From Porphyridium purpureum (lineage: Eukaryota), in assembly GCA_008690995.1 (NCBI GenBank), contig VRMN01000004.1:124001-188000 (forward strand): 64,000 nt of DNA, written 5' to 3'. The notes beneath the pieces were generated by a model. It saw only the letters and a list, made by a program, of their open reading frames with translations. It searched no databases and was not told the origin of the DNA. Positions 1 through 64,000 of this stretch are shown here, in pieces. The stretch's first letter is position 1, and each line of letters starts with the position of its first letter. Position numbers and translations under genes: made by a program.

Positions 1-580
1 GTAGGCGATACACGCCCACTACCGTTATGCAGCTCGCTGCGATCAGCGCGGCCGATTTCGACACAGCTTGCGCTGTATACAGTTGATATCTGGCGCACGC
101 TACCACGCTGGGTTCTGCGACCCCTTCAATGGCCGCGGCCCAGGCCGCCACCATCAGAGCAAGGCTGTGGACATACCTGTCTGGCGCATCCAAGTCGTGA
201 CTGAGGCCGAACCGCTCAAACAAGCGCCACGCCAGCACCGCGATGAGGCACGAGGCGGCAGCGGCAGTCCAGCTCAACATTGCAGCGTGCGCGTCGCTCC
301 TTGCGCGCAAAGCGACCTTCCGGAAGCCCTCTCGAGCCGGCAGGAGCGCGAGAGCGACAAGCAGCTGCAGCTTCACCTCGCCAAACGCGAAGCGTGCCGG
401 CCCGAGCGCGCGCGCGCACACCACCTTGAGCAGAAAGGACAGCACGCGCGCGACAAACTGCAGCAGCACAATCACAGACAATCCGCGCATTGCCGCGCCA
501 ACAAACGCGACATGCCGGTGCTCGCCTTGCTGAAGCCCAAGCGCGGCATCCTGCCCTTCTCCAGTCTCATCCTGTCCCAT
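1..580 (-). CDS. RFT1: RFT1-like oligosaccharide translocation protein, 5' part (runs off the window)
   Basis: Manual translation from ATG 580 is open to position 1. IVLLQFVARVLSFLLKVVCARALGP...LPAREGFRKVALR...IEGVAEP matches the Rft1 N-terminal pattern. An in-frame TGA lies upstream. Absent from the ORF track because there is no stop in the window. Confidence 0.75.
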   Translation of the reverse strand, partial: MGQDETGEGQDAALGLQQGEHRHVAFVGAAMRGLSVIVLLQFVARVLSFLLKVVCARALGPARFAFGEVKLQLLVALALLPAREGFRKVALRARSDAHAAMLSWTAAAASCLIAVLAWRLFERFGLSHDLDAPDRYVHSLALMVAAWAAAIEGVAEPSVVACARYQLYTAQAVSKSAALIAASCITVVGVYRL

Positions 581-678
581 GCCATCTGCGCGTCCGTGTC
601 ACCACCACCGCGCCCAACCATCCCTCATCTGCATGTGCCCCTACACAAACCGCTCGCGCCTCTGCGCGCAAAACGCAC

Positions 679-745
679 AAACCCTAAACGATTAGGGTTT
701 ATTAGGGTTGCTCCAATCTCTAGGGTTTCTGCAATCTCTAGGGTT
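679..745. promoter_or_regulatory. Cluster of five telo-box-like motifs (AAACCCTA / TAGGGTT) in a divergent promoter
   Basis: AAACCCTAA 679-687, TTAGGGTTT 692-700, TTAGGGTT 702-709, TAGGGTTT 721-728, TAGGGTT 739-745, between the RFT1 and TCP11-like starts. Confidence 0.5.
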
Positions 746-1168
746 GCGAGGCACACAGCCGATCGAGCGTCAGCAAAGGTACTGTTGCACTGTACATAGA
801 ATCTCGCACGGGTTGTGGAGACGGAGGGAAAAGGAAAAGGAAACGGAAACCACGCGTGTAGCGGCTGCCCAGTGCTGCTCGTTGCACGCGAATGCTATCG
901 TGTTAATAATGTTGTCGTTTTTTTTTCAAAATTTTAAACTACCCGACTTGGTGGCCAGGTCGTGAGTTCGTGAGTGCGCTCGGAGCTTTTGTGCCCTGTG
1001 CGGAGCGAGTGGGAAAGCGCGAAAGTGCGGAGTCTGCGTGACAAGGAAGCCTGTCTGGTTGTCCTTTCCGGCGTTCTTCGTTGGAAAACGGTGTGACAGT
1101 GCGCGCGGATACGGCGCGCACGGCAGCTCCGGAGCGGCTCCGTTTGTCGTTGCTCGTTCGTTGTTTCG

Positions 1169-3922
1169 ATGGGGCACGCTGGCTCGGGCGTGCTCGAGTC
1201 ACCGTCCAAGTGTGGTGAACAACAGCAAGACCGTGAGATTGGTGGCGGTGGCGTGCGCGCGTCCGCGTCACCGGCTTCTTCCTCACCGCCGCGCGCGTCG
1301 GCTTGGAGCTCGTCTGCAAAACGCGAGCGCTCCTGTATGACTCCAGGTAGCGCCGAGAAGCAGCGCCAGGCCGCCGGCCGCCGCGAGGCAGTCTTGGCAG
1401 AACGGCAGTTGCGCGCAAGTCAGCATGTGCAACATGTCGAGCGTGTCGTGGCCGCTCGCAGCCGCGTCGAGCGCGAGGAGATCGCACGACATGAGCTCGA
1501 CCTCGAAACGCGCCTCGAGCAAGCCGAGATGCGCCGTGCTCGCGAGCTCGAGAATCGCGCTGCTCGTGCGGCCATATTTTCACCGCTGCGAACCCCCGCG
1601 CAGACCCCGGTTCGAGGGCTCCCGCAACCCAACACGCTCAGGGGCACGCCGGCTCGCAGGACGCTCTTGTTTGGGCGTGACGACAGGTCATTATCTGCTG
1701 GAGAAGAAGCGCTAGCTTTTGACCTCCCTGCAGAGAAAGTGCCGGCGCAGCTCAAGCTCAAGGTTGGTGAAAGCAAAATCTTCTTTGACGCAGCGAGTCG
1801 TTCATTTGAGGAAACGACTGCTCTTGTGCAGTCTTTAGAAGCCAAGCAGGCGTCTCAAGCGCTCATGAATTGGCTTCTCGGAAAAGACGGCGAGAGCATC
1901 GAGCAGAAAGATAGTATGGTGAGCCCAGAAAATGCAGCCAGTATGCGCATGGCACGAGTGTTGCTGTCTTGCATCGTGATTGCGTACCATCACGAGCACG
2001 TGATGGATCAAAGCGTGGAGCGGCATCCGGAGCTGGCTTCGACGCATGCGGCGGAAGACCTCTCACTGCACCGAGCTGCATTGGCGTTTGTGGAGCAGCT
2101 TGCATTCGTCATGGCAGATCCCGTACAAGCATCGCGCAGTGCAGCCAGCTGTGCACCACCGGCTACACGAGCAGCTCTGCGAGCGACATGGACGGGTCTG
2201 TTTGAGAAATTTCGAGACTGGAAGCGCCGCGATGCGCAGTTCATGGTGGATGGAATGATTAAGGATGCCATCTTATGCATTGCGCTGCGAGAGTCGATTG
2301 CGCAACGTGGGATGGTTGCGGATCGTGCAGAATGGGATGCGGAAATTGAGAAGCGGCTCGATACAATTCGAACGGCCGTGCGCCAAGTTGGTGGCGAACC
2401 GGCTTTACGCAAGCTCGAAGAAGCTCTTGTTGCGGACGAGGAAAAGCGACAGGTGGCGCGGTTGGTCAACGTGCAGAGTGAGAACGAATTTCTCGTGCAT
2501 GAAATCCTGGTGGATCCAGCCTTTGACGCCGCAGCGTTGCGTAAATGCCTGCACGGCCCAGCGGCGCAGCTGAAGGCAAGCGTAGCGCGGACGATGAAGC
2601 AAGCATTTTGGGACGGCGTCGTAGCTTCATGGCCGGCGCAGGGAAGCGATGAGCATTCTGAGCGGCGGGAGGTCGCCGTTGTTGCGGTGAATGAGGCTTT
2701 GATTGAAATGTGGCAAGTGCTGAAAGGCATTTCGCCCCAGATTCCAGGCGCACCAAACGACGACTCGGAAATGAGCATGCTTCGAAATGGCCCGCAGGCG
2801 GAAATCGCACGACTTGTGGCGTCGCTTCGTGCGTTGCAGGCCGAAGCAAGTGATGAAGGGCTTGACGCCTGGCTCGCCGAAGCGGATGCACAACATCTCG
2901 CCCGCATGCCGCCTGTACTGGAGCAATGGTCTGACGTCCATGTGCGCACGCTATCGGATCTGCTCATGCAGCTGCTCGAACGCATTGAAAATGTGCGCGT
3001 GGAATGCAGTGTCGCGCGCATCGCGGCTCTGATTCCGCTTATTCGAACCCACGGACCCGATTGGGAGCGCGAGCAGCTTTGTGCATTGTACGGAGTCCGA
3101 GGTAGCTTGGACTTTGAAACGCTGCATCTGCCAGGGACGTGTGCGTGGCTCACTCAAGCACGCCAGATGCACATGCGAGCGAGTGCGCTGACCGAGTCGC
3201 CTGATCCACAAGCGGAGCAGCTGCTGCTGTTGCGGCACGCATTGATCGATACTCTTGCGGCCGCCGCAACTGGCAATAATGCGGCCACAATGCCAGTCGA
3301 GCTGCTGCGGCTCGATGCACACCGTATACGAAAAGCATCCAATGAGCTGCATGGCGCCATTGCAGGGTCTGTGGTGATCCAAACCGCTCTCACCTATGCG
3401 CAGAGCTGCGCCAGTACCGACGCGCCTTCGCCTCCTGCTTCCACCAGAACGGAAGCAGGCGCGGCCTGTGCTAGTGTGACGCAGGAAGTGCTCCAGCATC
3501 TGACACCCGAGGCCGAGTTGGACACCACGGGGCTCCATGACGCGGTATTCTCGCTCGTCGAAGCACGCGTGCGTACGTGCCATGACCAGCCCAACTTTTG
3601 CTTGGACTCATTCCAGCGTGAAATGGTGGCAAGCCTGGTCCAGAAATCACTGACACGCCCGGACGACGCGCTCCGGCAGCTTATCCAGAACCGCATTCTC
3701 GTCTTCACCAGAGCAAGTTTCTGCGGCGGCGGCGGCGACGTGATCGCGAGCTCCACAGCGCCGTCACCCGCGACCACGGTGCTCGACGAGGCCGTGCCGT
3801 TCATCCAGCGCGCGCTCCACCATCTTCGCCTGCTCGAAACACACCTCATCCACGTGCATGCACAGCTCCTCGCTCGCCTCCTGCAACGCGCGCTGCGCAC
3901 CAACAACACCTCCGTGAATTAA
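1169..3922 (+). CDS. T-complex protein 11 (TCP11) domain protein
   Basis: 917-aa ORF with LVHEILVD and TMKQAFWD motifs typical of the Tcp11 family, plus an N-terminal coiled coil; start uncertain (1169 or 1337). Confidence 0.7.
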   Translation: MGHAGSGVLESPSKCGEQQQDREIGGGGVRASASPASSSPPRASAWSSSAKRERSCMTPGSAEKQRQAAGRREAVLAERQLRASQHVQHVERVVAARSRVEREEIARHELDLETRLEQAEMRRARELENRAARAAIFSPLRTPAQTPVRGLPQPNTLRGTPARRTLLFGRDDRSLSAGEEALAFDLPAEKVPAQLKLKVGESKIFFDAASRSFEETTALVQSLEAKQASQALMNWLLGKDGESIEQKDSMVSPENAASMRMARVLLSCIVIAYHHEHVMDQSVERHPELASTHAAEDLSLHRAALAFVEQLAFVMADPVQASRSAASCAPPATRAALRATWTGLFEKFRDWKRRDAQFMVDGMIKDAILCIALRESIAQRGMVADRAEWDAEIEKRLDTIRTAVRQVGGEPALRKLEEALVADEEKRQVARLVNVQSENEFLVHEILVDPAFDAAALRKCLHGPAAQLKASVARTMKQAFWDGVVASWPAQGSDEHSERREVAVVAVNEALIEMWQVLKGISPQIPGAPNDDSEMSMLRNGPQAEIARLVASLRALQAEASDEGLDAWLAEADAQHLARMPPVLEQWSDVHVRTLSDLLMQLLERIENVRVECSVARIAALIPLIRTHGPDWEREQLCALYGVRGSLDFETLHLPGTCAWLTQARQMHMRASALTESPDPQAEQLLLLRHALIDTLAAAATGNNAATMPVELLRLDAHRIRKASNELHGAIAGSVVIQTALTYAQSCASTDAPSPPASTRTEAGAACASVTQEVLQHLTPEAELDTTGLHDAVFSLVEARVRTCHDQPNFCLDSFQREMVASLVQKSLTRPDDALRQLIQNRILVFTRASFCGGGGDVIASSTAPSPATTVLDEAVPFIQRALHHLRLLETHLIHVHAQLLARLLQRALRTNNTSVN

Positions 3923-4204
3923 TTAATGATTCTTAATTAATCTGTGCTGCTTTACGAGCGAGCGTCAGAGTACAGCTACTGTACATTTATCGTGCTTCTT
4001 TTGCGAGTTGGCGTGCTGGCAAGCGCGTGGCGATTGGGAGAGAGGGAGGGAGAGGAAGGAAGGAGAGCGGTGTGGATGCGACGCGTGTCAGAGCGGTCAG
4101 GCGGGGCGCGGCGTGAGGATCTGACGCGCGGGAAGGCTCGATTCAGAGGTACGTGCGGCCGGTCTGTATCCTCGGGGATCTAGCGTGGATCTTGCGCGGA
4201 GAAA

Positions 4205-4963
4205 ATGTCGAGGAGGTACGACTCGCGCACGACGATCTTCTCGCCGGAAGGGCGGTTGTATCAGGTGGAGTACGCGATGGAGGCGATCGGGCACGCCGGA
4301 TCTTGCGTCGGCGTGTTCTCCAATGAAGGCGTGGTGCTCGCCGTGGAGAAGAAGGTCACGTCAAAGTTGCTGGAGGTGTCCGATCAGTCGGAGAAAATGT
4401 ACGTCATCGACAAGCACATCTCGTGCGCCGTCGCGGGCATCACTGCAGACGCTAACATCCTGATCAATCAGGCAAGGCTGGCAGCGCAGAGGTACCGCTA
4501 CCAGTACCAAGAACCCATTCCGGTCGAGTACTTGCTGCAGCAGGTGTGCGACACAAAGCAGGGCTACACGCAGTTCGGAGGGCTGCGCCCATTCGGTGTA
4601 TCGTTTCTTTTCGCAGGATGGGACCGCCACTACGGTTTCCAGCTGTATCAGAGTGATCCTAGCGGCAACTATGGCGGGTGGAAGGCTACAGCGATTGGAT
4701 CAAACAGCAACGCCGCACAGAGCATCATGAAGAGTGATTATAAGGAGGGCCTTTCGCTCAAGGAGGCACACGAGCTCGCCATTAAAGTGCTGAGCAAGAC
4801 GATGGACAGTACCACGCTCGCAGCCGACAAGCTCGAAGTCACCACGATGCTCAAGAATAAGGAGACAAATGAAGTGCAGGTGCACCGGCTTCGAGAAAAG
4901 GAGCTCGAGTCGCTTCTGACCACATCAGGGCTCTTGTCTGCGCAAACCGAGACGAGTGGCTGA
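4205..4963 (+). CDS. PSMA4: 20S proteasome subunit alpha type-4 (alpha-3)
   Basis: [54 protein letters not shown]. Confidence 0.97.
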
Positions 4964-5176
4964 ATGCAGCGAGAGAGGCTCAGCCGTAGCGCACGCAGAT
5001 ATTCATAATTTCTTGTAAAAAGTGCGGGGAAGGTGTTGTCCTTTTGGCCAGCGTGAAGAGGTGTTGTATTGGCTACCCCCTCTCTCACTGAAGCGGGTTA
5101 AGCAATCACCGGTCCCATGAATCGCTGCATGCGAACGTGAATAAGTACACAATTTTTCTTCTTCCTTTGGGGTGCT

Positions 5177-7786
5177 TCAAATCTGCTGGAAATGGACAAC
5201 AATACCACACAATGTGCATTGCTTGAATGGGATGCCATTCTGAGCTCGTCTGGGCTCAGTCCAAGAATGCACGTGGCGAGTTGATCCTGTTGCCATTGGA
5301 AGCTGCGCCGCATTCGCGACCGGTCCGGACGCCAAAGATTCTGCCTGATTCTTGTCATCCAGGGCATCGTCCCTTTCTCCAGAGGCAGCCGCAGCCGCTC
5401 TCGTGGCTGAACTCTTGCGCACGGCTTCGTACGACATGTTCGGCGCATTGTCCTGAATCGCGCCTCCGTATTGCTTGCGGATTCCGTTTTTCAGACGCAG
5501 GGCCTTGAGCAGCGACGCCCATCGGGTGCGGATTGCGTCGACGTACGCCTCCAGTTCCATGTCGGCCAACCTTTGCGACTCAGCGGCGCAAGCTTCTAGA
5601 AGCACCTGCTCCATGGATGCGCAAACCAACACACCATCCAAAACGGCAACCATTTTTCTTGTGCGCGGTGCGAGCTCAAAGCCAACCACGGCATGTACCG
5701 CATCGATGCCCAATTGCTGTGCCATTCGGTATCCCAACTCGTGTCGCACATGCGCTGCGCCGCGTGGAAGATGGCGCGCTGTCCACAGCTCGACATTCCC
5801 GAACGCGTTGCGCGGCACGCGACCGTCCTCACTTACCTCACCAACATCGAGCTCTTCTGTCTGCCAGTACCCAAACAGCTCGCCTGCTGAAGAAGTCGAT
5901 TCATCGAGCGAGTCTGCGTCCACATCACCAAAGAAAAGTGTCTCTGCAGCGTGCTCCGCGCCTTCACTGCGCCCACGTGGCCGCCTGCGTTTCACCGGTA
6001 CCTCGCCTTCGCGTACACAGCGCAGCTCTTTCCTCCAATTTATGCGCGACTTGACAGGTGCCAAGTCCGACCGCAGAAATACCTGCTGCGGACGCTCGTT
6101 CCCACGACCTGGCAAAGAAACCACGCCACACGACTGCGCTCCTGGCCTCAAGCACTCTGCGACACCAATGTGCTTTTCTAAAACAAAGACCTTGCTCGCC
6201 TTGAGCCCAGACTCACTGGTCGGGATAGTCTCATTTTCGACTGACAAGCGCGCGAATTGACGCTGTTCGAGGTACTGACGTTCGCAACGCGAGTGCAGCT
6301 CAAATGATTGCTCTGATGATAAGGCTGCTGGATGTCCGCGCTCCAGGTGTGCCACAAGCTTACCAAACGCGTTACGCGGCGCTCGATATTTTTCGACATC
6401 CTGCCACTTGGCATTGTATCGGCGCGTAACATCTGTGAAAAGAGCATTTTCACACGCAAGCACATGCGACAAAGACTCAAGCTCACGTCCGCCGCTCTGC
6501 GCGCCTGTGCCACGCACATAAGCCTTCCACAGCATCGCCGCCTCAAAGATCGCCAGCTCTGGGCGGTCGGCAATGTTTCGCACAGGATCAAAGCTCATCC
6601 ATTCGTTCTCGCTGTGCAGCCACACTTCCAGAAACACAAAAGGCAGGTCGGTCCATCTAGGGAGCACATCATTGTGAGCACGCAGGGGAACACGCTGGTG
6701 GTGCTCTTGCGGCCGGTAACCAAGCACACCAGGCGGCGGTTTGTAGGGTAGCGGATCCACCGCCACCACTAGACGCACGTGCGCGCCAAACCTGCGAAGT
6801 ATGGCTGCCGTGGATACAACGGCGCACTCGCGGCTGCCCATGCGCGTTCGCCAGCTTGAACGCACGCGCACTCGTACATCTTTACCGGGAACGGGTGACG
6901 CAAGCGCCATCGACCCAGACGAGCGATTCTGAACAAAGAACTGCGAGGCAAAGCAAGCTATGCTTGAAAGTGCGCTCACAACTTGTTCCTTGTTCATCGT
7001 TTGCCATGCCTCCAGCAGCTCCGTAATATCTGACGGGAAAAACGACAGCACGGATGCCTGCACAGCCGGATCACTTGCCGCCTCGTCGTACGGCACCAGT
7101 GTGGCCGCAAAGCAACCGAGCAAGTGTAGTGCATGAATACAACTAGCAAACACCCGGTCCTGGCTGTCCATCTCACGACTCTGGCGCTCCTCTCGGCTCA
7201 ATTCACTTCTGCCTGTAGATCCGCGTGCCGTCACCGCTGATGTCGGAACGCGAACATCAACCATCACGGTCTCGGACGGCACTTCATTATCAGCATTCAA
7301 GTAAAAGGCCGCTCCGGACAATGAAGATTCTGGATTTTTCTCGTCTGTCTTTCCTTCTTGCCGCAGAGGCAGTTGCGCGGCATCAGCCGCTCCTGTGCCG
7401 GCATCTTCCCACTCAATCCCATCCGAGTCGTACGGGTTCTCGTTAAGCGTTCTCTGTCCGCGTAAATTCTCTTCAGTACAGTTCGAATCCTGCCGTGTTC
7501 TTTCCTCGAGCTCGCTATTTTCGTGGCCGTCGACGGTGGCTTTGCATCGATGTGTTTCGTCCAAACCCGGGCGTGCATCGCTGCTGCGTTGCCCACCAGA
7601 CTGAGACTTTTCCTCGGCTGCGTTCTTCTCTTCCTCGTCACGACTTCTAGCAGAGCGTTTGCGCGCCGACTCGCGCGTCTGCGCCGCCCGCTTCTTCCGC
7701 ACCCTGACCATACGCGCCTTCCGGTCGTCTGCTCGCGCGCTTTCAGCCAAGCCTTTCAACGACTCGTGACGTCGCACGGAAGCCAT
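5177..7786 (-). CDS. RAD4: DNA repair protein Rad4/XPC
   Basis: 869 aa; DVTRRY, FVLEKHI, ELFGYWQT, VPRNAFGNVEL, AVVGFE beta-hairpin-domain motifs. Confidence 0.9.
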   Translation of the reverse strand: MASVRRHESLKGLAESARADDRKARMVRVRKKRAAQTRESARKRSARSRDEEEKNAAEEKSQSGGQRSSDARPGLDETHRCKATVDGHENSELEERTRQDSNCTEENLRGQRTLNENPYDSDGIEWEDAGTGAADAAQLPLRQEGKTDEKNPESSLSGAAFYLNADNEVPSETVMVDVRVPTSAVTARGSTGRSELSREERQSREMDSQDRVFASCIHALHLLGCFAATLVPYDEAASDPAVQASVLSFFPSDITELLEAWQTMNKEQVVSALSSIACFASQFFVQNRSSGSMALASPVPGKDVRVRVRSSWRTRMGSRECAVVSTAAILRRFGAHVRLVVAVDPLPYKPPPGVLGYRPQEHHQRVPLRAHNDVLPRWTDLPFVFLEVWLHSENEWMSFDPVRNIADRPELAIFEAAMLWKAYVRGTGAQSGGRELESLSHVLACENALFTDVTRRYNAKWQDVEKYRAPRNAFGKLVAHLERGHPAALSSEQSFELHSRCERQYLEQRQFARLSVENETIPTSESGLKASKVFVLEKHIGVAECLRPGAQSCGVVSLPGRGNERPQQVFLRSDLAPVKSRINWRKELRCVREGEVPVKRRRPRGRSEGAEHAAETLFFGDVDADSLDESTSSAGELFGYWQTEELDVGEVSEDGRVPRNAFGNVELWTARHLPRGAAHVRHELGYRMAQQLGIDAVHAVVGFELAPRTRKMVAVLDGVLVCASMEQVLLEACAAESQRLADMELEAYVDAIRTRWASLLKALRLKNGIRKQYGGAIQDNAPNMSYEAVRKSSATRAAAAASGERDDALDDKNQAESLASGPVANAAQLPMATGSTRHVHSWTEPRRAQNGIPFKQCTLCGIVVHFQQI

Positions 7787-8305
7787 CGCAATATCGGTTT
7801 ATCGGTTACCTGATCGCGTGCTTCCGACATTTGAGCTGGATGTGACTGGTCCATACCATTTTCCCAGAGGCATAGTTGAGTCTTTGTCACGTTGGCGTGT
7901 GAAGCTCGCCTGACGATGGTGTCCGAAATACGCTCTGAATGGTCCGCGAGAGCTCACGTCGCTCGCGCCCTGAGAGCCGCTCTGCGTCGATGCGCGCGCG
8001 GGGAAAAGCGACCACGGGATGCGTGGCACCCACTGACGCACGTCCCGATGCGGTACTCGGTCACGCTGGACTACCAGCACGGCTACTCTTCACCTCCAGG
8101 ACCTGCTGAAATTCGCCGAGCACCGCCTATTCGTGTGTGACAACGCGCTCAGTGTTAGACATGCCGGTTTGGGCAGGGCACTCAGGTTTGCACGGTAGCC
8201 TGATCAAAATAAGAAAAGCAGCTGGAAATTTCCAGCGGCCGCGAGATGGTCGACAACAAAGTTGTCCACTTTATCTCGCTCTGGCACATTTTCGCTGACA
8301 ATTCC

Positions 8306-8311
8306 AAAAAA
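8306..8311 (-). terminator. Pol III terminator (T6) of tRNA-Pro
   Basis: TTTTTT on the minus strand 9 nt after the discriminator base. Confidence 0.7.
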
Positions 8312-8320
8312 GTTCGTGCT

Positions 8321-8469
8321 GGGGAACTGCGAGACCTTCTTGCTTCCGCAATCGAACTCACGACCTCCTGTACACTTGAATTTAACGATCAACCCGAGGG
8401 TGAACATCTGTCCCAAAACAGGAATCACTCTGGGATTCAAAATGAATCTTACCACTAGACCAAGCTCCC
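8321..8469 (-). tRNA. tRNA-Pro(UGG) with three introns (D-loop, 37/38, T-loop)
   Basis: Exons 8469-8450, 8427-8412, 8372-8351 and 8334-8321 join to a 72-nt cloverleaf: acceptor GGGAGCT/AGTTCCC, anticodon stem CCTGT/ACAGG around TTTGGGT, T arm GTGAG-TTCGATT-CTCGC. Introns are 22, 39 and 16 nt. Confidence 0.85.
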
Positions 8470-8494
8470 AAATTGCACGTCCAGAGGGGGAAAA

Positions 8495-8529
8495 TTTAAC
8501 ATATATAAATATATGTATATATATTTTTT
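8495..8529 (-). promoter_or_regulatory. TATA-rich element upstream of the tRNA gene
   Basis: AT-rich tract (TATATACATATATTTATATATGTTAAA) about 25-60 nt upstream of the tRNA in otherwise GC-rich DNA. Confidence 0.55.
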
Positions 8530-10203
8530 GAGCGGTGAATAGTTTAGAGGCGAGATATTTTTCCGTGCGGGACAGCTGGGACAAGGAGATTCTGGTGGGT
8601 GGAATGGTGTCACACATGGCGTGGAGGATGTGTGCGTTCGAGTACGGCGCTCTGTCCGTACGGGAGGCGGATGCTTGCGGCGTTCGCACGCCGGCGGGCT
8701 GGCTGGCGAGCGGTGATGCGGACAAACTGGGCACATTTCTCGACGTGCGTAAGTTCCATTCTATCCTGGGCAGATTCGCAATGCACCCTTGAACGGATTG
8801 GGTGCGTTTTTGATTCTCGTGTCCTGTAGATCTATCGTTTGCCGCGTCTGACGGCACTCGTTTCGCGCTGGCATTATTTGGACGCGCGCAAGAATGGTCA
8901 CAGGACACGTTGGGCACCATTCAACATCATATGGTGGATGAAGCGTCACTCGACGCGGCGCTGACGAGTCTGCGCGGCAGCATACTTGACCACCTTTGCC
9001 GGGCCAGCATTGCGTGTGATGCGGACAACCAAGGCGACAAGGACTTTGGAAATTCGGTCGCCTGACACTGTGGGACGGTTCGCGCTCACACGGAAAAACT
9101 TGTATCCTAGATGACCGGACAGTCTCGCAGTTTTGTACATTGAAAGATAGTCAGGCGTCTTGTGGACAGCCAAATCGAAGCGCCACGGCGACAACATGCA
9201 TTGTGCAAACGAATCGAAGCGCAGATCCGGCCAGGCAGATAAATTCCATGCCTTCAAAATGTAGCGCGCCTTTTTGACATCGCTCCAAACGAGCCGGTGC
9301 TTCTTTGTGGCGACAAGCGCACAACATAGTTTTGCCGCCAAGCACATTCGTCGAGCGCACGCAACTATAAACCTTGAACATGCATGATTGCAGATTCATT
9401 GCACGTTTTGTGGCTTCCGACTGAAACAAGCAGGCAACAATGAAATCGCTCAGCGGTGTGCAAGCAAACATACGGAGCTTGAAGCTGAAACTGTCGTGTG
9501 GCGCGAAGAGCGTCTAATACGGAACCCCTGCAGTGAGAAGCGCAGACCAAGTCACGTTTTTTCAAAGGACCGCGCTTCTTGAAATTGCGGCCAAGCGACC
9601 ACATAACGCAGCCACCTCTGCCTCAAACCACATCGTCCACAGCGACACAACACGCCAGCTGAGATGTGGGCTCAAACACCCACGCCACGCACCAACGCAC
9701 ACAAGCATGTAATGCATTACAATGCAATCCCCATTCGTTCCGTGTACCGTGACAGTTCAAAAGAAGGCAATGCATTGCAGTGACATCCCGCGTGGTCGGA
9801 ACGTGCCAAAAAGCGGCGCATGCGTGCGTGTGCGGCCGGCAGACCCGGAGCGCCGAATTTGTGCTAGTAAAAGCGGCGTGTTTGTTCTAGAATTCGGGGC
9901 TGGCCGTCGCCCGTGGCTTCTTGAAACCGGAAACGGCGCGCTGCGCACGTCGGAGCCATCCGACCACCGACCGCTTTTGATGCAGGCGGAAAGGAGTTGG
10001 AAGCAGGCCCACATGTCTGCGGGTATAAAGGAGGCGCGTGAGCAGTTAGTCTGATAAGAAGGAAAGGCGTAAGTGCAGGTGAGAGTGAAAGATTCACCGG
10101 CGGAGGGTAGTTTGGGTGGAGCCTATTTCAGTGTGAGGCGGCATACCAGGTGTGGACTCTGAGGAACGAGTGACAGTGTATCCCGCGGGAGTCTCTCTGA
10201 AAA

Positions 10204-10704
10204 ATGGCATTTGTCGGAAGTGTGGCGGGCGTTGGGCTGGGGTCCAGCAGCAGCATGGGCGCCGCCGCGGCCGTGGCTGTGTCAGGAAAGCCGCGCGTGG
10301 TGGAGAGCAAGGCGGCCGTGAGAATGCAGGTGCCGAATTCTCCGTCAGAGTTGTTTAGACAGAACCGCGGCGGTGGGATTGGCAACCCAGGCCTGCAGAC
10401 GCAGAGCACTGGCACAGCCGTGTTGGAGCGGCCGGTGGAGAAAGTACCGCAAACTGGCCAGACAGACCCGGGAGCGTTTTACAAGGTGATTCTGTTCGGG
10501 GATAAGTCGCACCCGAAGCAGTACATCGTTAAGACAGTTATGAATGTAATCCCGGGCATGACATTTGACTCGGCCACTGCCAAAGTCGAGGAGGCATTGA
10601 AGACAGGCACGTCCGTGGTGGGTGTCTGGATCTTTGAACAGGCAGAAATGTACTGTGACCTGCTGAGGAGCGCTGGGCTCAAGTGCGACCTCCGTGAGGC
10701 TTAA
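10204..10704 (+). CDS. clpS: ClpS adaptor of Clp protease, plastid-targeted
   Basis: MAFVGS transit-like N-terminus; YKVILFGD...VIPGMT...EQAEMYCDLLRSAGL matches the ClpS core. Confidence 0.8.
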   Translation: MAFVGSVAGVGLGSSSSMGAAAAVAVSGKPRVVESKAAVRMQVPNSPSELFRQNRGGGIGNPGLQTQSTGTAVLERPVEKVPQTGQTDPGAFYKVILFGDKSHPKQYIVKTVMNVIPGMTFDSATAKVEEALKTGTSVVGVWIFEQAEMYCDLLRSAGLKCDLREA

Positions 10705-10918
10705 GTCTCAAATAATAATTAATTCTCTGTTGTATGGTAGCTTATGTTTCAGGTCCCAAAGTATTTGAACTAAATCCACCCGGGACCTTATTGTAAGGCA
10801 CTCCAGCCCGTCTCTCTGGCAAGTAAGTATTTTCACGTTGTACTACTGCAAGCGGGCGTAAGAGGCATATAACTATTGGGAAGTAAGTGCAGTCCCTTTG
10901 GAGAACGCGCCCGGCACT

Positions 10919-11611
10919 TCACATTCTTTGATGTACACCCGCTAGCGAAGTCGCTTTCTGTTCAGCCTGTGGCGTATGTTGACCCCACAGCGCGACCGGC
11001 TGTCTGAGAGACGCCTGCGCCAACTGCTGCGGACTCGGAAGGGGAGGAAATCGCGGTGTCTGTATTGCGGCATTCAGCCGATCCGCGATTCCTTGCGTGC
11101 TTTCATGCACAATGTCTGATACATCCCAGCGTCCGTCCTTGCGTGGCACAAGCGCGCCGTGCCTTTGCGCATGCCGCCTTGCATGCAGATGCTTGTGGGG
11201 TTTGAAAATGCCCGTAAGCATCCCATGCGAGGCTGGTCTCACCAGCGAGCTGGGACCGGCACGCGCGGCGCCCAACGCACTACGCTGCTGATACTGCGTC
11301 TCGCGGACGGCCGCCACGGCCGCCACGGTGCCCGCCTGACCTGCGGGAACCTGTTCTGCGCTCACGCTCTCTGTGTGCGGGCGCTGCTGGGTGCTGGTTT
11401 GCTGTGCGCCACTCTGCAGCGACAGCACGTGCGCGGAGCGCTGCGCGCGGTCCTGTCTCTTCTGCTGCTTCAGCACCGCCAGCAGGCGCGAAAACGAGAC
11501 TTGCGTCTGCTTTGCCCACACTTCCGCGGACGGCGCGGTGCGCGCGGTCGCCGGACGCGAGGGCATCTTGGCCACATCGCACGCTCTGGGATGCATGTCT
11601 CCGTGCTGCAT
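10919..11611 (-). CDS. Hypothetical protein
   Basis: 230-aa ATG-initiated ORF, Q/A-rich, no recognised domain. Confidence 0.4.
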   Translation of the reverse strand: MQHGDMHPRACDVAKMPSRPATARTAPSAEVWAKQTQVSFSRLLAVLKQQKRQDRAQRSAHVLSLQSGAQQTSTQQRPHTESVSAEQVPAGQAGTVAAVAAVRETQYQQRSALGAARAGPSSLVRPASHGMLTGIFKPHKHLHARRHAQRHGALVPRKDGRWDVSDIVHESTQGIADRLNAAIQTPRFPPLPSPQQLAQASLRQPVALWGQHTPQAEQKATSLAGVHQRM

Positions 11612-12309
11612 ACGTCGCTCGTCGCTTCTTCAAACCCGACCACGTCTGCGAGCGGCAGCACCGCGCCCCCAGCTCTTCCCTTTCCACAGTCGACCCCAAC
11701 CCTTTCACCAACCCGGTCACGACGCGCACAACCTTATATCCACCCCTTACGCGCGCACCGCCACGACGCGACACCATCCGACGCGCAACGCCGCTCTAAC
11801 CCCCGCGCGCCTCGTTACTTGAGTCCGGGCCTTCCCGCTGCGCACTCTCTCACGCACGCGTACAAATTCCACGTCGTCACCGCCATGCTACGCGCACGCC
11901 ACGACGTGGCCATCGCGTGCACACCACAGCGAAGACCTTCGCACCCATGTAAACCGCGGCCTAACGTCTCTACGCGCCTTGTCGCCACATGCACGCGACG
12001 TGCAACCGGTGACAGATGCCCACGCGCCGCATCTTCACTCCTCCTGACGATGCACACACGCACACGCCTCGGGCAGCGCGTGTAACCAGCGTATGCGCGG
12101 CGTCGAAATGAATGCCACAAAAAGAAACCAAAAAAAAAAAAGCAAACGCACAGGTGTAAGTTGGGCACTGTACCTTAAAGAACAGAGGTCATTGCGGTTA
12201 CAGGAAACACACGGATCGAGCGCTTTCGGTCAAGTTTGCAGGTCATTGGTGGCTTGTTGGCGTTGCTTGCTTTGGCTTGGGATGGGGAGGTAGCTCCTCT
12301 CGGTTTTCT

Positions 12310-13629
12310 TTACTGTGTGCGGTCTTGCGATGATGGGTCGCGGTCGGTGTTGTTCTTGCTGATGTTGATGTTGCTGCTGCTGCTGCCGGAAAAGCCCGAG
12401 CTGAACGCAGAGCGCACGCTCGGTGGCCCCCGAGCGGGAGGGGCGCGCACCGCGTCTTCGCCGCCTGCGCTGGGCGTCGTCGTGCTGGCTGCATTGTCCG
12501 AGGCGCTCTCGCTGCTGCCAAAGCCAGAGCTGAACGCAGAGCGCATGCTCGGCGGGCCCTGGGCCGCCATGCGCTTCGCAGCATCGCTCACGGAAGACAC
12601 GCCCCGCCCGTACGTGCGTGAGCGCGCGCGCGCGCCGTACATAGGTGCCGCCAGCGCGTCGTCTGCGCCGGACGTATCTGAAGCCGGATCCAGGATCGAA
12701 AATTCATCGATGGTCAGCTCCAACTCCGGGTCAGGCACGCCAAAGCCCCGGCGCCGCTCGGTCGCAAAGGTCGAGTTGGCGTAGCCACCGAAACGCTTGA
12801 CCGTGCTTACTCGATTCACAATGTCCGGCCCGTCAAACGCAAACTTCTCCACAACCTCGCCTCCGTCGTACGGGGTCACAAGATTCAGGTCGTCTCCGTC
12901 GTCCAAAAAGTAGGTGCCCGCAATTTGCACAATTTCCGCGTACCCGCGATCGCGCAGGATGCGCCCGCGGCGCCCGTTGGACCCCTCGTCCGGCACCAGC
13001 GCAAACACCGTCGACCCTTCGTGACTCTCGCCCTCCTGGTCCCAGCCCATCTGCGCTTTCCAAGTCACGTAGCAACCGCCGACGGCCTGGTTCTCAGGCA
13101 ATTCATGCGCGACACACAACTCGCGGATCCGCTCGTCATCTGCCTCGAGGCACTGCATCGAGATATTCGACTCGCCCGTCTCAGCTCGGCGAAACGCAAG
13201 ATGGTGCGTGACTCGCCATGAAGTCCACTGCCCCTCGCGCTTGCGGAAGAACTCCATAGCGTCCTTCACACGCACTTTCTCCGAGGCGGGAAGCGTGGTG
13301 CCCGCCGCGCTAGCGTCGGCCGCACCGATGCGCGGCTTTGACTGCGCCTTGAAATAATCCGAGTTCACGTACTGTTCCAGCAGCTCCTCGGGCCAGTCCA
13401 TCTTGAGCGAACTTTTGAGCGCTTCCAGGTCATCTTTGCTTCCTGCCATAGCAACCGTCACCCTGCGCCCGCAGCCGCGCCGACTCGTGCGCGCGGCACG
13501 CAAACGCGCAGAACTCGAAGCATGCTGCACAAATTGCGCGTGCCTCGGCGCGTCCGCACCAGTGCCCGTTCCCGCGCACGCACCTCGCGCCCCTCCATAC
13601 CATACACACACGCTGCCGACAAACGCCAT
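12310..13629 (-). CDS. cpeS: CpcS/CpeS-family phycobiliprotein lyase, nucleus-encoded
   Basis: DAMEFFRKREGQWTSWRVTHHLAFRRAETGES and ILRDRGYAE are S/U-type lyase motifs; MAFVGSV transit-like start at ATG 13629. Confidence 0.85.
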   Translation of the reverse strand: MAFVGSVCVWYGGARGACAGTGTGADAPRHAQFVQHASSSARLRAARTSRRGCGRRVTVAMAGSKDDLEALKSSLKMDWPEELLEQYVNSDYFKAQSKPRIGAADASAAGTTLPASEKVRVKDAMEFFRKREGQWTSWRVTHHLAFRRAETGESNISMQCLEADDERIRELCVAHELPENQAVGGCYVTWKAQMGWDQEGESHEGSTVFALVPDEGSNGRRGRILRDRGYAEIVQIAGTYFLDDGDDLNLVTPYDGGEVVEKFAFDGPDIVNRVSTVKRFGGYANSTFATERRRGFGVPDPELELTIDEFSILDPASDTSGADDALAAPMYGARARSRTYGRGVSSVSDAAKRMAAQGPPSMRSAFSSGFGSSESASDNAASTTTPSAGGEDAVRAPPARGPPSVRSAFSSGFSGSSSSNINISKNNTDRDPSSQDRTQ

Positions 13630-14789
13630 TCCAGTCTCTGTCCCCGCCGCCGACACGACAATGTCCCGCCACGCACCTCACACACACAAACACACACAAA
13701 CTTCTCTCTCCACCGTCCTCTGCTTCAGCGCTCACACCTGCCCCGACCTCCTATCCCGCAAGCCCAAAGCACAAGCACTGTACCGGTGGGTGTTCTGCTG
13801 GCAATCTCAACCCGATGTCATGAACTGTACCAACACCCGTACCTCTCACTGTACACGCCGCTGAACCGCCCTCGGCTTACAGTTCCTTCAGTTGGATGCG
13901 GCTGTAAAAACCTTCCACTCTTACGAAAGTACACTTCTTTACGAAAGGTCAAAGGTGTAACTTTCACTCTCCTCTTTCTCAGCCCCTACCCTAGACGAAT
14001 TTACGGAAGGACGGTCTCTCTGGAAGATGGGTGGCTTAAGTAGTCGGAGGGATGTGAATCGGGGAGCCCGGCGCCGTGATCTCCGGTAGCAGCTTCGGCC
14101 TCGTTGCTCTCGCCGAGCTCCAGGGCTCCGTTGTGTACATGACTGCGAGGAAACAATAAGGATTGCGCTTGGTGTTCGCCGCCAGTGCAGAGCACTTTAT
14201 AAGTGCTGGTGTGGAGACCGCCGGCGGGCGGCTCTCCAGTTCTTTAGAGGCAAGAGGCTAGAGGCGTGCGGTGGAGTAAAGTGTTTGTTCTCCTTGTGTG
14301 TTGAGAGTTGCAAAGCGGGGCGGCAAGATCACGCGTCGGCGTGTGAGCGCCCATCACTCCGTCTAGCCCACCACCGAGCCGGTGGTACGCGCGCGCATCC
14401 CAAGCGGTCGGCGGAAGGGGAGAGGAAAGGTCACCGCGCGGACTTGATACGCTGCCGTGAGCTCGTCGCTGCGTCTTAGGGAACTTCGGGGGACTTTATT
14501 TCCCTGAAGTTGCCTAGGGTTATGAGCCCAGCTCGATCGGATCTCACGGTTATAAGCGTTCGTCTGGGCACTTGCTGACCATCTCTTCTTGCGATTCTTT
14601 GTTGTCCCCGGTGTTGTTCCGTTTCTTCCGTCGCAGCGTATTGTGTTGTTTCGGTGATCGACGGGTTGGTCGATACGGAGGCGCGACATGGATGATGACA
14701 GGGATGGGGGCCGCCTCCGCGAGCTCCAACAGAACGTGAGAACTCGACAGGTGCAGTAACAGGGTGCTGCAGGATTGTCGCAAGGCGAC

Positions 14790-16266
14790 ATGGAAGCTCT
14801 GGTGGCTGGACTGCGCACAGAGCTCGGTACGGATCTTCGAAATGCGAGTGAGCGCATTATGATCCTCGAGCAAGAACTCGCGCGAGAGCGGGCAGCGAGA
14901 GAGCACATGGGACCGCCCCATTTCTCAGCGAGTGCAGTCTCGCGCGTCGCAGGGCCAGCGCCAATGAAGGTGTTCACCGGAGCACGGGACGCGACAGAAA
15001 TTGCCACATGGGTTATGGACGTAAAGGAGCGGATCTACGAGCCGCTTCAAGAGGAAGCAGCTGCAAGCGGTCGCACCTGGGCGGCGTCGAGTGAGCGTTT
15101 GGCTGTGCGGACAGCGGCAACGTACCTGGAGGGGGATGCCAAAGCTTGGTACGTCCATCTGGCACAAAAGCCTGAGACGTTCTCGGACTTTTTGGGGGAG
15201 CTGACTGCGCGTTTTCGGCCGATGGACTTCGCCAAGAGGGCTCGAGACCAGCTGGCGGAGACGCGACAGGGAGACAAGAGTGTCGAAGATTACGTCGTTG
15301 CATTTGATTCGCTGTGTTTGAAAATCCCCGACATCGGCAGCGCTGAAAAGCTTGACCGATTTGTCCGGGGTCTAAACGAACGCGTTAGGATTGAGGTCTT
15401 GCTGAGACAGCCGTCGACCTACGAAGATGGGCTCACGAAGGCCCTCGACGTCGACTCGGTTTTGAAAACGGGTCAGCGCAGGATTGGGGGTCCTTCGTTC
15501 GGAAGCGGATCTGATGGCCGGGCACCTATGGAGTTAGGCGCCGCAGAACAGATGCAAAAGAAAAAGAAAATGAAATTTAAGAAAAAGCGCAGAGGGCGCA
15601 AGTCAAGGCAGAATGATGTCTGTCATGCATGCAAGAAGAAAGGACATTGGCAACGAGACTGCCCGGACGCGGAGACCGACGGCGTGGAACTTGAGCTGCT
15701 CCATGCTGAGCGCGGCATGGCCGGCGAAAAGGCTCTGTCTCTAGTGAAACGAAACGTGAGCGTGGACGGCGTCGCTGCCGTCGCCGTCGTAGACACTGGG
15801 GCGACGAATACCTTCTTGTCCTACTCTTTATGCCTTCGTGAAGGTATAAAGGTTGTGAAGCGTGCAACGCTTGCTGTTCGACTTGCGAATGGCTCTGTCA
15901 CCCGGGCGCGTGGGATAGCACGCGTCGTGATCGGAATGGCTGGGTTTCGCAACGCCCGTTTGACAGCGATTGTTCGCAGCGGCAAGCATGACGTGATTCT
16001 CGGGCTTGACTGGCTTCGAGCCCAAGGAGCTAGCTTGCGCGTTGGAGGACAAGAGTTCCTGCAGACAGAGGTCGTTTGTCTGAACAAAATCGACCATGAA
16101 GTGAGAACAAGATCTGGCGCCGCACGCAGTGGAGTAGACGGGGGTGCCGAAAGCTTATGTCAAGATTCCACCCGTGAATCCGCAGGGAGTACCGGTTCCG
16201 CTATAACGTGCGAGGAATCCGATTCAGGCGATGATCTTTCAGATACTGGGGTCGAGGGAGTGAAAG
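14790..16266 (+). CDS. gag-pol: Element B polyprotein, N-terminal part (Gag, zinc knuckle, aspartic protease)
   Basis: YLEGDAKAWY, QGDKSVEDY, FVRGL, PMELG, CHACKKKGHWQRDC, VDTGATNTF, DVILGLDWL; interrupted by C. Confidence 0.85.
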
Positions 16267-17323
16267 TGTCACGAACCGTGCTGGCCCAGGACACAGCGGC
16301 ACACCCAACAGCAAGCCAAGCGGCACACGCACGCACACAAGCTGGACAATCCACGCAACCAAGAGGAAACACAAGACACCCGCAGCCAACTGGACCTGCG
16401 GCAGGCAGGAAACCCGGAACCAACGACGCTCACGCACGCTGTTCACACGCAAACAGCCAAGAGCACTCACACACGGGACCGACAGAACCAACCAAGAGCA
16501 GACACACGGGAAAGACACAGCCAACCAAGAGCACACGCACGGAGCAGGCACAGCCAACCAAAAGCACACACACGGAAGACGCGCGTAACGGGGGAACCAG
16601 GCGTCCGCTGCCCAACCGGGATCCCGTTCGGCCACACCTTACGGTGATCCGGGACCCGGGGAGGCGTTGTGGGCAGCCGGGGTTAGCCGGAGGAGGTTGC
16701 CTCACCTTTCGGCTTCAAACGGCCTATCACTCCTTTATCCGCCCCCGCCCACGTACCACCCCCGGATCCGCTTCCGAACAAGGACCGTCTAATGACGCCT
16801 TACCCCAGGGCATCCGCGAACCTTCCCCGTTAAACCCCCCGCTCGCTCGCTCGCGCTGTACTCCCGCCGTACCCCCGCCGTACCCCCGCTGTACTCCCGC
16901 TGTACCCCCGCTGTACCCCCGCTCCCTCAACAGGTACCCAAGGCCCGAACACGCTTCCTTGAATACACCTGTTTTTACTTAGATCCACCTTCACCCTTCT
17001 GTCTCCCGACCCCCCTCTCCCCTCCTTGGTTGCCGACCCGCGCGTCTTTTTATACCCATCGCGACCACTGTACCCCCGAGGTACAGTGCCTTGCTGTCGC
17101 TGAGTCTAGAACCTTCCAGAAGGTTCCAGCCACCGCCTGGCTGTACACCCATTCCATACTGGGTGGTCATCGCGCGTCTGGTCCCTAAGGGAAGGGGCCT
17201 TCAGGCCTACCACGCGCCCCCTTGTACACCTACAGTACAGTGGGTCCGGCGCGACCAGGTATCCGGCCACGGACTATGGCTATTTTTAATCATTTCCTTA
17301 ACACACGGGCTACTCCCGTGACA
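16267..17323 (-). repeat. LTR of C (3' LTR)
   Basis: TGTCACG...CGTGACA, 1057 bp; internal TGTACCCCCG and CAGCCAACCAAGAGCA subrepeats; TATAAAA on the minus strand. Confidence 0.95.
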
Positions 17324-17562
17324 TCCCACCCTCTCCGCTTCCCAATGTCAGGTATCACATGGTCCGAAGCTTCCGGAGAGTCACTTCATACTTACAGCAC
17401 ATGCCAATGCTTGACGCGTCCGGCATCCACGTCTCAAGCTCCATGTCGCCCGTGCACTGGCCATCGGCTTCGTGTGCCCGTCTTGGCAACGTAAGTACTC
17501 GAAGAGGACGTCCGTCCACGTGGCCCTCCACCCGGCCGGTGTGTCCGAGGTTCCGCCACTGG

Positions 17563-20500
17563 TCACGCGTCACGGTAGGCAGCCACCATCATTGGTGGCA
17601 ATGCGAGCTCAGGTTCCCACGTATCCCCACGTTTACCGAGTCCTCGCCATCTAACTCTGTACTCTCGGCGTCCGCCCACAACCCGATCCCCGGCTATAGC
17701 CTCTATAGCCCAGCTGCCGTCTTCTCCTTGCAAGACTTGGGATCCACTTGCCTCAAGGAGGTCCTTGTGGGCCCGAGCAAGCCGGTTCACGTGGACCAAC
17801 TTCCCGTCAGGATGGCCTTCACTGCACAGTACTGCATGAACCCCGACCATTCTCAGGATGGATAGTGGTCCTACCCACGGCTTTTTCAGCTTGCGCCCTT
17901 CTCCTGAAGGCGGCGCCCAAACGTACACCACGTCGCCCGGCTTGAAGTCATGTTCCCTGACTCGGCGATCATAGTTCTTCGTGTACCGATCCTGTGCGAT
18001 CTTCGCATTCTTATTGGCAATGGCGTGACATGCAGCAAGCTTCTTCGCGAGGTCATCTGCTTGTTCAACAGCTCTGGGTCCCGCCATACTTGCCCAGTCC
18101 CGCGCCGGCTCACCATACAACAGTTCAAACGGAGACATCTTCGTGGATGCATGCCGGGCTGTATTATACGCATACACCATTACCGACAACCAGCGATCCC
18201 AGTCTTTTCCGTTCGCACACACGTATGCCGACAACATTTGACACACTGTCTGGTTAAAGCGCTCCACAACCCCGTTCGTCTGCGGATGGTATGCTGTCGT
18301 AAGCATACGTCCTACACCCAGATTTTCACACATTTTTGAAAGGATGTCGGCTACAAAGCCCGGTCCCCGGTCGGACAGCAGAGACTCTGGCGGTCCAAAA
18401 TCGCACACCCAACCGTCTAGGAAAACACGTGCCAGTGTAGCCGCAGTCTCATCCTTGACTGCATGGGCACGAACCCACTTTGTGAAGGCGTCCACCATGA
18501 TTACCACTTTGCTGTGCCCGCGAGTTGTTGTCGGTGTGATACTCAGAACATCTATCGAGACAATCTCGAAACGTCTCACCGCGCGATAGACTTGCATGCG
18601 AGCCCTTCTCGGGGGCGCCTTTGTTTTCCTTGAAAAGCACTCATGGCAACAAAGAACAAACTGACGAACATCTTCCGTCCAACCGGTCCACCAGTATCGT
18701 GCATCCGAGACCCGCTTTGCAGTCTTTTCTATTCCAAGGTGCCCTGAAAGTGGCGTGCTGGGATACACATGCAGAACGCGCTGCACCAGAGCGTTTGGTA
18801 TCACGACCCTGGACTCATCGCGAAGCATAGCCCAGATGACTCCATCCTCATCAACGGTGTACTCCGGGTACGTGTATTCGGGCTTGTCTGCTTTCAGATT
18901 CTTCAACTGTTCCTGAATGTCCGTGTCGTCTGCGTATGCAGCCACGATCTCTTCCATCGAAGGTGGTGTGTACGCATCGTTCGCTCCTGTATGCTCGCCA
19001 GTATGAAGCAGCAGCTCTCGCACTCCGGCCGATGTGACAGGGACCATACCCCCATCGGCCCCCGAAGCTGGACCCTGAATCTCTTCCTGCAGCATTTCAG
19101 CCAACCGAACTACCCACTTCACTTCCTCATCCTCAACAGCATTCAGTCCAATGAGCTCGATTTCGCTCGTGTTGTTGAGAGTCTCAGACTTATTGCTCTC
19201 GCTCGCCACCCGAGCCTCTTCCCCATTCATACGTACAGCTGGACGCGAAAGCGCATCTGCCACTGTATTCGCCTTGCCCGGATGATGCTGAACCTGGAAG
19301 TCGAAGTCCTGTACCTTGAGAATCCATCGCGCAATCCGACCTTGAGGCTCCTTTTGCCTCATGAGCCAGCTCAATGCGCTGTGGTCAGTCATGAGCACGA
19401 ATCGTTTGCCGTACAAGTAATGCCTGAAGTGCTCCATGGCTGCAATGGCGGCCAAGCACTCCTTCTCCGTCACGGTATAGTTCTGCTCGGCCGGTCTCAG
19501 AAGCCTCGAGTAAAATGCCACTGGACGATCGCCAGTACCCTCTCTCTGCGTCAACATTGCTCCCAAGCCAGTGCTAGAAGCGTCTGTCCACAGCGTATGC
19601 TCTGCTTCTGGGTCGTATGCAGCCAAAACCTTTCGATCTCCAGTTTCTGGATCGCTGAGTGCTTCCCGAAGCGACAGAAACGCCTGACTCTGAGGCTCAC
19701 CAAATCGTGCCTGCCAATCCGCCGAGTTCATAGGGTATTTCTTCCACTTGCTTCCTTTGGCGTTGATTTGAAGCCCCTTCATAGCATCCCTAAGAGGTCT
19801 GCAGACTTCCTCAAATCCCTCGATAAAATTGCGGAACCACCCCACGAGCCCAATGAACTGCTGCAGTTCCTTTGCATTCCTCGGCTCCTGCCATGCTCGC
19901 ACAGCCTCCGTCTTCCTCTGGCTCGGCCTTATACCGTCCAGGCCGATATCATGTCCAAGAAACTCGACCCTTAAAGCCCCAAATCTGCACTTCGACAATG
20001 AGAACACCAAGCCCGCAGCGCAGAATTGCTCCAGCACCCGCTGCAGCGCTTGCAAGTGCTCTTCAAACGTCTTTGTCCCGATTGCCAAATCATCAATGTA
20101 AACCAATGCATTCAGGTACCTGAGCGGGCCCAGGACCGTATTTGTCAATCGCTGGAAGGTACTTGGGCTATTACAGCAACCCTGAGGTAATCGGCAGTAT
20201 TGAAACAGCCCGTCCGGAGTGATAATCGCTGTCAATGGTCGGCTCTCGGGGGCCAGAGGGACCTGGAAGAAGCCATCCTTCAGATCCAGGATACTCTTGA
20301 ACTTCCACGATGCAAACCAGTCGATCATCTCTCCCACGTCCGGAATGGGATATCGATCTTTGACAGTCGCATCATTAAGCGTTCGGAAGTCTGTCGTCAG
20401 ACGCCAGCCGCCTTTCGGCTTCTTGACCATGACATTCTGGCTCGACACATCTGACAAACTCGGCTCCAGCACTCCTCGGGCGACCAGCCCTTGCACCATC

Positions 20501-21342
20501 TCGCGCTCAGCCTGCGTCACCGCAGGAGCCCTGCGACGTAACCTTGCCCTGGGGAGATCCTCCAAACGCTCTGGCTTGATGCGGATCGTATGCTCGACGA
20601 GGTCTGTCTTACCCAGCTCCGGCCGGAAGAGAACCCAAAACTTCTTCAAGAGCCCCTTCATCTCCCTGCTTTGCGCTTCATCCAAATGCTCAAAGATCTT
20701 GGCTTCAATGGTAGAACAAACAGCCTCGTTGTGACCTGCATACTTTTCTTCGAGGGCCTGGATTCGCTTCTTCACTTCTGCTCCATCAGCAATATAGTGC
20801 ACCGCCTCCAACTGCACCGTGGGTTTGGCTTCCTCATACATCGATCCCAGGATCCTGTGTCTTTCCAGGCATGTATGACACACGGCTTCCTGTGTACTGG
20901 AAACGTCTCGGTTGACAAAAGTAATCCATCCGCCCGAGCGTAGGCCCAGACCCTTTCCCGGGATCAAGCAACTGACATGCTTGGCAAGAAAACGCATTCC
21001 CAGTATGAGATCAGGTCCGAGGTTCCTCATAATCCGGACGCTTTCCTCCGACTGAATTCCCTCACCAACCCAAATTGTGGCAACGCTCTCCTCGGCCTCC
21101 CCCAACACCTCATTGGTTGGACCCAATGCCTGTGTGTGGGTCTTTCTACGAAGAAGCCCAAGACGGTCAGCCAAATCGTCGTTCATCCACGTGGATAAAG
21201 CCCCCGTATCAACCAGCGCAGTAGTCCGAACCTTCAGGACTCCCCATTCAGCCTGTACGTCTATCCATGGATACGAGCCCAGTGGGACTGCCTCCGACAA
21301 TTCTTCAGATTCCGGGGGGCCTTCGCATCCCCCCGCTACTCG
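17563..21342 (-). CDS. pol: Pol of C copy 1 (PR-RT-RH-INT-chromodomain), -1 frame to gag
   Basis: LVDTGA, LPQG, YIDD, TDAS, SDRG, ERFN, C-terminal YRVRWRGL..DTWEPE. Confidence 0.95.
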   Translation of the reverse strand, partial: RVAGGCEGPPESEELSEAVPLGSYPWIDVQAEWGVLKVRTTALVDTGALSTWMNDDLADRLGLLRRKTHTQALGPTNEVLGEAEESVATIWVGEGIQSEESVRIMRNLGPDLILGMRFLAKHVSCLIPGKGLGLRSGGWITFVNRDVSSTQEAVCHTCLERHRILGSMYEEAKPTVQLEAVHYIADGAEVKKRIQALEEKYAGHNEAVCSTIEAKIFEHLDEAQSREMKGLLKKFWVLFRPELGKTDLVEHTIRIKPERLEDLPRARLRRRAPAVTQAEREMVQGLVARGVLEPSLSDVSSQNVMVKKPKGGWRLTTDFRTLNDATVKDRYPIPDVGEMIDWFASWKFKSILDLKDGFFQVPLAPESRPLTAIITPDGLFQYCRLPQGCCNSPSTFQRLTNTVLGPLRYLNALVYIDDLAIGTKTFEEHLQALQRVLEQFCAAGLVFSLSKCRFGALRVEFLGHDIGLDGIRPSQRKTEAVRAWQEPRNAKELQQFIGLVGWFRNFIEGFEEVCRPLRDAMKGLQINAKGSKWKKYPMNSADWQARFGEPQSQAFLSLREALSDPETGDRKVLAAYDPEAEHTLWTDASSTGLGAMLTQREGTGDRPVAFYSRLLRPAEQNYTVTEKECLAAIAAMEHFRHYLYGKRFVLMTDHSALSWLMRQKEPQGRIARWILKVQDFDFQVQHHPGKANTVADALSRPAVRMNGEEARVASESNKSETLNNTSEIELIGLNAVEDEEVKWVVRLAEMLQEEIQGPASGADGGMVPVTSAGVRELLLHTGEHTGANDAYTPPSMEEIVAAYADDTDIQEQLKNLKADKPEYTYPEYTVDEDGVIWAMLRDESRVVIPNALVQRVLHVYPSTPLSGHLGIEKTAKRVSDARYWWTGWTEDVRQFVLCCHECFSRKTKAPPRRARMQVYRAVRRFEIVSIDVLSITPTTTRGHSKVVIMVDAFTKWVRAHAVKDETAATLARVFLDGWVCDFGPPESLLSDRGPGFVADILSKMCENLGVGRMLTTAYHPQTNGVVERFNQTVCQMLSAYVCANGKDWDRWLSVMVYAYNTARHASTKMSPFELLYGEPARDWASMAGPRAVEQADDLAKKLAACHAIANKNAKIAQDRYTKNYDRRVREHDFKPGDVVYVWAPPSGEGRKLKKPWVGPLSILRMVGVHAVLCSEGHPDGKLVHVNRLARAHKDLLEASGSQVLQGEDGSWAIEAIAGDRVVGGRREYRVRWRGLGKRGDTWEPELALPPMMVAAYRDA

Positions 21343-22316
21343 TTTTTTGTCTGGCGTTCTTCGGTCCTCTGCCTCTTATTTTTCTCCCACTTTGGGCACC
21401 CCATGCGAACGTGGCCCCGCTCCTGGCACTCCCAGCACTTGACCAGTCGCTTGCGAGGATTCAACCCATGGAGCCCAGCTTCATCAAAGTTACCCAAATG
21501 GTGCACGCGCTCGGGCTTCCTCACTGCCCTTACACCGTACTGCGAGCCAAGCGCACCAAAGGTTCCATACTGACCAGCCTCCTCCAACAGAGCAGTCTTC
21601 ATCAAGGTCCAGTTCCCCTGTATGCCGTACGTCCTGGCCTGACGACGCAGCTCGGAGTTTTTCGGAAGCGCCAACGTAAGTGCCTCAATCTTGCGAGTGT
21701 CAGATTCTCCCAGAGCCGTGCAGCGATCCTCCAGAACCTCCACGAATTTCTTCAGGTCCTGGCCAATAACATACTCAACATCGTGATGCTCTGCACGAAG
21801 GGCGCGCTCGTGCTCCTTGTTGTAGAAGTAAGCAGCCACTGCCGCCCATGCCTCTTGTGCTGTTGCACCGTGCAACTCCGACAGGACCTCGTAGCATTTC
21901 CTCAGCCCCACCCCGCGGAAAACTGCATCAATCGAGGATACATGTTGGTCTGGATCCTCTCCCATGTCACGCAGGCGATTGAACCAGACCATCTTGGCGG
22001 TCAGAAAAAGTGGATCACCGGCCTTCTCAATCTGCACGCCCGCGTCACAAATAGCCTGGCCCAGTTGAGAACGAATCTTGCCGCGCACAATGGCGGGGAC
22101 ACCCTCTTCCTTCTGCTGAACACTCACAACCCCATGACTTCCTATCTCGTCACCACGAGCCGTGGGCATTGTCGGCTCTGGTGCCAGCGCGCCAGCCTGT
22201 GCACGTTCCAGCTCGCTCGAGGACGCGTGCTCTCGCGCATCGTCTGAGCCCATCGTCGTCTTCCTGCCACGCACCATCTTTGCGACTTCGTTCCTGCTCT
22301 GAATCCTCTCTCGCAA
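21336..22316 (-). CDS. gag: Gag of C copy 1
   Basis: CWECQERGHVRMGC knuckle; directly upstream of pol; start uncertain. Confidence 0.85.
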   Translation of the reverse strand: MRERIQSRNEVAKMVRGRKTTMGSDDAREHASSSELERAQAGALAPEPTMPTARGDEIGSHGVVSVQQKEEGVPAIVRGKIRSQLGQAICDAGVQIEKAGDPLFLTAKMVWFNRLRDMGEDPDQHVSSIDAVFRGVGLRKCYEVLSELHGATAQEAWAAVAAYFYNKEHERALRAEHHDVEYVIGQDLKKFVEVLEDRCTALGESDTRKIEALTLALPKNSELRRQARTYGIQGNWTLMKTALLEEAGQYGTFGALGSQYGVRAVRKPERVHHLGNFDEAGLHGLNPRKRLVKCWECQERGHVRMGCPKWEKNKRQRTEERQTKNE

Positions 22317-22456
22317 TCCTTCACTCGGTGACCGTACGTATCAGAATGTGGACACAAGTTTGTCCAAGATCAAGACCGATCTCACGTCCACACCCCACCC
22401 TCTCTCGCACCAACGTCAGATGCCACGCAATCCTGGAAGATAATTTCCGGAAATTA

Positions 22457-23514
22457 TGTCACGAACCGTGCTGGCCCAGGACACAGCGGCACACCCAACA
22501 GCAAGCCAAGCGGCACACGCACGCACACAAGCTGGACAATCCACGCAACCAAGAGGAAACACAAGACACCCGCAGCCAACTGGACCTGCGGCAGGCAGGA
22601 AACCCGGAACCAACGACGCTCACGCACGCTGTTCACACGCAAACAGCCAAGAGCACTCACACACGGGACCGACAGAACCAACCAAGAGCAGACACACGGG
22701 AAAGACACAGCCAACCAAGAGCACACGCACGGAGCAGGCACAGCCAACCAAAAGCACACACACGGAAGACGCGCGTAACGGGGGAACCAGGCGTCCGCTG
22801 CCCAACCGGGATCCCGTTCGGCCACACCTTACGGTGATCCGGGACCCGGGGAGGCGTTGTGGGCAGCCGGGGTTAGCCGGAGGAGGTTGCCTCACCTTTC
22901 GGCTTCAAACGGCCTATCACTCCTTTATCCGCCCCCGCCCACGTACCACCCCCGGATCCGCTTCCGAACAAGGACCGTCTAATGACGCCTTACCCCAGGG
23001 CATCCGCGAACCTTCCCCGTTAAACCCCCCGCTCGCTCGCTCGCGCTGTACTCCCGCCGTACCCCCGCCGTACCCCCGCTGTACTCCCGCTGTACCCCCG
23101 CTGTACCCCCGCTCCCTCAACAGGTACCCAAGGCCCGAACACGCTTCCTTGAATACACCTGTTTTTACTTAGATCCACCTTCACCCTTCTGTCTCCCGAC
23201 CCCCCTCTCCCCTCCTTGGTTGCCGACCCGCGCGTCTTTTTATACCCATCGCGACCACTGTACCCCCGAGGTACAGTGCCTTGCTGTCGCTGAGTCTAGA
23301 ACCTTCCAGAAGGTTCCAGCCACCGCCTGGCTGTACACCCATTCCATACTGGGTGGTCATCGCGCGTCTGGTCCCTAAGGGAAGGGGCCTTCAGGCCTAC
23401 CACGCGCCCCCTTGTACACCTACAGTACAGTGGGTCCGGCGCGACCAGGTATCCGGCCACGGACTATGGCTATTTTTTAATCATTTCCTTAACACACGGG
23501 CTACTCCCGTGACA
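22457..23514 (-). repeat. LTR of C (shared middle LTR)
   Basis: 1058 bp, near-identical to the other two. Confidence 0.95.
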
Positions 23515-23753
23515 TCCCACCCTCTCCGCTTCCCAATGTCAGGTATCACATGGTCCGAAGCTTCCGGAGAGTCACTTCATACTTACAGCACATGCCAATG
23601 CTTGACGCGTCCGGCATCCACGTCTCAAGCTCCATGTCGCCCGTGCACTGGCCATCGGCTTCGTGTGCCCGTCTTGGCAACGTAAGTACTCGAAGAGGAC
23701 GTCCGTCCACGTGGCCCTCCACCCGGCCGGTGTGTCCGAGGTTCCGCCACTGG

Positions 23754-26700
23754 TCACGCGTCACGGTAGGCAGCCACCATCATTGGTGGCAATGCGAGCT
23801 CAGGTTCCCACGTATCCCCACGTTTACCGAGTCCTCGCCATCTAACTCTGTACTCTCGGCGTCCGCCCACAACCCGATCCCCGGCTATAGCCTCTATAGC
23901 CCAGCTGCCGTCTTCTCCTTGCAAGACTTGGGATCCACTTGCCTCAAGGAGGTCCTTGTGGGCCCGAGCAAGCCGGTTCACGTGGACCAACTTCCCGTCA
24001 GGATGGCCTTCACTGCACAGTACTGCATGAACCCCGACCATTCTCAGGATGGATAGTGGTCCTACCCACGGCTTTTTCAGCTTGCGCCCTTCTCCTGAAG
24101 GCGGCGCCCAAACGTACACCACGTCGCCCGGCTTGAAGTCATGTTCCCTGACTCGGCGATCATAGTTCTTCGTGTACCGATCCTGTGCGATCTTCGCATT
24201 CTTATTGGCAATGGCGTGACATGCAGCAAGCTTCTTCGCGAGGTCATCTGCTTGTTCAACAGCTCTGGGTCCCGCCATACTTGCCCAGTCCCGCGCCGGC
24301 TCACCATACAACAGTTCAAACGGAGACATCTTCGTGGATGCATGCCGGGCTGTATTATACGCATACACCATTACCGACAACCAGCGATCCCAGTCTTTTC
24401 CGTTCGCACACACGTATGCCGACAACATTTGACACACTGTCTGGTTAAAGCGCTCCACAACCCCGTTCGTCTGCGGATGGTATGCTGTCGTAAGCATACG
24501 TCCTACACCCAGATTTTCACACATTTTTGAAAGGATGTCGGCTACAAAGCCCGGTCCCCGGTCGGACAGCAGAGACTCTGGCGGTCCAAAATCGCACACC
24601 CAACCGTCTAGGAAAACACGTGCCAGTGTAGCCGCAGTCTCATCCTTGACTGCATGGGCACGAACCCACTTTGTGAAGGCGTCCACCATGATTACCACTT
24701 TGCTGTGCCCGCGAGTTGTTGTCGGTGTGATACTCAGAACATCTATCGAGACAATCTCGAAACGTCTCACCGCGCGATAGACTTGCATGCGAGCCCTTCT
24801 CGGGGGCGCCTTTGTTTTCCTTGAAAAGCACTCATGGCAACAAAGAACAAACTGACGAACATCTTCCGTCCAACCGGTCCACCAGTATCGTGCATCCGAG
24901 ACCCGCTTTGCAGTCTTTTCTATTCCAAGGTGCCCTGAAAGTGGCGTGCTGGGATACACATGCAGAACGCGCTGCACCAGAGCGTTTGGTATCACGACCC
25001 TGGACTCATCGCGAAGCATAGCCCAGATGACTCCATCCTCATCAACGGTGTACTCCGGGTACGTGTATTCGGGCTTGTCTGCTTTCAGATTCTTCAACTG
25101 TTCCTGAATGTCCGTGTCGTCTGCGTATGCAGCCACGATCTCTTCCATCGAAGGTGGTGTGTACGCATCGTTCGCTTCTGTATGCTCGCCAGTATGAAGC
25201 AGCAGCTCTCGCACTCCGGCCGATGTGACAGGGACCATACCCCCATCGGCCCCCGAAGCTGGACCCTGAATCTCTTCCTGCAGCATTTCAGCCAACCGAA
25301 CTACCCGCTTCACTTCCTCATCCTCAACAGCATTCAGTCCAATGAGCTCGATTTCGCTCGTGTTGTTGAGAGTCTCAGACTTATTGCTCTCGCTCGCCAC
25401 CCGAGCCTCTTCCCCATTCATACGTACAGCTGGACGCGAAAGCGCATCTGCCACTGTATTCGCCTTGCCCGGATGATGCTGAACCTGGAAGTCGAAGTCC
25501 TGTACCTTGAGAATCCATCGCGCAATCCGACCTTGAGGCTCCTTTTGCCTCATGAGCCAGCTCAATGCGCTGTGGTCAGTCATGAGCACGAATCGTTTGC
25601 CGTACAAGTAATGCCTGAAGTGCTCCATGGCTGCAATGGCGGCCAAGCACTCCTTCTCCGTCACGGTATAGTTCTGCTCGGCCGGTCTCAGAAGCCTCGA
25701 GTAAAATGCCACTGGACGATCGCCAGTACCCTCTCTCTGCGTCAACATTGCTCCCAAGCCAGTGCTAGAAGCGTCTGTCCACAGCGTATGCTCTGCTTCT
25801 GGGTCGTATGCAGCCAAAACCTTTCGATCTCCAGTTTCTGGATCGCTGAGTGCTTCCCGAAGCGACAGAAACGCCTGACTCTGAGGCTCACCAAATCGTG
25901 CCTGCCAATCCGCCGAGTTCATAGGGTATTTCTTCCACTTGCTTCCTTTGGCGTTGATTTGAAGCCCCTTCATAGCATCCCTAAGAGGTCTGCAGACTTC
26001 CTCAAATCCCTCGATAAAATTGCGGAACCACCCCACGAGCCCAATGAACTGCTGCAGTTCCTTTGCATTCCTCGGCTCCTGCCATGCTCGCACAGCCTCC
26101 GTCTTCCTCTGGCTCGGCCTTATACCGTCCAGGCCGATATCATGTCCAAGAAACTCGACCCTTAAAGCCCCAAATCTGCACTTCGACAATGAGAACACCA
26201 AGCCCGCAGCGCAGAATTGCTCCAGCACCCGCTGCAGCGCTTGCAAGTGCTCTTCAAACGTCTTTGTCCCGATTGCCAAATCATCAATGTAAACCAATGC
26301 ATTCAGGTACCTGAGCGGGCCCAGGACCGTATTTGTCAATCGCTGGAAGGTACTTGGGCTATTACAGCAACCCTGAGGTAATCGGCAGTATTGAAACAGC
26401 CCGTCCGGAGTGATAATCGCTGTCAATGGTCGGCTCTCGGGGGCCAGAGGGACCTGGAAGAAGCCATCCTTCAGATCCAGGATACTCTTGAACTTCCACG
26501 ATGCAAACCAGTCGATCATCTCTCCCACGTCCGGAATGGGATATCGATCTTTGACAGTCGCATCATTAAGCGTTCGGAAGTCTGTCGTCAGACGCCAGCC
26601 GCCTTTCGGCTTCTTGACCATGACATTCTGGCTCGACACATCTGACAAACTCGGCTCCAGCACTCCTCGGGCGACCAGCCCTTGCACCATCTCGCGCTCA

Positions 26701-27533
26701 GCCTGCGTCACCGCAGGAGCCCTGCGACGTAACCTTGCCCTGGGGAGATCCTCCAAACGCTCTGGCTTGATGCGGATCGTATGCTCGACGAGGTCTGTCT
26801 TACCCAGCTCCGGCCGGAAGAGAACCCAAAACTTCTTCAAGAGCCCCTTCATCTCCCTGCTTTGCGCTTCATCCAAATGCTCAAAGATCTTGGCTTCAAT
26901 GGTAGAACAAACAGCCTCGTTGTGACCTGCATACTTTTCTTCGAGGGCCTGGATTCGCTTCTTCACTTCTGCTCCATCAGCAATATAGTGCACCGCCTCC
27001 AACTGCACCGTGGGTTTGGCTTCCTCATACATCGATCCCAGGATCCTGTGTCTTTCCAGGCATGTATGACACACGGCTTCCTGTGTACTGGAAACGTCTC
27101 GGTTGACAAAAGTAATCCATCCGCCCGAGCGTAGGCCCAGACCCTTTCCCGGGATCAAGCAACTGACATGCTTGGCAAGAAAACGCATTCCCAGTATGAG
27201 ATCAGGTCCGAGGTTCCTCATAATCCGGACGCTTTCCTCCGACTGAATTCCCTCACCAACCCAAATTGTGGCAACGCTCTCCTCGGCCTCCCCCAACACC
27301 TCATTGGTTGGACCCAATGCCTGTGTGTGGGTCTTTCTACGAAGAAGCCCAAGACGGTCAGCCAAATCGTCGTTCATCCACGTGGATAAAGCCCCCGTAT
27401 CAACCAGCGCAGTAGTCCGAACCTTCAGGACTCCCCATTCAGCCTGTACGTCTATCCATGGATACGAGCCCAGTGGGACTGCCTCCGACAATTCTTCAGA
27501 TTCCGGGGGGCCTTCGCATCCCCCCGCTACTCG
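23754..27533 (-). CDS. pol: Pol of C copy 2
   Basis: Same as copy 1 with two amino-acid differences seen. Confidence 0.95.
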   Translation of the reverse strand, partial: RVAGGCEGPPESEELSEAVPLGSYPWIDVQAEWGVLKVRTTALVDTGALSTWMNDDLADRLGLLRRKTHTQALGPTNEVLGEAEESVATIWVGEGIQSEESVRIMRNLGPDLILGMRFLAKHVSCLIPGKGLGLRSGGWITFVNRDVSSTQEAVCHTCLERHRILGSMYEEAKPTVQLEAVHYIADGAEVKKRIQALEEKYAGHNEAVCSTIEAKIFEHLDEAQSREMKGLLKKFWVLFRPELGKTDLVEHTIRIKPERLEDLPRARLRRRAPAVTQAEREMVQGLVARGVLEPSLSDVSSQNVMVKKPKGGWRLTTDFRTLNDATVKDRYPIPDVGEMIDWFASWKFKSILDLKDGFFQVPLAPESRPLTAIITPDGLFQYCRLPQGCCNSPSTFQRLTNTVLGPLRYLNALVYIDDLAIGTKTFEEHLQALQRVLEQFCAAGLVFSLSKCRFGALRVEFLGHDIGLDGIRPSQRKTEAVRAWQEPRNAKELQQFIGLVGWFRNFIEGFEEVCRPLRDAMKGLQINAKGSKWKKYPMNSADWQARFGEPQSQAFLSLREALSDPETGDRKVLAAYDPEAEHTLWTDASSTGLGAMLTQREGTGDRPVAFYSRLLRPAEQNYTVTEKECLAAIAAMEHFRHYLYGKRFVLMTDHSALSWLMRQKEPQGRIARWILKVQDFDFQVQHHPGKANTVADALSRPAVRMNGEEARVASESNKSETLNNTSEIELIGLNAVEDEEVKRVVRLAEMLQEEIQGPASGADGGMVPVTSAGVRELLLHTGEHTEANDAYTPPSMEEIVAAYADDTDIQEQLKNLKADKPEYTYPEYTVDEDGVIWAMLRDESRVVIPNALVQRVLHVYPSTPLSGHLGIEKTAKRVSDARYWWTGWTEDVRQFVLCCHECFSRKTKAPPRRARMQVYRAVRRFEIVSIDVLSITPTTTRGHSKVVIMVDAFTKWVRAHAVKDETAATLARVFLDGWVCDFGPPESLLSDRGPGFVADILSKMCENLGVGRMLTTAYHPQTNGVVERFNQTVCQMLSAYVCANGKDWDRWLSVMVYAYNTARHASTKMSPFELLYGEPARDWASMAGPRAVEQADDLAKKLAACHAIANKNAKIAQDRYTKNYDRRVREHDFKPGDVVYVWAPPSGEGRKLKKPWVGPLSILRMVGVHAVLCSEGHPDGKLVHVNRLARAHKDLLEASGSQVLQGEDGSWAIEAIAGDRVVGGRREYRVRWRGLGKRGDTWEPELALPPMMVAAYRDA

Positions 27534-28507
27534 TTTTTTGTCTGGCGTTCTTCGGTCCTCTGCCTCTTATTTTTCTCCCACTTTGGGCACTCCATGCGAA
27601 CGTGGCCCCGCTCCTGGCACTCCCAGCACTTGACCAGTCGCTTGCGAGGATTCAACCCATGGAGCCCAGCTTCATCAAAGTTACCCAAATGGTGCACGCG
27701 CTCGGGCTTCCTCACTGCCCTTACACCGTACTGCGAGCCAAGCGCACCAAAGGTTCCATACTGACCAGCCTCCTCCAACAGAGCAGTCTTCATCAAGGTC
27801 CAGTTCCCCTGTATGCCGTACGTCCTGGCCTGACGACGCAGCTCGGAGTTTTTCGGAAGCGCCAACGTAAGTGCCTCAATCTTGCGAGTGTCAGATTCTC
27901 CCAGAGCCGTGCAGCGATCCTCCAGAACCTCCACGAATTTCTTCAGGTCCTGGCCAATAACATACTCAACATCGTGATGCTCTGCACGAAGGGCGCGCTC
28001 GTGCTCCTTGTTGTAGAAGTAAGCAGCCACTGCCGCCCATGCCTCTTGTGCTGTTGCACCGTGCAACTCCGACAGGACCTCGTAGCATTTCCTCAGCCCC
28101 ACCCCGCGGAAAACTGCATCAATCGAGGATACATGTTGGTCTGGATCCTCTCCCATGTCACGCAGGCGATTGAACCAGACCATCTTGGCGGTCAGAAAAA
28201 GTGGATCACCGGCCTTCTCAATCTGCACGCCCGCGTCACAAATAGCCTGGCCCAGTTGAGAACGAATCTTGCCGCGCACAATGGCGGGGACACCCTCTTC
28301 CTTCTGCTGAACACTCACAACCCCATGACTTCCTATCTCGTCACCACGAGCCGTGGGCATTGTCGGCTCTGGTGCCAGCGCGCCAGCCTGTGCACGTTCC
28401 AGCTCGCTCGAGGACGCGTGCTCTCGCGCATCGTCTGAGCCCATCGTCGTCTTCCTGCCACGCACCATCTTTGCGACTTCGTTCCTGCTCTGAATCCTCT
28501 CTCGCAA
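27527..28507 (-). CDS. gag: Gag of C copy 2
   Basis: CWECQERGHVRMEC knuckle. Confidence 0.85.
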   Translation of the reverse strand: MRERIQSRNEVAKMVRGRKTTMGSDDAREHASSSELERAQAGALAPEPTMPTARGDEIGSHGVVSVQQKEEGVPAIVRGKIRSQLGQAICDAGVQIEKAGDPLFLTAKMVWFNRLRDMGEDPDQHVSSIDAVFRGVGLRKCYEVLSELHGATAQEAWAAVAAYFYNKEHERALRAEHHDVEYVIGQDLKKFVEVLEDRCTALGESDTRKIEALTLALPKNSELRRQARTYGIQGNWTLMKTALLEEAGQYGTFGALGSQYGVRAVRKPERVHHLGNFDEAGLHGLNPRKRLVKCWECQERGHVRMECPKWEKNKRQRTEERQTKNE

Positions 28508-28647
28508 TCCTTCACTCGGTGACCGTACGTATCAGAATGTGGACACAAGTTTGTCCAAGATCAAGACCGATCTCACGTCCACACCCCACCCTCTCTCGCA
28601 CCAACGTCAGATGCCACGCAATCCTGGAAGATAATTTCCGGAAATTA

Positions 28648-29705
28648 TGTCACGAACCGTGCTGGCCCAGGACACAGCGGCACACCCAACAGCAAGCCAA
28701 GCGGCACACGCACGCACACAAGCTGGACAATCCACGCAACCAAGAGGAAACACAAGACACCCGCAGCCAACTGGACCTGCGGCAGGCAGGAAACCCGGAA
28801 CCAACGACGCTCACGCACGCTGTTCACACGCAAACAGCCAAGAGCACTCACACACGGGACCGACAGAACCAACCAAGAGCAGACACACGGGAAAGACACA
28901 GCCAACCAAGAGCACACGCACGGAGCAGGCACAGCCAACCAAAAGCACACACACGGAAGACGCGCGTAACGGGGGAACCAGGCGTCCGCTGCCCAACCGG
29001 GATCCCGTTCGGCCACACCTTACGGTGATCCGGGACCCGGGGAGGCGTTGTGGGCAGCCGGGGTTAGCCGGAGGAGGTTGCCTCACCTTTCGGCTTCAAA
29101 CGGCCTATCACTCCTTTATCCGCCCCCGCCCACGTACCACCCCCGGATCCGCTTCCGAACAAGGACCGTCTAATGACGCCTTACCCCAGGGCATCCGCGA
29201 ACCTTCCCCGTTAAACCCCCCGCTCGCTCGCTCGCGCTGTACTCCCGCCGTACCCCCGCCGTACCCCCGCTGTACTCCCGCTGTACCCCCGCTGTACCCC
29301 CGCTCCCTCAACAGGTACCCAAGGCCCGAACACGCTTCCTTGAATACACCTGTTTTTACTTAGATCCACCTTCACCCTTCTGTCTCCCGACCCCCCTCTC
29401 CCCTCCTTGGTTGCCGACCCGCGCGTCTTTTTATACCCATCGCGACCACTGTACCCCCGAGGTACAGTGCCTTGCTGTCGCTGAGTCTAGAACCTTCCAG
29501 AAGGTTCCAGCCACCGCCTGGCTGTACACCCATTCCATACTGGGTGGTCATCGCGCGTCTGGTCCCTAAGGGAAGGGGCCTTCAGGCCTACCACGCGCCC
29601 CCTTGTACACCTACAGTACAGTGGGTCCGGCGCGACCAGGTATCCGGCCACGGACTATGGCTATTTTTTAATCATTTCCTTAACACACGGGCTACTCCCG
29701 TGACA
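28648..29705 (-). repeat. LTR of C (5' LTR)
   Basis: 1058 bp, near-identical to the other two. Confidence 0.95.
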
Positions 29706-29709
29706 AAAG

Positions 29710-32663
29710 AGTGCAGTCATGATATCATGCACATGCCAGCGTCTAAAGGTTGTGGTGCGTGCGCGCTCGGTAAAATAACGAGGAAGCGCGCTGTACGCAG
29801 AAAAGATCAACCTGCCGTCGCCTTCAACTTCGCGGTATCGGTGGACCTTGTTGATCCAACCGAGGTGGGCGTCGACGGGACGCGCTGGATGTTTGTTCAT
29901 CGGGACGTGGGCACCGGATGGATTGAGGTCCGAGCTCTGTCAGACAAGCGAGCAGAGTCGGCGCTTGTGGCATTGAAGGAAAGCCAGCGAGGAAAGGGTT
30001 GGCCTCGACTGGTCAAGTCTGATGGCGGTGGTGAGTTCGAGGGAGCCTTCGAAGACACCCTGCGAAATAATTTAGTGGCACACGAGCGCGGCGTGGCGCG
30101 TCGAGCCAACACACATGCCGGTCAAGAGCGCGTTCACCGCGATTTGAATGCAACTCTTCGTGTCCTTTTGTTGCAGTCCGGGCTACCGACGACATGGTTT
30201 GCGTTCGCCGGGAGCTACTGGGCCGTCGCCAGAAACCTCACTTGGACCGGGCGAGCCAGTGATAAAACTCCGTTCGAGAAACGATACGGTCGAGAATGGG
30301 TCGGAACGATTCCACCATTCGGTTGTGGCGTCTCTATATATTCGGAGTTCGCGGAGAAATATGAACCAAACGGCATCTGTGCGGTTGTTGTTGGCATAAA
30401 GGTACCGGAGACGGAAAGGAACGACACAAGTGTTTTGAATGTCTTGGCGGTGCCGGTCGGCGATTTGAGACCCGCGGCAGCTCGTTGGGTGGCGGAATGG
30501 AAGAGTCTACCAGACCATTGGCCGGTGCGTCGATTGGGTCTGAGAGCAGCAGACGAGACACCGGCTCTAGTGCTGTCGCCGGAACGTGGTGATCCGCATG
30601 AATTTACCGGCGTTATGAACGACGCACCTGTGGCACGCGTAGGCAGCCCTGGTGACGGTCGGACATGGAAGCGCGCATGGTCAGAAGAGGAGTGCGCAGC
30701 GGTACGCGATGGTTTCGAACGGCTGGGACCAAAGTGGGCGAGGATCAAGAAAGAAAGTGGCGACATTCTAGTAAGCCGCAGTTCCAAAGACGTGAGGTCC
30801 AAAGCGCAGGCACTCGGCTTGCTAGGTCCGGAGGCGCAAGGTCTCGCGGAGCACCGACGTGGAAAGTCGGGAGCGGCACGCAGAGAGAGAGTGCGCACAG
30901 CGTCGACAGACCTTCACAGCATGGTGCGCGAGGCACTAGTGACTGAGGTCATCGACGCCGAGGAAGCAATGCAATCGCGGCCGGGACGCTTGGCGTTTGA
31001 GAAAGAATTGAAGGCATTGCGGAAGATGGGCGCCTTGCCTTTAGAGAAGGCAATGGAGAAGGCAGACGCAGACAGAGTGCCCGGTTCACAATTTGTGAAG
31101 CTAAAGGCAATTTTTGCGATAAAGAACGCGGAACTGGGCATTGACGCTCGCCGACATAAGTGCCGCTTAGTCGCACAAGGCTGCGTTGTTAAGAACGCAA
31201 ATGGGAGACTTGTGGTAGACCCCTTTGCGTGGGAAAAACCTCCGGGATTGGTCGCTGTCAGGGCAGCAATTAGTGCTGCCATCTTGGAACACGGCGATGA
31301 AGCTGACGGTGGTTTTCTGGACGTGGACAATGCCTACGTCCACGCGAAGTTGGGCGGACCGCCAACCTTTGTCGAGTTGGGCGGGCTTCTACCTTTGTTG
31401 AATGGATGTGTACTTCCGGGAGAGTTCCGAAAGTTAGAGAAGATGTGCAGACCCGTCGTGCGCCTGCCATTCGCTCTGTACGGAATGCCGCGGAGCGGCA
31501 GTGACTTTGGAGCTTTCGCCAGGAAACAATTACTGGGCCTGGGCTGGCGAGAGGTCACCTCTGACAAGAATTTGTATGTGCGACGACGTGGAAAGTACTT
31601 GATGTGGGCGGTTTTATATGTGGACGACGGAGGCGTATTCGGACATCGCCTGGGGGTACGCGCGGCCGTTGACGAATTGAAGAATGTATTCCGAGTGTCT
31701 AAGCAGGTTGAGTACGTTAACGAGGCCAGCAAGAAAAGCCCGGTTCGATTTTTGGGTGTGGGCATCTACAGGGACGCTGAGAGCCATGCGTGGGTTCTTG
31801 ATTCGTGGGAATACGCGAAGCACGTGGTCGCTGACATCGAAGGCACAAAGAAGCGTGCGACGCCGTTGGTTCACCGACCTGAACCAGACAAGGAGGGCAG
31901 CAGCTGCGGGGCCGAATCGCGCAAGAAGCTCGGCCAATTACTATGGCTCGTCCGGACGACAAGACCGGACCTAGCGTTCGCTGTCGGAACCGTAGCGCGG
32001 TGTACGGACAGATGGAGCCAGGAGGCTGAGAAATGTTTGACGGACATATTGCGGTATATTCGGGACACTGCAGATGTGCATCTGGAATACGCGATGCCGC
32101 GAGTGAAAGGCCTCGAGCCCATCATAATTTGTTACTCAGATGCAGATCTCTCCGAGGAGAGATCGACGACGGGTATTTGTGCATACATGTGCGCCGGCGG
32201 AGCCGACCATATTGTAGATTGGTCGAGCAGTCGACAAAGACGAACTGCTACATCTACCGCCGAGTCGGAGCTTATTGCCCTGCATACTGCCGTGCAGCAC
32301 AGAGCGTTCCCACTGGCGACATTCGTTGAAGAATCGCGTGGAAAGTGGCCACGCATGCATATGAAAGTAGACAATGAGACAGCGTTGGGCGCTGTGGAGA
32401 AGGGCTGGAGTGAAAAGATGCTGCATCTTCCCAAGATGCAAAAGATAAGTCTGCGTTGGCTGCATGAGGTCGCAGCCGACGGACTCGCCGTATATGAGCA
32501 CGTGAAAAGCCGCGACAACTTAGCAGACGGTTTTACAAAGATACTGCCCGCGGACGCTTTCAATAAGCAAAAGGCCGGGTGGCACTTGGTTATGAACCCC
32601 AAGTTTGTGGACGTGTCGCGATCTTCGGCGGACACAGCGCAAGGAGGCGCGAGGAAACAATAA
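29710..32663 (+). CDS. gag-pol: Element B polyprotein, C-terminal part (integrase, Myb-like domain, RT, RNase H)
   Basis: HDIMH..CGAC, KSDGGGEF, ERVHR, KCRLVAQG, DVDNAY, LYVDD, YSDAD, STAESE, ADGFTK; in frame with the 5' part after removing C and one AAAG. Confidence 0.9.
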
Positions 32664-33060
32664 GGATTGCGCTTGGTGTTCGCCGCCAGTGCAGAGCACT
32701 TTATAAGTGCTGGTGTGGAGACCGCCGGCGGGCGGCTCTCCAGTTCTTTAGAGGTAAGAGGCTAGAGGCGTGCGGTGGAGTAAAGTGTTTGTTCTCCTTG
32801 TGTGTTGAGAGTTACAAAGCGGGGCGGCAAGATCACGCGTCGGCGTGTGAGCGCCCATCACTCCGTCTAGCCCACCACCGAGCCGGTGGTACGCGCGCGC
32901 ATCCCAAGCGGTCGGCGGAAGGGGAAAGGAAAGGTCACCGCGCGGACTTTGTACGCTGCCGTGAGCTCGTCGCTGCGCCTTAGGGAACTTCGGGGGACTT
33001 TATTTCCCTGAAGTTTCTTAGGACTGGACTGTACCTGCTCGCCCTCGTTGTTCCTCAACA

Positions 33061-36000
33061 CACTCCCCGGCTGTGCTGCTGTCGGAGCATTACCTTCGTG
33101 GAAAGGTTGGTAGCCGAGAAGTTGGTCTCCGAGCCTTCTGAATTGGCTTCCTTGAAGCGGTTTGGTTAGAATGTCACTAACCATGTACTGTGTTCCGCAG
33201 TGCTCGACCTGTAGCTCGCTTCTTTGTATGAGGTCGTGCACGAAAAAGTGCCGAATGTGCATGTGCCGTGCCCGCGCGGAATGAGGCCTACCCCTGCGCA
33301 TCATTGCTATCGCTGACTGGTTGTCTTGCAGCAGAACCGGTGCATCACATTGGTGCCCTTGTTCTCGCAGAAAATTAGTCAGCCACAGGGCGGCTCCAAT
33401 GGCGTCGCTGACTGCAAGGATTTCGGCCTCCGTTGAGTTTTTTACAAGGGCTTTTTGCTTGGAGCTCTTTGCGGTGATGGTGCCGCTGCGTAAGGATACC
33501 GCTGCACCTGTGTGTGACGCCATTTTGGGTGTACCGCAAATGCTGCGTCAATGGATGCAATAGGCCTGTGTCCGACTTCCAGATTCAGGCCCAGGTCACG
33601 GGTCAAGTTCAAATATTCCAGAACTCGTAACAACTTGGTTGCATCTTCGACTTTTGGGCTCTCCACGCGTGTGATGAGGAAGGCCACCGGCAAGAAGATA
33701 TCAGGCCTGGCTCTCTTAGCAAGATATAAGAGCCTGCACGCCATCGAGTGGTGCGCATTCTTTTTCTCGCCATGGAGCAAGTCGGCGTCTTTGGTGACGA
33801 CAAAAATGTTGGCATCGGCTGGGGTTGGCCTGCTGGTCGTCAGTCCCGCGTCTTCTAAGATACTGTCGATGTATCCGGGCATCCGTATCTTCAAGACGCC
33901 GCGCGTTGCAAAGTCCAGAATCATGCCCAGGTAGTTGAGCTTCCTGCCGCGGTGACTCTCAACATTGTCGAAATCGTGTGATACGTCCTGCAAGAACTCG
34001 TCTATATTATTCTTAGAAGCCGCAGTGATCAGGACGTCATCGACGTGAAGAGCTATTGTCATTTGTCCGGCTCTCCGATTTATGTTCCATATGCAGGGAT
34101 CATAAGCGTTGGGATTGAATCCCATCCTTTTCAGCATTGCGGTGAGTTTGTCATACCAGAGTTTCGCCGCAAGAATTGTTCCGTAGAGAGCTCGCCTGAG
34201 GGACAGTATCATCTCTCCTTTCTGATTCCGGTATTTTGCAGCTTCGGGTACCAGCGCGACAAAGACACCAGAGAGGAAACGGTTGAGCCGAATGTATGTA
34301 GGTGGGTCGCCTGGCATTTCGGCGTGCAGGAATGCACCAGGAAAGTCTGCTGTGGCGACGGAGCGGCCCTCATGGGCTGCTATCGTGGCGACAGCGAGGA
34401 CTGCATCCGTGTGTGCCGTAGGTGAAGCAGGGTCGGGGTAGAGTTCCTTATCTTGCATGTTGCCGCCTGCTACCAGTCGCGCCTTAATCTTTTTCAGTGT
34501 GCCGTCAGGCCATGTCTGCTTTTTCAGCAGCAGATGGGATGGTATGATAAGCTTCCTTTGATTGGAAGAGAGCGATGCCAGGTGCACGGGTTCCATGACA
34601 TTCTTGTCGTGTTTTGTCATTTGGAACATCTCAGACACAATGGCCTTAAGGGCAGCACTCCCGTATTCGCGGACGGCTGCGCGTAGACGGAGGTTCAGGG
34701 CCTTCGCACGTTTGAAAGCCTCGCGGTCGGCGGATTCAGCAGCGCCTTTATGCGTGCGACGTGCTTCTTCGATCCGTCTCTTCGTGACCACCGGTGGCTC
34801 ATCATTCGAATCATCTTCTGGGGCTGGTCGCTTGCTGGGTCGCTTCATGTGGCTTGCTTCTTTGTCGTCGTGCTCTTTCAAGAGCTCCTCCTCACGACGA
34901 GCAAGGAGGTCTAGTCTTCTGTCTATCTCTGCAATCTTCGATCTCGTTAGTTCACGCTTCAGTGCTTGTTCTCTATTGTTAAGTTCTTGCAAGCGTGTGT
35001 CGATATCTCTGATGCGCCGCGACGGGGACGGTTCTTCGTTCGAGTCAAGCGCCGGTAAAGCCGGAGATTTCTTCTGGGCATCCGCCACCTGAACGGTAGG
35101 GCGCAGCGGAGGCAAGTCATCGTCAGGCTGCTGTACCCGCTGGGTATTATATTCACTGAATGCACGGGCTGCACCCTCTTCGACTATACCCTCGGAACTG
35201 CTTATGCCCGTATCTCCTACACGGAGCCGATTCAGCGATTTTGGCGGCGGAGAGCAATCTATTTGCGAATCGTTTCGATCGTTGTCGGGAGTTTTGTCGA
35301 GAGCCTCCCAATGAGGTACTGCATGCACCATTATGTCTTCCACCGTGTCCAGTGGTACAGTGGATACAGTGGGCACACTGTATGGCTGGACAGCCGGATT
35401 CTCGTGTAAAACAATGTCATTCTCGTAATATACAGTTTCGCTTATAAGTGGAGCGATGCCGCTCTGAGGCGGTGGACTTTGATTACTTAAGAACGAAGCG
35501 GGGTTGTCGTCTTGTAGAGCTGGCGCGCCTTCGCAAGGCATGTGTTGGAGAATGGGGGTTTGCATATGGTACAGTGTTAGCACCAGTAGTGTACACAGCA
35601 GTTATCGTAAGTGTAGTGATCAGGCACGTGTCCGGTGACCGCGGGCCGGGTCCCACCCTTGGTCTTCCGCCAAGGAGTGTTTTCGTGGACCGTGCCCGTT
35701 GTACTTGAGTAAAGTGTGCGTCTGCGTTTGTGCTGTGGCGGCCCTCTGCAACTTCGCTGTGTGTGCGGGCTCGGTGTACGTCTGTGTCTCCGCAGCCCGC
35801 CTTGGCCCGCTGTCTCTTCGGGAAGAGGAGATTCCTTTACAAGGCGCTTGGTCGGCGTATGTGCACGTGCCCAGTTCATTGTCTTGCAGCGCGTCGGGCA
35901 ATGTTATGTCCGGGTCAGTCCAGTTGTCATCCTCGTTTGGGGTCTCCTCGTGGCGAGTGGCCGCAACCGAGTTCATGTGCTCAACGGTCTCCAGTGGAGT

Positions 36001-37443
36001 GGGCAGCAAGGTCCAGCGTTGGCGGACTGTTGTCCCACCGGTCGCGAGCACGTAGAATTTCCAACTTCCGGCGATGCTTTCGGTTCCGTGGAGAGATATG
36101 CACCCGACTGTTCTCGGTTCCATGGTTTTTGATGTTTTTGCACGGTGAACTTGTGCGTAGGCGCCAAATTCAAGGCGAAGGTCCCGCTTGGCGTCTGGCT
36201 TACGTCCCGTAACGATCTCCTGAGCACTGCACGCGGTATCGTTGGAAACTGTGCTGCTCAACATATTTAGACCTTGCCGACAGAATTCAACGGCTGCGGG
36301 CACGAGCGTGTCAGGGAGCCGAAATGGCAGGGAATGAGTAACGCATCGGACGCGTTCCTTCAAAGTGCGGATCGCTCGTTCTGCGCTCGGGACGGCTTCT
36401 GTCGCAGCTGTGAACTCAGGGATAATACCTTCGTTCATCAATTGAGTGACAATGGCCACAATGCCAGCCTCTCGATCAGATCGTAATTCTTCAATCTTGA
36501 TGCGATGAGCGTACGCGTGGGCAAGCTGCTTGCGCAGCGCATTCCCAATCTCGGCAGCCGACTTGTTGCTGATGGGCGTTGCGTAGATGTACTGCGCAGG
36601 TTTCATGACAGAAACTACAAAAACCCGGCTTCCCAAAAACATCAAATCTGTGTGCAGCACTTGAACACTCCCTGGTGGTGTTGCTGCGGACTCTGGCAGC
36701 GCGGGACTCCTATGACCAGTGCTCTTGCCCTTTATGATGGCCAGGTCCGGCCCCCACAAGTGCATGGCGTTCTCAACGTCGCGAGCGGTAACACCGGCGT
36801 TTAAGAGTGCGCCGTTACGAATGTCCTTTAACACGTGCCTTGACGAAGGGAATGCAAGCCTTCGTGCAAGTTGCTGTACATTTGCGGCCCGCTCTACTTC
36901 GCGTTGAGTAAGTTTGCCCTGCCGGCGTTCAATAAGCTCGGGATTTGTGGAGGTGGTATCAACGAATGCTTGCCGTGGAGTGTGTGAGAAGATATCAAGG
37001 TCACGATCATAGCAACGAAAGACAGCTTTGTTCAAGACTATGCAGGTGTAGATGCTGTCTGCACGTCGCTTGAATGTCAGCGTGTGCCCTTCGGCTGCTG
37101 CTTTGAATTTGTCTTCTGCCTCGTCGTAGTGGACGCTGTATCCATCTGCACGCAGCTTCCCCATTGATAGCACGTTAGCAGTTACATCCTTACAGATGTA
37201 CGCTAACCCAAACACAGTCTCACCGGTTAGACTTACAATCTTTGGCACTGCGGTCGCCTGGATCCCTGACATTTCCATGGGCTGAGTGGCACTCACGTGC
37301 TGGGCCAGCTCTTCATCGCGTAGGATATGCTCGGTCGCGAGCGTGTCCAGGCCCACCTCCAGCTTTCGGAACTCAAATGAGTCCATCAATGTGCTGTTAA
37401 CTGTACGTCGCCCGGAGCCTGTGGCAGACTTCGGGCCGCCCCG
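33061..37443 (-). pseudogene. pol: Pol of Copia A (PR-INT-RT-RNaseH), frameshifted
   Basis: LDTLATEH, HTDLMF, RSDRE, ERAIRTLKE, KARLVAGG, LHVDD, STEAE, DILTKP spread over ORFs 35620-37389, 33442-35583 and 32867-33523. Confidence 0.85.
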
Positions 37444-38463
37444 TCATGCTTGGTCGGTACTGGTCTTTTTGGCCTTCGTCTTCTCGTCCAACAGTGCACG
37501 AACCTCTGTCTGAAGTTCACGTAGCAATCGAGCATCGTCCATTGCATTGGCACCTGAAACCCTGCCCCTGCGTGGGCGGAAGCGACGCGACGAGACGAAG
37601 GGCATACTCGCATACTTAGCCTGCTCGTGGTCTTCATCCACTGAACCGGCAAGGTTCGTGTGGAAAACGCGCGCATGCACAGGTCGAGGAGCGCGGTAGT
37701 TGAACTCGACAAGGAATTCGTACGCGGCGTCTGCCGAACCGAGGCTCATGTCGCCGTTGCGATAGTGGGCCACTGCCTCGGCGTAATGTCCGATGTTCAT
37801 CTTCTCGATGAAGATGAGCGCGAGTCGCTCCCTCGACGGGATGGGCTCCCCAACAACTTGCATCGCAACCAGGGATGCATCGAATCGGGTCTTGATTTCC
37901 GGCAACGGCTCACCGACGAGGTACCTCAGCTCTTGCATTTGCTGCAGGGCATGGTACTTGCGCTCGTCCTCGGTCTTGCCACGCGTCAAGTGCATGACGA
38001 TTACCTCTTTCAATAGGGCGAGCGGGTCGTCGCTTGCCTCCTGCAGGCTAACCCACGTCGCTCGTAGTTTCAATGCGGTCTTAGACGTCGCGGATAGCTG
38101 CCGCATCACTAGGCCAAATACTTTTACCTTGGCGACTTTGAAGTCGCTCTGCCATTTGGTCTGTTCCTGAAGACCGAGGCGCATTGCCTCCTTCATGGCG
38201 TATTCTTTCAAGTTTTCGTCCACCTCTGCCGGAACGGCAGGCAAGGAAAGTGCGGGGGGCTGGGGATAGTGTGGCGCACTGCTGCCAAGCTTAAAAATGC
38301 TGGCGATCTCGCCGAACTCGCGGCGGGCGCGCTGCCCGAGGGCTTCCATCCACTTGGCGACATCATCGCCGGACTGCGCCTTTCGCTCGTGGTAGTGCAG
38401 GAGGGGAAGCGAGTCAATCAATCCCTTCTCCCGCGGAGCGCGCGCCATCTTCACCTGTGCCAT
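37444..38463 (-). CDS. gag: Gag of Copia A
   Basis: 339 aa starting 25 nt after the 5' LTR; homologous to the Gag of D (KGLIDSLP vs KGVVESLP, DPLALLKEVIVMHLT vs DPLEMKKLIVVMHMT); no zinc knuckle. Confidence 0.8.
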   Translation of the reverse strand: MAQVKMARAPREKGLIDSLPLLHYHERKAQSGDDVAKWMEALGQRARREFGEIASIFKLGSSAPHYPQPPALSLPAVPAEVDENLKEYAMKEAMRLGLQEQTKWQSDFKVAKVKVFGLVMRQLSATSKTALKLRATWVSLQEASDDPLALLKEVIVMHLTRGKTEDERKYHALQQMQELRYLVGEPLPEIKTRFDASLVAMQVVGEPIPSRERLALIFIEKMNIGHYAEAVAHYRNGDMSLGSADAAYEFLVEFNYRAPRPVHARVFHTNLAGSVDEDHEQAKYASMPFVSSRRFRPRRGRVSGANAMDDARLLRELQTEVRALLDEKTKAKKTSTDQA

Positions 38464-38767
38464 TGGAAGTTTCTAAATAACACCTTTGTGTAAAAACCTT
38501 CCACTCTTACGAAAGTACACTTCTTTACGAAAGGTCAAAGGTGTAACTTTCACTCCCCTCTTTCTCAGCCCCTACCTAAGACGAATTTACGGAAGGACGG
38601 TCTCTCTGGAAGATGGGTGGCTTAAGTAGTCGGAGGGATGTGAATCGGGGAGCCCGGCGCCGTGATCTCCGGTAGCAGCTTCGGCCTCGTTGCTCTCGCC
38701 GAGCTCCAGGGCTCCGTTGTGTACAGGACTGGACTGTACCTGCTCGCCTTCGTTGTTCCTCAACAGC

Positions 38768-39997
38768 GGCTGACGGAGCGCGTGGGTGCGACCTGTACAT
38801 TCTCCATGAACTGTACTCAAGGAGGTAGAGTGAAATGATAAACCGATAAACCGAATCTGACGTTATGGAGCATGAATGCATGCTGACGAAGGGGCAAGGG
38901 AGGAGGAGCATGGAGGACACCGGTATTCCTACGCTCAAGGAAGTCTATGCACTGCTCTCCGATGAGCATGCATGCATACAGTTCCTTATGAGTATCGGTG
39001 TGCTTGCGGCAAAAATGCGTTGTCCTACGGTGGGTTGCTCGGCGGAGATGCGCGAGATTCAGGTAAAGTGTGCATTCAGGTGCAAGAGAAAGGCTTGCCA
39101 GCAGTTTGTATCACTTCGATCTACAAATTCGTTCTTCTCTGCCCATAAAAATCTTGCTTTTCACGATGTCTTGTTTTGTGTTTTTCTTTGGCTCCACTGT
39201 CTTTGTGCCACGCAGATTTCAGAGTTGACTGGACTCGCGAGGAGCTCAGTGCGCAGCATTCTCGTGCATGTACGCCAGTGCATGGTCGAGTACAATGCTA
39301 TGCATGAGGCTCCCATTGGTGGCCAGGATGTTATAGTCGAAATCGACGAAAGCAAGTTTGGGAAGCGCAAGTACCATCGAGGACATCGCGTTGATGGGGT
39401 ATGGGTGCTTGCCGGAGTGGAACGAACTGAAGAACGCCGTCTCTTCATGACAGTGGTGCCCAACCGGACAACGCGCACTTTAATTCCCATCATACAGCAG
39501 CGTGTGCACCCGGGCTCCATTATACATACGGATTGCTGGAAGTCGTACTTCATTTTGAAGTACCATCCGACACTCAGACACTATACCGTAAACCATGAAA
39601 TGCACTTCAAGGATCCGGTTACGGGAGTGCACACGAATACAGGGGAAGGAACTTGGCGGGCCGTGAAAGCAACCATGCCTGATTCTGCTTATGATGGAAA
39701 TCGTGTGAACCTTTATTTGGAGGAGTTCATATGGCGGCGTATCAACCACGGACGCGTTTGGGAAGCATTCATGCGTGTGCTTAAGTGGTGGCGCACCGAA
39801 AACCGCCAATTCAAATCGGTTTGACTCAGAGGTACAGTACGTTCCGTTGCTTGCTACAAAATAATCTAATTTTGTTGGACAGTTCCATTCTACTATAAAA
39901 GAATGTGTTCTGTATATAAGCGTGATTCTATCACATTTGCGCTTTTTGATAGGATTCGAGGAGGAGGTACAGGTCGCACTCCGGCGCTCCGTCAGCC
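38768..39997 (+). mobile_element. Merlin (IS1595/ISXO2-like) DNA transposon
   Basis: 31-bp TIRs GGCTGACGGAGCGC....GTGCGACCTGTAC with 3 mismatches. The 9-bp TSD GTTGGATGC is recovered at 13891-13899 and at 39998-40003 plus 47432-47434 once Copia A and D are removed. Confidence 0.9.
38865..39824 (+). CDS. Merlin/ISXO2-type DDE transposase
   Basis: EIDESKFGKRKYHRG, IHTDCWKSY, VNH...GVHTNTGEGTW; N-terminal Cys cluster; intact 319 aa. Confidence 0.92.
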   Translation: MEHECMLTKGQGRRSMEDTGIPTLKEVYALLSDEHACIQFLMSIGVLAAKMRCPTVGCSAEMREIQVKCAFRCKRKACQQFVSLRSTNSFFSAHKNLAFHDVLFCVFLWLHCLCATQISELTGLARSSVRSILVHVRQCMVEYNAMHEAPIGGQDVIVEIDESKFGKRKYHRGHRVDGVWVLAGVERTEERRLFMTVVPNRTTRTLIPIIQQRVHPGSIIHTDCWKSYFILKYHPTLRHYTVNHEMHFKDPVTGVHTNTGEGTWRAVKATMPDSAYDGNRVNLYLEEFIWRRINHGRVWEAFMRVLKWWRTENRQFKSV

Positions 39998-40201
39998 GTT
40001 GGATGTTATAGAGCCGTGACTCTAACGCACCCGGTAGGTCCCCTCGGCAATCGACTCTTCACCCGCGTGTCGACGCTCCAACCTTTATTGCCACTCACGA
40101 CAAACACTCTTCGCCTAACTTGAACTATCGCAGCCGCCGCAGACGTTTCTGAGATGTCATGCTTGTACGATTCCCCCATGCTGTCACGTCTCTGACTAGT
40201 A

Positions 40202-41750
40202 CACTCCTGGCCAAGATGGTTGTCCCAGGTGCAATTTCAACGTCTGAACTCCAGTTTTATAGTAAAAACGAGCGTTTTCATATGAAATCAATGTTTATTC
40301 CTTTTTTTAACATATTTTTGTTCCTCAGGTCAGAGGTAAGCGCGAGCTTTTGCGGGACCCCATGAGGCCATGAAGGGGTTCAGGACATGTGCAAGAAGAC
40401 TAACGCATCAACTGCACTCGGGCATACGATCGCGACCAAGTCCAGCAACCGCAAGCATCGGAAATATGGCACCACGGCTCTCCGACTTTGAGAAAGGCCA
40501 GATTGACGCTCTGCACCGGCTCTGTCTGACGCCGCGGGCCATTGCAGCACGCCTTCGTCCGCGACCAGACAAGACCCGACCATCCTACAAGACTGTGGAG
40601 CGATTTCTGAAGAATCGAGGCAAGAAAAGGGTTTTCAAGAAGCCCGGACCGGCGCGGACAATATCGCCGAAATTGGAGCGTCGCCTGATTCGGCACGTCA
40701 TTACGGATAGATTGACGTCTGCACAGGCAGTGACGGAGCTGCAGCTTGCGTGCAGTGCGAGAACTGTTCGTCGTATCCTGCAGAGATCACCAGAGGTTCG
40801 TCTTATCACACAGAGGCGAAAGTTCTTCATTTCGGAAAAGAACCGAGTCAAGCGGCTCGCATTTGCTCGAGAATACGTCCACAAGCCGCTATCGTTTTGG
40901 AAGAATGTCATCTTCTCGGATGAAAAGATCTTTCGGCTGGACGGGCCGCACGGGTACAACAAGACTTATCAGCGCACGCGAGGCCCTGAGCCCGCGCCAA
41001 CTATGCGTCGCCACAGTGGCGGAGGATCCGCGATGTTTTGGGTGCCATGTCGTGGCACGGACTGAGTACGTTGCATCGTGTTCAAGGCTCGCTGAATGCC
41101 GAGCGATATCGGCAGGTTATGCTGAACGTCATGATGCCCTGGGCATTGGAACTGCCCTGGCGCCTTGATCAGCCGGATTGTCCATTCATATTTCAGCAAG
41201 ATAATGCGCCCGGACATACAGCGCTGAGCACGCGCGAGCTGTTTGACACGGTCGGAATCGCACTGCTTGATTGGCCAGCGCGGTCGCCGGACTTGAATCT
41301 AGTTGAGAATCTGTGGGCGATCGTTTCTCACCGTGTGCATTGGCAAGGACGCCAGTTTATGCGCCTCGATGACATGCTTCCAGTTATCTATGACTGCTGG
41401 CGAACGGAAGCGCCAAAGTATGTTGAGGCACTTTTCGAGAGCATGCCCCGTCGCCTGCAAGCTTGCATCGACGCCGGTGGCCGTCAAACCAAGTACTAGT
41501 TTCGTTACTACAATTAAATCTCTTCTCATGAGCGTGTTTGTCCTCATCAACCTCTTTTATTGTTTTTCTCTTTTTCGGCACTTCTCACACCTGTCGTTTT
41601 GTTCTACGATACCTTTGGACGCCCCTACCCATTTTCCGTGCCGCTGATTCTTTTCGTGCCATCGAAACAGACGACAACCTAGTCGAAAAGCCGAGGTGTT
41701 CACAAAAAACTTCATTTAATCCTGTGGGACAACTAACTTGGCCAGGACTG
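40202..41750 (+). mobile_element. Tc1/mariner transposon inserted in the 3' LTR of D
   Basis: 26-bp imperfect TIRs CA(C/G)TCCTGGCCAAG..., TA duplication at 40200-40201 and 41751-41752. Confidence 0.92.
40466..41499 (+). pseudogene. Tc1 DD34E transposase with one frameshift near 41040
   Basis: FSDEK in one frame; FQQDNAPGH...SPDLNLVE (34 residues between D and E) in another. Confidence 0.88.
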
Positions 41751-41821
41751 TATTGGCTACGTACGGTTTACCTAGCTCGCGCACACAGCATAACACACTC
41801 CCAATCGTCATCATGCATCAC

Positions 41822-44800
41822 TCATGGCGTCTCCTCGGCCCCCAGCATCCACGCTCGAAGCTTTTGAAACAGTTTACCTTGTACTGGCTTTGTGAGTACA
41901 TCGGCCCACATAAGTTCCGTCGGGCAATGCTTCAGGTCGAGCTCTCCTCGTGAAATGCGGTCACTCGTGAAGAAATATCGCAACGCGATGTGCCTCGTTC
42001 GAAACGAGTTAGGTCTTCCATTCCGGATGAGTGCCATCGTTGCTTCGTTATCTTGGTAAAGGACTTTCCGTTTGACATCCACATCCAGCTCTGTCAGGAG
42101 AGCCGCTATCCATATACTTTGCCCCATCATATCACTGACACCGACGAGTTCCGCCTCGGTTGAGCTTTTAGTGACCAATTTCTGGCGACTGCTCTTTGCA
42201 TATACCGCCCCACGGCCAAGAGAAACCACGCAACCGGTATGGCTGTGCATGTCACTGTGCACGCCAAACGCTGCGTCAACAAAGATTGATACTTCTACAT
42301 GACCTTCTGCACATGTTTTCACGCCAAGTCTGAGCACCTGCTCTCTGGTCCTTGCCAAGTACTTTAAAGCGCGATTCAACTTTGCTTGGTCGTCTGCGTT
42401 TTGTGCAATCACTCGCCTCGTTAAGTGAGATGTGACCAAGAGCAATTTTGGTCGTATTCTTTTGGCGAGATAAAGCAATTTTGCGACAAGAGTGTGAAAG
42501 GTGGCTTTCTCTTTTTGGGACAATGACTGACTGTTTGCATATACATCAAACAAATTATCAGTTGCCGGTGTCTTGGCACTCCCCGTTACATTCGCTTCTG
42601 ACAATAAGCGATCCGTAAAGGCCGGCATACTAACTTCAACGTGTCCCATGTCATCATACCGAAAAACGAGGCCCAGGTATTCCAAAGTCTGGTTGATGCA
42701 CACCTTAAGTCCTTGGTATCTCGCTTTCAACTCGTCGCTCAAACGTGCTATGTCTTCACAATTCTTTGCAAAAAGTTTGATGTCATCGACATGCACCACC
42801 AACCACATGTCGTCTTCTGCTCGCTTAAGAACACAGGGATCGTTCACGCACACCATGAAACCAATATCCTGCAGATCTTTGACCAAGTGATTGTACCACA
42901 GCTTCGCTGATGTAATACATCCGTACATGGCTTTCTTTAGCCGACAAATCATTGTTCCACTTTGTCCAACAGCTTGCTCCAGTTCCGGGTCTATCGCCAC
43001 CATCACGCTGGATAGTTCCCTGTCAAGACGAACGAAAACCTGCGGTCCTTCTTCTGGCATACTTACATTTAGGTACGCTCCAGGAAAGTCTACAGTCGCA
43101 ACCTTGCGTCGCTCGTGCGCGGCTAAAGCTGCCAACGATCGTAGCGCTTCTGTACTGACCGTCGGTGATGCTGAATCAGGGAACAGTTCCCGCTCTTGTC
43201 TGTGCCCTCCTGCGACCAGCCTTGCCTTGATCTTTACGACTTCGTTTGTCTGCGGATTCCTTTTCTCATCAAGTATCATGTGTGCAGGTAAAAGACTGCG
43301 CTTTTCGTCGTCTGTTAGCTTTCTTGTTATCGGTTCTAGCACATCTTTATCCCAAGCAGACATCTGCATCAGCTCATTGATAACTGCACGAAGTCCAGAT
43401 GTTCCGTACTCCGTATATGCCTTCCGAACTATCGCGCTTAAACACTTAGACTTTTTTACAAGTCTCCACATTGCTCTGAAGGTTCGCCTTTTCTTTGATG
43501 AGCGAATGCCAGTGTCATCACAGCTTTGTACGAATCGTGCTCGTTTCGCACCGCGCGAAGGCACTGGCGGTAATCTTGACGTTATATCTCTGATAATAAG
43601 TGCACTGTCCATTGTGCCATTTGACCGTACTGGGACGTCCGAGACCGACATATTGCCTAGTTTAATGTCACCCAGGTCTTGATCATTGCAGGAATCAACC
43701 GGATTCATCTCATCGCACATGCCTTCTCTGGGCCTGGGTTGCACTTGAACATCCCTAGTCCCGCCTGTATTTTCTGTGTCTTGCTCCATTGGAGGAACTG
43801 CAACGTTTTCCGCACTCCCCACTTGTAGAGGCAGTGCTAGCATGCCCTCGCCACCCCCTGCTTCTGCCGGTAAACAGCTTGTTTCTCTGTCACTCCCGGC
43901 TTGAACTGCATGTCGTGGTGTCTCAGCATGCTGAGATTCGGGTCCTGTTGAAGCTGCGCTCTGTTCTCCGCCGAGCTGCTCTCCTGTTCCTTTTATTGGA
44001 CCAGTATGTGACATACTCAGTGCTCCCTGCGACCTTGGATATTCTTGAGCGCTTGCGGTTTCGATTTCGTTCTCGCTGTCCGTCAGGGCATCAGCTTCAT
44101 TGTCACGTAGCAAAGATATAGTTCCTTTGAAACCATTCAAGTATGATATCACCTCTTCAGGAATACTCAGTTTCTGCCACCGCTGCCTTCTTGTCTCACG
44201 CATGCTGTTTAAGTTGAGTAAAACCCAACTGCCTTCCACGTTTCCAACTGGGTACAATGCAATGCACCCGACAGTACGCGCTTTCAGAGAATTATCCACT
44301 TTCGCGCTCTCTGCCTGTACGTAATCGCCAAACTTGAGAGCCAAGTCTCTCTTCATGCTCGCCTTGACACCTGTCATGCGCGACATAGGTGTTTCGGCGT
44401 CATGCCATCCAGTTGTCCCAGGGACAATATTGCACCTGTGAGTGCTGTACTGAACTAGTTGAGGCAGAAGCTCCTTTGGCAACGCAAATGGCAAGGAATA
44501 CAATGTCGAGCGGGCGATCTCTTTCACCGTCCTTATCGCTCTTTCCACCGCAGGGACCGCCTCAGCGCTCGCGGTCTGGTTCAGCAAAATGCCTGTTTCG
44601 CTCAATTCTTCGACTATTGCTAAAAGTCCCGACTCGGGGTCAGTCTTGACGGCCCTTACGTCTATCCTGTGTGCCTTCAAGAATGCAACTTGCTTTTTCA
44701 TTGCGGCACTCATGTCTTTCGCTGTTTTGCCTTTTGCCATCGTGGTGATAATGAAATGCATCGGCTTGACAACGGTGATGACAAATGTGTAGCCTTCTAG

Positions 44801-45969
44801 AAACATAAGGTCACAGTGCATCTCCTGCGCAACGGATTCTGTGCGTTGCGGTACGATACGTACCACAGGCGTCTTGTGACCCGTTGTCTTTCCTTTGATC
44901 CTCGAGACATCCTTACCCCAAATGCACACTGCCCTGTCGATGTCAGCCACTGTGAAGTCACAATGCTCAATGTCTCCTCGCCTTAGCATGGTTTTCACAA
45001 CATCAATCGACGGATATCCCAAGCACCGTTGCAGCTCCATGGCCTCAGCAGCACGCTTGATTTCTCGTTTTGTGAAACTGCGTTCGGTCTGTACAGGTTC
45101 ACTGGTCGCGTTGGGGACCTGCTGCGGTGAGTATGAACGTGTCAAAACTTTGGAGTTTCTCCTACAAGCTGTACTTCTGCTCTGCAAGGTTAAATATTCC
45201 ATGCAGGTAGCTGCCTCTTGCAGCTGTCGCAGACGGCGTCGTGGGGCGTACAGCACAGCCTCACCTCGTGCGTAAATAGCGCGCCCCACTTTAGGGGGTG
45301 CGCCGTGGGATGCGAAGGTTAGAAGTAGAGATTAGCGTGGAGAATAGATAAGACTAAAAGTTTGTTGTGCTAAAAAGTGGCAAGGGGCTGAGAAGCTACC
45401 TCCTGCGAAGCCGACCGCGCATACGCTGTGGGAATCCCATTGGCGGCCGCGTAGCAGCCTTCTCCGCGCTGTATACGTCTCTCCGGGGTTGCTCACACCC
45501 CGTGAAACCGGTTAGAAAAAGCGACAGAACGAGCAGTCGCGGAGTACGTCAAACGCTTCTCCTTGGCATCAAAGTTTGATACATAGAGGCGAGCCTTTCG
45601 ATAGAAGCCGACTTCCGTGGGCGCGTTTCCTCGCGCTCCAGTGCCAACAAAGAACGCATCCTCCTCAACTGAGTACCGCACTGGGCGCCCAGACTCCAGT
45701 AAACGGCTAAAGGACAGAACGTTTCCTGCCACTTTGTCCGAATAATACACCGTACCGAAGATTGTCTCTCCCACTTCATCTATCAAAACACCGTCCGTCC
45801 CCCGCTCAATACCGGACAACAAAATAACATCTTTGGTTTTTCTTATGCTCGTCAGCAATGCACGAGATGCAAAAACATGCTCGCTGGACATCGTGTCGAT
45901 CCCGATCGACTGTGCTTCTGTGCTGATCGCCCGGAGAGCCACACGAACCGTACACTCCAGGCCGCATCC
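41822..45969 (-). pseudogene. pol: Pol of Copia D, interrupted by a solo LTR
   Basis: IDTMSSEH, HCDLMF, KTDPE, ERAIRT, KARLVAGG, VHVDD, SSTEAE, DVLTKP; the frame is restored (ATAR/SYSPQQ) when 45140-45531 is removed. Confidence 0.9.
45140..45526. mobile_element. Solo LTR (E) of an unidentified family
   Basis: 387 bp, TGTC...GACA termini, TSD GAACG at 45135-45139 and 45527-45531. Confidence 0.8.
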
Positions 45970-47067
45970 TCACTCTTCTGAGTCCGTGCCTGAGCTCTCA
46001 CGCGATTCGTCATCTCCACGATGTTTGGCCCAGTCAGCGAACTTTGTGTGCCCTTCACGCGGACGCTGCCCTGAAGCCTCGGATTTGGTGGCCATTTTTT
46101 CCATTTCGGCCTTCAGGCTCTCTATTTCCTTCCTCAGCTCCAGAACGAGCTTCGAATCATTTGTGCCTTTGTCTTTGGTCTTGAGAGGACACGTACGAGC
46201 GTAATGTCCTTTCTTCTTGCAAATGCCACACGGCTTCACGACGGGTGTATCCTGCGAAATGCTTGAGCTCTGTGCGCGTATTGCAAAGGTCTTACTGCTT
46301 GTGTTCGTTGCATAATGGTAAGTCTGAAGGTACTGAACTACCTCATTGACAGTCGCAAGAGCTCTACCAGTATTGGCAGCGTTACGTACCGCTTCTTCAT
46401 ACTTCCCGACAGCTACGTTTTGAAGAAACTCTTCAGCAATGCGCTCTTCCTCCATTCCCGCTTCTTGTACAAGAGCCATCACCATGACAGCGGCAGAGAA
46501 ACGCTCCCGAAATTGTTCGATAGTTTCACCGTTCTCCATGGCAGTTTCCTGGAAGCGAGCACGCGCGAACGTCTTGCGCTTCATGTCGCTCGCTCCCACA
46601 GGTGTCATGTGCATGACCACTATCAGTTTCTTCATTTCTAGTGGATCGTTTCCGGCTGCAGTCAGGTCTTTCCACGCGCTCATCGTCTCCAGCACATCCA
46701 GAGAAGTGCGCGACAGCTGCCCAACAATCAAGCCACATATCTTCTCCCGCACAAGCGTCGTGTGCTTGTGCCACTCGGCATACGCTTGGATTTGCAATCT
46801 TGCAAACTCCCTCTCTCGCCAATTCTCAGGCTCTTGCGCCGCCGGAATGCCCGGCCCGCTTGGATAATGCGCTCGTGCCTGATCCATTTCGAAGATGGCT
46901 CCGATTGATCCAAATTCTGCTTTAGTGTAATGCTCCAGTGCCCGCAACCATGCCACAACTTCATAGGCCGGTCGCATATGGGCAGCATTAAACTCTAGGA
47001 TCGGGAGGGACTCCACGACTCCCTTGCGCGGATAGGTCTCCTTCCCCTTGTTCGCTCGAGCGGCCAT
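45970..47067 (-). CDS. gag: Gag of Copia D
   Basis: 365 aa with CGICKKKGHYARTC knuckle. Confidence 0.85.
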   Translation of the reverse strand: MAARANKGKETYPRKGVVESLPILEFNAAHMRPAYEVVAWLRALEHYTKAEFGSIGAIFEMDQARAHYPSGPGIPAAQEPENWREREFARLQIQAYAEWHKHTTLVREKICGLIVGQLSRTSLDVLETMSAWKDLTAAGNDPLEMKKLIVVMHMTPVGASDMKRKTFARARFQETAMENGETIEQFRERFSAAVMVMALVQEAGMEEERIAEEFLQNVAVGKYEEAVRNAANTGRALATVNEVVQYLQTYHYATNTSSKTFAIRAQSSSISQDTPVVKPCGICKKKGHYARTCPLKTKDKGTNDSKLVLELRKEIESLKAEMEKMATKSEASGQRPREGHTKFADWAKHRGDDESRESSGTDSEE

Positions 47068-47441
47068 CCTTGTTGGCCTCTCCTACCACCACGCGTCTGA
47101 GCTTTTAGTCCCACAACGGACCCCCAAATACGCGTTGTGCTTTACTCCACGCTCCTTCGCGCCTCGGAGGAGTTGAAAGTGTTTGTGTTATAGAGCCGTG
47201 ACTCTAACGCACCCGGTAGGTCCCCTCGGCAATCGACTCTTCACCCGCGTGTCGACGCTCCAACCTTTATTGCCACTCACGACAAACACTCTTCGCCTAA
47301 CTTAAACTATCGCAGCCGCCGCAGACGTTTCTGAGATGTCATGCTTGTACGATTCTCCCATGCTGTCACGTCTCTGACTAGTATTGGCTGCATACGGTTT
47401 ACCTAGCTCGCGCACACAGCATAACATTGGATGCTTGCCGG

Positions 47442-47473
47442 AACCCTAACCGGAGCCGTAACCCTAACCCTAA
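47442..47473. promoter_or_regulatory. Three AACCCTAA telo-box-like motifs
   Basis: AACCCTAACCGGAGCCGTAACCCTAACCCTAA directly beside the nest insertion site and upstream of the S1 gene. Confidence 0.5.
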
Positions 47474-47584
47474 TTGCAGAGCGAGAGTTTTTGAGATGAG
47501 CGCGGCCGGAAGGCACGCGCCGGTGGTGGCCAAGTGCGCAGACAAGCGCGTGACGAACGGTGCGAAGGGCGTTTGCGTGACATC

Positions 47585-48508
47585 ATGGATTGTGCTTTTA
47601 CGGGGAGTGCGAGCGGCGCTTGGACACCGCGAGCAGCGCGCGCGACAGCATTGAATGGCGCCAACGTCGCTGGGCTTCGCATCCACGCTGCGCGGGATGG
47701 CGGCATGCCGCGTGTAGAGGCGCGCACACGGCGTCGTTGCGGGCGCGTTCACGCGACACCCGCGAGGAATGTGGCGGCTGCTATGACTATGACTGCTGCA
47801 GAGCAAGAAAATGTCAGTGAGGACAAGGAAGCGGGCTCAACGGAGAAGACGTGGCCCGAGAAAAAGGGGCTGGAGCACTTCCAGATGGGACAAAAGGTGA
47901 CGGGAAAGGTCTTTCGTCTGGTGCCCTTTGGCGCATTTGTGGACATTGGTGCTACCAAGGCTGGGCTGCTGCATGTGCGCGACATGAGTACCGAGTTTGT
48001 GGATAGGCCTGAAGACGTGGTCTCGAATAAGCAAGTGGTCGAGGTGTATATCAAATATCTGGACGTCGAGCAGCAGAAACTTGCGCTGTCCCTGCTACCA
48101 CGAACCGCGACCTCCAGGGATAAGAATCTCGCAAACTTTGCGCTCGGTGAGGAGGTAAAGGGTACAGTGCAGCGCGTCACAAATTATGGCGTGTTTCTGG
48201 ACGTCGGGGCAAGCTGCGACGCGTTTTTGCATGTCAGCGACATCTGGGGCCGGCGGCCGCGCGAGACCATGGAGTCGATGCGCTTTGGTGAGACGGTTCG
48301 AGCGTGGGTAAGCCACATTGATGAGACGAAGAGCTTTTTGCGCGTGAGTGCGCGCGCTTCCAGAAAGGACAAAAAAGCAGCGCGGTCAGATTCTGAGGCA
48401 CTGGTTGATATTACGGAGGTTTTCAAGCGGCCGTCGCAATCATCCGCGAATGCTGATGAAACCAAGGATTATATGTTTGAAGAGGACGGCGGGTCTGACT
48501 ACTCGTAG
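47585..48508 (+). CDS. Plastid-targeted protein with two S1 RNA-binding domains (RPS1/PSRP-7-like)
   Basis: GKVFRLVPFGAFVDIGATKAGLLHVRDM and GTVQRVTNYGVFLDVGASCDAFLHVSDI; transit-like N-terminus. Confidence 0.85.
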   Translation: MDCAFTGSASGAWTPRAARATALNGANVAGLRIHAARDGGMPRVEARTRRRCGRVHATPARNVAAAMTMTAAEQENVSEDKEAGSTEKTWPEKKGLEHFQMGQKVTGKVFRLVPFGAFVDIGATKAGLLHVRDMSTEFVDRPEDVVSNKQVVEVYIKYLDVEQQKLALSLLPRTATSRDKNLANFALGEEVKGTVQRVTNYGVFLDVGASCDAFLHVSDIWGRRPRETMESMRFGETVRAWVSHIDETKSFLRVSARASRKDKKAARSDSEALVDITEVFKRPSQSSANADETKDYMFEEDGGSDYS

Positions 48509-48707
48509 ACCTGTGCAGATGATACGAAAGATGCGTCGCTGCTGGGCAGATTGTTGTTTTCACCACATAATCACGAGGACGCTCCGACCCACAGCAAATT
48601 GGACAAAACTCTTGCTCGGATCCGGAAAAACTTTGGGGCTATTTTTTATAAAGAAGAAAAACCAGAACGAAAGTCGGACGTACACTCAACCCTCTTCAGA
48701 TAAACTA

Positions 48708-50123
48708 CTATAGGGATTCCCCAAGCTTCGAGAGCATTTTCCACACTTCCATGTTACCTTCAATGAGGCCTTGACTGGCGTACGGAATATCATACTTGCT
48801 GCAAAACTTGGTGAGAATTTCGCGCGCCTTGGGTAAGCTGTGTCGGGGCAGCTGAGGCCAGATGTGGTGCTCAATCTGGTAGCTGAGGCCACCGCTGAAC
48901 CACCGATTGAAAGCCGTCGGCTCAATATTTCTCGTCGTCAGGACCTGCATCTGGACAAAGTCGGTTGACTTCATTTCTTCCTCGGAGAGGACTTTCATCG
49001 CGTTGTGCCCGACGGTGAACACGACGCCGAGTAGCACACCACCCATCGCCTGGCTCACCACCAAAAAGAGCGCGACATGGACCCAGCTCTTGAGCAAGGA
49101 CAGCAAGTAGAAGTAGGCGCCGTGATGCATGAGAAGCGCGACGATCTCCACCGCGCGCCAGCTGTTTCCGCCCACAAAGTTCCAGACCGGCGCGCGCTGG
49201 AAGAGAAGGCTCTGCAGGAGCCAGCTGATGCGCGCCACGCACAGAACCGGCCAGTAAAAGATCTTCTGGTTCTTCATGAGGAACATGGGCAGATCCTCCA
49301 TCTCCTTGCTATCACCCTCGATGAGTTTCTCGCTCCACAAGAGCACGGGCACAGTGTCGATGTCTGGGTCTGGCCCAGCGGCCGTTGACGTCACGTTTGG
49401 AGCGGCGTGGTGGTGGTTGTGCTTCATCTTCCACCAGGATACCGAAAAGCCCTGATAGACATTACCAACAACAAGACCGACCAGGTTGTTGAACACCCTG
49501 TTCTTGAACACCTGATGGTGCAGAAAGTCGTGTGCGAGCCAGCCGCACTGCTGCCAGAAGAGTGCCATGGTGAACGCGGCGAGCGCCGTGACGATCATCG
49601 AGTCCTTCATGCCGAGCGCCATGACCACCGAGAGGGCGCAAATCGCAGACGTGGACAGGAACTTGAACAGGTAGAAGAACTTGTTCGAGTCGAACGCGCG
49701 CAGCTTGACAAGTTCCGCACGCATCTTTCGGATATCAGCTTGGTACTCGTGTGGCGAATGCCCATTAAGCTGCTTAGACGGTTTGGCAGAGAGCGCGTCC
49801 TCCTCGAGGTTTCCCACGAGGAACTGCGGCATCATTTTCCACGTGGCGGGCGTGTGAAACGCGGCAAACACGTCCGTTGCGTCCTGCCCGGCGGCGGTCA
49901 GAATGATCTCGCCGCCAGGGTGAACGTTCTCAAAGCCGGTCACATCGTACACACGGCCGTTCACCGCAATCCACACCGACTCCCTTGAGGCGTGCCCCGC
50001 GAGCTCCTTCCTGGTCACCACGCGCTCGGCCGGACTCAGCGCGTTGGCCGTCGCGCCAGAGACTACTTCTTTGACCGCGCTCACGCCGCGGTCCTTGCTT
50101 CCGGAGTCCACATTCGGCGCCAT
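48708..50123 (-). CDS. Front-end (probably delta-6) fatty acid desaturase with cytochrome b5 domain
   Basis: HPGG, HDFLHH, HNHHH and QIEHH boxes; likely start MAPNVDS at 50123 (471 aa). Confidence 0.93.
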   Translation of the reverse strand: MAPNVDSGSKDRGVSAVKEVVSGATANALSPAERVVTRKELAGHASRESVWIAVNGRVYDVTGFENVHPGGEIILTAAGQDATDVFAAFHTPATWKMMPQFLVGNLEEDALSAKPSKQLNGHSPHEYQADIRKMRAELVKLRAFDSNKFFYLFKFLSTSAICALSVVMALGMKDSMIVTALAAFTMALFWQQCGWLAHDFLHHQVFKNRVFNNLVGLVVGNVYQGFSVSWWKMKHNHHHAAPNVTSTAAGPDPDIDTVPVLLWSEKLIEGDSKEMEDLPMFLMKNQKIFYWPVLCVARISWLLQSLLFQRAPVWNFVGGNSWRAVEIVALLMHHGAYFYLLSLLKSWVHVALFLVVSQAMGGVLLGVVFTVGHNAMKVLSEEEMKSTDFVQMQVLTTRNIEPTAFNRWFSGGLSYQIEHHIWPQLPRHSLPKAREILTKFCSKYDIPYASQGLIEGNMEVWKMLSKLGESL

Positions 50124-50966
50124 CAAATGCCTCCACCCGCTTGTCCACACCACCCACCAACCCCCGCCTCCCGTCCGATCCCGCCGCACACCACGCCCAC
50201 ACCCTCTGCTTCCTCCCCTCTTTCCCCTCCGTCCCACACACTCCACGCTTTTCACTTCCGCTATATACCCTATACAACCCCAACACCCAACACCCCACCT
50301 ACCCCAACTTCGGCGCAGTCCCAACCACCGCACAAACCCCACCACCCCCAACTCGCTGGACTTCCCTCCCAACCGCGTCGTTAACTTCCTATCCAAACAC
50401 CCACTTCCAATCACACACCCACTCCGCGTCTGCGCGTGTTTCGGTATCGCCCGCGCGACGTCGCTCCAAAACACTAGCAGGCTGATACACCAACACCACC
50501 ACCACCATAAAACACTCAACAGAACAAACCGGACTAGCGCTTTTGCGTGCCTTTCGATTTCTTTCCGTCTGGTTTTGTCCCTGTCCTCCGCGTTGAGTGA
50601 GCTCACGGGGGACGCTCGTTTTGGGTGGCAAACACCACGACAACTGACTTGCGCAAAGCACAACTTTCGATCGGATTCTTCTCCCCAGATGCTTACAGCC
50701 TCGTTGTACTAGTGGTAAGACTAGTCCTGCTCGTCGTATAAGAAGCCGCCTGTTTTCTTATCGGCAACGCTCCTCGATCGAGTCACAGAACACACGGACA
50801 CTGTACCGTGTCCGTTCGGGTCTGCCGCGCGGTGCGGCGGGCCACCGCGCGCTTGTGGCCACACAGAAAAGGATTCGGTACAGTGGGTGTACACTGGTTG
50901 GTTGCGGCGCGTCGCCCGGGTAGGGTTACGACTGTACTTTGCACGAAAAGGCAGCGGGGTACAGCT

Positions 50967-51932
50967 TTACGCGTGCGTCTTTGCGCAGTGCGCAATGTCG
51001 TCCGACTCGAGGATGAGTGGGGGCGCCGCGCGGTGCGGAGGCTGTGCGTCAGTCGTGAACGCCTGGCCTTGTGCCTGCAGGTAGCCAGTGGCGCCGAGCA
51101 CCGCGCATTTCGAGAGGTCGTCCACGCTGGTAGGTGGGCTGAACGCCAGCTCGAACGGCCCGCCAAGTTTCGACACCGCGCGCGCGGCTTGCGTCTGGTT
51201 GAACGCGTGCAGCGGCTTGCCGATCAGCTGCAGCGGCACGTTCAACGAGACGTTCACTTTCGGAATGGATATCTGGCGCGCGCCGTACACAAATGCAGGC
51301 CGGAGGATCGTCGCGTCCTTGCCAAACAGCTCCCCGGCAACCTGCTCGGCCATCTTTTTGCCTTCAAAGTACCCGCGCATGAACGCTGGCTGGAACGCGT
51401 ACATGCGCGCAGACACAAACACAAAGCGAGGCACTCCTGCCTCGTGCGCAGCTCGAGCAACGCTCACATTCGTGTCGCCGCAGATGCGTCGCATCTGCTC
51501 GTTCGAACCAAACCCGCCCACACAACTTACCACTCCGCTTGCCCCGCTCAGTGCATACTTCCAGCTCTCCGGCTCGAGCGCGTCGCCACGCAGCCACGCC
51601 ACGCCGTCCAGGGATGCGTCCTTTAGTTGCGCAGACGAGGCGCCTGACCGACTGATGCACAACACGCTGAGGCCGCATCGCTTCGCGTACCGAGCGATAT
51701 GCGATCCCACGTACCCTGCGCCTCCCACCACTACCAGCGTCTTGCGCTCGGGACTCTCATTTCCACTTTGCTCTTGCGCCTGCGCTTCGCCACTACTGGT
51801 CTGCGTGCACAGCCACTGCCTCCCTGGCAGCGAATTTTCCCGCGGCGCGCGCCACGACGAGCACAGCGTCTGCGCACGACACCACCGAGCGTACGCCTGT
51901 TGCACGCCGCGCGCATTCACCAGGAGCTGCAT
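50967..51932 (-). CDS. NAD(P)-binding Rossmann-fold protein (atypical SDR, COQ11/NDUFA9-like)
   Basis: VVGGAGYVGSHI, FVFVSA, YFEGKKMAE, LRPAFVYG. Confidence 0.8.
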   Translation of the reverse strand: MQLLVNARGVQQAYARWCRAQTLCSSWRAPRENSLPGRQWLCTQTSSGEAQAQEQSGNESPERKTLVVVGGAGYVGSHIARYAKRCGLSVLCISRSGASSAQLKDASLDGVAWLRGDALEPESWKYALSGASGVVSCVGGFGSNEQMRRICGDTNVSVARAAHEAGVPRFVFVSARMYAFQPAFMRGYFEGKKMAEQVAGELFGKDATILRPAFVYGARQISIPKVNVSLNVPLQLIGKPLHAFNQTQAARAVSKLGGPFELAFSPPTSVDDLSKCAVLGATGYLQAQGQAFTTDAQPPHRAAPPLILESDDIAHCAKTHA

Positions 51933-52250
51933 CTTATGCGCGCTGCAGTCGGACCCGCTCCCACGTCGTGCCGGCTTGGCGTGCAGAGGTATCACGTCTC
52001 ACTCTGTCTGGAGCGCGGTCTCAACCCCAAGACCATGTGCTGCGTTCCAGACCTGCGCGCTCCAGCAACAACCACGAACGCGCCCATGGCGTTCCATTGT
52101 CATTACTGTACTCACTGAATCTCATACTAAACTGCACCTCGTTTTATAGTAAACCACAGATCTTGCCCAATGAAACGGCGCACGGACGTGAACCGTTTCC
52201 GCGGTCGGCATGTGCGTGCATGCCCGTGGGTTTTGACATTCTTGTCACAC

Positions 52251-53189
52251 TCACTCTTTGCGATAAATATACGCTGTCGATCGTCCTGTATCCCGGTTAC
52301 TCCCTTCCAGCTCGTCTTCCAAGATAAACCCGATTTCAGCACCTTCGATCAGCCGCTTGTCGATGGTAACGACAGACGCGCCGCTCTTCAACGCTTTGCC
52401 CAGCATGCCCGAAAGCTCTGCAAGGAAGGGACCAGCCGAAGGCCACGTGGTGGCATAGCACCATACCACATTGAACGAGCTAAGATCCTCCATCGCTCGG
52501 TAGTCGATGAGACGCAGTTCGCCTGGCGCCATCGGCAGCGATTCTGTTCCTCCGGTGGCAAACTGTTCTGCGCTCTGCAACCTGGTCAGCGCGTCTTGAT
52601 GAAGCGCAGATAGGATCTCCACACCAACCACTGCGATACTCTCTGGGTACAAAAGTCGAGCGGCAAGGACCAGTCTTCCAGAGCCAGATCCAATATCCAA
52701 CATTCGCACAGGTTGCGAATGATTCTGCATGACCCTGCGCAGGATGCGAACAAACAGGAGCAGATCGAGTTCGCCATACGTCATACTCTTGTCTGTATAC
52801 GATCCACGCTCTTCGACGGCGGCCGAGTTTGCCAGCGAACGCCGCTGCAAAAAGTCTGCGTTCACCGAGCCCCGCTCGTACACGTTCAACACAAGCCGCA
52901 GAGCGGCAGCCTCGCGCGATGAAAGCGCTGCGGCGCGCTTGCGTGTTCCCTGGACCGATCTCACTGTCACGACCGCGGCCGCGGCCAGCAGCCCAAACGC
53001 CAGCAGCGCCGCACCAATCACGCGGCCTGGATCCACATCCGGCTGCAAGCCCATCCGCAGCCGCGCTCGGATGGAGCGTCTGTCGTGTCCACGTGGAACG
53101 CGCGGCCGGCTTTCACATGATCCAGGCGCTCGCCTGCATCGCGGAACGTTCAGAGCACGGGGACTACATCCCACGAAACCACACCGCAT
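52251..53189 (-). CDS. SAM-dependent methyltransferase (DOT1-like fold), probably organellar
   Basis: MTYGEL, LDIGSGSGRLVLAA, GVEILSALH; transit-like start and one hydrophobic segment. Confidence 0.75.
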   Translation of the reverse strand: MRCGFVGCSPRALNVPRCRRAPGSCESRPRVPRGHDRRSIRARLRMGLQPDVDPGRVIGAALLAFGLLAAAAVVTVRSVQGTRKRAAALSSREAAALRLVLNVYERGSVNADFLQRRSLANSAAVEERGSYTDKSMTYGELDLLLFVRILRRVMQNHSQPVRMLDIGSGSGRLVLAARLLYPESIAVVGVEILSALHQDALTRLQSAEQFATGGTESLPMAPGELRLIDYRAMEDLSSFNVVWCYATTWPSAGPFLAELSGMLGKALKSGASVVTIDKRLIEGAEIGFILEDELEGSNRDTGRSTAYIYRKE

Positions 53190-53395
53190 GTCAACATGTG
53201 ACGTGCGGAACGAATGCTGGCTTCCCGAATCTCGCACGGCTCCGCAAGCATGCGAGCTCAATCGCCTGACACTGTACACCCAGCATTGGATAGCTAATCG
53301 CGAGTAGTGTACAGTTGGAAAGATCGATACGCAGCAGGCGTGAAGGGTTGGGAGTGACGAAGCACGAGCGCACGAGAAGCGCAGGTGTGAGTGAG

Positions 53396-54667
53396 ATGGC
53401 ATGCTTCCTGTTTTCTGGAGGAAGTGCATGGACACCCGCATCGGCAACAGCGCGGTGCAATGGAACCAACTCGCTGCCGCTGCATGAAAAACGGGCGCGA
53501 CATGCTCCCGGCGCACGAGTCTCATGGCATTGGCGAGTCGGCGCGGCGTCCTTTCCTCGGTCGAGATCAAGGTCTGGGTCGAAGCGCGTCCTAGGAGCAA
53601 CGAATTCGTCGCCGGGTCCGGCTCCGGCTTCGTCGTCGTCGTCGCCTGCGTTTCCCGTGCGGCTGGCGGTGGGTGCGATCATGTTGGGCGTTATGAATCG
53701 AATGTTGTACAAAATGCAGCTCGTGCCGTTAAAGTCGTTTTCCGTGCTGCTCTCGTTGATGGCGCCGGTGCTATACACATCACTCTATGCAGCAGTCATG
53801 ATGGTGCGCATCCGCCAGAAAAAGATCACCGCACCGATGCTCGCGTATGCCAAGAGGCGGAAGAATTCTTTTGTGGTTATCGGTCTGTGCGAGGCCTTGT
53901 CGTTCACAATGCAGGTCTTCTCGGCGCCGCATATTCCCGGCTCCCTCTTGCCGGTACTTGCGCAGGCCATTCTGCTCTTCAGTATGCTGTATTCATCGCT
54001 CATACTCCACACGAGGTATGATGCCATTCAGCTACTAGGCGCATGCGGGACTGTGCTCGGTGTCATTTTGTGCACCATACCCAGTCTTTACTCGTCTGCC
54101 GCGTCCGCGTCCGTTGGTACCGTAATATCTGCCGATGTAATGAAGTACTCTGTCATCTACGCGCTGAGCATGGCGTTTTTAGCAATGGCCGTGACCCTAA
54201 AGGACCGCGCGTTCCGAATGGCAGACCTGCGGCTGGACGTGTTCGTGGTCAACACGTGCGCGTCCTTTTCGCAATTACTCGCGTCTCTTGCGCTTTTGCC
54301 ACTGACTTTGCGCGTGGCGACCTCACTGAGCTTGCATGAGCTCGTTTCCGGCGGATTTGATGTCCTGTCTGGATCGACGTCGCCATACATGCCGTGGCTG
54401 ACGCTAGGTTACTTTAGCGTGAATCTCGCGTTCAACGTGACAAGTCTCAAGCTCATGCGAGAAGCAAGCGCAGTGCAGGCGCTCTTGGTGGGGCTCGTGA
54501 CCGTGCCGCTGAGCGCACTCGTCTTCACGTGCGTTCCGTTGCCTTTGCTACCAAAGTCACCGTTCAGTGCCTTTTTCCTTGTGGGGTTGGCAGTGCTCCT
54601 GACAGGCGTCGTCACGTTCAACTACAAGCAGTTTCAAAGCCCGGCAGTGCAGCCACAAGGGACGTAG
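53396..54667 (+). CDS. CRT-like (chloroquine-resistance transporter-like, CLT) DMT-family transporter
   Basis: Many TM helices; GVMNRMLYKMQLVPL, IPGSLLPVLAQ, LDVFVVNT, NLAFN. Confidence 0.8.
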   Translation: MACFLFSGGSAWTPASATARCNGTNSLPLHEKRARHAPGARVSWHWRVGAASFPRSRSRSGSKRVLGATNSSPGPAPASSSSSPAFPVRLAVGAIMLGVMNRMLYKMQLVPLKSFSVLLSLMAPVLYTSLYAAVMMVRIRQKKITAPMLAYAKRRKNSFVVIGLCEALSFTMQVFSAPHIPGSLLPVLAQAILLFSMLYSSLILHTRYDAIQLLGACGTVLGVILCTIPSLYSSAASASVGTVISADVMKYSVIYALSMAFLAMAVTLKDRAFRMADLRLDVFVVNTCASFSQLLASLALLPLTLRVATSLSLHELVSGGFDVLSGSTSPYMPWLTLGYFSVNLAFNVTSLKLMREASAVQALLVGLVTVPLSALVFTCVPLPLLPKSPFSAFFLVGLAVLLTGVVTFNYKQFQSPAVQPQGT

Positions 54668-54881
54668 TGGGTCGCTGCATGGCTCGTGTGTATTTGACGT
54701 TGTTCCTTTTTTTCGTTTTGAAAGTTGTATATCCTACAATTAGACAGGCACGTCAGGGCAGCTCGAGGGTGCGGAATGGATCGTCCTATTCTCTCCTTTG
54801 TGGACGCGTCTCTTGGTTGCCTATGTGATAATTTGCGCAAGACCCCAGCGAAACATTTTTTTTGGGGCTCAATTCCAAATT

Positions 54882-55504
54882 TCACGACGTAAAAAGCTTT
54901 GCGCGCTCCTTCTCGAGAACGAGCTTGACACGGCTCAGCGCGCTGACGTCGTTCTCTATGGCCTTGAGGTCATCCGCTGTATACGGCGGGGTCAGGCGTA
55001 ACGTGTCTAGAATGATAATACTGTCTTGCGGGCCCCAGCGGCACGGCAGCGTTTTGGACAACGCGCGGAATACCTCGACGCCACGATCCGGAATGCCGAT
55101 GTCATGTCGGCGCTGGTAGTCGCGGATGATGGCGTTGGACACCTTTTCGCGCTCACGAATCTGCTCCCACGGAAGCGGTGGCAGCGGCCGACGCAGCGCC
55201 GCCACGACGGCGGACTTGTCCTCGGGTGTGGTATTGACGACTTCGACCTTGGCAAGCGTTGCAGTTCGGACGAGCACGACCACGTGCGCCCCGTCAGCAG
55301 CGTTGCTCGCATCCTTGAGCGTGTCGCTCTTGTTCTCGACCACCACGGCCGCGCAGTTCATCTCCGGATCAAAGGTAAACAGGCTGCCTGAACCACGTCG
55401 CCACTCGAGGTGGTCATCTTGACCTCGAGCCCGACCATCCAGTCCTTGAGTCCCGCATCGCCACTCCTATTCCCATTCACCGTCTCCATCCCCTCTGCGA
55501 CCAT
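54882..55504 (-). CDS. LSM12: LSM12-like protein (LSm plus anticodon-binding domain) with an apparent 1-nt frameshift near 55388
   Basis: VGLEVKMTTSSGDVVQ/GSLFTFDPE junction needs one extra G; C-terminus IGIPDRGVEVFRALSKTLPCRW..IIILD...PPY. Confidence 0.75.
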
Positions 55505-55950
55505 CTGCAGCACGCCCTCCTCGAGTCCACGTCCGCGGTAACCCACACCGACGATCACCTACTCTGCTCGAATGCCGGAAACCCCCCACCGCGCAGATCG
55601 ACGCTCCGCCTCCGCCCAGGAAGGTCTATCACTGTCCTCCGCTACCCCACCACCACCATTCCTTTCAGCGCTCCAGCGCCCGCGTCTACCGCGCCGCCCG
55701 CACGTCACGCTCCCTACCCACCACCACCACCACCTCCTCTCCTTCCCTCCCCACCCGGTTCTCCCTCTTCTTCCCCTTCCTCCCCACACGCCACCGCCTC
55801 TCTCCCTTCACCCCTACAGAGGTACTGCGCACACTAGAAGAATAACGCCGCCGTCATATACACAAACAGACCTCTATAAAAATGACCATTGACACACCAT
55901 CTAAACTGAACCCTGTCGCGTTATATAAATGTACTTAAAGTGTCACTGTA

Positions 55951-57496
55951 CAGTCCTGGCCAAGATGTTTGCAACACCCTCATAAAAAGTGAAATTCGTG
56001 TAAAAGTGAAGAATCTTGATAGACAAGGGTGTGTTTTGAGCACGCCAATCGCTCGCGCGTCCCAAGAAACACTGGGGAGCGTCCAGCGGGGAGCAAAAAG
56101 CAAGGAATGAGTGGATAGGCATGAGAGACAGTAAAAAGGGGGCGTTGGCGGGGGACGCAAGTTTTGGAATGCAAGAAAGAAAACATGAAGAGGAAGAAGG
56201 ACGAGACTTTAATACTTGGTGTGGTGGCCGCGCGCGTCCAGAACAGCTTGAAGACGGCGAGGCATGGACTCCAAGAGTGGAACTACGTACTTTTGAGCCT
56301 CGGTCGCCCACGCCGCAAGCACGGCAGCCCTAAGTTCTGCGACGCGCGCGAACTGGCGGCCTTTTCGGTAAACCACGCGCGACAAGACGCCCCACACGTT
56401 CTCAATTGGGTTAAGGTCGGGAGACCTTGCAGGCCACGGCAGCACAGTCACGCCGAGTGCGTCGAGCCACGCCTTAGTCGCGTTAGCCGTATGTGCCGGG
56501 GCATTGTCTTGGTGGAAAGTGAAATTGAAGTCAAACATTTCCAGGCCGAACGGAAGCAAGGCTTCCAGCAAGACTTGTTGATACTTCACGGCATTCAAGC
56601 CGCCCTCGACGAAGACGGCCATTGTTAGGCTGTGCAGGGACATACCGGCCCACATGTGAACCTTGCCACCTCCAGAGTGCTGGCGCCTGGCGTACGAACT
56701 TGACTTGACGCGACAGTCGACCCACCGCTGCGACGAGCCGAACGGACCATCGCAGCTCCAAATCTTCTCGTCTGAAAATACCACTTGATGCCAGAACGCC
56801 ATTGGTTTCGCAATGAATGCGGTGGCAAACGCCAAACGCTTCCTGATGTTGTCAGACGACAGCGACGGTTTCCGCGCGACTCGCTTGCAGCGAAGAAAGC
56901 CTGCTGCTTGAAGCGTCCGACGCACTGTCTTGGCCGAGCACTGCAAGTGCAGCTCGTGAACCACCTGTCCGCACGTCAGTGCATCAACAGATACGGCGCG
57001 AATGATGCGGCGTTCCGATTTGCGACTCAAAAGCCGTTTCGGACCTGGCTTCTTGCGGACACTTCGGCGCCCCCTTGACGCCAGATAACGGCTCACAGTT
57101 GCGTAGGACGGTCGCGAGCGATCTGGACGAGGCTTGAGAGCCTTCACAATGGCTCGCACCGACAGCTCCTGGCCCGCAAGGGCGTCGATCTGCCCTTTTT
57201 CGTGTTCCGACAGCCACGGCGCCATTGTCCGGCCGTTGCGCGCTCAATTTCGTTCGGGAGACTCTCCACTTGCGCACGACGAGATGGATCAGCGAGCGAA
57301 GATCCTTTGAGCACCTGCTGATGGTCTGGGGAAAACAAAAACGCGCGCGCCGCGCCTTGGTTCACCGTCATGCTCGATGTTGACAATGTTAAAAAAAGAG
57401 TTAAAAATAAGTTTTCTATTAAAATGGGCTATTTCACTATAAGATCCAATTTTTTGGACCAAAATGCAGGTGTTGCAAACATCTTGGCCAGGACTG
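55951..57496 (-). mobile_element. Intact Tc1/mariner transposon
   Basis: Perfect 28-bp TIRs CAGTCCTGGCCAAGATGTTTGCAACACC, flanked by TA. Confidence 0.95.
56209..57225 (-). CDS. Tc1 DD34E transposase
   Basis: FSDEK, FHQDNAPAH, WPARSPDLNPIENVW; 338 aa, uninterrupted. Confidence 0.95.
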   Translation of the reverse strand: MAPWLSEHEKGQIDALAGQELSVRAIVKALKPRPDRSRPSYATVSRYLASRGRRSVRKKPGPKRLLSRKSERRIIRAVSVDALTCGQVVHELHLQCSAKTVRRTLQAAGFLRCKRVARKPSLSSDNIRKRLAFATAFIAKPMAFWHQVVFSDEKIWSCDGPFGSSQRWVDCRVKSSSYARRQHSGGGKVHMWAGMSLHSLTMAVFVEGGLNAVKYQQVLLEALLPFGLEMFDFNFTFHQDNAPAHTANATKAWLDALGVTVLPWPARSPDLNPIENVWGVLSRVVYRKGRQFARVAELRAAVLAAWATEAQKYVVPLLESMPRRLQAVLDARGHHTKY

Positions 57497-57661
57497 TACT
57501 TCTTTTGATTTATATTTAGACTGTGTAGTGTACAGTGATGTGATGACCGTTGGTGGTGAGATATTGGGGAGAAGGGGAGCGGGGGAGTGGTTGGGGCAGA
57601 GAAAGTCGATGGTGGAGAGGCGGTGGAGAACGGGTGTGTGGACAAGAGCAGAGAAGGAGAG

Positions 57662-58801
57662 ATGGCGGCGCAGCAGAGAATGGGGGCGTCCAAGTCTGTG
57701 AAGGACCTGATGGCCAACTTTGAAGACCCTGGCGCGGGATCCACTGCCGGCAGCACCACGGTGCCAAAGCGCGCCGGCTCCGTGTCGCAGACCATGCCAA
57801 TCACATCGTCCAAGAGCGTCAAGGCGCTGGCGGGCTCGCTCGCCGCGGAGAAGATGGTCCCGCCGTCCCCGGGAGCGGCGCGAGGGTCGCGTGAAGCATC
57901 GTCCAAGAAGGTGTGGTCGTACCAGCAGAACAGCCAGAGCGCCAGCAAGGACCTCCAGACAGCATCCGCATCCCAAAAGGAGATCGCCGAGGCGGCTCCG
58001 CGCCAAAAGTCGCTCAAGGAACGCATGAGTGAGCTGGAGCAAGACGCAAACAAGGATCGCGCGCTCTCGTGCGCTCGAGCTTCTGCCCCAGAGATCCCGC
58101 GTGGCAAGTCACTCAATGAGCGGATGGCCGAGTTGAACGCCGGCAAGTCGGGGAAAATGGGCGAGCCACCAGCGGACGCAAAGGAGCAAGCCGCACCACC
58201 TCCACGAGAAATGTCCCTGAAGGAACGCATGGCCGCACTCGAGGCAAACGCTGACCCGGCAAAGCGCGCAGAGCAGGAGCGCGCCGCCGCCGTGGCAGCC
58301 GCGCAGGGCGGGCCAACAAGCGTGAGCGCCCTGACGAGTCGTATGGGCGCATTTCAAGTGGAAGCAGACGGAAGCAGCAAGCCGGGCAAACCGGGCAAAC
58401 CGACGGCGATGCCCGAGGGGCGCAGCATGTCGCTCAAGGAGCGGATGAGCGCTTTCTCCGGAGCCGGACAGGACGCGCAAAAGTATGCCGTCGCTGCGGC
58501 AACTGAAACTGGCATGAAGCCATCAGGAGGATCGGTATCGTCGGCTCGGACTACATACGAGCAGGGTTTGGCGAAATCCCGAGGTGATTCGGGAAAGTTC
58601 AAGCCGCAAGCCGCTGATGGTCCCATATCAGACACGCTAAAGTCACGTGCGTCGGCCTTTTCGCAGCCGTCGGCCACGTCGACATCTTCGTCGGGTCGCG
58701 CCCCCTCTCAAGGAAAGGCCAAGGTGGCGGGAAAAGGTGTGGAGCCGTCGGAAACGGCGAGCGATGACTTCAAGAAGGCGTTCGCGGCGTTTGGAAATTA
58801 G
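57662..58801 (+). CDS. Low-complexity protein with repeated S(L/V)KERM-type motifs
   Basis: ATG-initiated ORF of about 379 aa with at least 7 motif copies. Confidence 0.65.
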   Translation: MAAQQRMGASKSVKDLMANFEDPGAGSTAGSTTVPKRAGSVSQTMPITSSKSVKALAGSLAAEKMVPPSPGAARGSREASSKKVWSYQQNSQSASKDLQTASASQKEIAEAAPRQKSLKERMSELEQDANKDRALSCARASAPEIPRGKSLNERMAELNAGKSGKMGEPPADAKEQAAPPPREMSLKERMAALEANADPAKRAEQERAAAVAAAQGGPTSVSALTSRMGAFQVEADGSSKPGKPGKPTAMPEGRSMSLKERMSAFSGAGQDAQKYAVAAATETGMKPSGGSVSSARTTYEQGLAKSRGDSGKFKPQAADGPISDTLKSRASAFSQPSATSTSSSGRAPSQGKAKVAGKGVEPSETASDDFKKAFAAFGN

Positions 58802-58865
58802 CGCATCGCTACAGCTTGGCTGGAACCCACAAAAGCATACGCTCTTCTTTTCAGCTTTGTATCTG

Positions 58866-59978
58866 TTATAGCACCCAGTGTAGTAAAAGCACGGAGAAAA
58901 TTGCGAACAAAAGTAGTCCGACGATAATGTTTCGAAAGGCGACTCGCGAGGTGGCCATGCGATCTATTTCGTAGTTGGCACGGTCCAGATGTGCGTTCGC
59001 TGCATATGCCATTTTCACGATTCCGTCGACCTGCTCGCTCTGCTCCTGCACTTTGGTCGCCAGCAATTCATTCATGGCAGCAACTTCATTCGCGGTTGTT
59101 TCCACTTGCCGCGCAACATCTAACTCGGAGCGCAGTGCCTCCAAGAGTTCGTCGTTCTGCTCATCCAACGCGTGCACCATCTCGGGTGTCCACGTCTCCT
59201 CATCCAATACCGCCTGCTCGTGTTCATCGTACTCTTGCTGCCTTGCCGAGCGACGACCAGCGACCCTTGCACTGTGTTCCGATTGCTTGCGTTCCTGCTT
59301 TTCTGACTCGAGAACAGACGCCGCTGACACGAGTGAGCCTTGGCCGATCTCCTCCTGGTGCTGTTCACGCTGCGAATTCTGCTGCTCCAGAGTCTCCGCC
59401 GCGTTGCGCAACTTGAGCGAGCGTAACTTCTTGTACAATGAGGATAAGGCATTCAGCCGACTCGCCACGACCTGCACGCCCCCCATGGCCAACATCAACA
59501 CTGCTGCACGCTCGGCGTCCGAGCGGCTCTGCGCGCTAAACGCTTGCGCGGACTTTTTCATACTTTCCAGTTGCAGCACATACTCTTCCATGAATGCGCG
59601 AATGTCCGTCTCGATGCGCCGTGCCTCCTCAGCGTCGCGCGACTCGAGGTAAAGCGCGCTCGACTCCCTGAGCGCTTCGAGTTTAGCCGAGATCTCCGCG
59701 TCCACTTGCGCACATGCGAATAGAAACTTATTCTGCCCATCCGCGTCTTCTGGGTTTTCTGAACCTGCCGTAGAGAGAGACGAGGACGGCCCAAACAGCC
59801 ATACAGGTGGCGGCGGCGGCGGCGCCCCATCATGCGTTCGATGCGGTGACGACTGAATCTTCGCCCCAGCTACGCTTTCCGCAAGCTCTGTGCTTCTCGT
59901 AACGGGCCTGCTCGAGAACCCGAGCATTTCACACAGCTCAGCTCGCCGGTCAAGCCCGATGGCCCGTGTCGGCGGCAT
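58866..59978 (-). CDS. Syntaxin-18/SYP81-like Qa-SNARE
   Basis: SNARE coil VARQVETTANEVAAMNELLATKVQEQSEQVD and C-terminal TM anchor ending LLLHWVL. Confidence 0.75.
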   Translation of the reverse strand: MPPTRAIGLDRRAELCEMLGFSSRPVTRSTELAESVAGAKIQSSPHRTHDGAPPPPPPVWLFGPSSSLSTAGSENPEDADGQNKFLFACAQVDAEISAKLEALRESSALYLESRDAEEARRIETDIRAFMEEYVLQLESMKKSAQAFSAQSRSDAERAAVLMLAMGGVQVVASRLNALSSLYKKLRSLKLRNAAETLEQQNSQREQHQEEIGQGSLVSAASVLESEKQERKQSEHSARVAGRRSARQQEYDEHEQAVLDEETWTPEMVHALDEQNDELLEALRSELDVARQVETTANEVAAMNELLATKVQEQSEQVDGIVKMAYAANAHLDRANYEIDRMATSRVAFRNIIVGLLLFAIFSVLLLHWVL

Positions 59979-60391
59979 CCTGTCCAATTTGGTCAACACC
60001 GTCACGGCTGGAGCCGCCGAGTCGCCCTTAAAAAGACAAAAGGATTATTTCCTTAAACCTGGTGACTGCATCGTACGTTTACAAGGGAAGATCGTGTTCT
60101 TCTAGGTGCCTTGTTTCTAATAATGATTCGGCCCTTGTGTTGCTGGCTTAATCGACTGGCATCCACAACCACCGATTCCCCAATCAAGATGGCTCGATAT
60201 CCCCCAGATGTTTCGCTTTCACGGATGAGATCGATAAGCGCAGACAGTTTCAACCCTGCATTTCTGCGCCGCGATGGAACTCAGCCCCGTTCAGAACGAG
60301 CAAATCAAATGCGTCGCGCTGATCCATACTGGTAAAAGAGCTCCTCGACGCAACGCGCTAAACGGGAGAGTCCCCGTCCACACTCACACTG

Positions 60392-60974
60392 TCAAGGGGT
60401 ATTCCAAATCGAACGAGCAGCTGACTCATTTTGAATTCCACGCCAGGGCTCCCCCCAACCCTTGAGCTGCACTTGAATGAAGCCGCTTTGTACGACAAGC
60501 TCCAACAAAGTCAAGCTCCGCCCTTCCTCCATGTTCACATTTGCGCCATGTCTCAATAGCCAGCGAGCAGACATATCCAGCGCGTGCTTGACGGTGACAC
60601 CAAGCGACTTCCGCTTGACGTCCCACGAACGTAGATGTTCGTCGACGTTGGTCCCGTGCTCGAGCAGCGCGAGCATACACGCATCGTCATGTTTGGATGC
60701 TGCATACGCGAAGATAGACGAACGTTTGGAATCTTTGGCACCCACGCAAGCGCCCTGTTCCGAGAGCGTCCTTGCGCACTCGGCGTGGCAACCCAGAATC
60801 GCAAATATCAATGCATTCTAGTCGACCGCATCCGCCAAGTTCACATGCGCACCGCGTCGGACTGTTTCAGCGACGCAAGCTCTTCTTCCCGTGCATTGCA
60901 GCGAGCATCAGCGCTATGCGTTGGTCCACATCCTGCCAGTCCACTTCAACGCCGGCGAACAGCAGCCGCACCAT
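60392..60974 (-). pseudogene. Degenerate ankyrin-repeat gene
   Basis: ALMLAAMHG, GAHVNLAD, ALIFAILGCHAEC, LLEHGTNVD, LLRHGANVN fragments separated by stops and frameshifts. Confidence 0.65.
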
Positions 60975-61191
60975 TTACCCCGACATGCACGCTCTCAGTC
61001 GCGCTCAGCAAGATGAGCCCGAGCTTCCCGTTCACCGCACGCAGCAATTAGGGCGCCTGCCTGTCTGCCCAAATGAAAAGTCGCCGTCATGATCCGAAGA
61101 GACATTTATCGCTCGCCGTCTCACGGGCCTGCGCGAATTTGGCAGCGAGCATCCGAGGAGCACGAGCGGATCAGCAGAGGAACGCGCTGGA

Positions 61192-64000
61192 ATGGGAGGT
61201 GCAGACTTGCTTTCATGGCTCTACGTGCGGGTCGATGAGAGCACAGCCCAGCGTGTAAGTCTGTCGTGTATCATCGCGGCGTTTGTGAATGGCTCAAGTC
61301 CGCTCATCGGTGTGCGTATCGCGCCGAGGCGTCTGCATACGATGTGTCACAGGCGCGCGCATGTCGTAGCGCGGAAAGATTGTGGTGTGGTCTTTAGCTC
61401 GGCTGGGAAAGATGTCGGTGAGGAGAACCGAGCCAAGTACGCCGTATCACAAACTAAAATGCCGCGCAGTATCAAGCAGCGATTGGACGAAATCGAGTTT
61501 CAGATGCTCGGAAGTCGAAAGACAGCTCCATATGGCACGACACACCCGCGGCCGCCGCATCAGCAGACGTTTGCAGGTGAGAATCGCTCTATGCGTCAGC
61601 TAGACGTCCCACCTGGCGCAGCAGGAGGCCAAGAGCTGGAGAGCGATGCGAGCATGGACACAGAGGTGACTCATGAAAACGGGTACGCGCGCGAACTCAA
61701 TGATCCTCTGCGTGTGGCAAATTCTGGTGCGCAGCGCATGCTCGCATTTCAGCAGCTCGAGCAGCTGGTGCGCGATGACAGTGTGGACAGCGTGTCACTT
61801 GCACGATCACTGAAGGTGCTCGTGCGTGCGAGCCGCCTGAGTCGCGGACATGGACGCGCGGTGCACCAATTCTTGGAGAGCAAGAAGTCCAGCAGCTTTC
61901 TGAACACGTGGTACGCGAAAATGATCCCGCATCTGAGTGAGCTTGACTCATTCAGCCTTGTGAGCCTGCTACATTCCTTCGGCGCCCTCCAGATTGCTCC
62001 CAGTCGTGAATTTGTTGCAAAATGGGAGCAAGTCGTACGTGAGACCGGTTCGCTCAATGAACTGGATGAGAAAAGCCTGGCCACTGCTTTTTGGGCCATT
62101 GGGCGAAATCGCACCGCAGCGTATTCCAAGGATATTCTACAAGCGCTGTCGAATCGGTTTGAGAAAGTCAGTGCGCAAGCCTCGGACCAGTGCGTGACTT
62201 TATTCCTTTGGAGTCTGACGCAAGTGATGTTCGTTCCTTCTGCAAGCAATCTAGAAGCGTGGAGTGTCGCCTTCGTACGGAACGCGTCTGTTATGAATGC
62301 CGATGCGCTGACCAAGGTGGTAGACAGCCTTGGCAGGCTGGGGAAGGTAAACGCGGGGTCCTCAGTTGAGGAGCGTGTGATGCCAGTCTGGTTTGCAGCT
62401 TGGGAAGAGACCGTGAGCAAAGACCGTTTTGACGTAATTGACCTATGCGCGTGTCTGAATGCTATATCAAAGTTAGCGATCCGCCCTTCTCCGGAATGGC
62501 TTGAGAAGTGGACGCAGGCTTTCGAACGGCAGGTGCCCACCTCAAAAGTTCGCCAGCGTGAGCTCACGATGTCGTTAAGCGCACTGCATCGTCTGCAAGT
62601 TTCTCCGCCGCCGTCGTTTTTCCGCGCATGGTACGCGGCTTTAGCACGTCACTTGCCGTCTCTCCCGGAGCAGATGGTTGCGTTTGCGTACTGGGGACCC
62701 TGGAAGTACTCATCCGAGTGGCACATCACTCAGCAAGAGTTTGTGGAAGGATTTCAATCCGCGTTCGTGGACATGAGCCCATCTATGAACGCGCAGCAGG
62801 TCTCCGACTGTATTTGGGCGCTTGGGAAGGCCAATATGCAGCCGTCCAGGGCATTCATGGACGCATGGCTGGTGGCGTTTGAGCGAGTGCAAGATAGATG
62901 CAGTGCACAGCAATTATGCGCTATGCTTTGGGCAATGGGTAAGTGCAGTAGGGCCGTGCTTGCACCAGCTGAGCAGGCTTCATTCTTGGACCTGTGGTAC
63001 GCATGTTTTGAGCGCGAAGAGTCAGGCTTCGTCCTGAATTTTTACAGTATGTGCTTGCTTTCTTTCGCACGACTCCAGACTGAAGACGCAGGCGAAGTAT
63101 CTCCTTTGCGGGACTCGTTTGTCAAAGCCTTCGAGGACTGTTTTGTTGCTGAATCGGCATCTATTAACAGCCAAATTCTCGCCAATGTCATGCACGCATG
63201 CGCAAAGCTTCATCTCATGCCGCGAGCAGACATGCTACGAGTCTGGTTTGACCGTTTCGTCGAGCTTGCCGAGACGGATTCTTCGCGAGCCTCCGTCTTT
63301 AAGCCGCAGGAATTAAGCATGCAGTTATGGGGCCTAGCGAAACTGGACATTGACATACGCACAATATATGATCCGACAGCGCCAGCCTTCCTGGACAGCT
63401 GGTGCTCCTGCTTTGAGCGCAACGCGGGTCTTTTTCAAGGTCATCACGTGGCAATCATCATGTGGGCGTTCGCACACTGGAGCCACAGTTTCGACATCAA
63501 ATCTATTCTTCCTGAATCATTTCAAGTCGCGTGGCGCACAGAATGCGCGCGCGCCGCGTCGTCCATGAGTCCCATTTCAGTCTCTCAGACGCTCTGGCCT
63601 TTGGGTCGGCTCGAGGCGGCAACCATGTCCCTCGTTTCGCCACAGCTGATGAACGCGCTTCTCGATGCCTTTGCGCGATGCGTGAAGCGAATGGATTCGC
63701 AAGAGATGGTGAACTCCTTGTGGGGCTGTGCCCGGATGGGACCTCACCTCGATTTCCCGGACACGCTGATGATCGACTGGTTTTATCACGCTTCCAAGAA
63801 CTTGCCGTCGTTCAATCCACACGAGCTTTCGAACAGCTTATACGCACTGGCACGCCTTCAGAGGGCACCAACCGAATCGTTTCTGTCGTTGTGGATGCGC
63901 TGTTTCGCGGTGCGCAAATCTGAATTCAGTGCACAGCACCTTGTACTCGCTCTGTGGGCGCTAGCAACGCTTGAATTTCGCATCTTGCCGGATGATTTTC
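61192..64000 (+). CDS. Octotricopeptide-repeat (OPR/RAP-family) helical repeat protein, 3' end outside the window
   Basis: Frame open from ATG 61192 to the window end by manual translation; repeats such as MNAQQVSDCIWALGKANMQPSRAFMDAW, FKPQELSMQLWGLAKL, RPSPEWLEKW, FNPHELSNSLYALARL. Confidence 0.8.
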   Translation, partial: MGGADLLSWLYVRVDESTAQRVSLSCIIAAFVNGSSPLIGVRIAPRRLHTMCHRRAHVVARKDCGVVFSSAGKDVGEENRAKYAVSQTKMPRSIKQRLDEIEFQMLGSRKTAPYGTTHPRPPHQQTFAGENRSMRQLDVPPGAAGGQELESDASMDTEVTHENGYARELNDPLRVANSGAQRMLAFQQLEQLVRDDSVDSVSLARSLKVLVRASRLSRGHGRAVHQFLESKKSSSFLNTWYAKMIPHLSELDSFSLVSLLHSFGALQIAPSREFVAKWEQVVRETGSLNELDEKSLATAFWAIGRNRTAAYSKDILQALSNRFEKVSAQASDQCVTLFLWSLTQVMFVPSASNLEAWSVAFVRNASVMNADALTKVVDSLGRLGKVNAGSSVEERVMPVWFAAWEETVSKDRFDVIDLCACLNAISKLAIRPSPEWLEKWTQAFERQVPTSKVRQRELTMSLSALHRLQVSPPPSFFRAWYAALARHLPSLPEQMVAFAYWGPWKYSSEWHITQQEFVEGFQSAFVDMSPSMNAQQVSDCIWALGKANMQPSRAFMDAWLVAFERVQDRCSAQQLCAMLWAMGKCSRAVLAPAEQASFLDLWYACFEREESGFVLNFYSMCLLSFARLQTEDAGEVSPLRDSFVKAFEDCFVAESASINSQILANVMHACAKLHLMPRADMLRVWFDRFVELAETDSSRASVFKPQELSMQLWGLAKLDIDIRTIYDPTAPAFLDSWCSCFERNAGLFQGHHVAIIMWAFAHWSHSFDIKSILPESFQVAWRTECARAASSMSPISVSQTLWPLGRLEAATMSLVSPQLMNALLDAFARCVKRMDSQEMVNSLWGCARMGPHLDFPDTLMIDWFYHASKNLPSFNPHELSNSLYALARLQRAPTESFLSLWMRCFAVRKSEFSAQHLVLALWALATLEFRILPDDF

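What the first reader, a model, noticed from the sequence alone, without database searches (positions are those of the whole stretch)
30666..30824. TRF/telobox-like Myb domain inside a Copia polyprotein, between integrase and RT
Seen: KRAWSEEECAAVRDGFERLGPKWARIKKESGDILVSRSSKDVRSKAQAL, in frame after the integrase core of element B. Knowledge: W-S-x-E-E...G....G-x-K-W-x-x-I......R(S/T) is the single-repeat Myb/SANT pattern of TRF1/TRB-type telomere-binding proteins, and integrase C-termini carry targeting modules (chromodomain of chromoviruses, Ty5 targeting domain). Inference: a captured DNA-binding domain that could steer integration to telomeric repeats or telo-boxes, which occur in promoters in this window. 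The third helix is divergent (DVRSKA rather than DLKDKW), so specificity may differ.
Basis: partly seen in the sequence, partly recalled or inferred. Interest (0 to 1): 0.85.

Follow-up and report, generated by a model that had tools for sequence, protein, structure and literature searches.

The report
Hybrid retrotransposon with telomere-type Myb integrase
A red-alga jumping gene that joins a Gypsy-type capsid and protease to a Copia-type integrase and reverse transcriptase carries a telomere-protein-like Myb domain between those two enzymes; its predicted DNA-reading residues differ from those of telomere proteins, so it likely aims insertions beside a short promoter-type DNA word rather than at telomeres.

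Summary
The Myb domain is real: in frame after the integrase, above Pfam's cut-off when scanned alone, and its model matches TRF1/Tbf1/TRF2 best. A Myb-like segment is present in 7 of 10 members of this retrotransposon clade, and in the four closest it is more conserved than the linker before it. It is of telobox ancestry, but the residues that read TTAGGG in TRF1 (D422, R425) are replaced. No telo-box lies within 500 nt of the insertion, so telomere targeting is not supported. Instead, 2 of 3 readable insertion sites carry ACTGTAC, a word enriched between genes here, one base outside the target duplication (chance 0.3-0.7%, n small, looked for after a hint). The host element is itself unusual. 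It has a Gypsy-type Gag and protease in one reading frame with Copia integrase-RT-RNase H, 372-bp LTRs ending CG...AG instead of TG...CA, a 5-bp target duplication and a likely half-tRNA primer site. This copy is split by a Gypsy insertion; other public runs hold it unsplit, and it is transcribed at low level. Verdict: a new variant of Copia element, likely with a retuned Myb aiming module. DNA binding is untested.

The parts
14141..14145 (+). left copy of the 5-bp target-site duplication GACTG
   Evidence: the uninterrupted target LTR at 38710-38765 holds GACTG once at this junction
14146..14517 (+). 5' LTR of element B, 372 bp, ends 5'-CG...AG-3'
   Evidence: 8 differences between the two LTRs; other copies in public runs begin at 14146 and one ends at 14517 with different flanks
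14474..14519 (+). strong predicted hairpin at the LTR 3' end, holding the LTR's single TTAGGG
   Evidence: -32.6 kcal/mol, z -4.4
14518..14534 (+). primer-binding site GGTTATGAGCCCAGCTC directly against the LTR; likely pairs with the anticodon half of initiator tRNA-Met
   Evidence: sequence; match to the Drosophila copia type is recalled; host tRNA not in window; no self-complement in the LTR
14688..16266 (+). Gypsy-type gag (capsid, PMELG, one CCHC knuckle) and retropepsin protease (DTG, ILG); stop codon at 14757-14759 in this strain
   Evidence: other runs read a sense codon there
16267..29705 (-). inserted tandem of a chromodomain Gypsy element (three LTRs, two bodies) with 4-bp duplication AAAG; splits element B between protease and integrase
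   Evidence: absent from contigs of runs X10 and X17
29710..30520 (+). Copia-type integrase: compact HHCC finger, D,D(35)E core (D near 29844, D 30021, E 30126), C-terminal domain
30666..30824 (+). TRF/telobox-derived Myb domain (W 30678, W 30735, Ala in place of the third Trp at 30804; helix 3 KDVRSKAQ)
30816..30893 (+). conserved basic extension GLLG..A.GL.EHRRGK.G..RR.R after the Myb, low-confidence helices
   Evidence: 52-80% identity in the four closest relatives; absent in P0014 and P0016
30930..32663 (+). Copia-type reverse transcriptase (YVDD at 31617) and RNase H, to the stop codon
   Evidence: (RVT_2 above cut-off)
32641..32647 (+). polypurine tract AAGGAGG, two bases before the 3' LTR
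   Evidence: the same tract precedes CGAGGA in a diverged subfamily (loose ends before 14163)
32650..33021 (+). 3' LTR of element B
33022..33026 (+). right copy of the target-site duplication GACTG
33028..33034 (+). ACTGTAC, candidate target word, one base outside the duplication
   Evidence: same word at the same distance in a second insertion (loose end before 32650)

Best explanation
This is a Copia-order LTR retrotransposon with a Gypsy-type Gag and protease whose integrase region ends in a Myb domain of telomere-protein (TRF) type, and that domain likely reads target DNA and places insertions one base from the word ACTGTAC in promoter-like DNA. Shown: the fold class, the telobox ancestry, the conservation, the changed third helix, the element's anatomy, and the word beside two insertion sites. 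Inferred: the protease cuts at the conserved hydrophobic strand just before the RT (near 30930), which would leave the Myb on the mature integrase. The basic arm and W-W core would still grip DNA, while helix 3 (K, R, S, Q at TRF1 positions V418, K421, D422, R425) would read a non-telomeric word. One Myb of the integration complex would bind on one side only, 7-13 bases from the joint, which is why the word appears on one flank and in either orientation.
For: Fold and ancestry. Kept under selection: identity to P0001 in Myb/extension versus the upstream linker and RT is 59/76 vs 33 and 63% (P0003), 67/80 vs 19 and 63% (P0007), 37/52 vs 26 and 45% (P0004), 37/60 vs 31 and 43% (P0013). A Myb is also present in the distant P0016 (37% RT identity; Pfam E 8.7e-05). 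The domain is basic (pI 9.7), with Lys or Arg at the R380 arm position in 7 of 9 rows and Arg at K421 in 8 of 9. Read outward from the LTR end, GTACAGT lies at -13..-7 in the window's right flank and in the left flank of another insertion seen in runs X3 and X17. The chance that two such sites share any 7-mer at the same offset is 0.33% for random host sites and 0.39-0.75% for sites near the word. None of 4 other insertions in the window shows it there (the end-points of one control, element D, are uncertain). ACTGTAC occurs 34 times against 3.8 expected, and 13 of its 15 host occurrences lie outside likely coding sequence (my reading). Precedent for integrase-tail modules: chromodomains in chromoviruses and in the Copia lineage CoDi-A (passages).
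Against: No binding was measured or modelled with DNA. Only 3 insertions had readable flanks: 2 show the word, the third (X10, right side only) does not, and a fourth (X10, left side) is a mixed consensus that does not appear to show it. I looked for a shared word only after an earlier AI note hinted at one, and that note may rest on the same public runs. The second site belongs to a diverged LTR (16-20 differences over about 235-275 nt), so its integrase is not this one. A host factor bound to the word could give the same spacing. TA+CAGT is also how Tc1-type transposon ends read (55948, 57493), so a site may be a transposon end. Three of 10 clade members lack the Myb (P0012, P0015, P0017), so the clade can persist without it. 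The third Trp is Ala, and by simulation loss of D422 lowers specificity instead of redirecting it.
Confidence: 0.5

Rival explanations
1. The Myb is a sequence-relaxed DNA or chromatin grip, or a protein-binding surface, and the spacing to ACTGTAC comes from a host factor or from the integrase core.
For: D422 is the residue that rejects off-target DNA in TRF1, and its loss gives strong binding to any DNA in simulation (PMC5737604 passages); it is absent in 9 of 9 rows. Helix 3 varies across the clade (P0014 AAAARLR). SANT domains score within 2-3 Z of TRF1. P0012 and P0015 carry a Cys-rich module in this region instead, and P0014 has both, as interchangeable accessory tails would.
Against: K, R, S and A at four helix-3 positions are shared by lineages only 43-45% identical in RT. 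A host protein sitting one base from the duplication would crowd the integration complex (inference).
Confidence: 0.22
2. The Myb binds the element's own LTR ends and makes up for the missing TG...CA signals.
For: The LTR ends are CG...AG, whereas a survey of 50 plant genomes found the first T invariable (bioRxiv 10.1101/137141 passages). The ends are imperfect inverted repeats (CGAGGAAAC / GTTTCTTAG), and a related word with TTAGGG recurs in the 3'-end hairpin. Myb or HTH domains bind element ends in Harbinger and Tc1 transposons (recalled; the Tc3 domain scores Z 5.8).
Against: It does not explain the word in the target flanks. One TTAGGG in 372 bp is near chance. The LTR ends of Myb-less relatives are unknown.
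Confidence: 0.13
3. One reading: the Myb steers integration to telomeric repeats or telo-boxes.
For: TRF-type ancestry. Telo-boxes are the top enriched 7-mer in host DNA here. One contig of run X17 joins two copies of an 11-nt unit (G-strand TTACTCTAGGG) to a B copy truncated at 30194; it resembles the proposed Galdieria telomere TTTATT(T)AGGG, and the Porphyridium telomere was not identified in PMC3622300 (passages). A non-standard telomere could favour a changed helix 3.
Against: No telomere or telo-box word lies within 500 nt of this insertion, nor in the three other 30-nt flank reads, one of them a mixed consensus. The D422 and R425 equivalents are replaced. The X17 join is inside the integrase gene, not at an LTR end, so it looks like repair of a break and not an insertion; it is one contig and 29 letters.
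Confidence: 0.1
4. The Myb is a neutral passenger picked up from a host gene.
For: Lost in 3 of 10 clade members; full-length Pfam scores are weak in most relatives (E 0.008-0.19, none at 0.5 for P0013).
Against: Conserved above the linker and near RT level in four relatives. Of three strain differences listed inside the domain, two are silent and one is Phe to Tyr.
Confidence: 0.05

Closest known systems
CoDi-A Ty1/Copia elements of diatoms, and Ty3/Gypsy chromoviruses
   Same: A host-type module at the integrase C-terminus; CoDi-A shows this in a Copia element (PMC2774666 passages), and for chromoviruses it is proposed to steer insertion (PMC10984392 passages).
   Different: The module here is a TRF-type Myb and not a chromodomain; it likely reads DNA sequence and not histone marks; Gag and protease are Gypsy-type.
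Pseudoviridae (Ty1/Copia), genus Hemivirus
   Same: PR-IN-RT-RH order, Copia-type RT and RNase H, one gag-pol frame, PPT, 5-bp duplication, a primer site of the short-tRNA-segment type (ICTV profile PMC8515867, whole text; primer match recalled).
   Different: Protease has DTG and ILG-type motifs where nearly all Copia proteases have LLS; Gag matches Ty3, Arc and PEG10; LTR ends are CG...AG.
TRF1/TRF2, plant TRB/TRFL and fungal Tbf1 telobox Myb domains
   Same: Single Myb repeat, helix lengths and spacing, basic N-terminal arm; best structural and profile matches.
   Different: D422, W424 and R425 positions are S, A and Q; followed by a clade-specific basic extension; no TRFH domain; sits in a retrotransposon polyprotein.
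Gmr1-like Ty3/Gypsy elements
   Same: Gypsy-type Gag and protease followed by integrase before RT (order noted).
   Different: Gmr1 elements have Gypsy RT; here RT hits RVT_2 and not RVT_1, RNase H is Copia-type, and the best integrase match is 7z0h (a Ty1 integrase by my recall).
Myb domains of R2 non-LTR elements and PIF/Harbinger transposons (recalled, not checked here)
   Same: A Myb-type domain used by a mobile element to bind target DNA or its own ends.
   Different: Those are non-LTR or cut-and-paste elements; no sequence comparison was made.

Membership tests
Myb/SANT domain | profile match above curated cut-off | tested here: met
   PF00249 30.1 bits vs 24.4 for the isolated domain
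Myb/SANT domain | three-helix fold | tested here: met
   (predicted model)
Myb/SANT domain | three spaced Trp/aromatic core residues | tested here: not met
   first two Trp kept; third position Ala in 8 of 9 rows, Leu in 1
TRF/telobox telomere-binding Myb | closest fold and sequence relatives are TRF-type | tested here: met
   top six VIA rows; Tbf1 top; 37 of 50 top non-retro hits telobox-type
TRF/telobox telomere-binding Myb | recognition helix with K421-D422-R425 equivalents (LKDKWR) | tested here: not met
   R-S-Q in the window; Asp in 0 of 9 rows, Arg425 in 1 of 9
TRF/telobox telomere-binding Myb | binds double-stranded telomeric repeats | not testable with these tools
   needs EMSA or SELEX
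Ty1/Copia (Pseudoviridae) | PR-IN-RT-RH order between LTRs with PBS and PPT | tested here: met
   unsplit contigs
Ty1/Copia (Pseudoviridae) | Copia-type RT and RNase H | tested here: met
   RVT_2 32.1 bits vs 31.6, no RVT_1; the nearest outside relatives carry Copia domains; tree has no Gypsy outgroup
Ty1/Copia (Pseudoviridae) | Copia-type Gag and protease (PF14223, PF22936, LLS motif) | tested here: not met
   PF03732, PF13975, PF13650 above cut-off, no PF14223 or PF22936 at E<=0.5-1; ILG-type motif in the window and in 7 of 7 relatives with a protease; criterion
Ty1/Copia (Pseudoviridae) | TG...CA LTR ends | tested here: not met
   CG...AG with a perfect 5-bp duplication and independent flanks
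Hemivirus | primes with a short segment of initiator tRNA-Met | tested here: inconclusive
   site abuts the LTR and fits the copia pattern as recalled; host tRNA not available; Rfam found nothing in 301 nt
Ty3/Gypsy (Metaviridae), incl. Gmr1-like | Gypsy-type RT (RVT_1) and RNase H | tested here: not met
Ty3/Gypsy (Metaviridae), incl. Gmr1-like | Ty3/Arc-like capsid and retropepsin of DDI1 type | tested here: met
   profile hits Ty3 Gag, dArc, PEG10, DDI1; model hits DDI1 and dArc1; few Copia Gag or protease structures exist to compete (recalled)

The most novel reading that the evidence does not exclude
A red-algal LTR retrotransposon lineage born by joining a Gypsy capsid-protease to a Copia integrase-RT, with LTR ends that break the TG...CA rule, which captured a telomere protein's Myb domain and reprogrammed its recognition helix to integrate at a fixed distance from the promoter word ACTGTAC: an LTR integrase aimed by its own sequence-reading domain.
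Probability: 0.45. Interest if true: 0.88.

Novelty: new variant of a known kind. Interest (0 to 1): 0.72.

Why it matters
LTR integrases with known targeting usually reach their sites through host proteins or histone marks (recalled). An integrase carrying its own Myb that fixes the insertion one base from a 7-nt word would be a natural sequence-aimed integrase. It is directly testable with one 55-residue domain and of interest for targeted DNA insertion. It would also show a telomere-binding fold retuned to a new word. Whatever the Myb does, a long-lived clade with Gypsy Gag-protease on Copia IN-RT-RH and CG...AG ends crosses the usual Copia/Gypsy line, and pipelines that require TG...CA would miss it.

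Tried and rejected
No whole genome is held for this window, so copies could not be mapped genome-wide. Metagenome scan: 15 loci, all distant Copia (22-29%), none with the Gypsy-type Gag, protease or Myb by HMM. Viral contigs: no relative and no LTR match. Prokaryote genomes: one 20-nt match, chance, no extension beyond 23 nt. The homologue search with the Gag-protease region at E<=1e-12 returned only the query, so the donor Gypsy lineage is unidentified. Timeless-like or phage-like 'LGL' HTH origin: Timeless scored Z 5.8 against 8.0 and 0.80 in the Atlas, so rejected as the closest kin. Gmr1-like reading: rejected on RT type. Self-priming: the longest complement of the primer site inside the LTR is 5 nt, rejected. 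TG-start reading of the LTR: rejected, since other copies share sequence only from 14146. My recollection that CoDi-A has Gypsy-type Gag was not borne out by the passages read. No RNA holder was listed among indexed runs; expression rests on two raw-read runs added by species label. The careful tree did not finish; the quick tree is quoted. The wide structural search for the Gag model could not be run. The sequence look-up of earlier findings was empty.

Full report
The observation. Scanned alone it passes Pfam's Myb cut-off (PF00249, 30.1 bits against 24.4, E 5.4e-07); inside the 984-aa polyprotein it scores 24.3. An AlphaFold2 model from four sequences has three confident helices and a low-confidence tail. 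Against 48,161 solved chains its six best matches are TRF1, Tbf1 and TRF2 domains (best Z 8.0, rmsd 1.2 over 49 residues), with c-Myb and SANT domains 1.3-2 Z lower. The tool warns that Z near 8 is not decisive alone, and Foldseek gave no row at E<=0.001. A profile search of 1.84 billion representatives returned 279 proteins at E<=0.001, of which 150 were listed. Among the 144 non-retroelement proteins rescored, 37 of the best 50 and 60 of 144 have a telobox-type third helix. The domain is therefore real and of TRF/telobox ancestry.

The host element. Relatives are named Porphyridium purpureum by their sources. Element B runs from a 5' LTR at 14146-14517 to a 3' LTR at 32650-33021 (372 bp, 8 differences), between perfect 5-bp duplications GACTG, inside the LTR of another Copia element. 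A tandem Gypsy element (16267-29705, duplication AAAG) splits it, and the two halves are in phase. In run X10 a 2830-nt contig goes straight from 16266 into the integrase start. In run X17 a contig of 2291 nt and depth 236.7 appears in both lays, covering 14490-16266 and 29706-30223. The unsplit element therefore exists. The window's strain also has a stop at 14757 that X17 and X22 read as a sense codon. In the two RNA runs laid, reads lie mainly in the sense direction: depth about 5 over the Myb in X21 and 14-42 over gag in X22, with strand calibrated on the minus-strand Gypsy LTR.

A Gypsy front on a Copia back. The Gag-protease half hits Retrotrans_gag, gag-asp_proteas and Asp_protease_2 above cut-off and Ty3_capsid just below, with no Copia Gag or protease family. 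Five single-frame relatives of 1493-1640 aa show the same (P0003, P0004, P0013, P0014, P0016). A profile of eight sequences hits Ty3 Gag, Drosophila Arc, PEG10 and DDI1 proteases for this half, and a model of it matches DDI1 and dArc1. The protease has the ILG-type motif in the window and 7 of 7 relatives, while Llorens et al. state that nearly all Copia proteases have LLS (PMC2774666, passages). The back half has a D,D(35)E integrase, then RVT_2 and a Copia RNase H. In a quick RT tree of 29 rows, 10 rows form one branch (SH-aLRT 98): seven with this architecture plus P0012, P0015 and P0017, whose Gag is not in their records. The tree has no Gypsy outgroup and a midpoint root, and I labelled P0007 by its overlap with P0005. 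The donor of the Gag was not found.

Unusual ends. Other copies in public runs share sequence only from 14146, one ends at 14517 before a different flank, and a diverged subfamily has the same purine tract followed by CGAGGA. The ends are thus CG...AG. The LTR_retriever preprint found seven non-canonical end types in 50 plant genomes and says only the first T is invariable (10.1101/137141, passages; its Table S2 could not be seen). The primer site abuts the LTR and fits the half-tRNA-Met pattern of copia as I recall it; the ICTV profile defines Hemivirus by use of a short tRNA segment (PMC8515867, whole text). The host tRNA was not available.

Is the Myb kept? A Myb-like segment aligns in 7 of the 10 clade members (P0001, P0003, P0004, P0007, P0013, P0014, P0016) and in three fragments (P0027, P0029, P0036); it is absent from P0012, P0015 and P0017. 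Scores against my own profiles are circular. Independent Pfam E-values on full-length proteins range from 8.7e-05 (P0016) to 0.19, with none for P0013. In the four closest relatives the Myb is 37-67% and its basic extension 52-80% identical to the window's, against 19-33% for the linker before it and 43-63% for RT. Of the strain differences listed for the pol half, 14 codons are silent and 10 are not; the three inside the Myb are two silent and one Phe-to-Tyr (63 rows were not shown).

Does it read telomeres? Taking the end-points of the structural alignment to hTRF1 without gaps in helix 3, positions R380, V418, K421, D422, W424 and R425 correspond to K, K, R, S, A and Q. Across nine rows, Asp422 is kept in none and Arg425 in one (read from alignment; the table collapsed rows with equal names). 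A simulation study names R380, K421 and R425 as affinity residues and D422 as the one that rejects off-target DNA (PMC5737604, passages). No TTAGGG or telo-box word lies within 500 nt of the insertion. The only pointer to telomeres is one X17 contig that joins an 11-nt tandem unit to a B copy broken inside the integrase gene; the species' telomere was unidentified in PMC3622300 (passages).

What the flanks show. An unreviewed note from this scan, on another piece of this genome, said that four of five insertion sites of a Myb-bearing element lie at one distance from a promoter-type word, without naming the word (e1-10699422). I then compared my own flanks. Read outward from the LTR end, GTACAGT lies at -13..-7 in the window's right flank (33028-33034) and in the left flank of a second insertion in runs X3 and X17. 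Simulated pairs share any 7-mer at equal offset in 0.33% of random host sites and 0.39-0.75% of sites near the word; 0 of 4 other insertions in the window have it there. The third readable insertion (X10, right side only) lacks it, and a fourth is an unreadable mix. The word occurs 34 times against 3.8 expected, mostly between genes.

Mechanism. Shown: fold class, ancestry, conservation, changed helix 3, anatomy, and two sites with the word. Inferred: protease cleavage at the conserved hydrophobic strand before the RT leaves the Myb on the integrase; its arm and helix 3 contact target DNA 7-13 bases from the joint on one side; insertions fall in promoter-like DNA and in other elements' LTRs, which spares coding sequence in a gene-dense genome. 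I give this 0.5, a relaxed or host-mediated tether 0.22, binding of the element's own ends 0.13, telomere or telo-box targeting 0.10, and a passenger 0.05.

Novelty. Full-text searches for Copia with Myb and Porphyridium, LTR integrase with a Myb domain, Gypsy-like gag in Copia, and hybrid elements in red algae gave no paper on this architecture in their listings (listings only, apart from passages of PMC10984392 and PMC2868851, which concern centromeres and an engineered TRAS1-TRF1 fusion). The word Myb does not occur in PMC2774666. Subscription journals and repeat databases were not searchable, so prior description is not excluded. It works like other LTR elements with an integrase-tail aiming module and is Copia by RT and gene order, but fails the Copia tests for Gag, protease and LTR ends: a new variant of a known kind. 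Interest 0.72.

Noticed in passing
window 30194 (run X17): A contig joins two copies of an 11-nt unit (G-strand TTACTCTAGGG) to a truncated B copy; candidate Porphyridium telomere repeat, like Galdieria's TTTATT(T)AGGG. Ten of its letters (CTCTAGGGTT) occur twice in the promoter-like stretch at 718 and 736. One contig, 29 letters.
   Followed up: partly
P0012 326-367, P0014 953-992, P0015 225-263: A Cys-rich module (CxxC...CxxC...H...CxxxxCxC) in the same integrase-tail region, alone or (P0014) in front of the Myb.
   Followed up: no
window 789, 3978, 12167, 13777-13848, 50800-50931, 52105, 53271-53309: ACTGTAC is 9-fold enriched, lies mostly between genes and in LTRs of elements A and C; candidate core promoter word.
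   Followed up: partly
window 679-745 and 47442-47472: Clusters of telo-box words AACCCTA/TAGGGTT upstream of genes.
   Followed up: partly
window 16267-29705: Very young tandem LTR-body-LTR-body-LTR of a chromodomain Gypsy element (99.9% identical), highly expressed in RNA runs; no evident tRNA-type site after its 5' LTR, where a short palindrome stands.
   Followed up: no
window 13903-38765 and about 40004-47383: Two further minus-strand Copia elements (C, D) of a separate long-branch clade with atypical Gag and no Pfam integrase hit; B sits inside C's LTR, giving three levels of nesting.
   Followed up: partly
window 38764-40001, 40198-41499 and 55948-57499: DNA transposons with terminal inverted repeats: one ISXO2/Merlin-like and two Tc1-like, by ORF motifs as recalled.
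   Followed up: no
window 14394-15221 (runs X3, X10, X17): A diverged, internally deleted derivative of element B exists in several runs.
   Followed up: no
window 48708-50120: Front-end fatty-acid desaturase with cytochrome b5 domain, and other intron-poor host genes on both sides of the transposon nest (names by motif, recalled).
   Followed up: no
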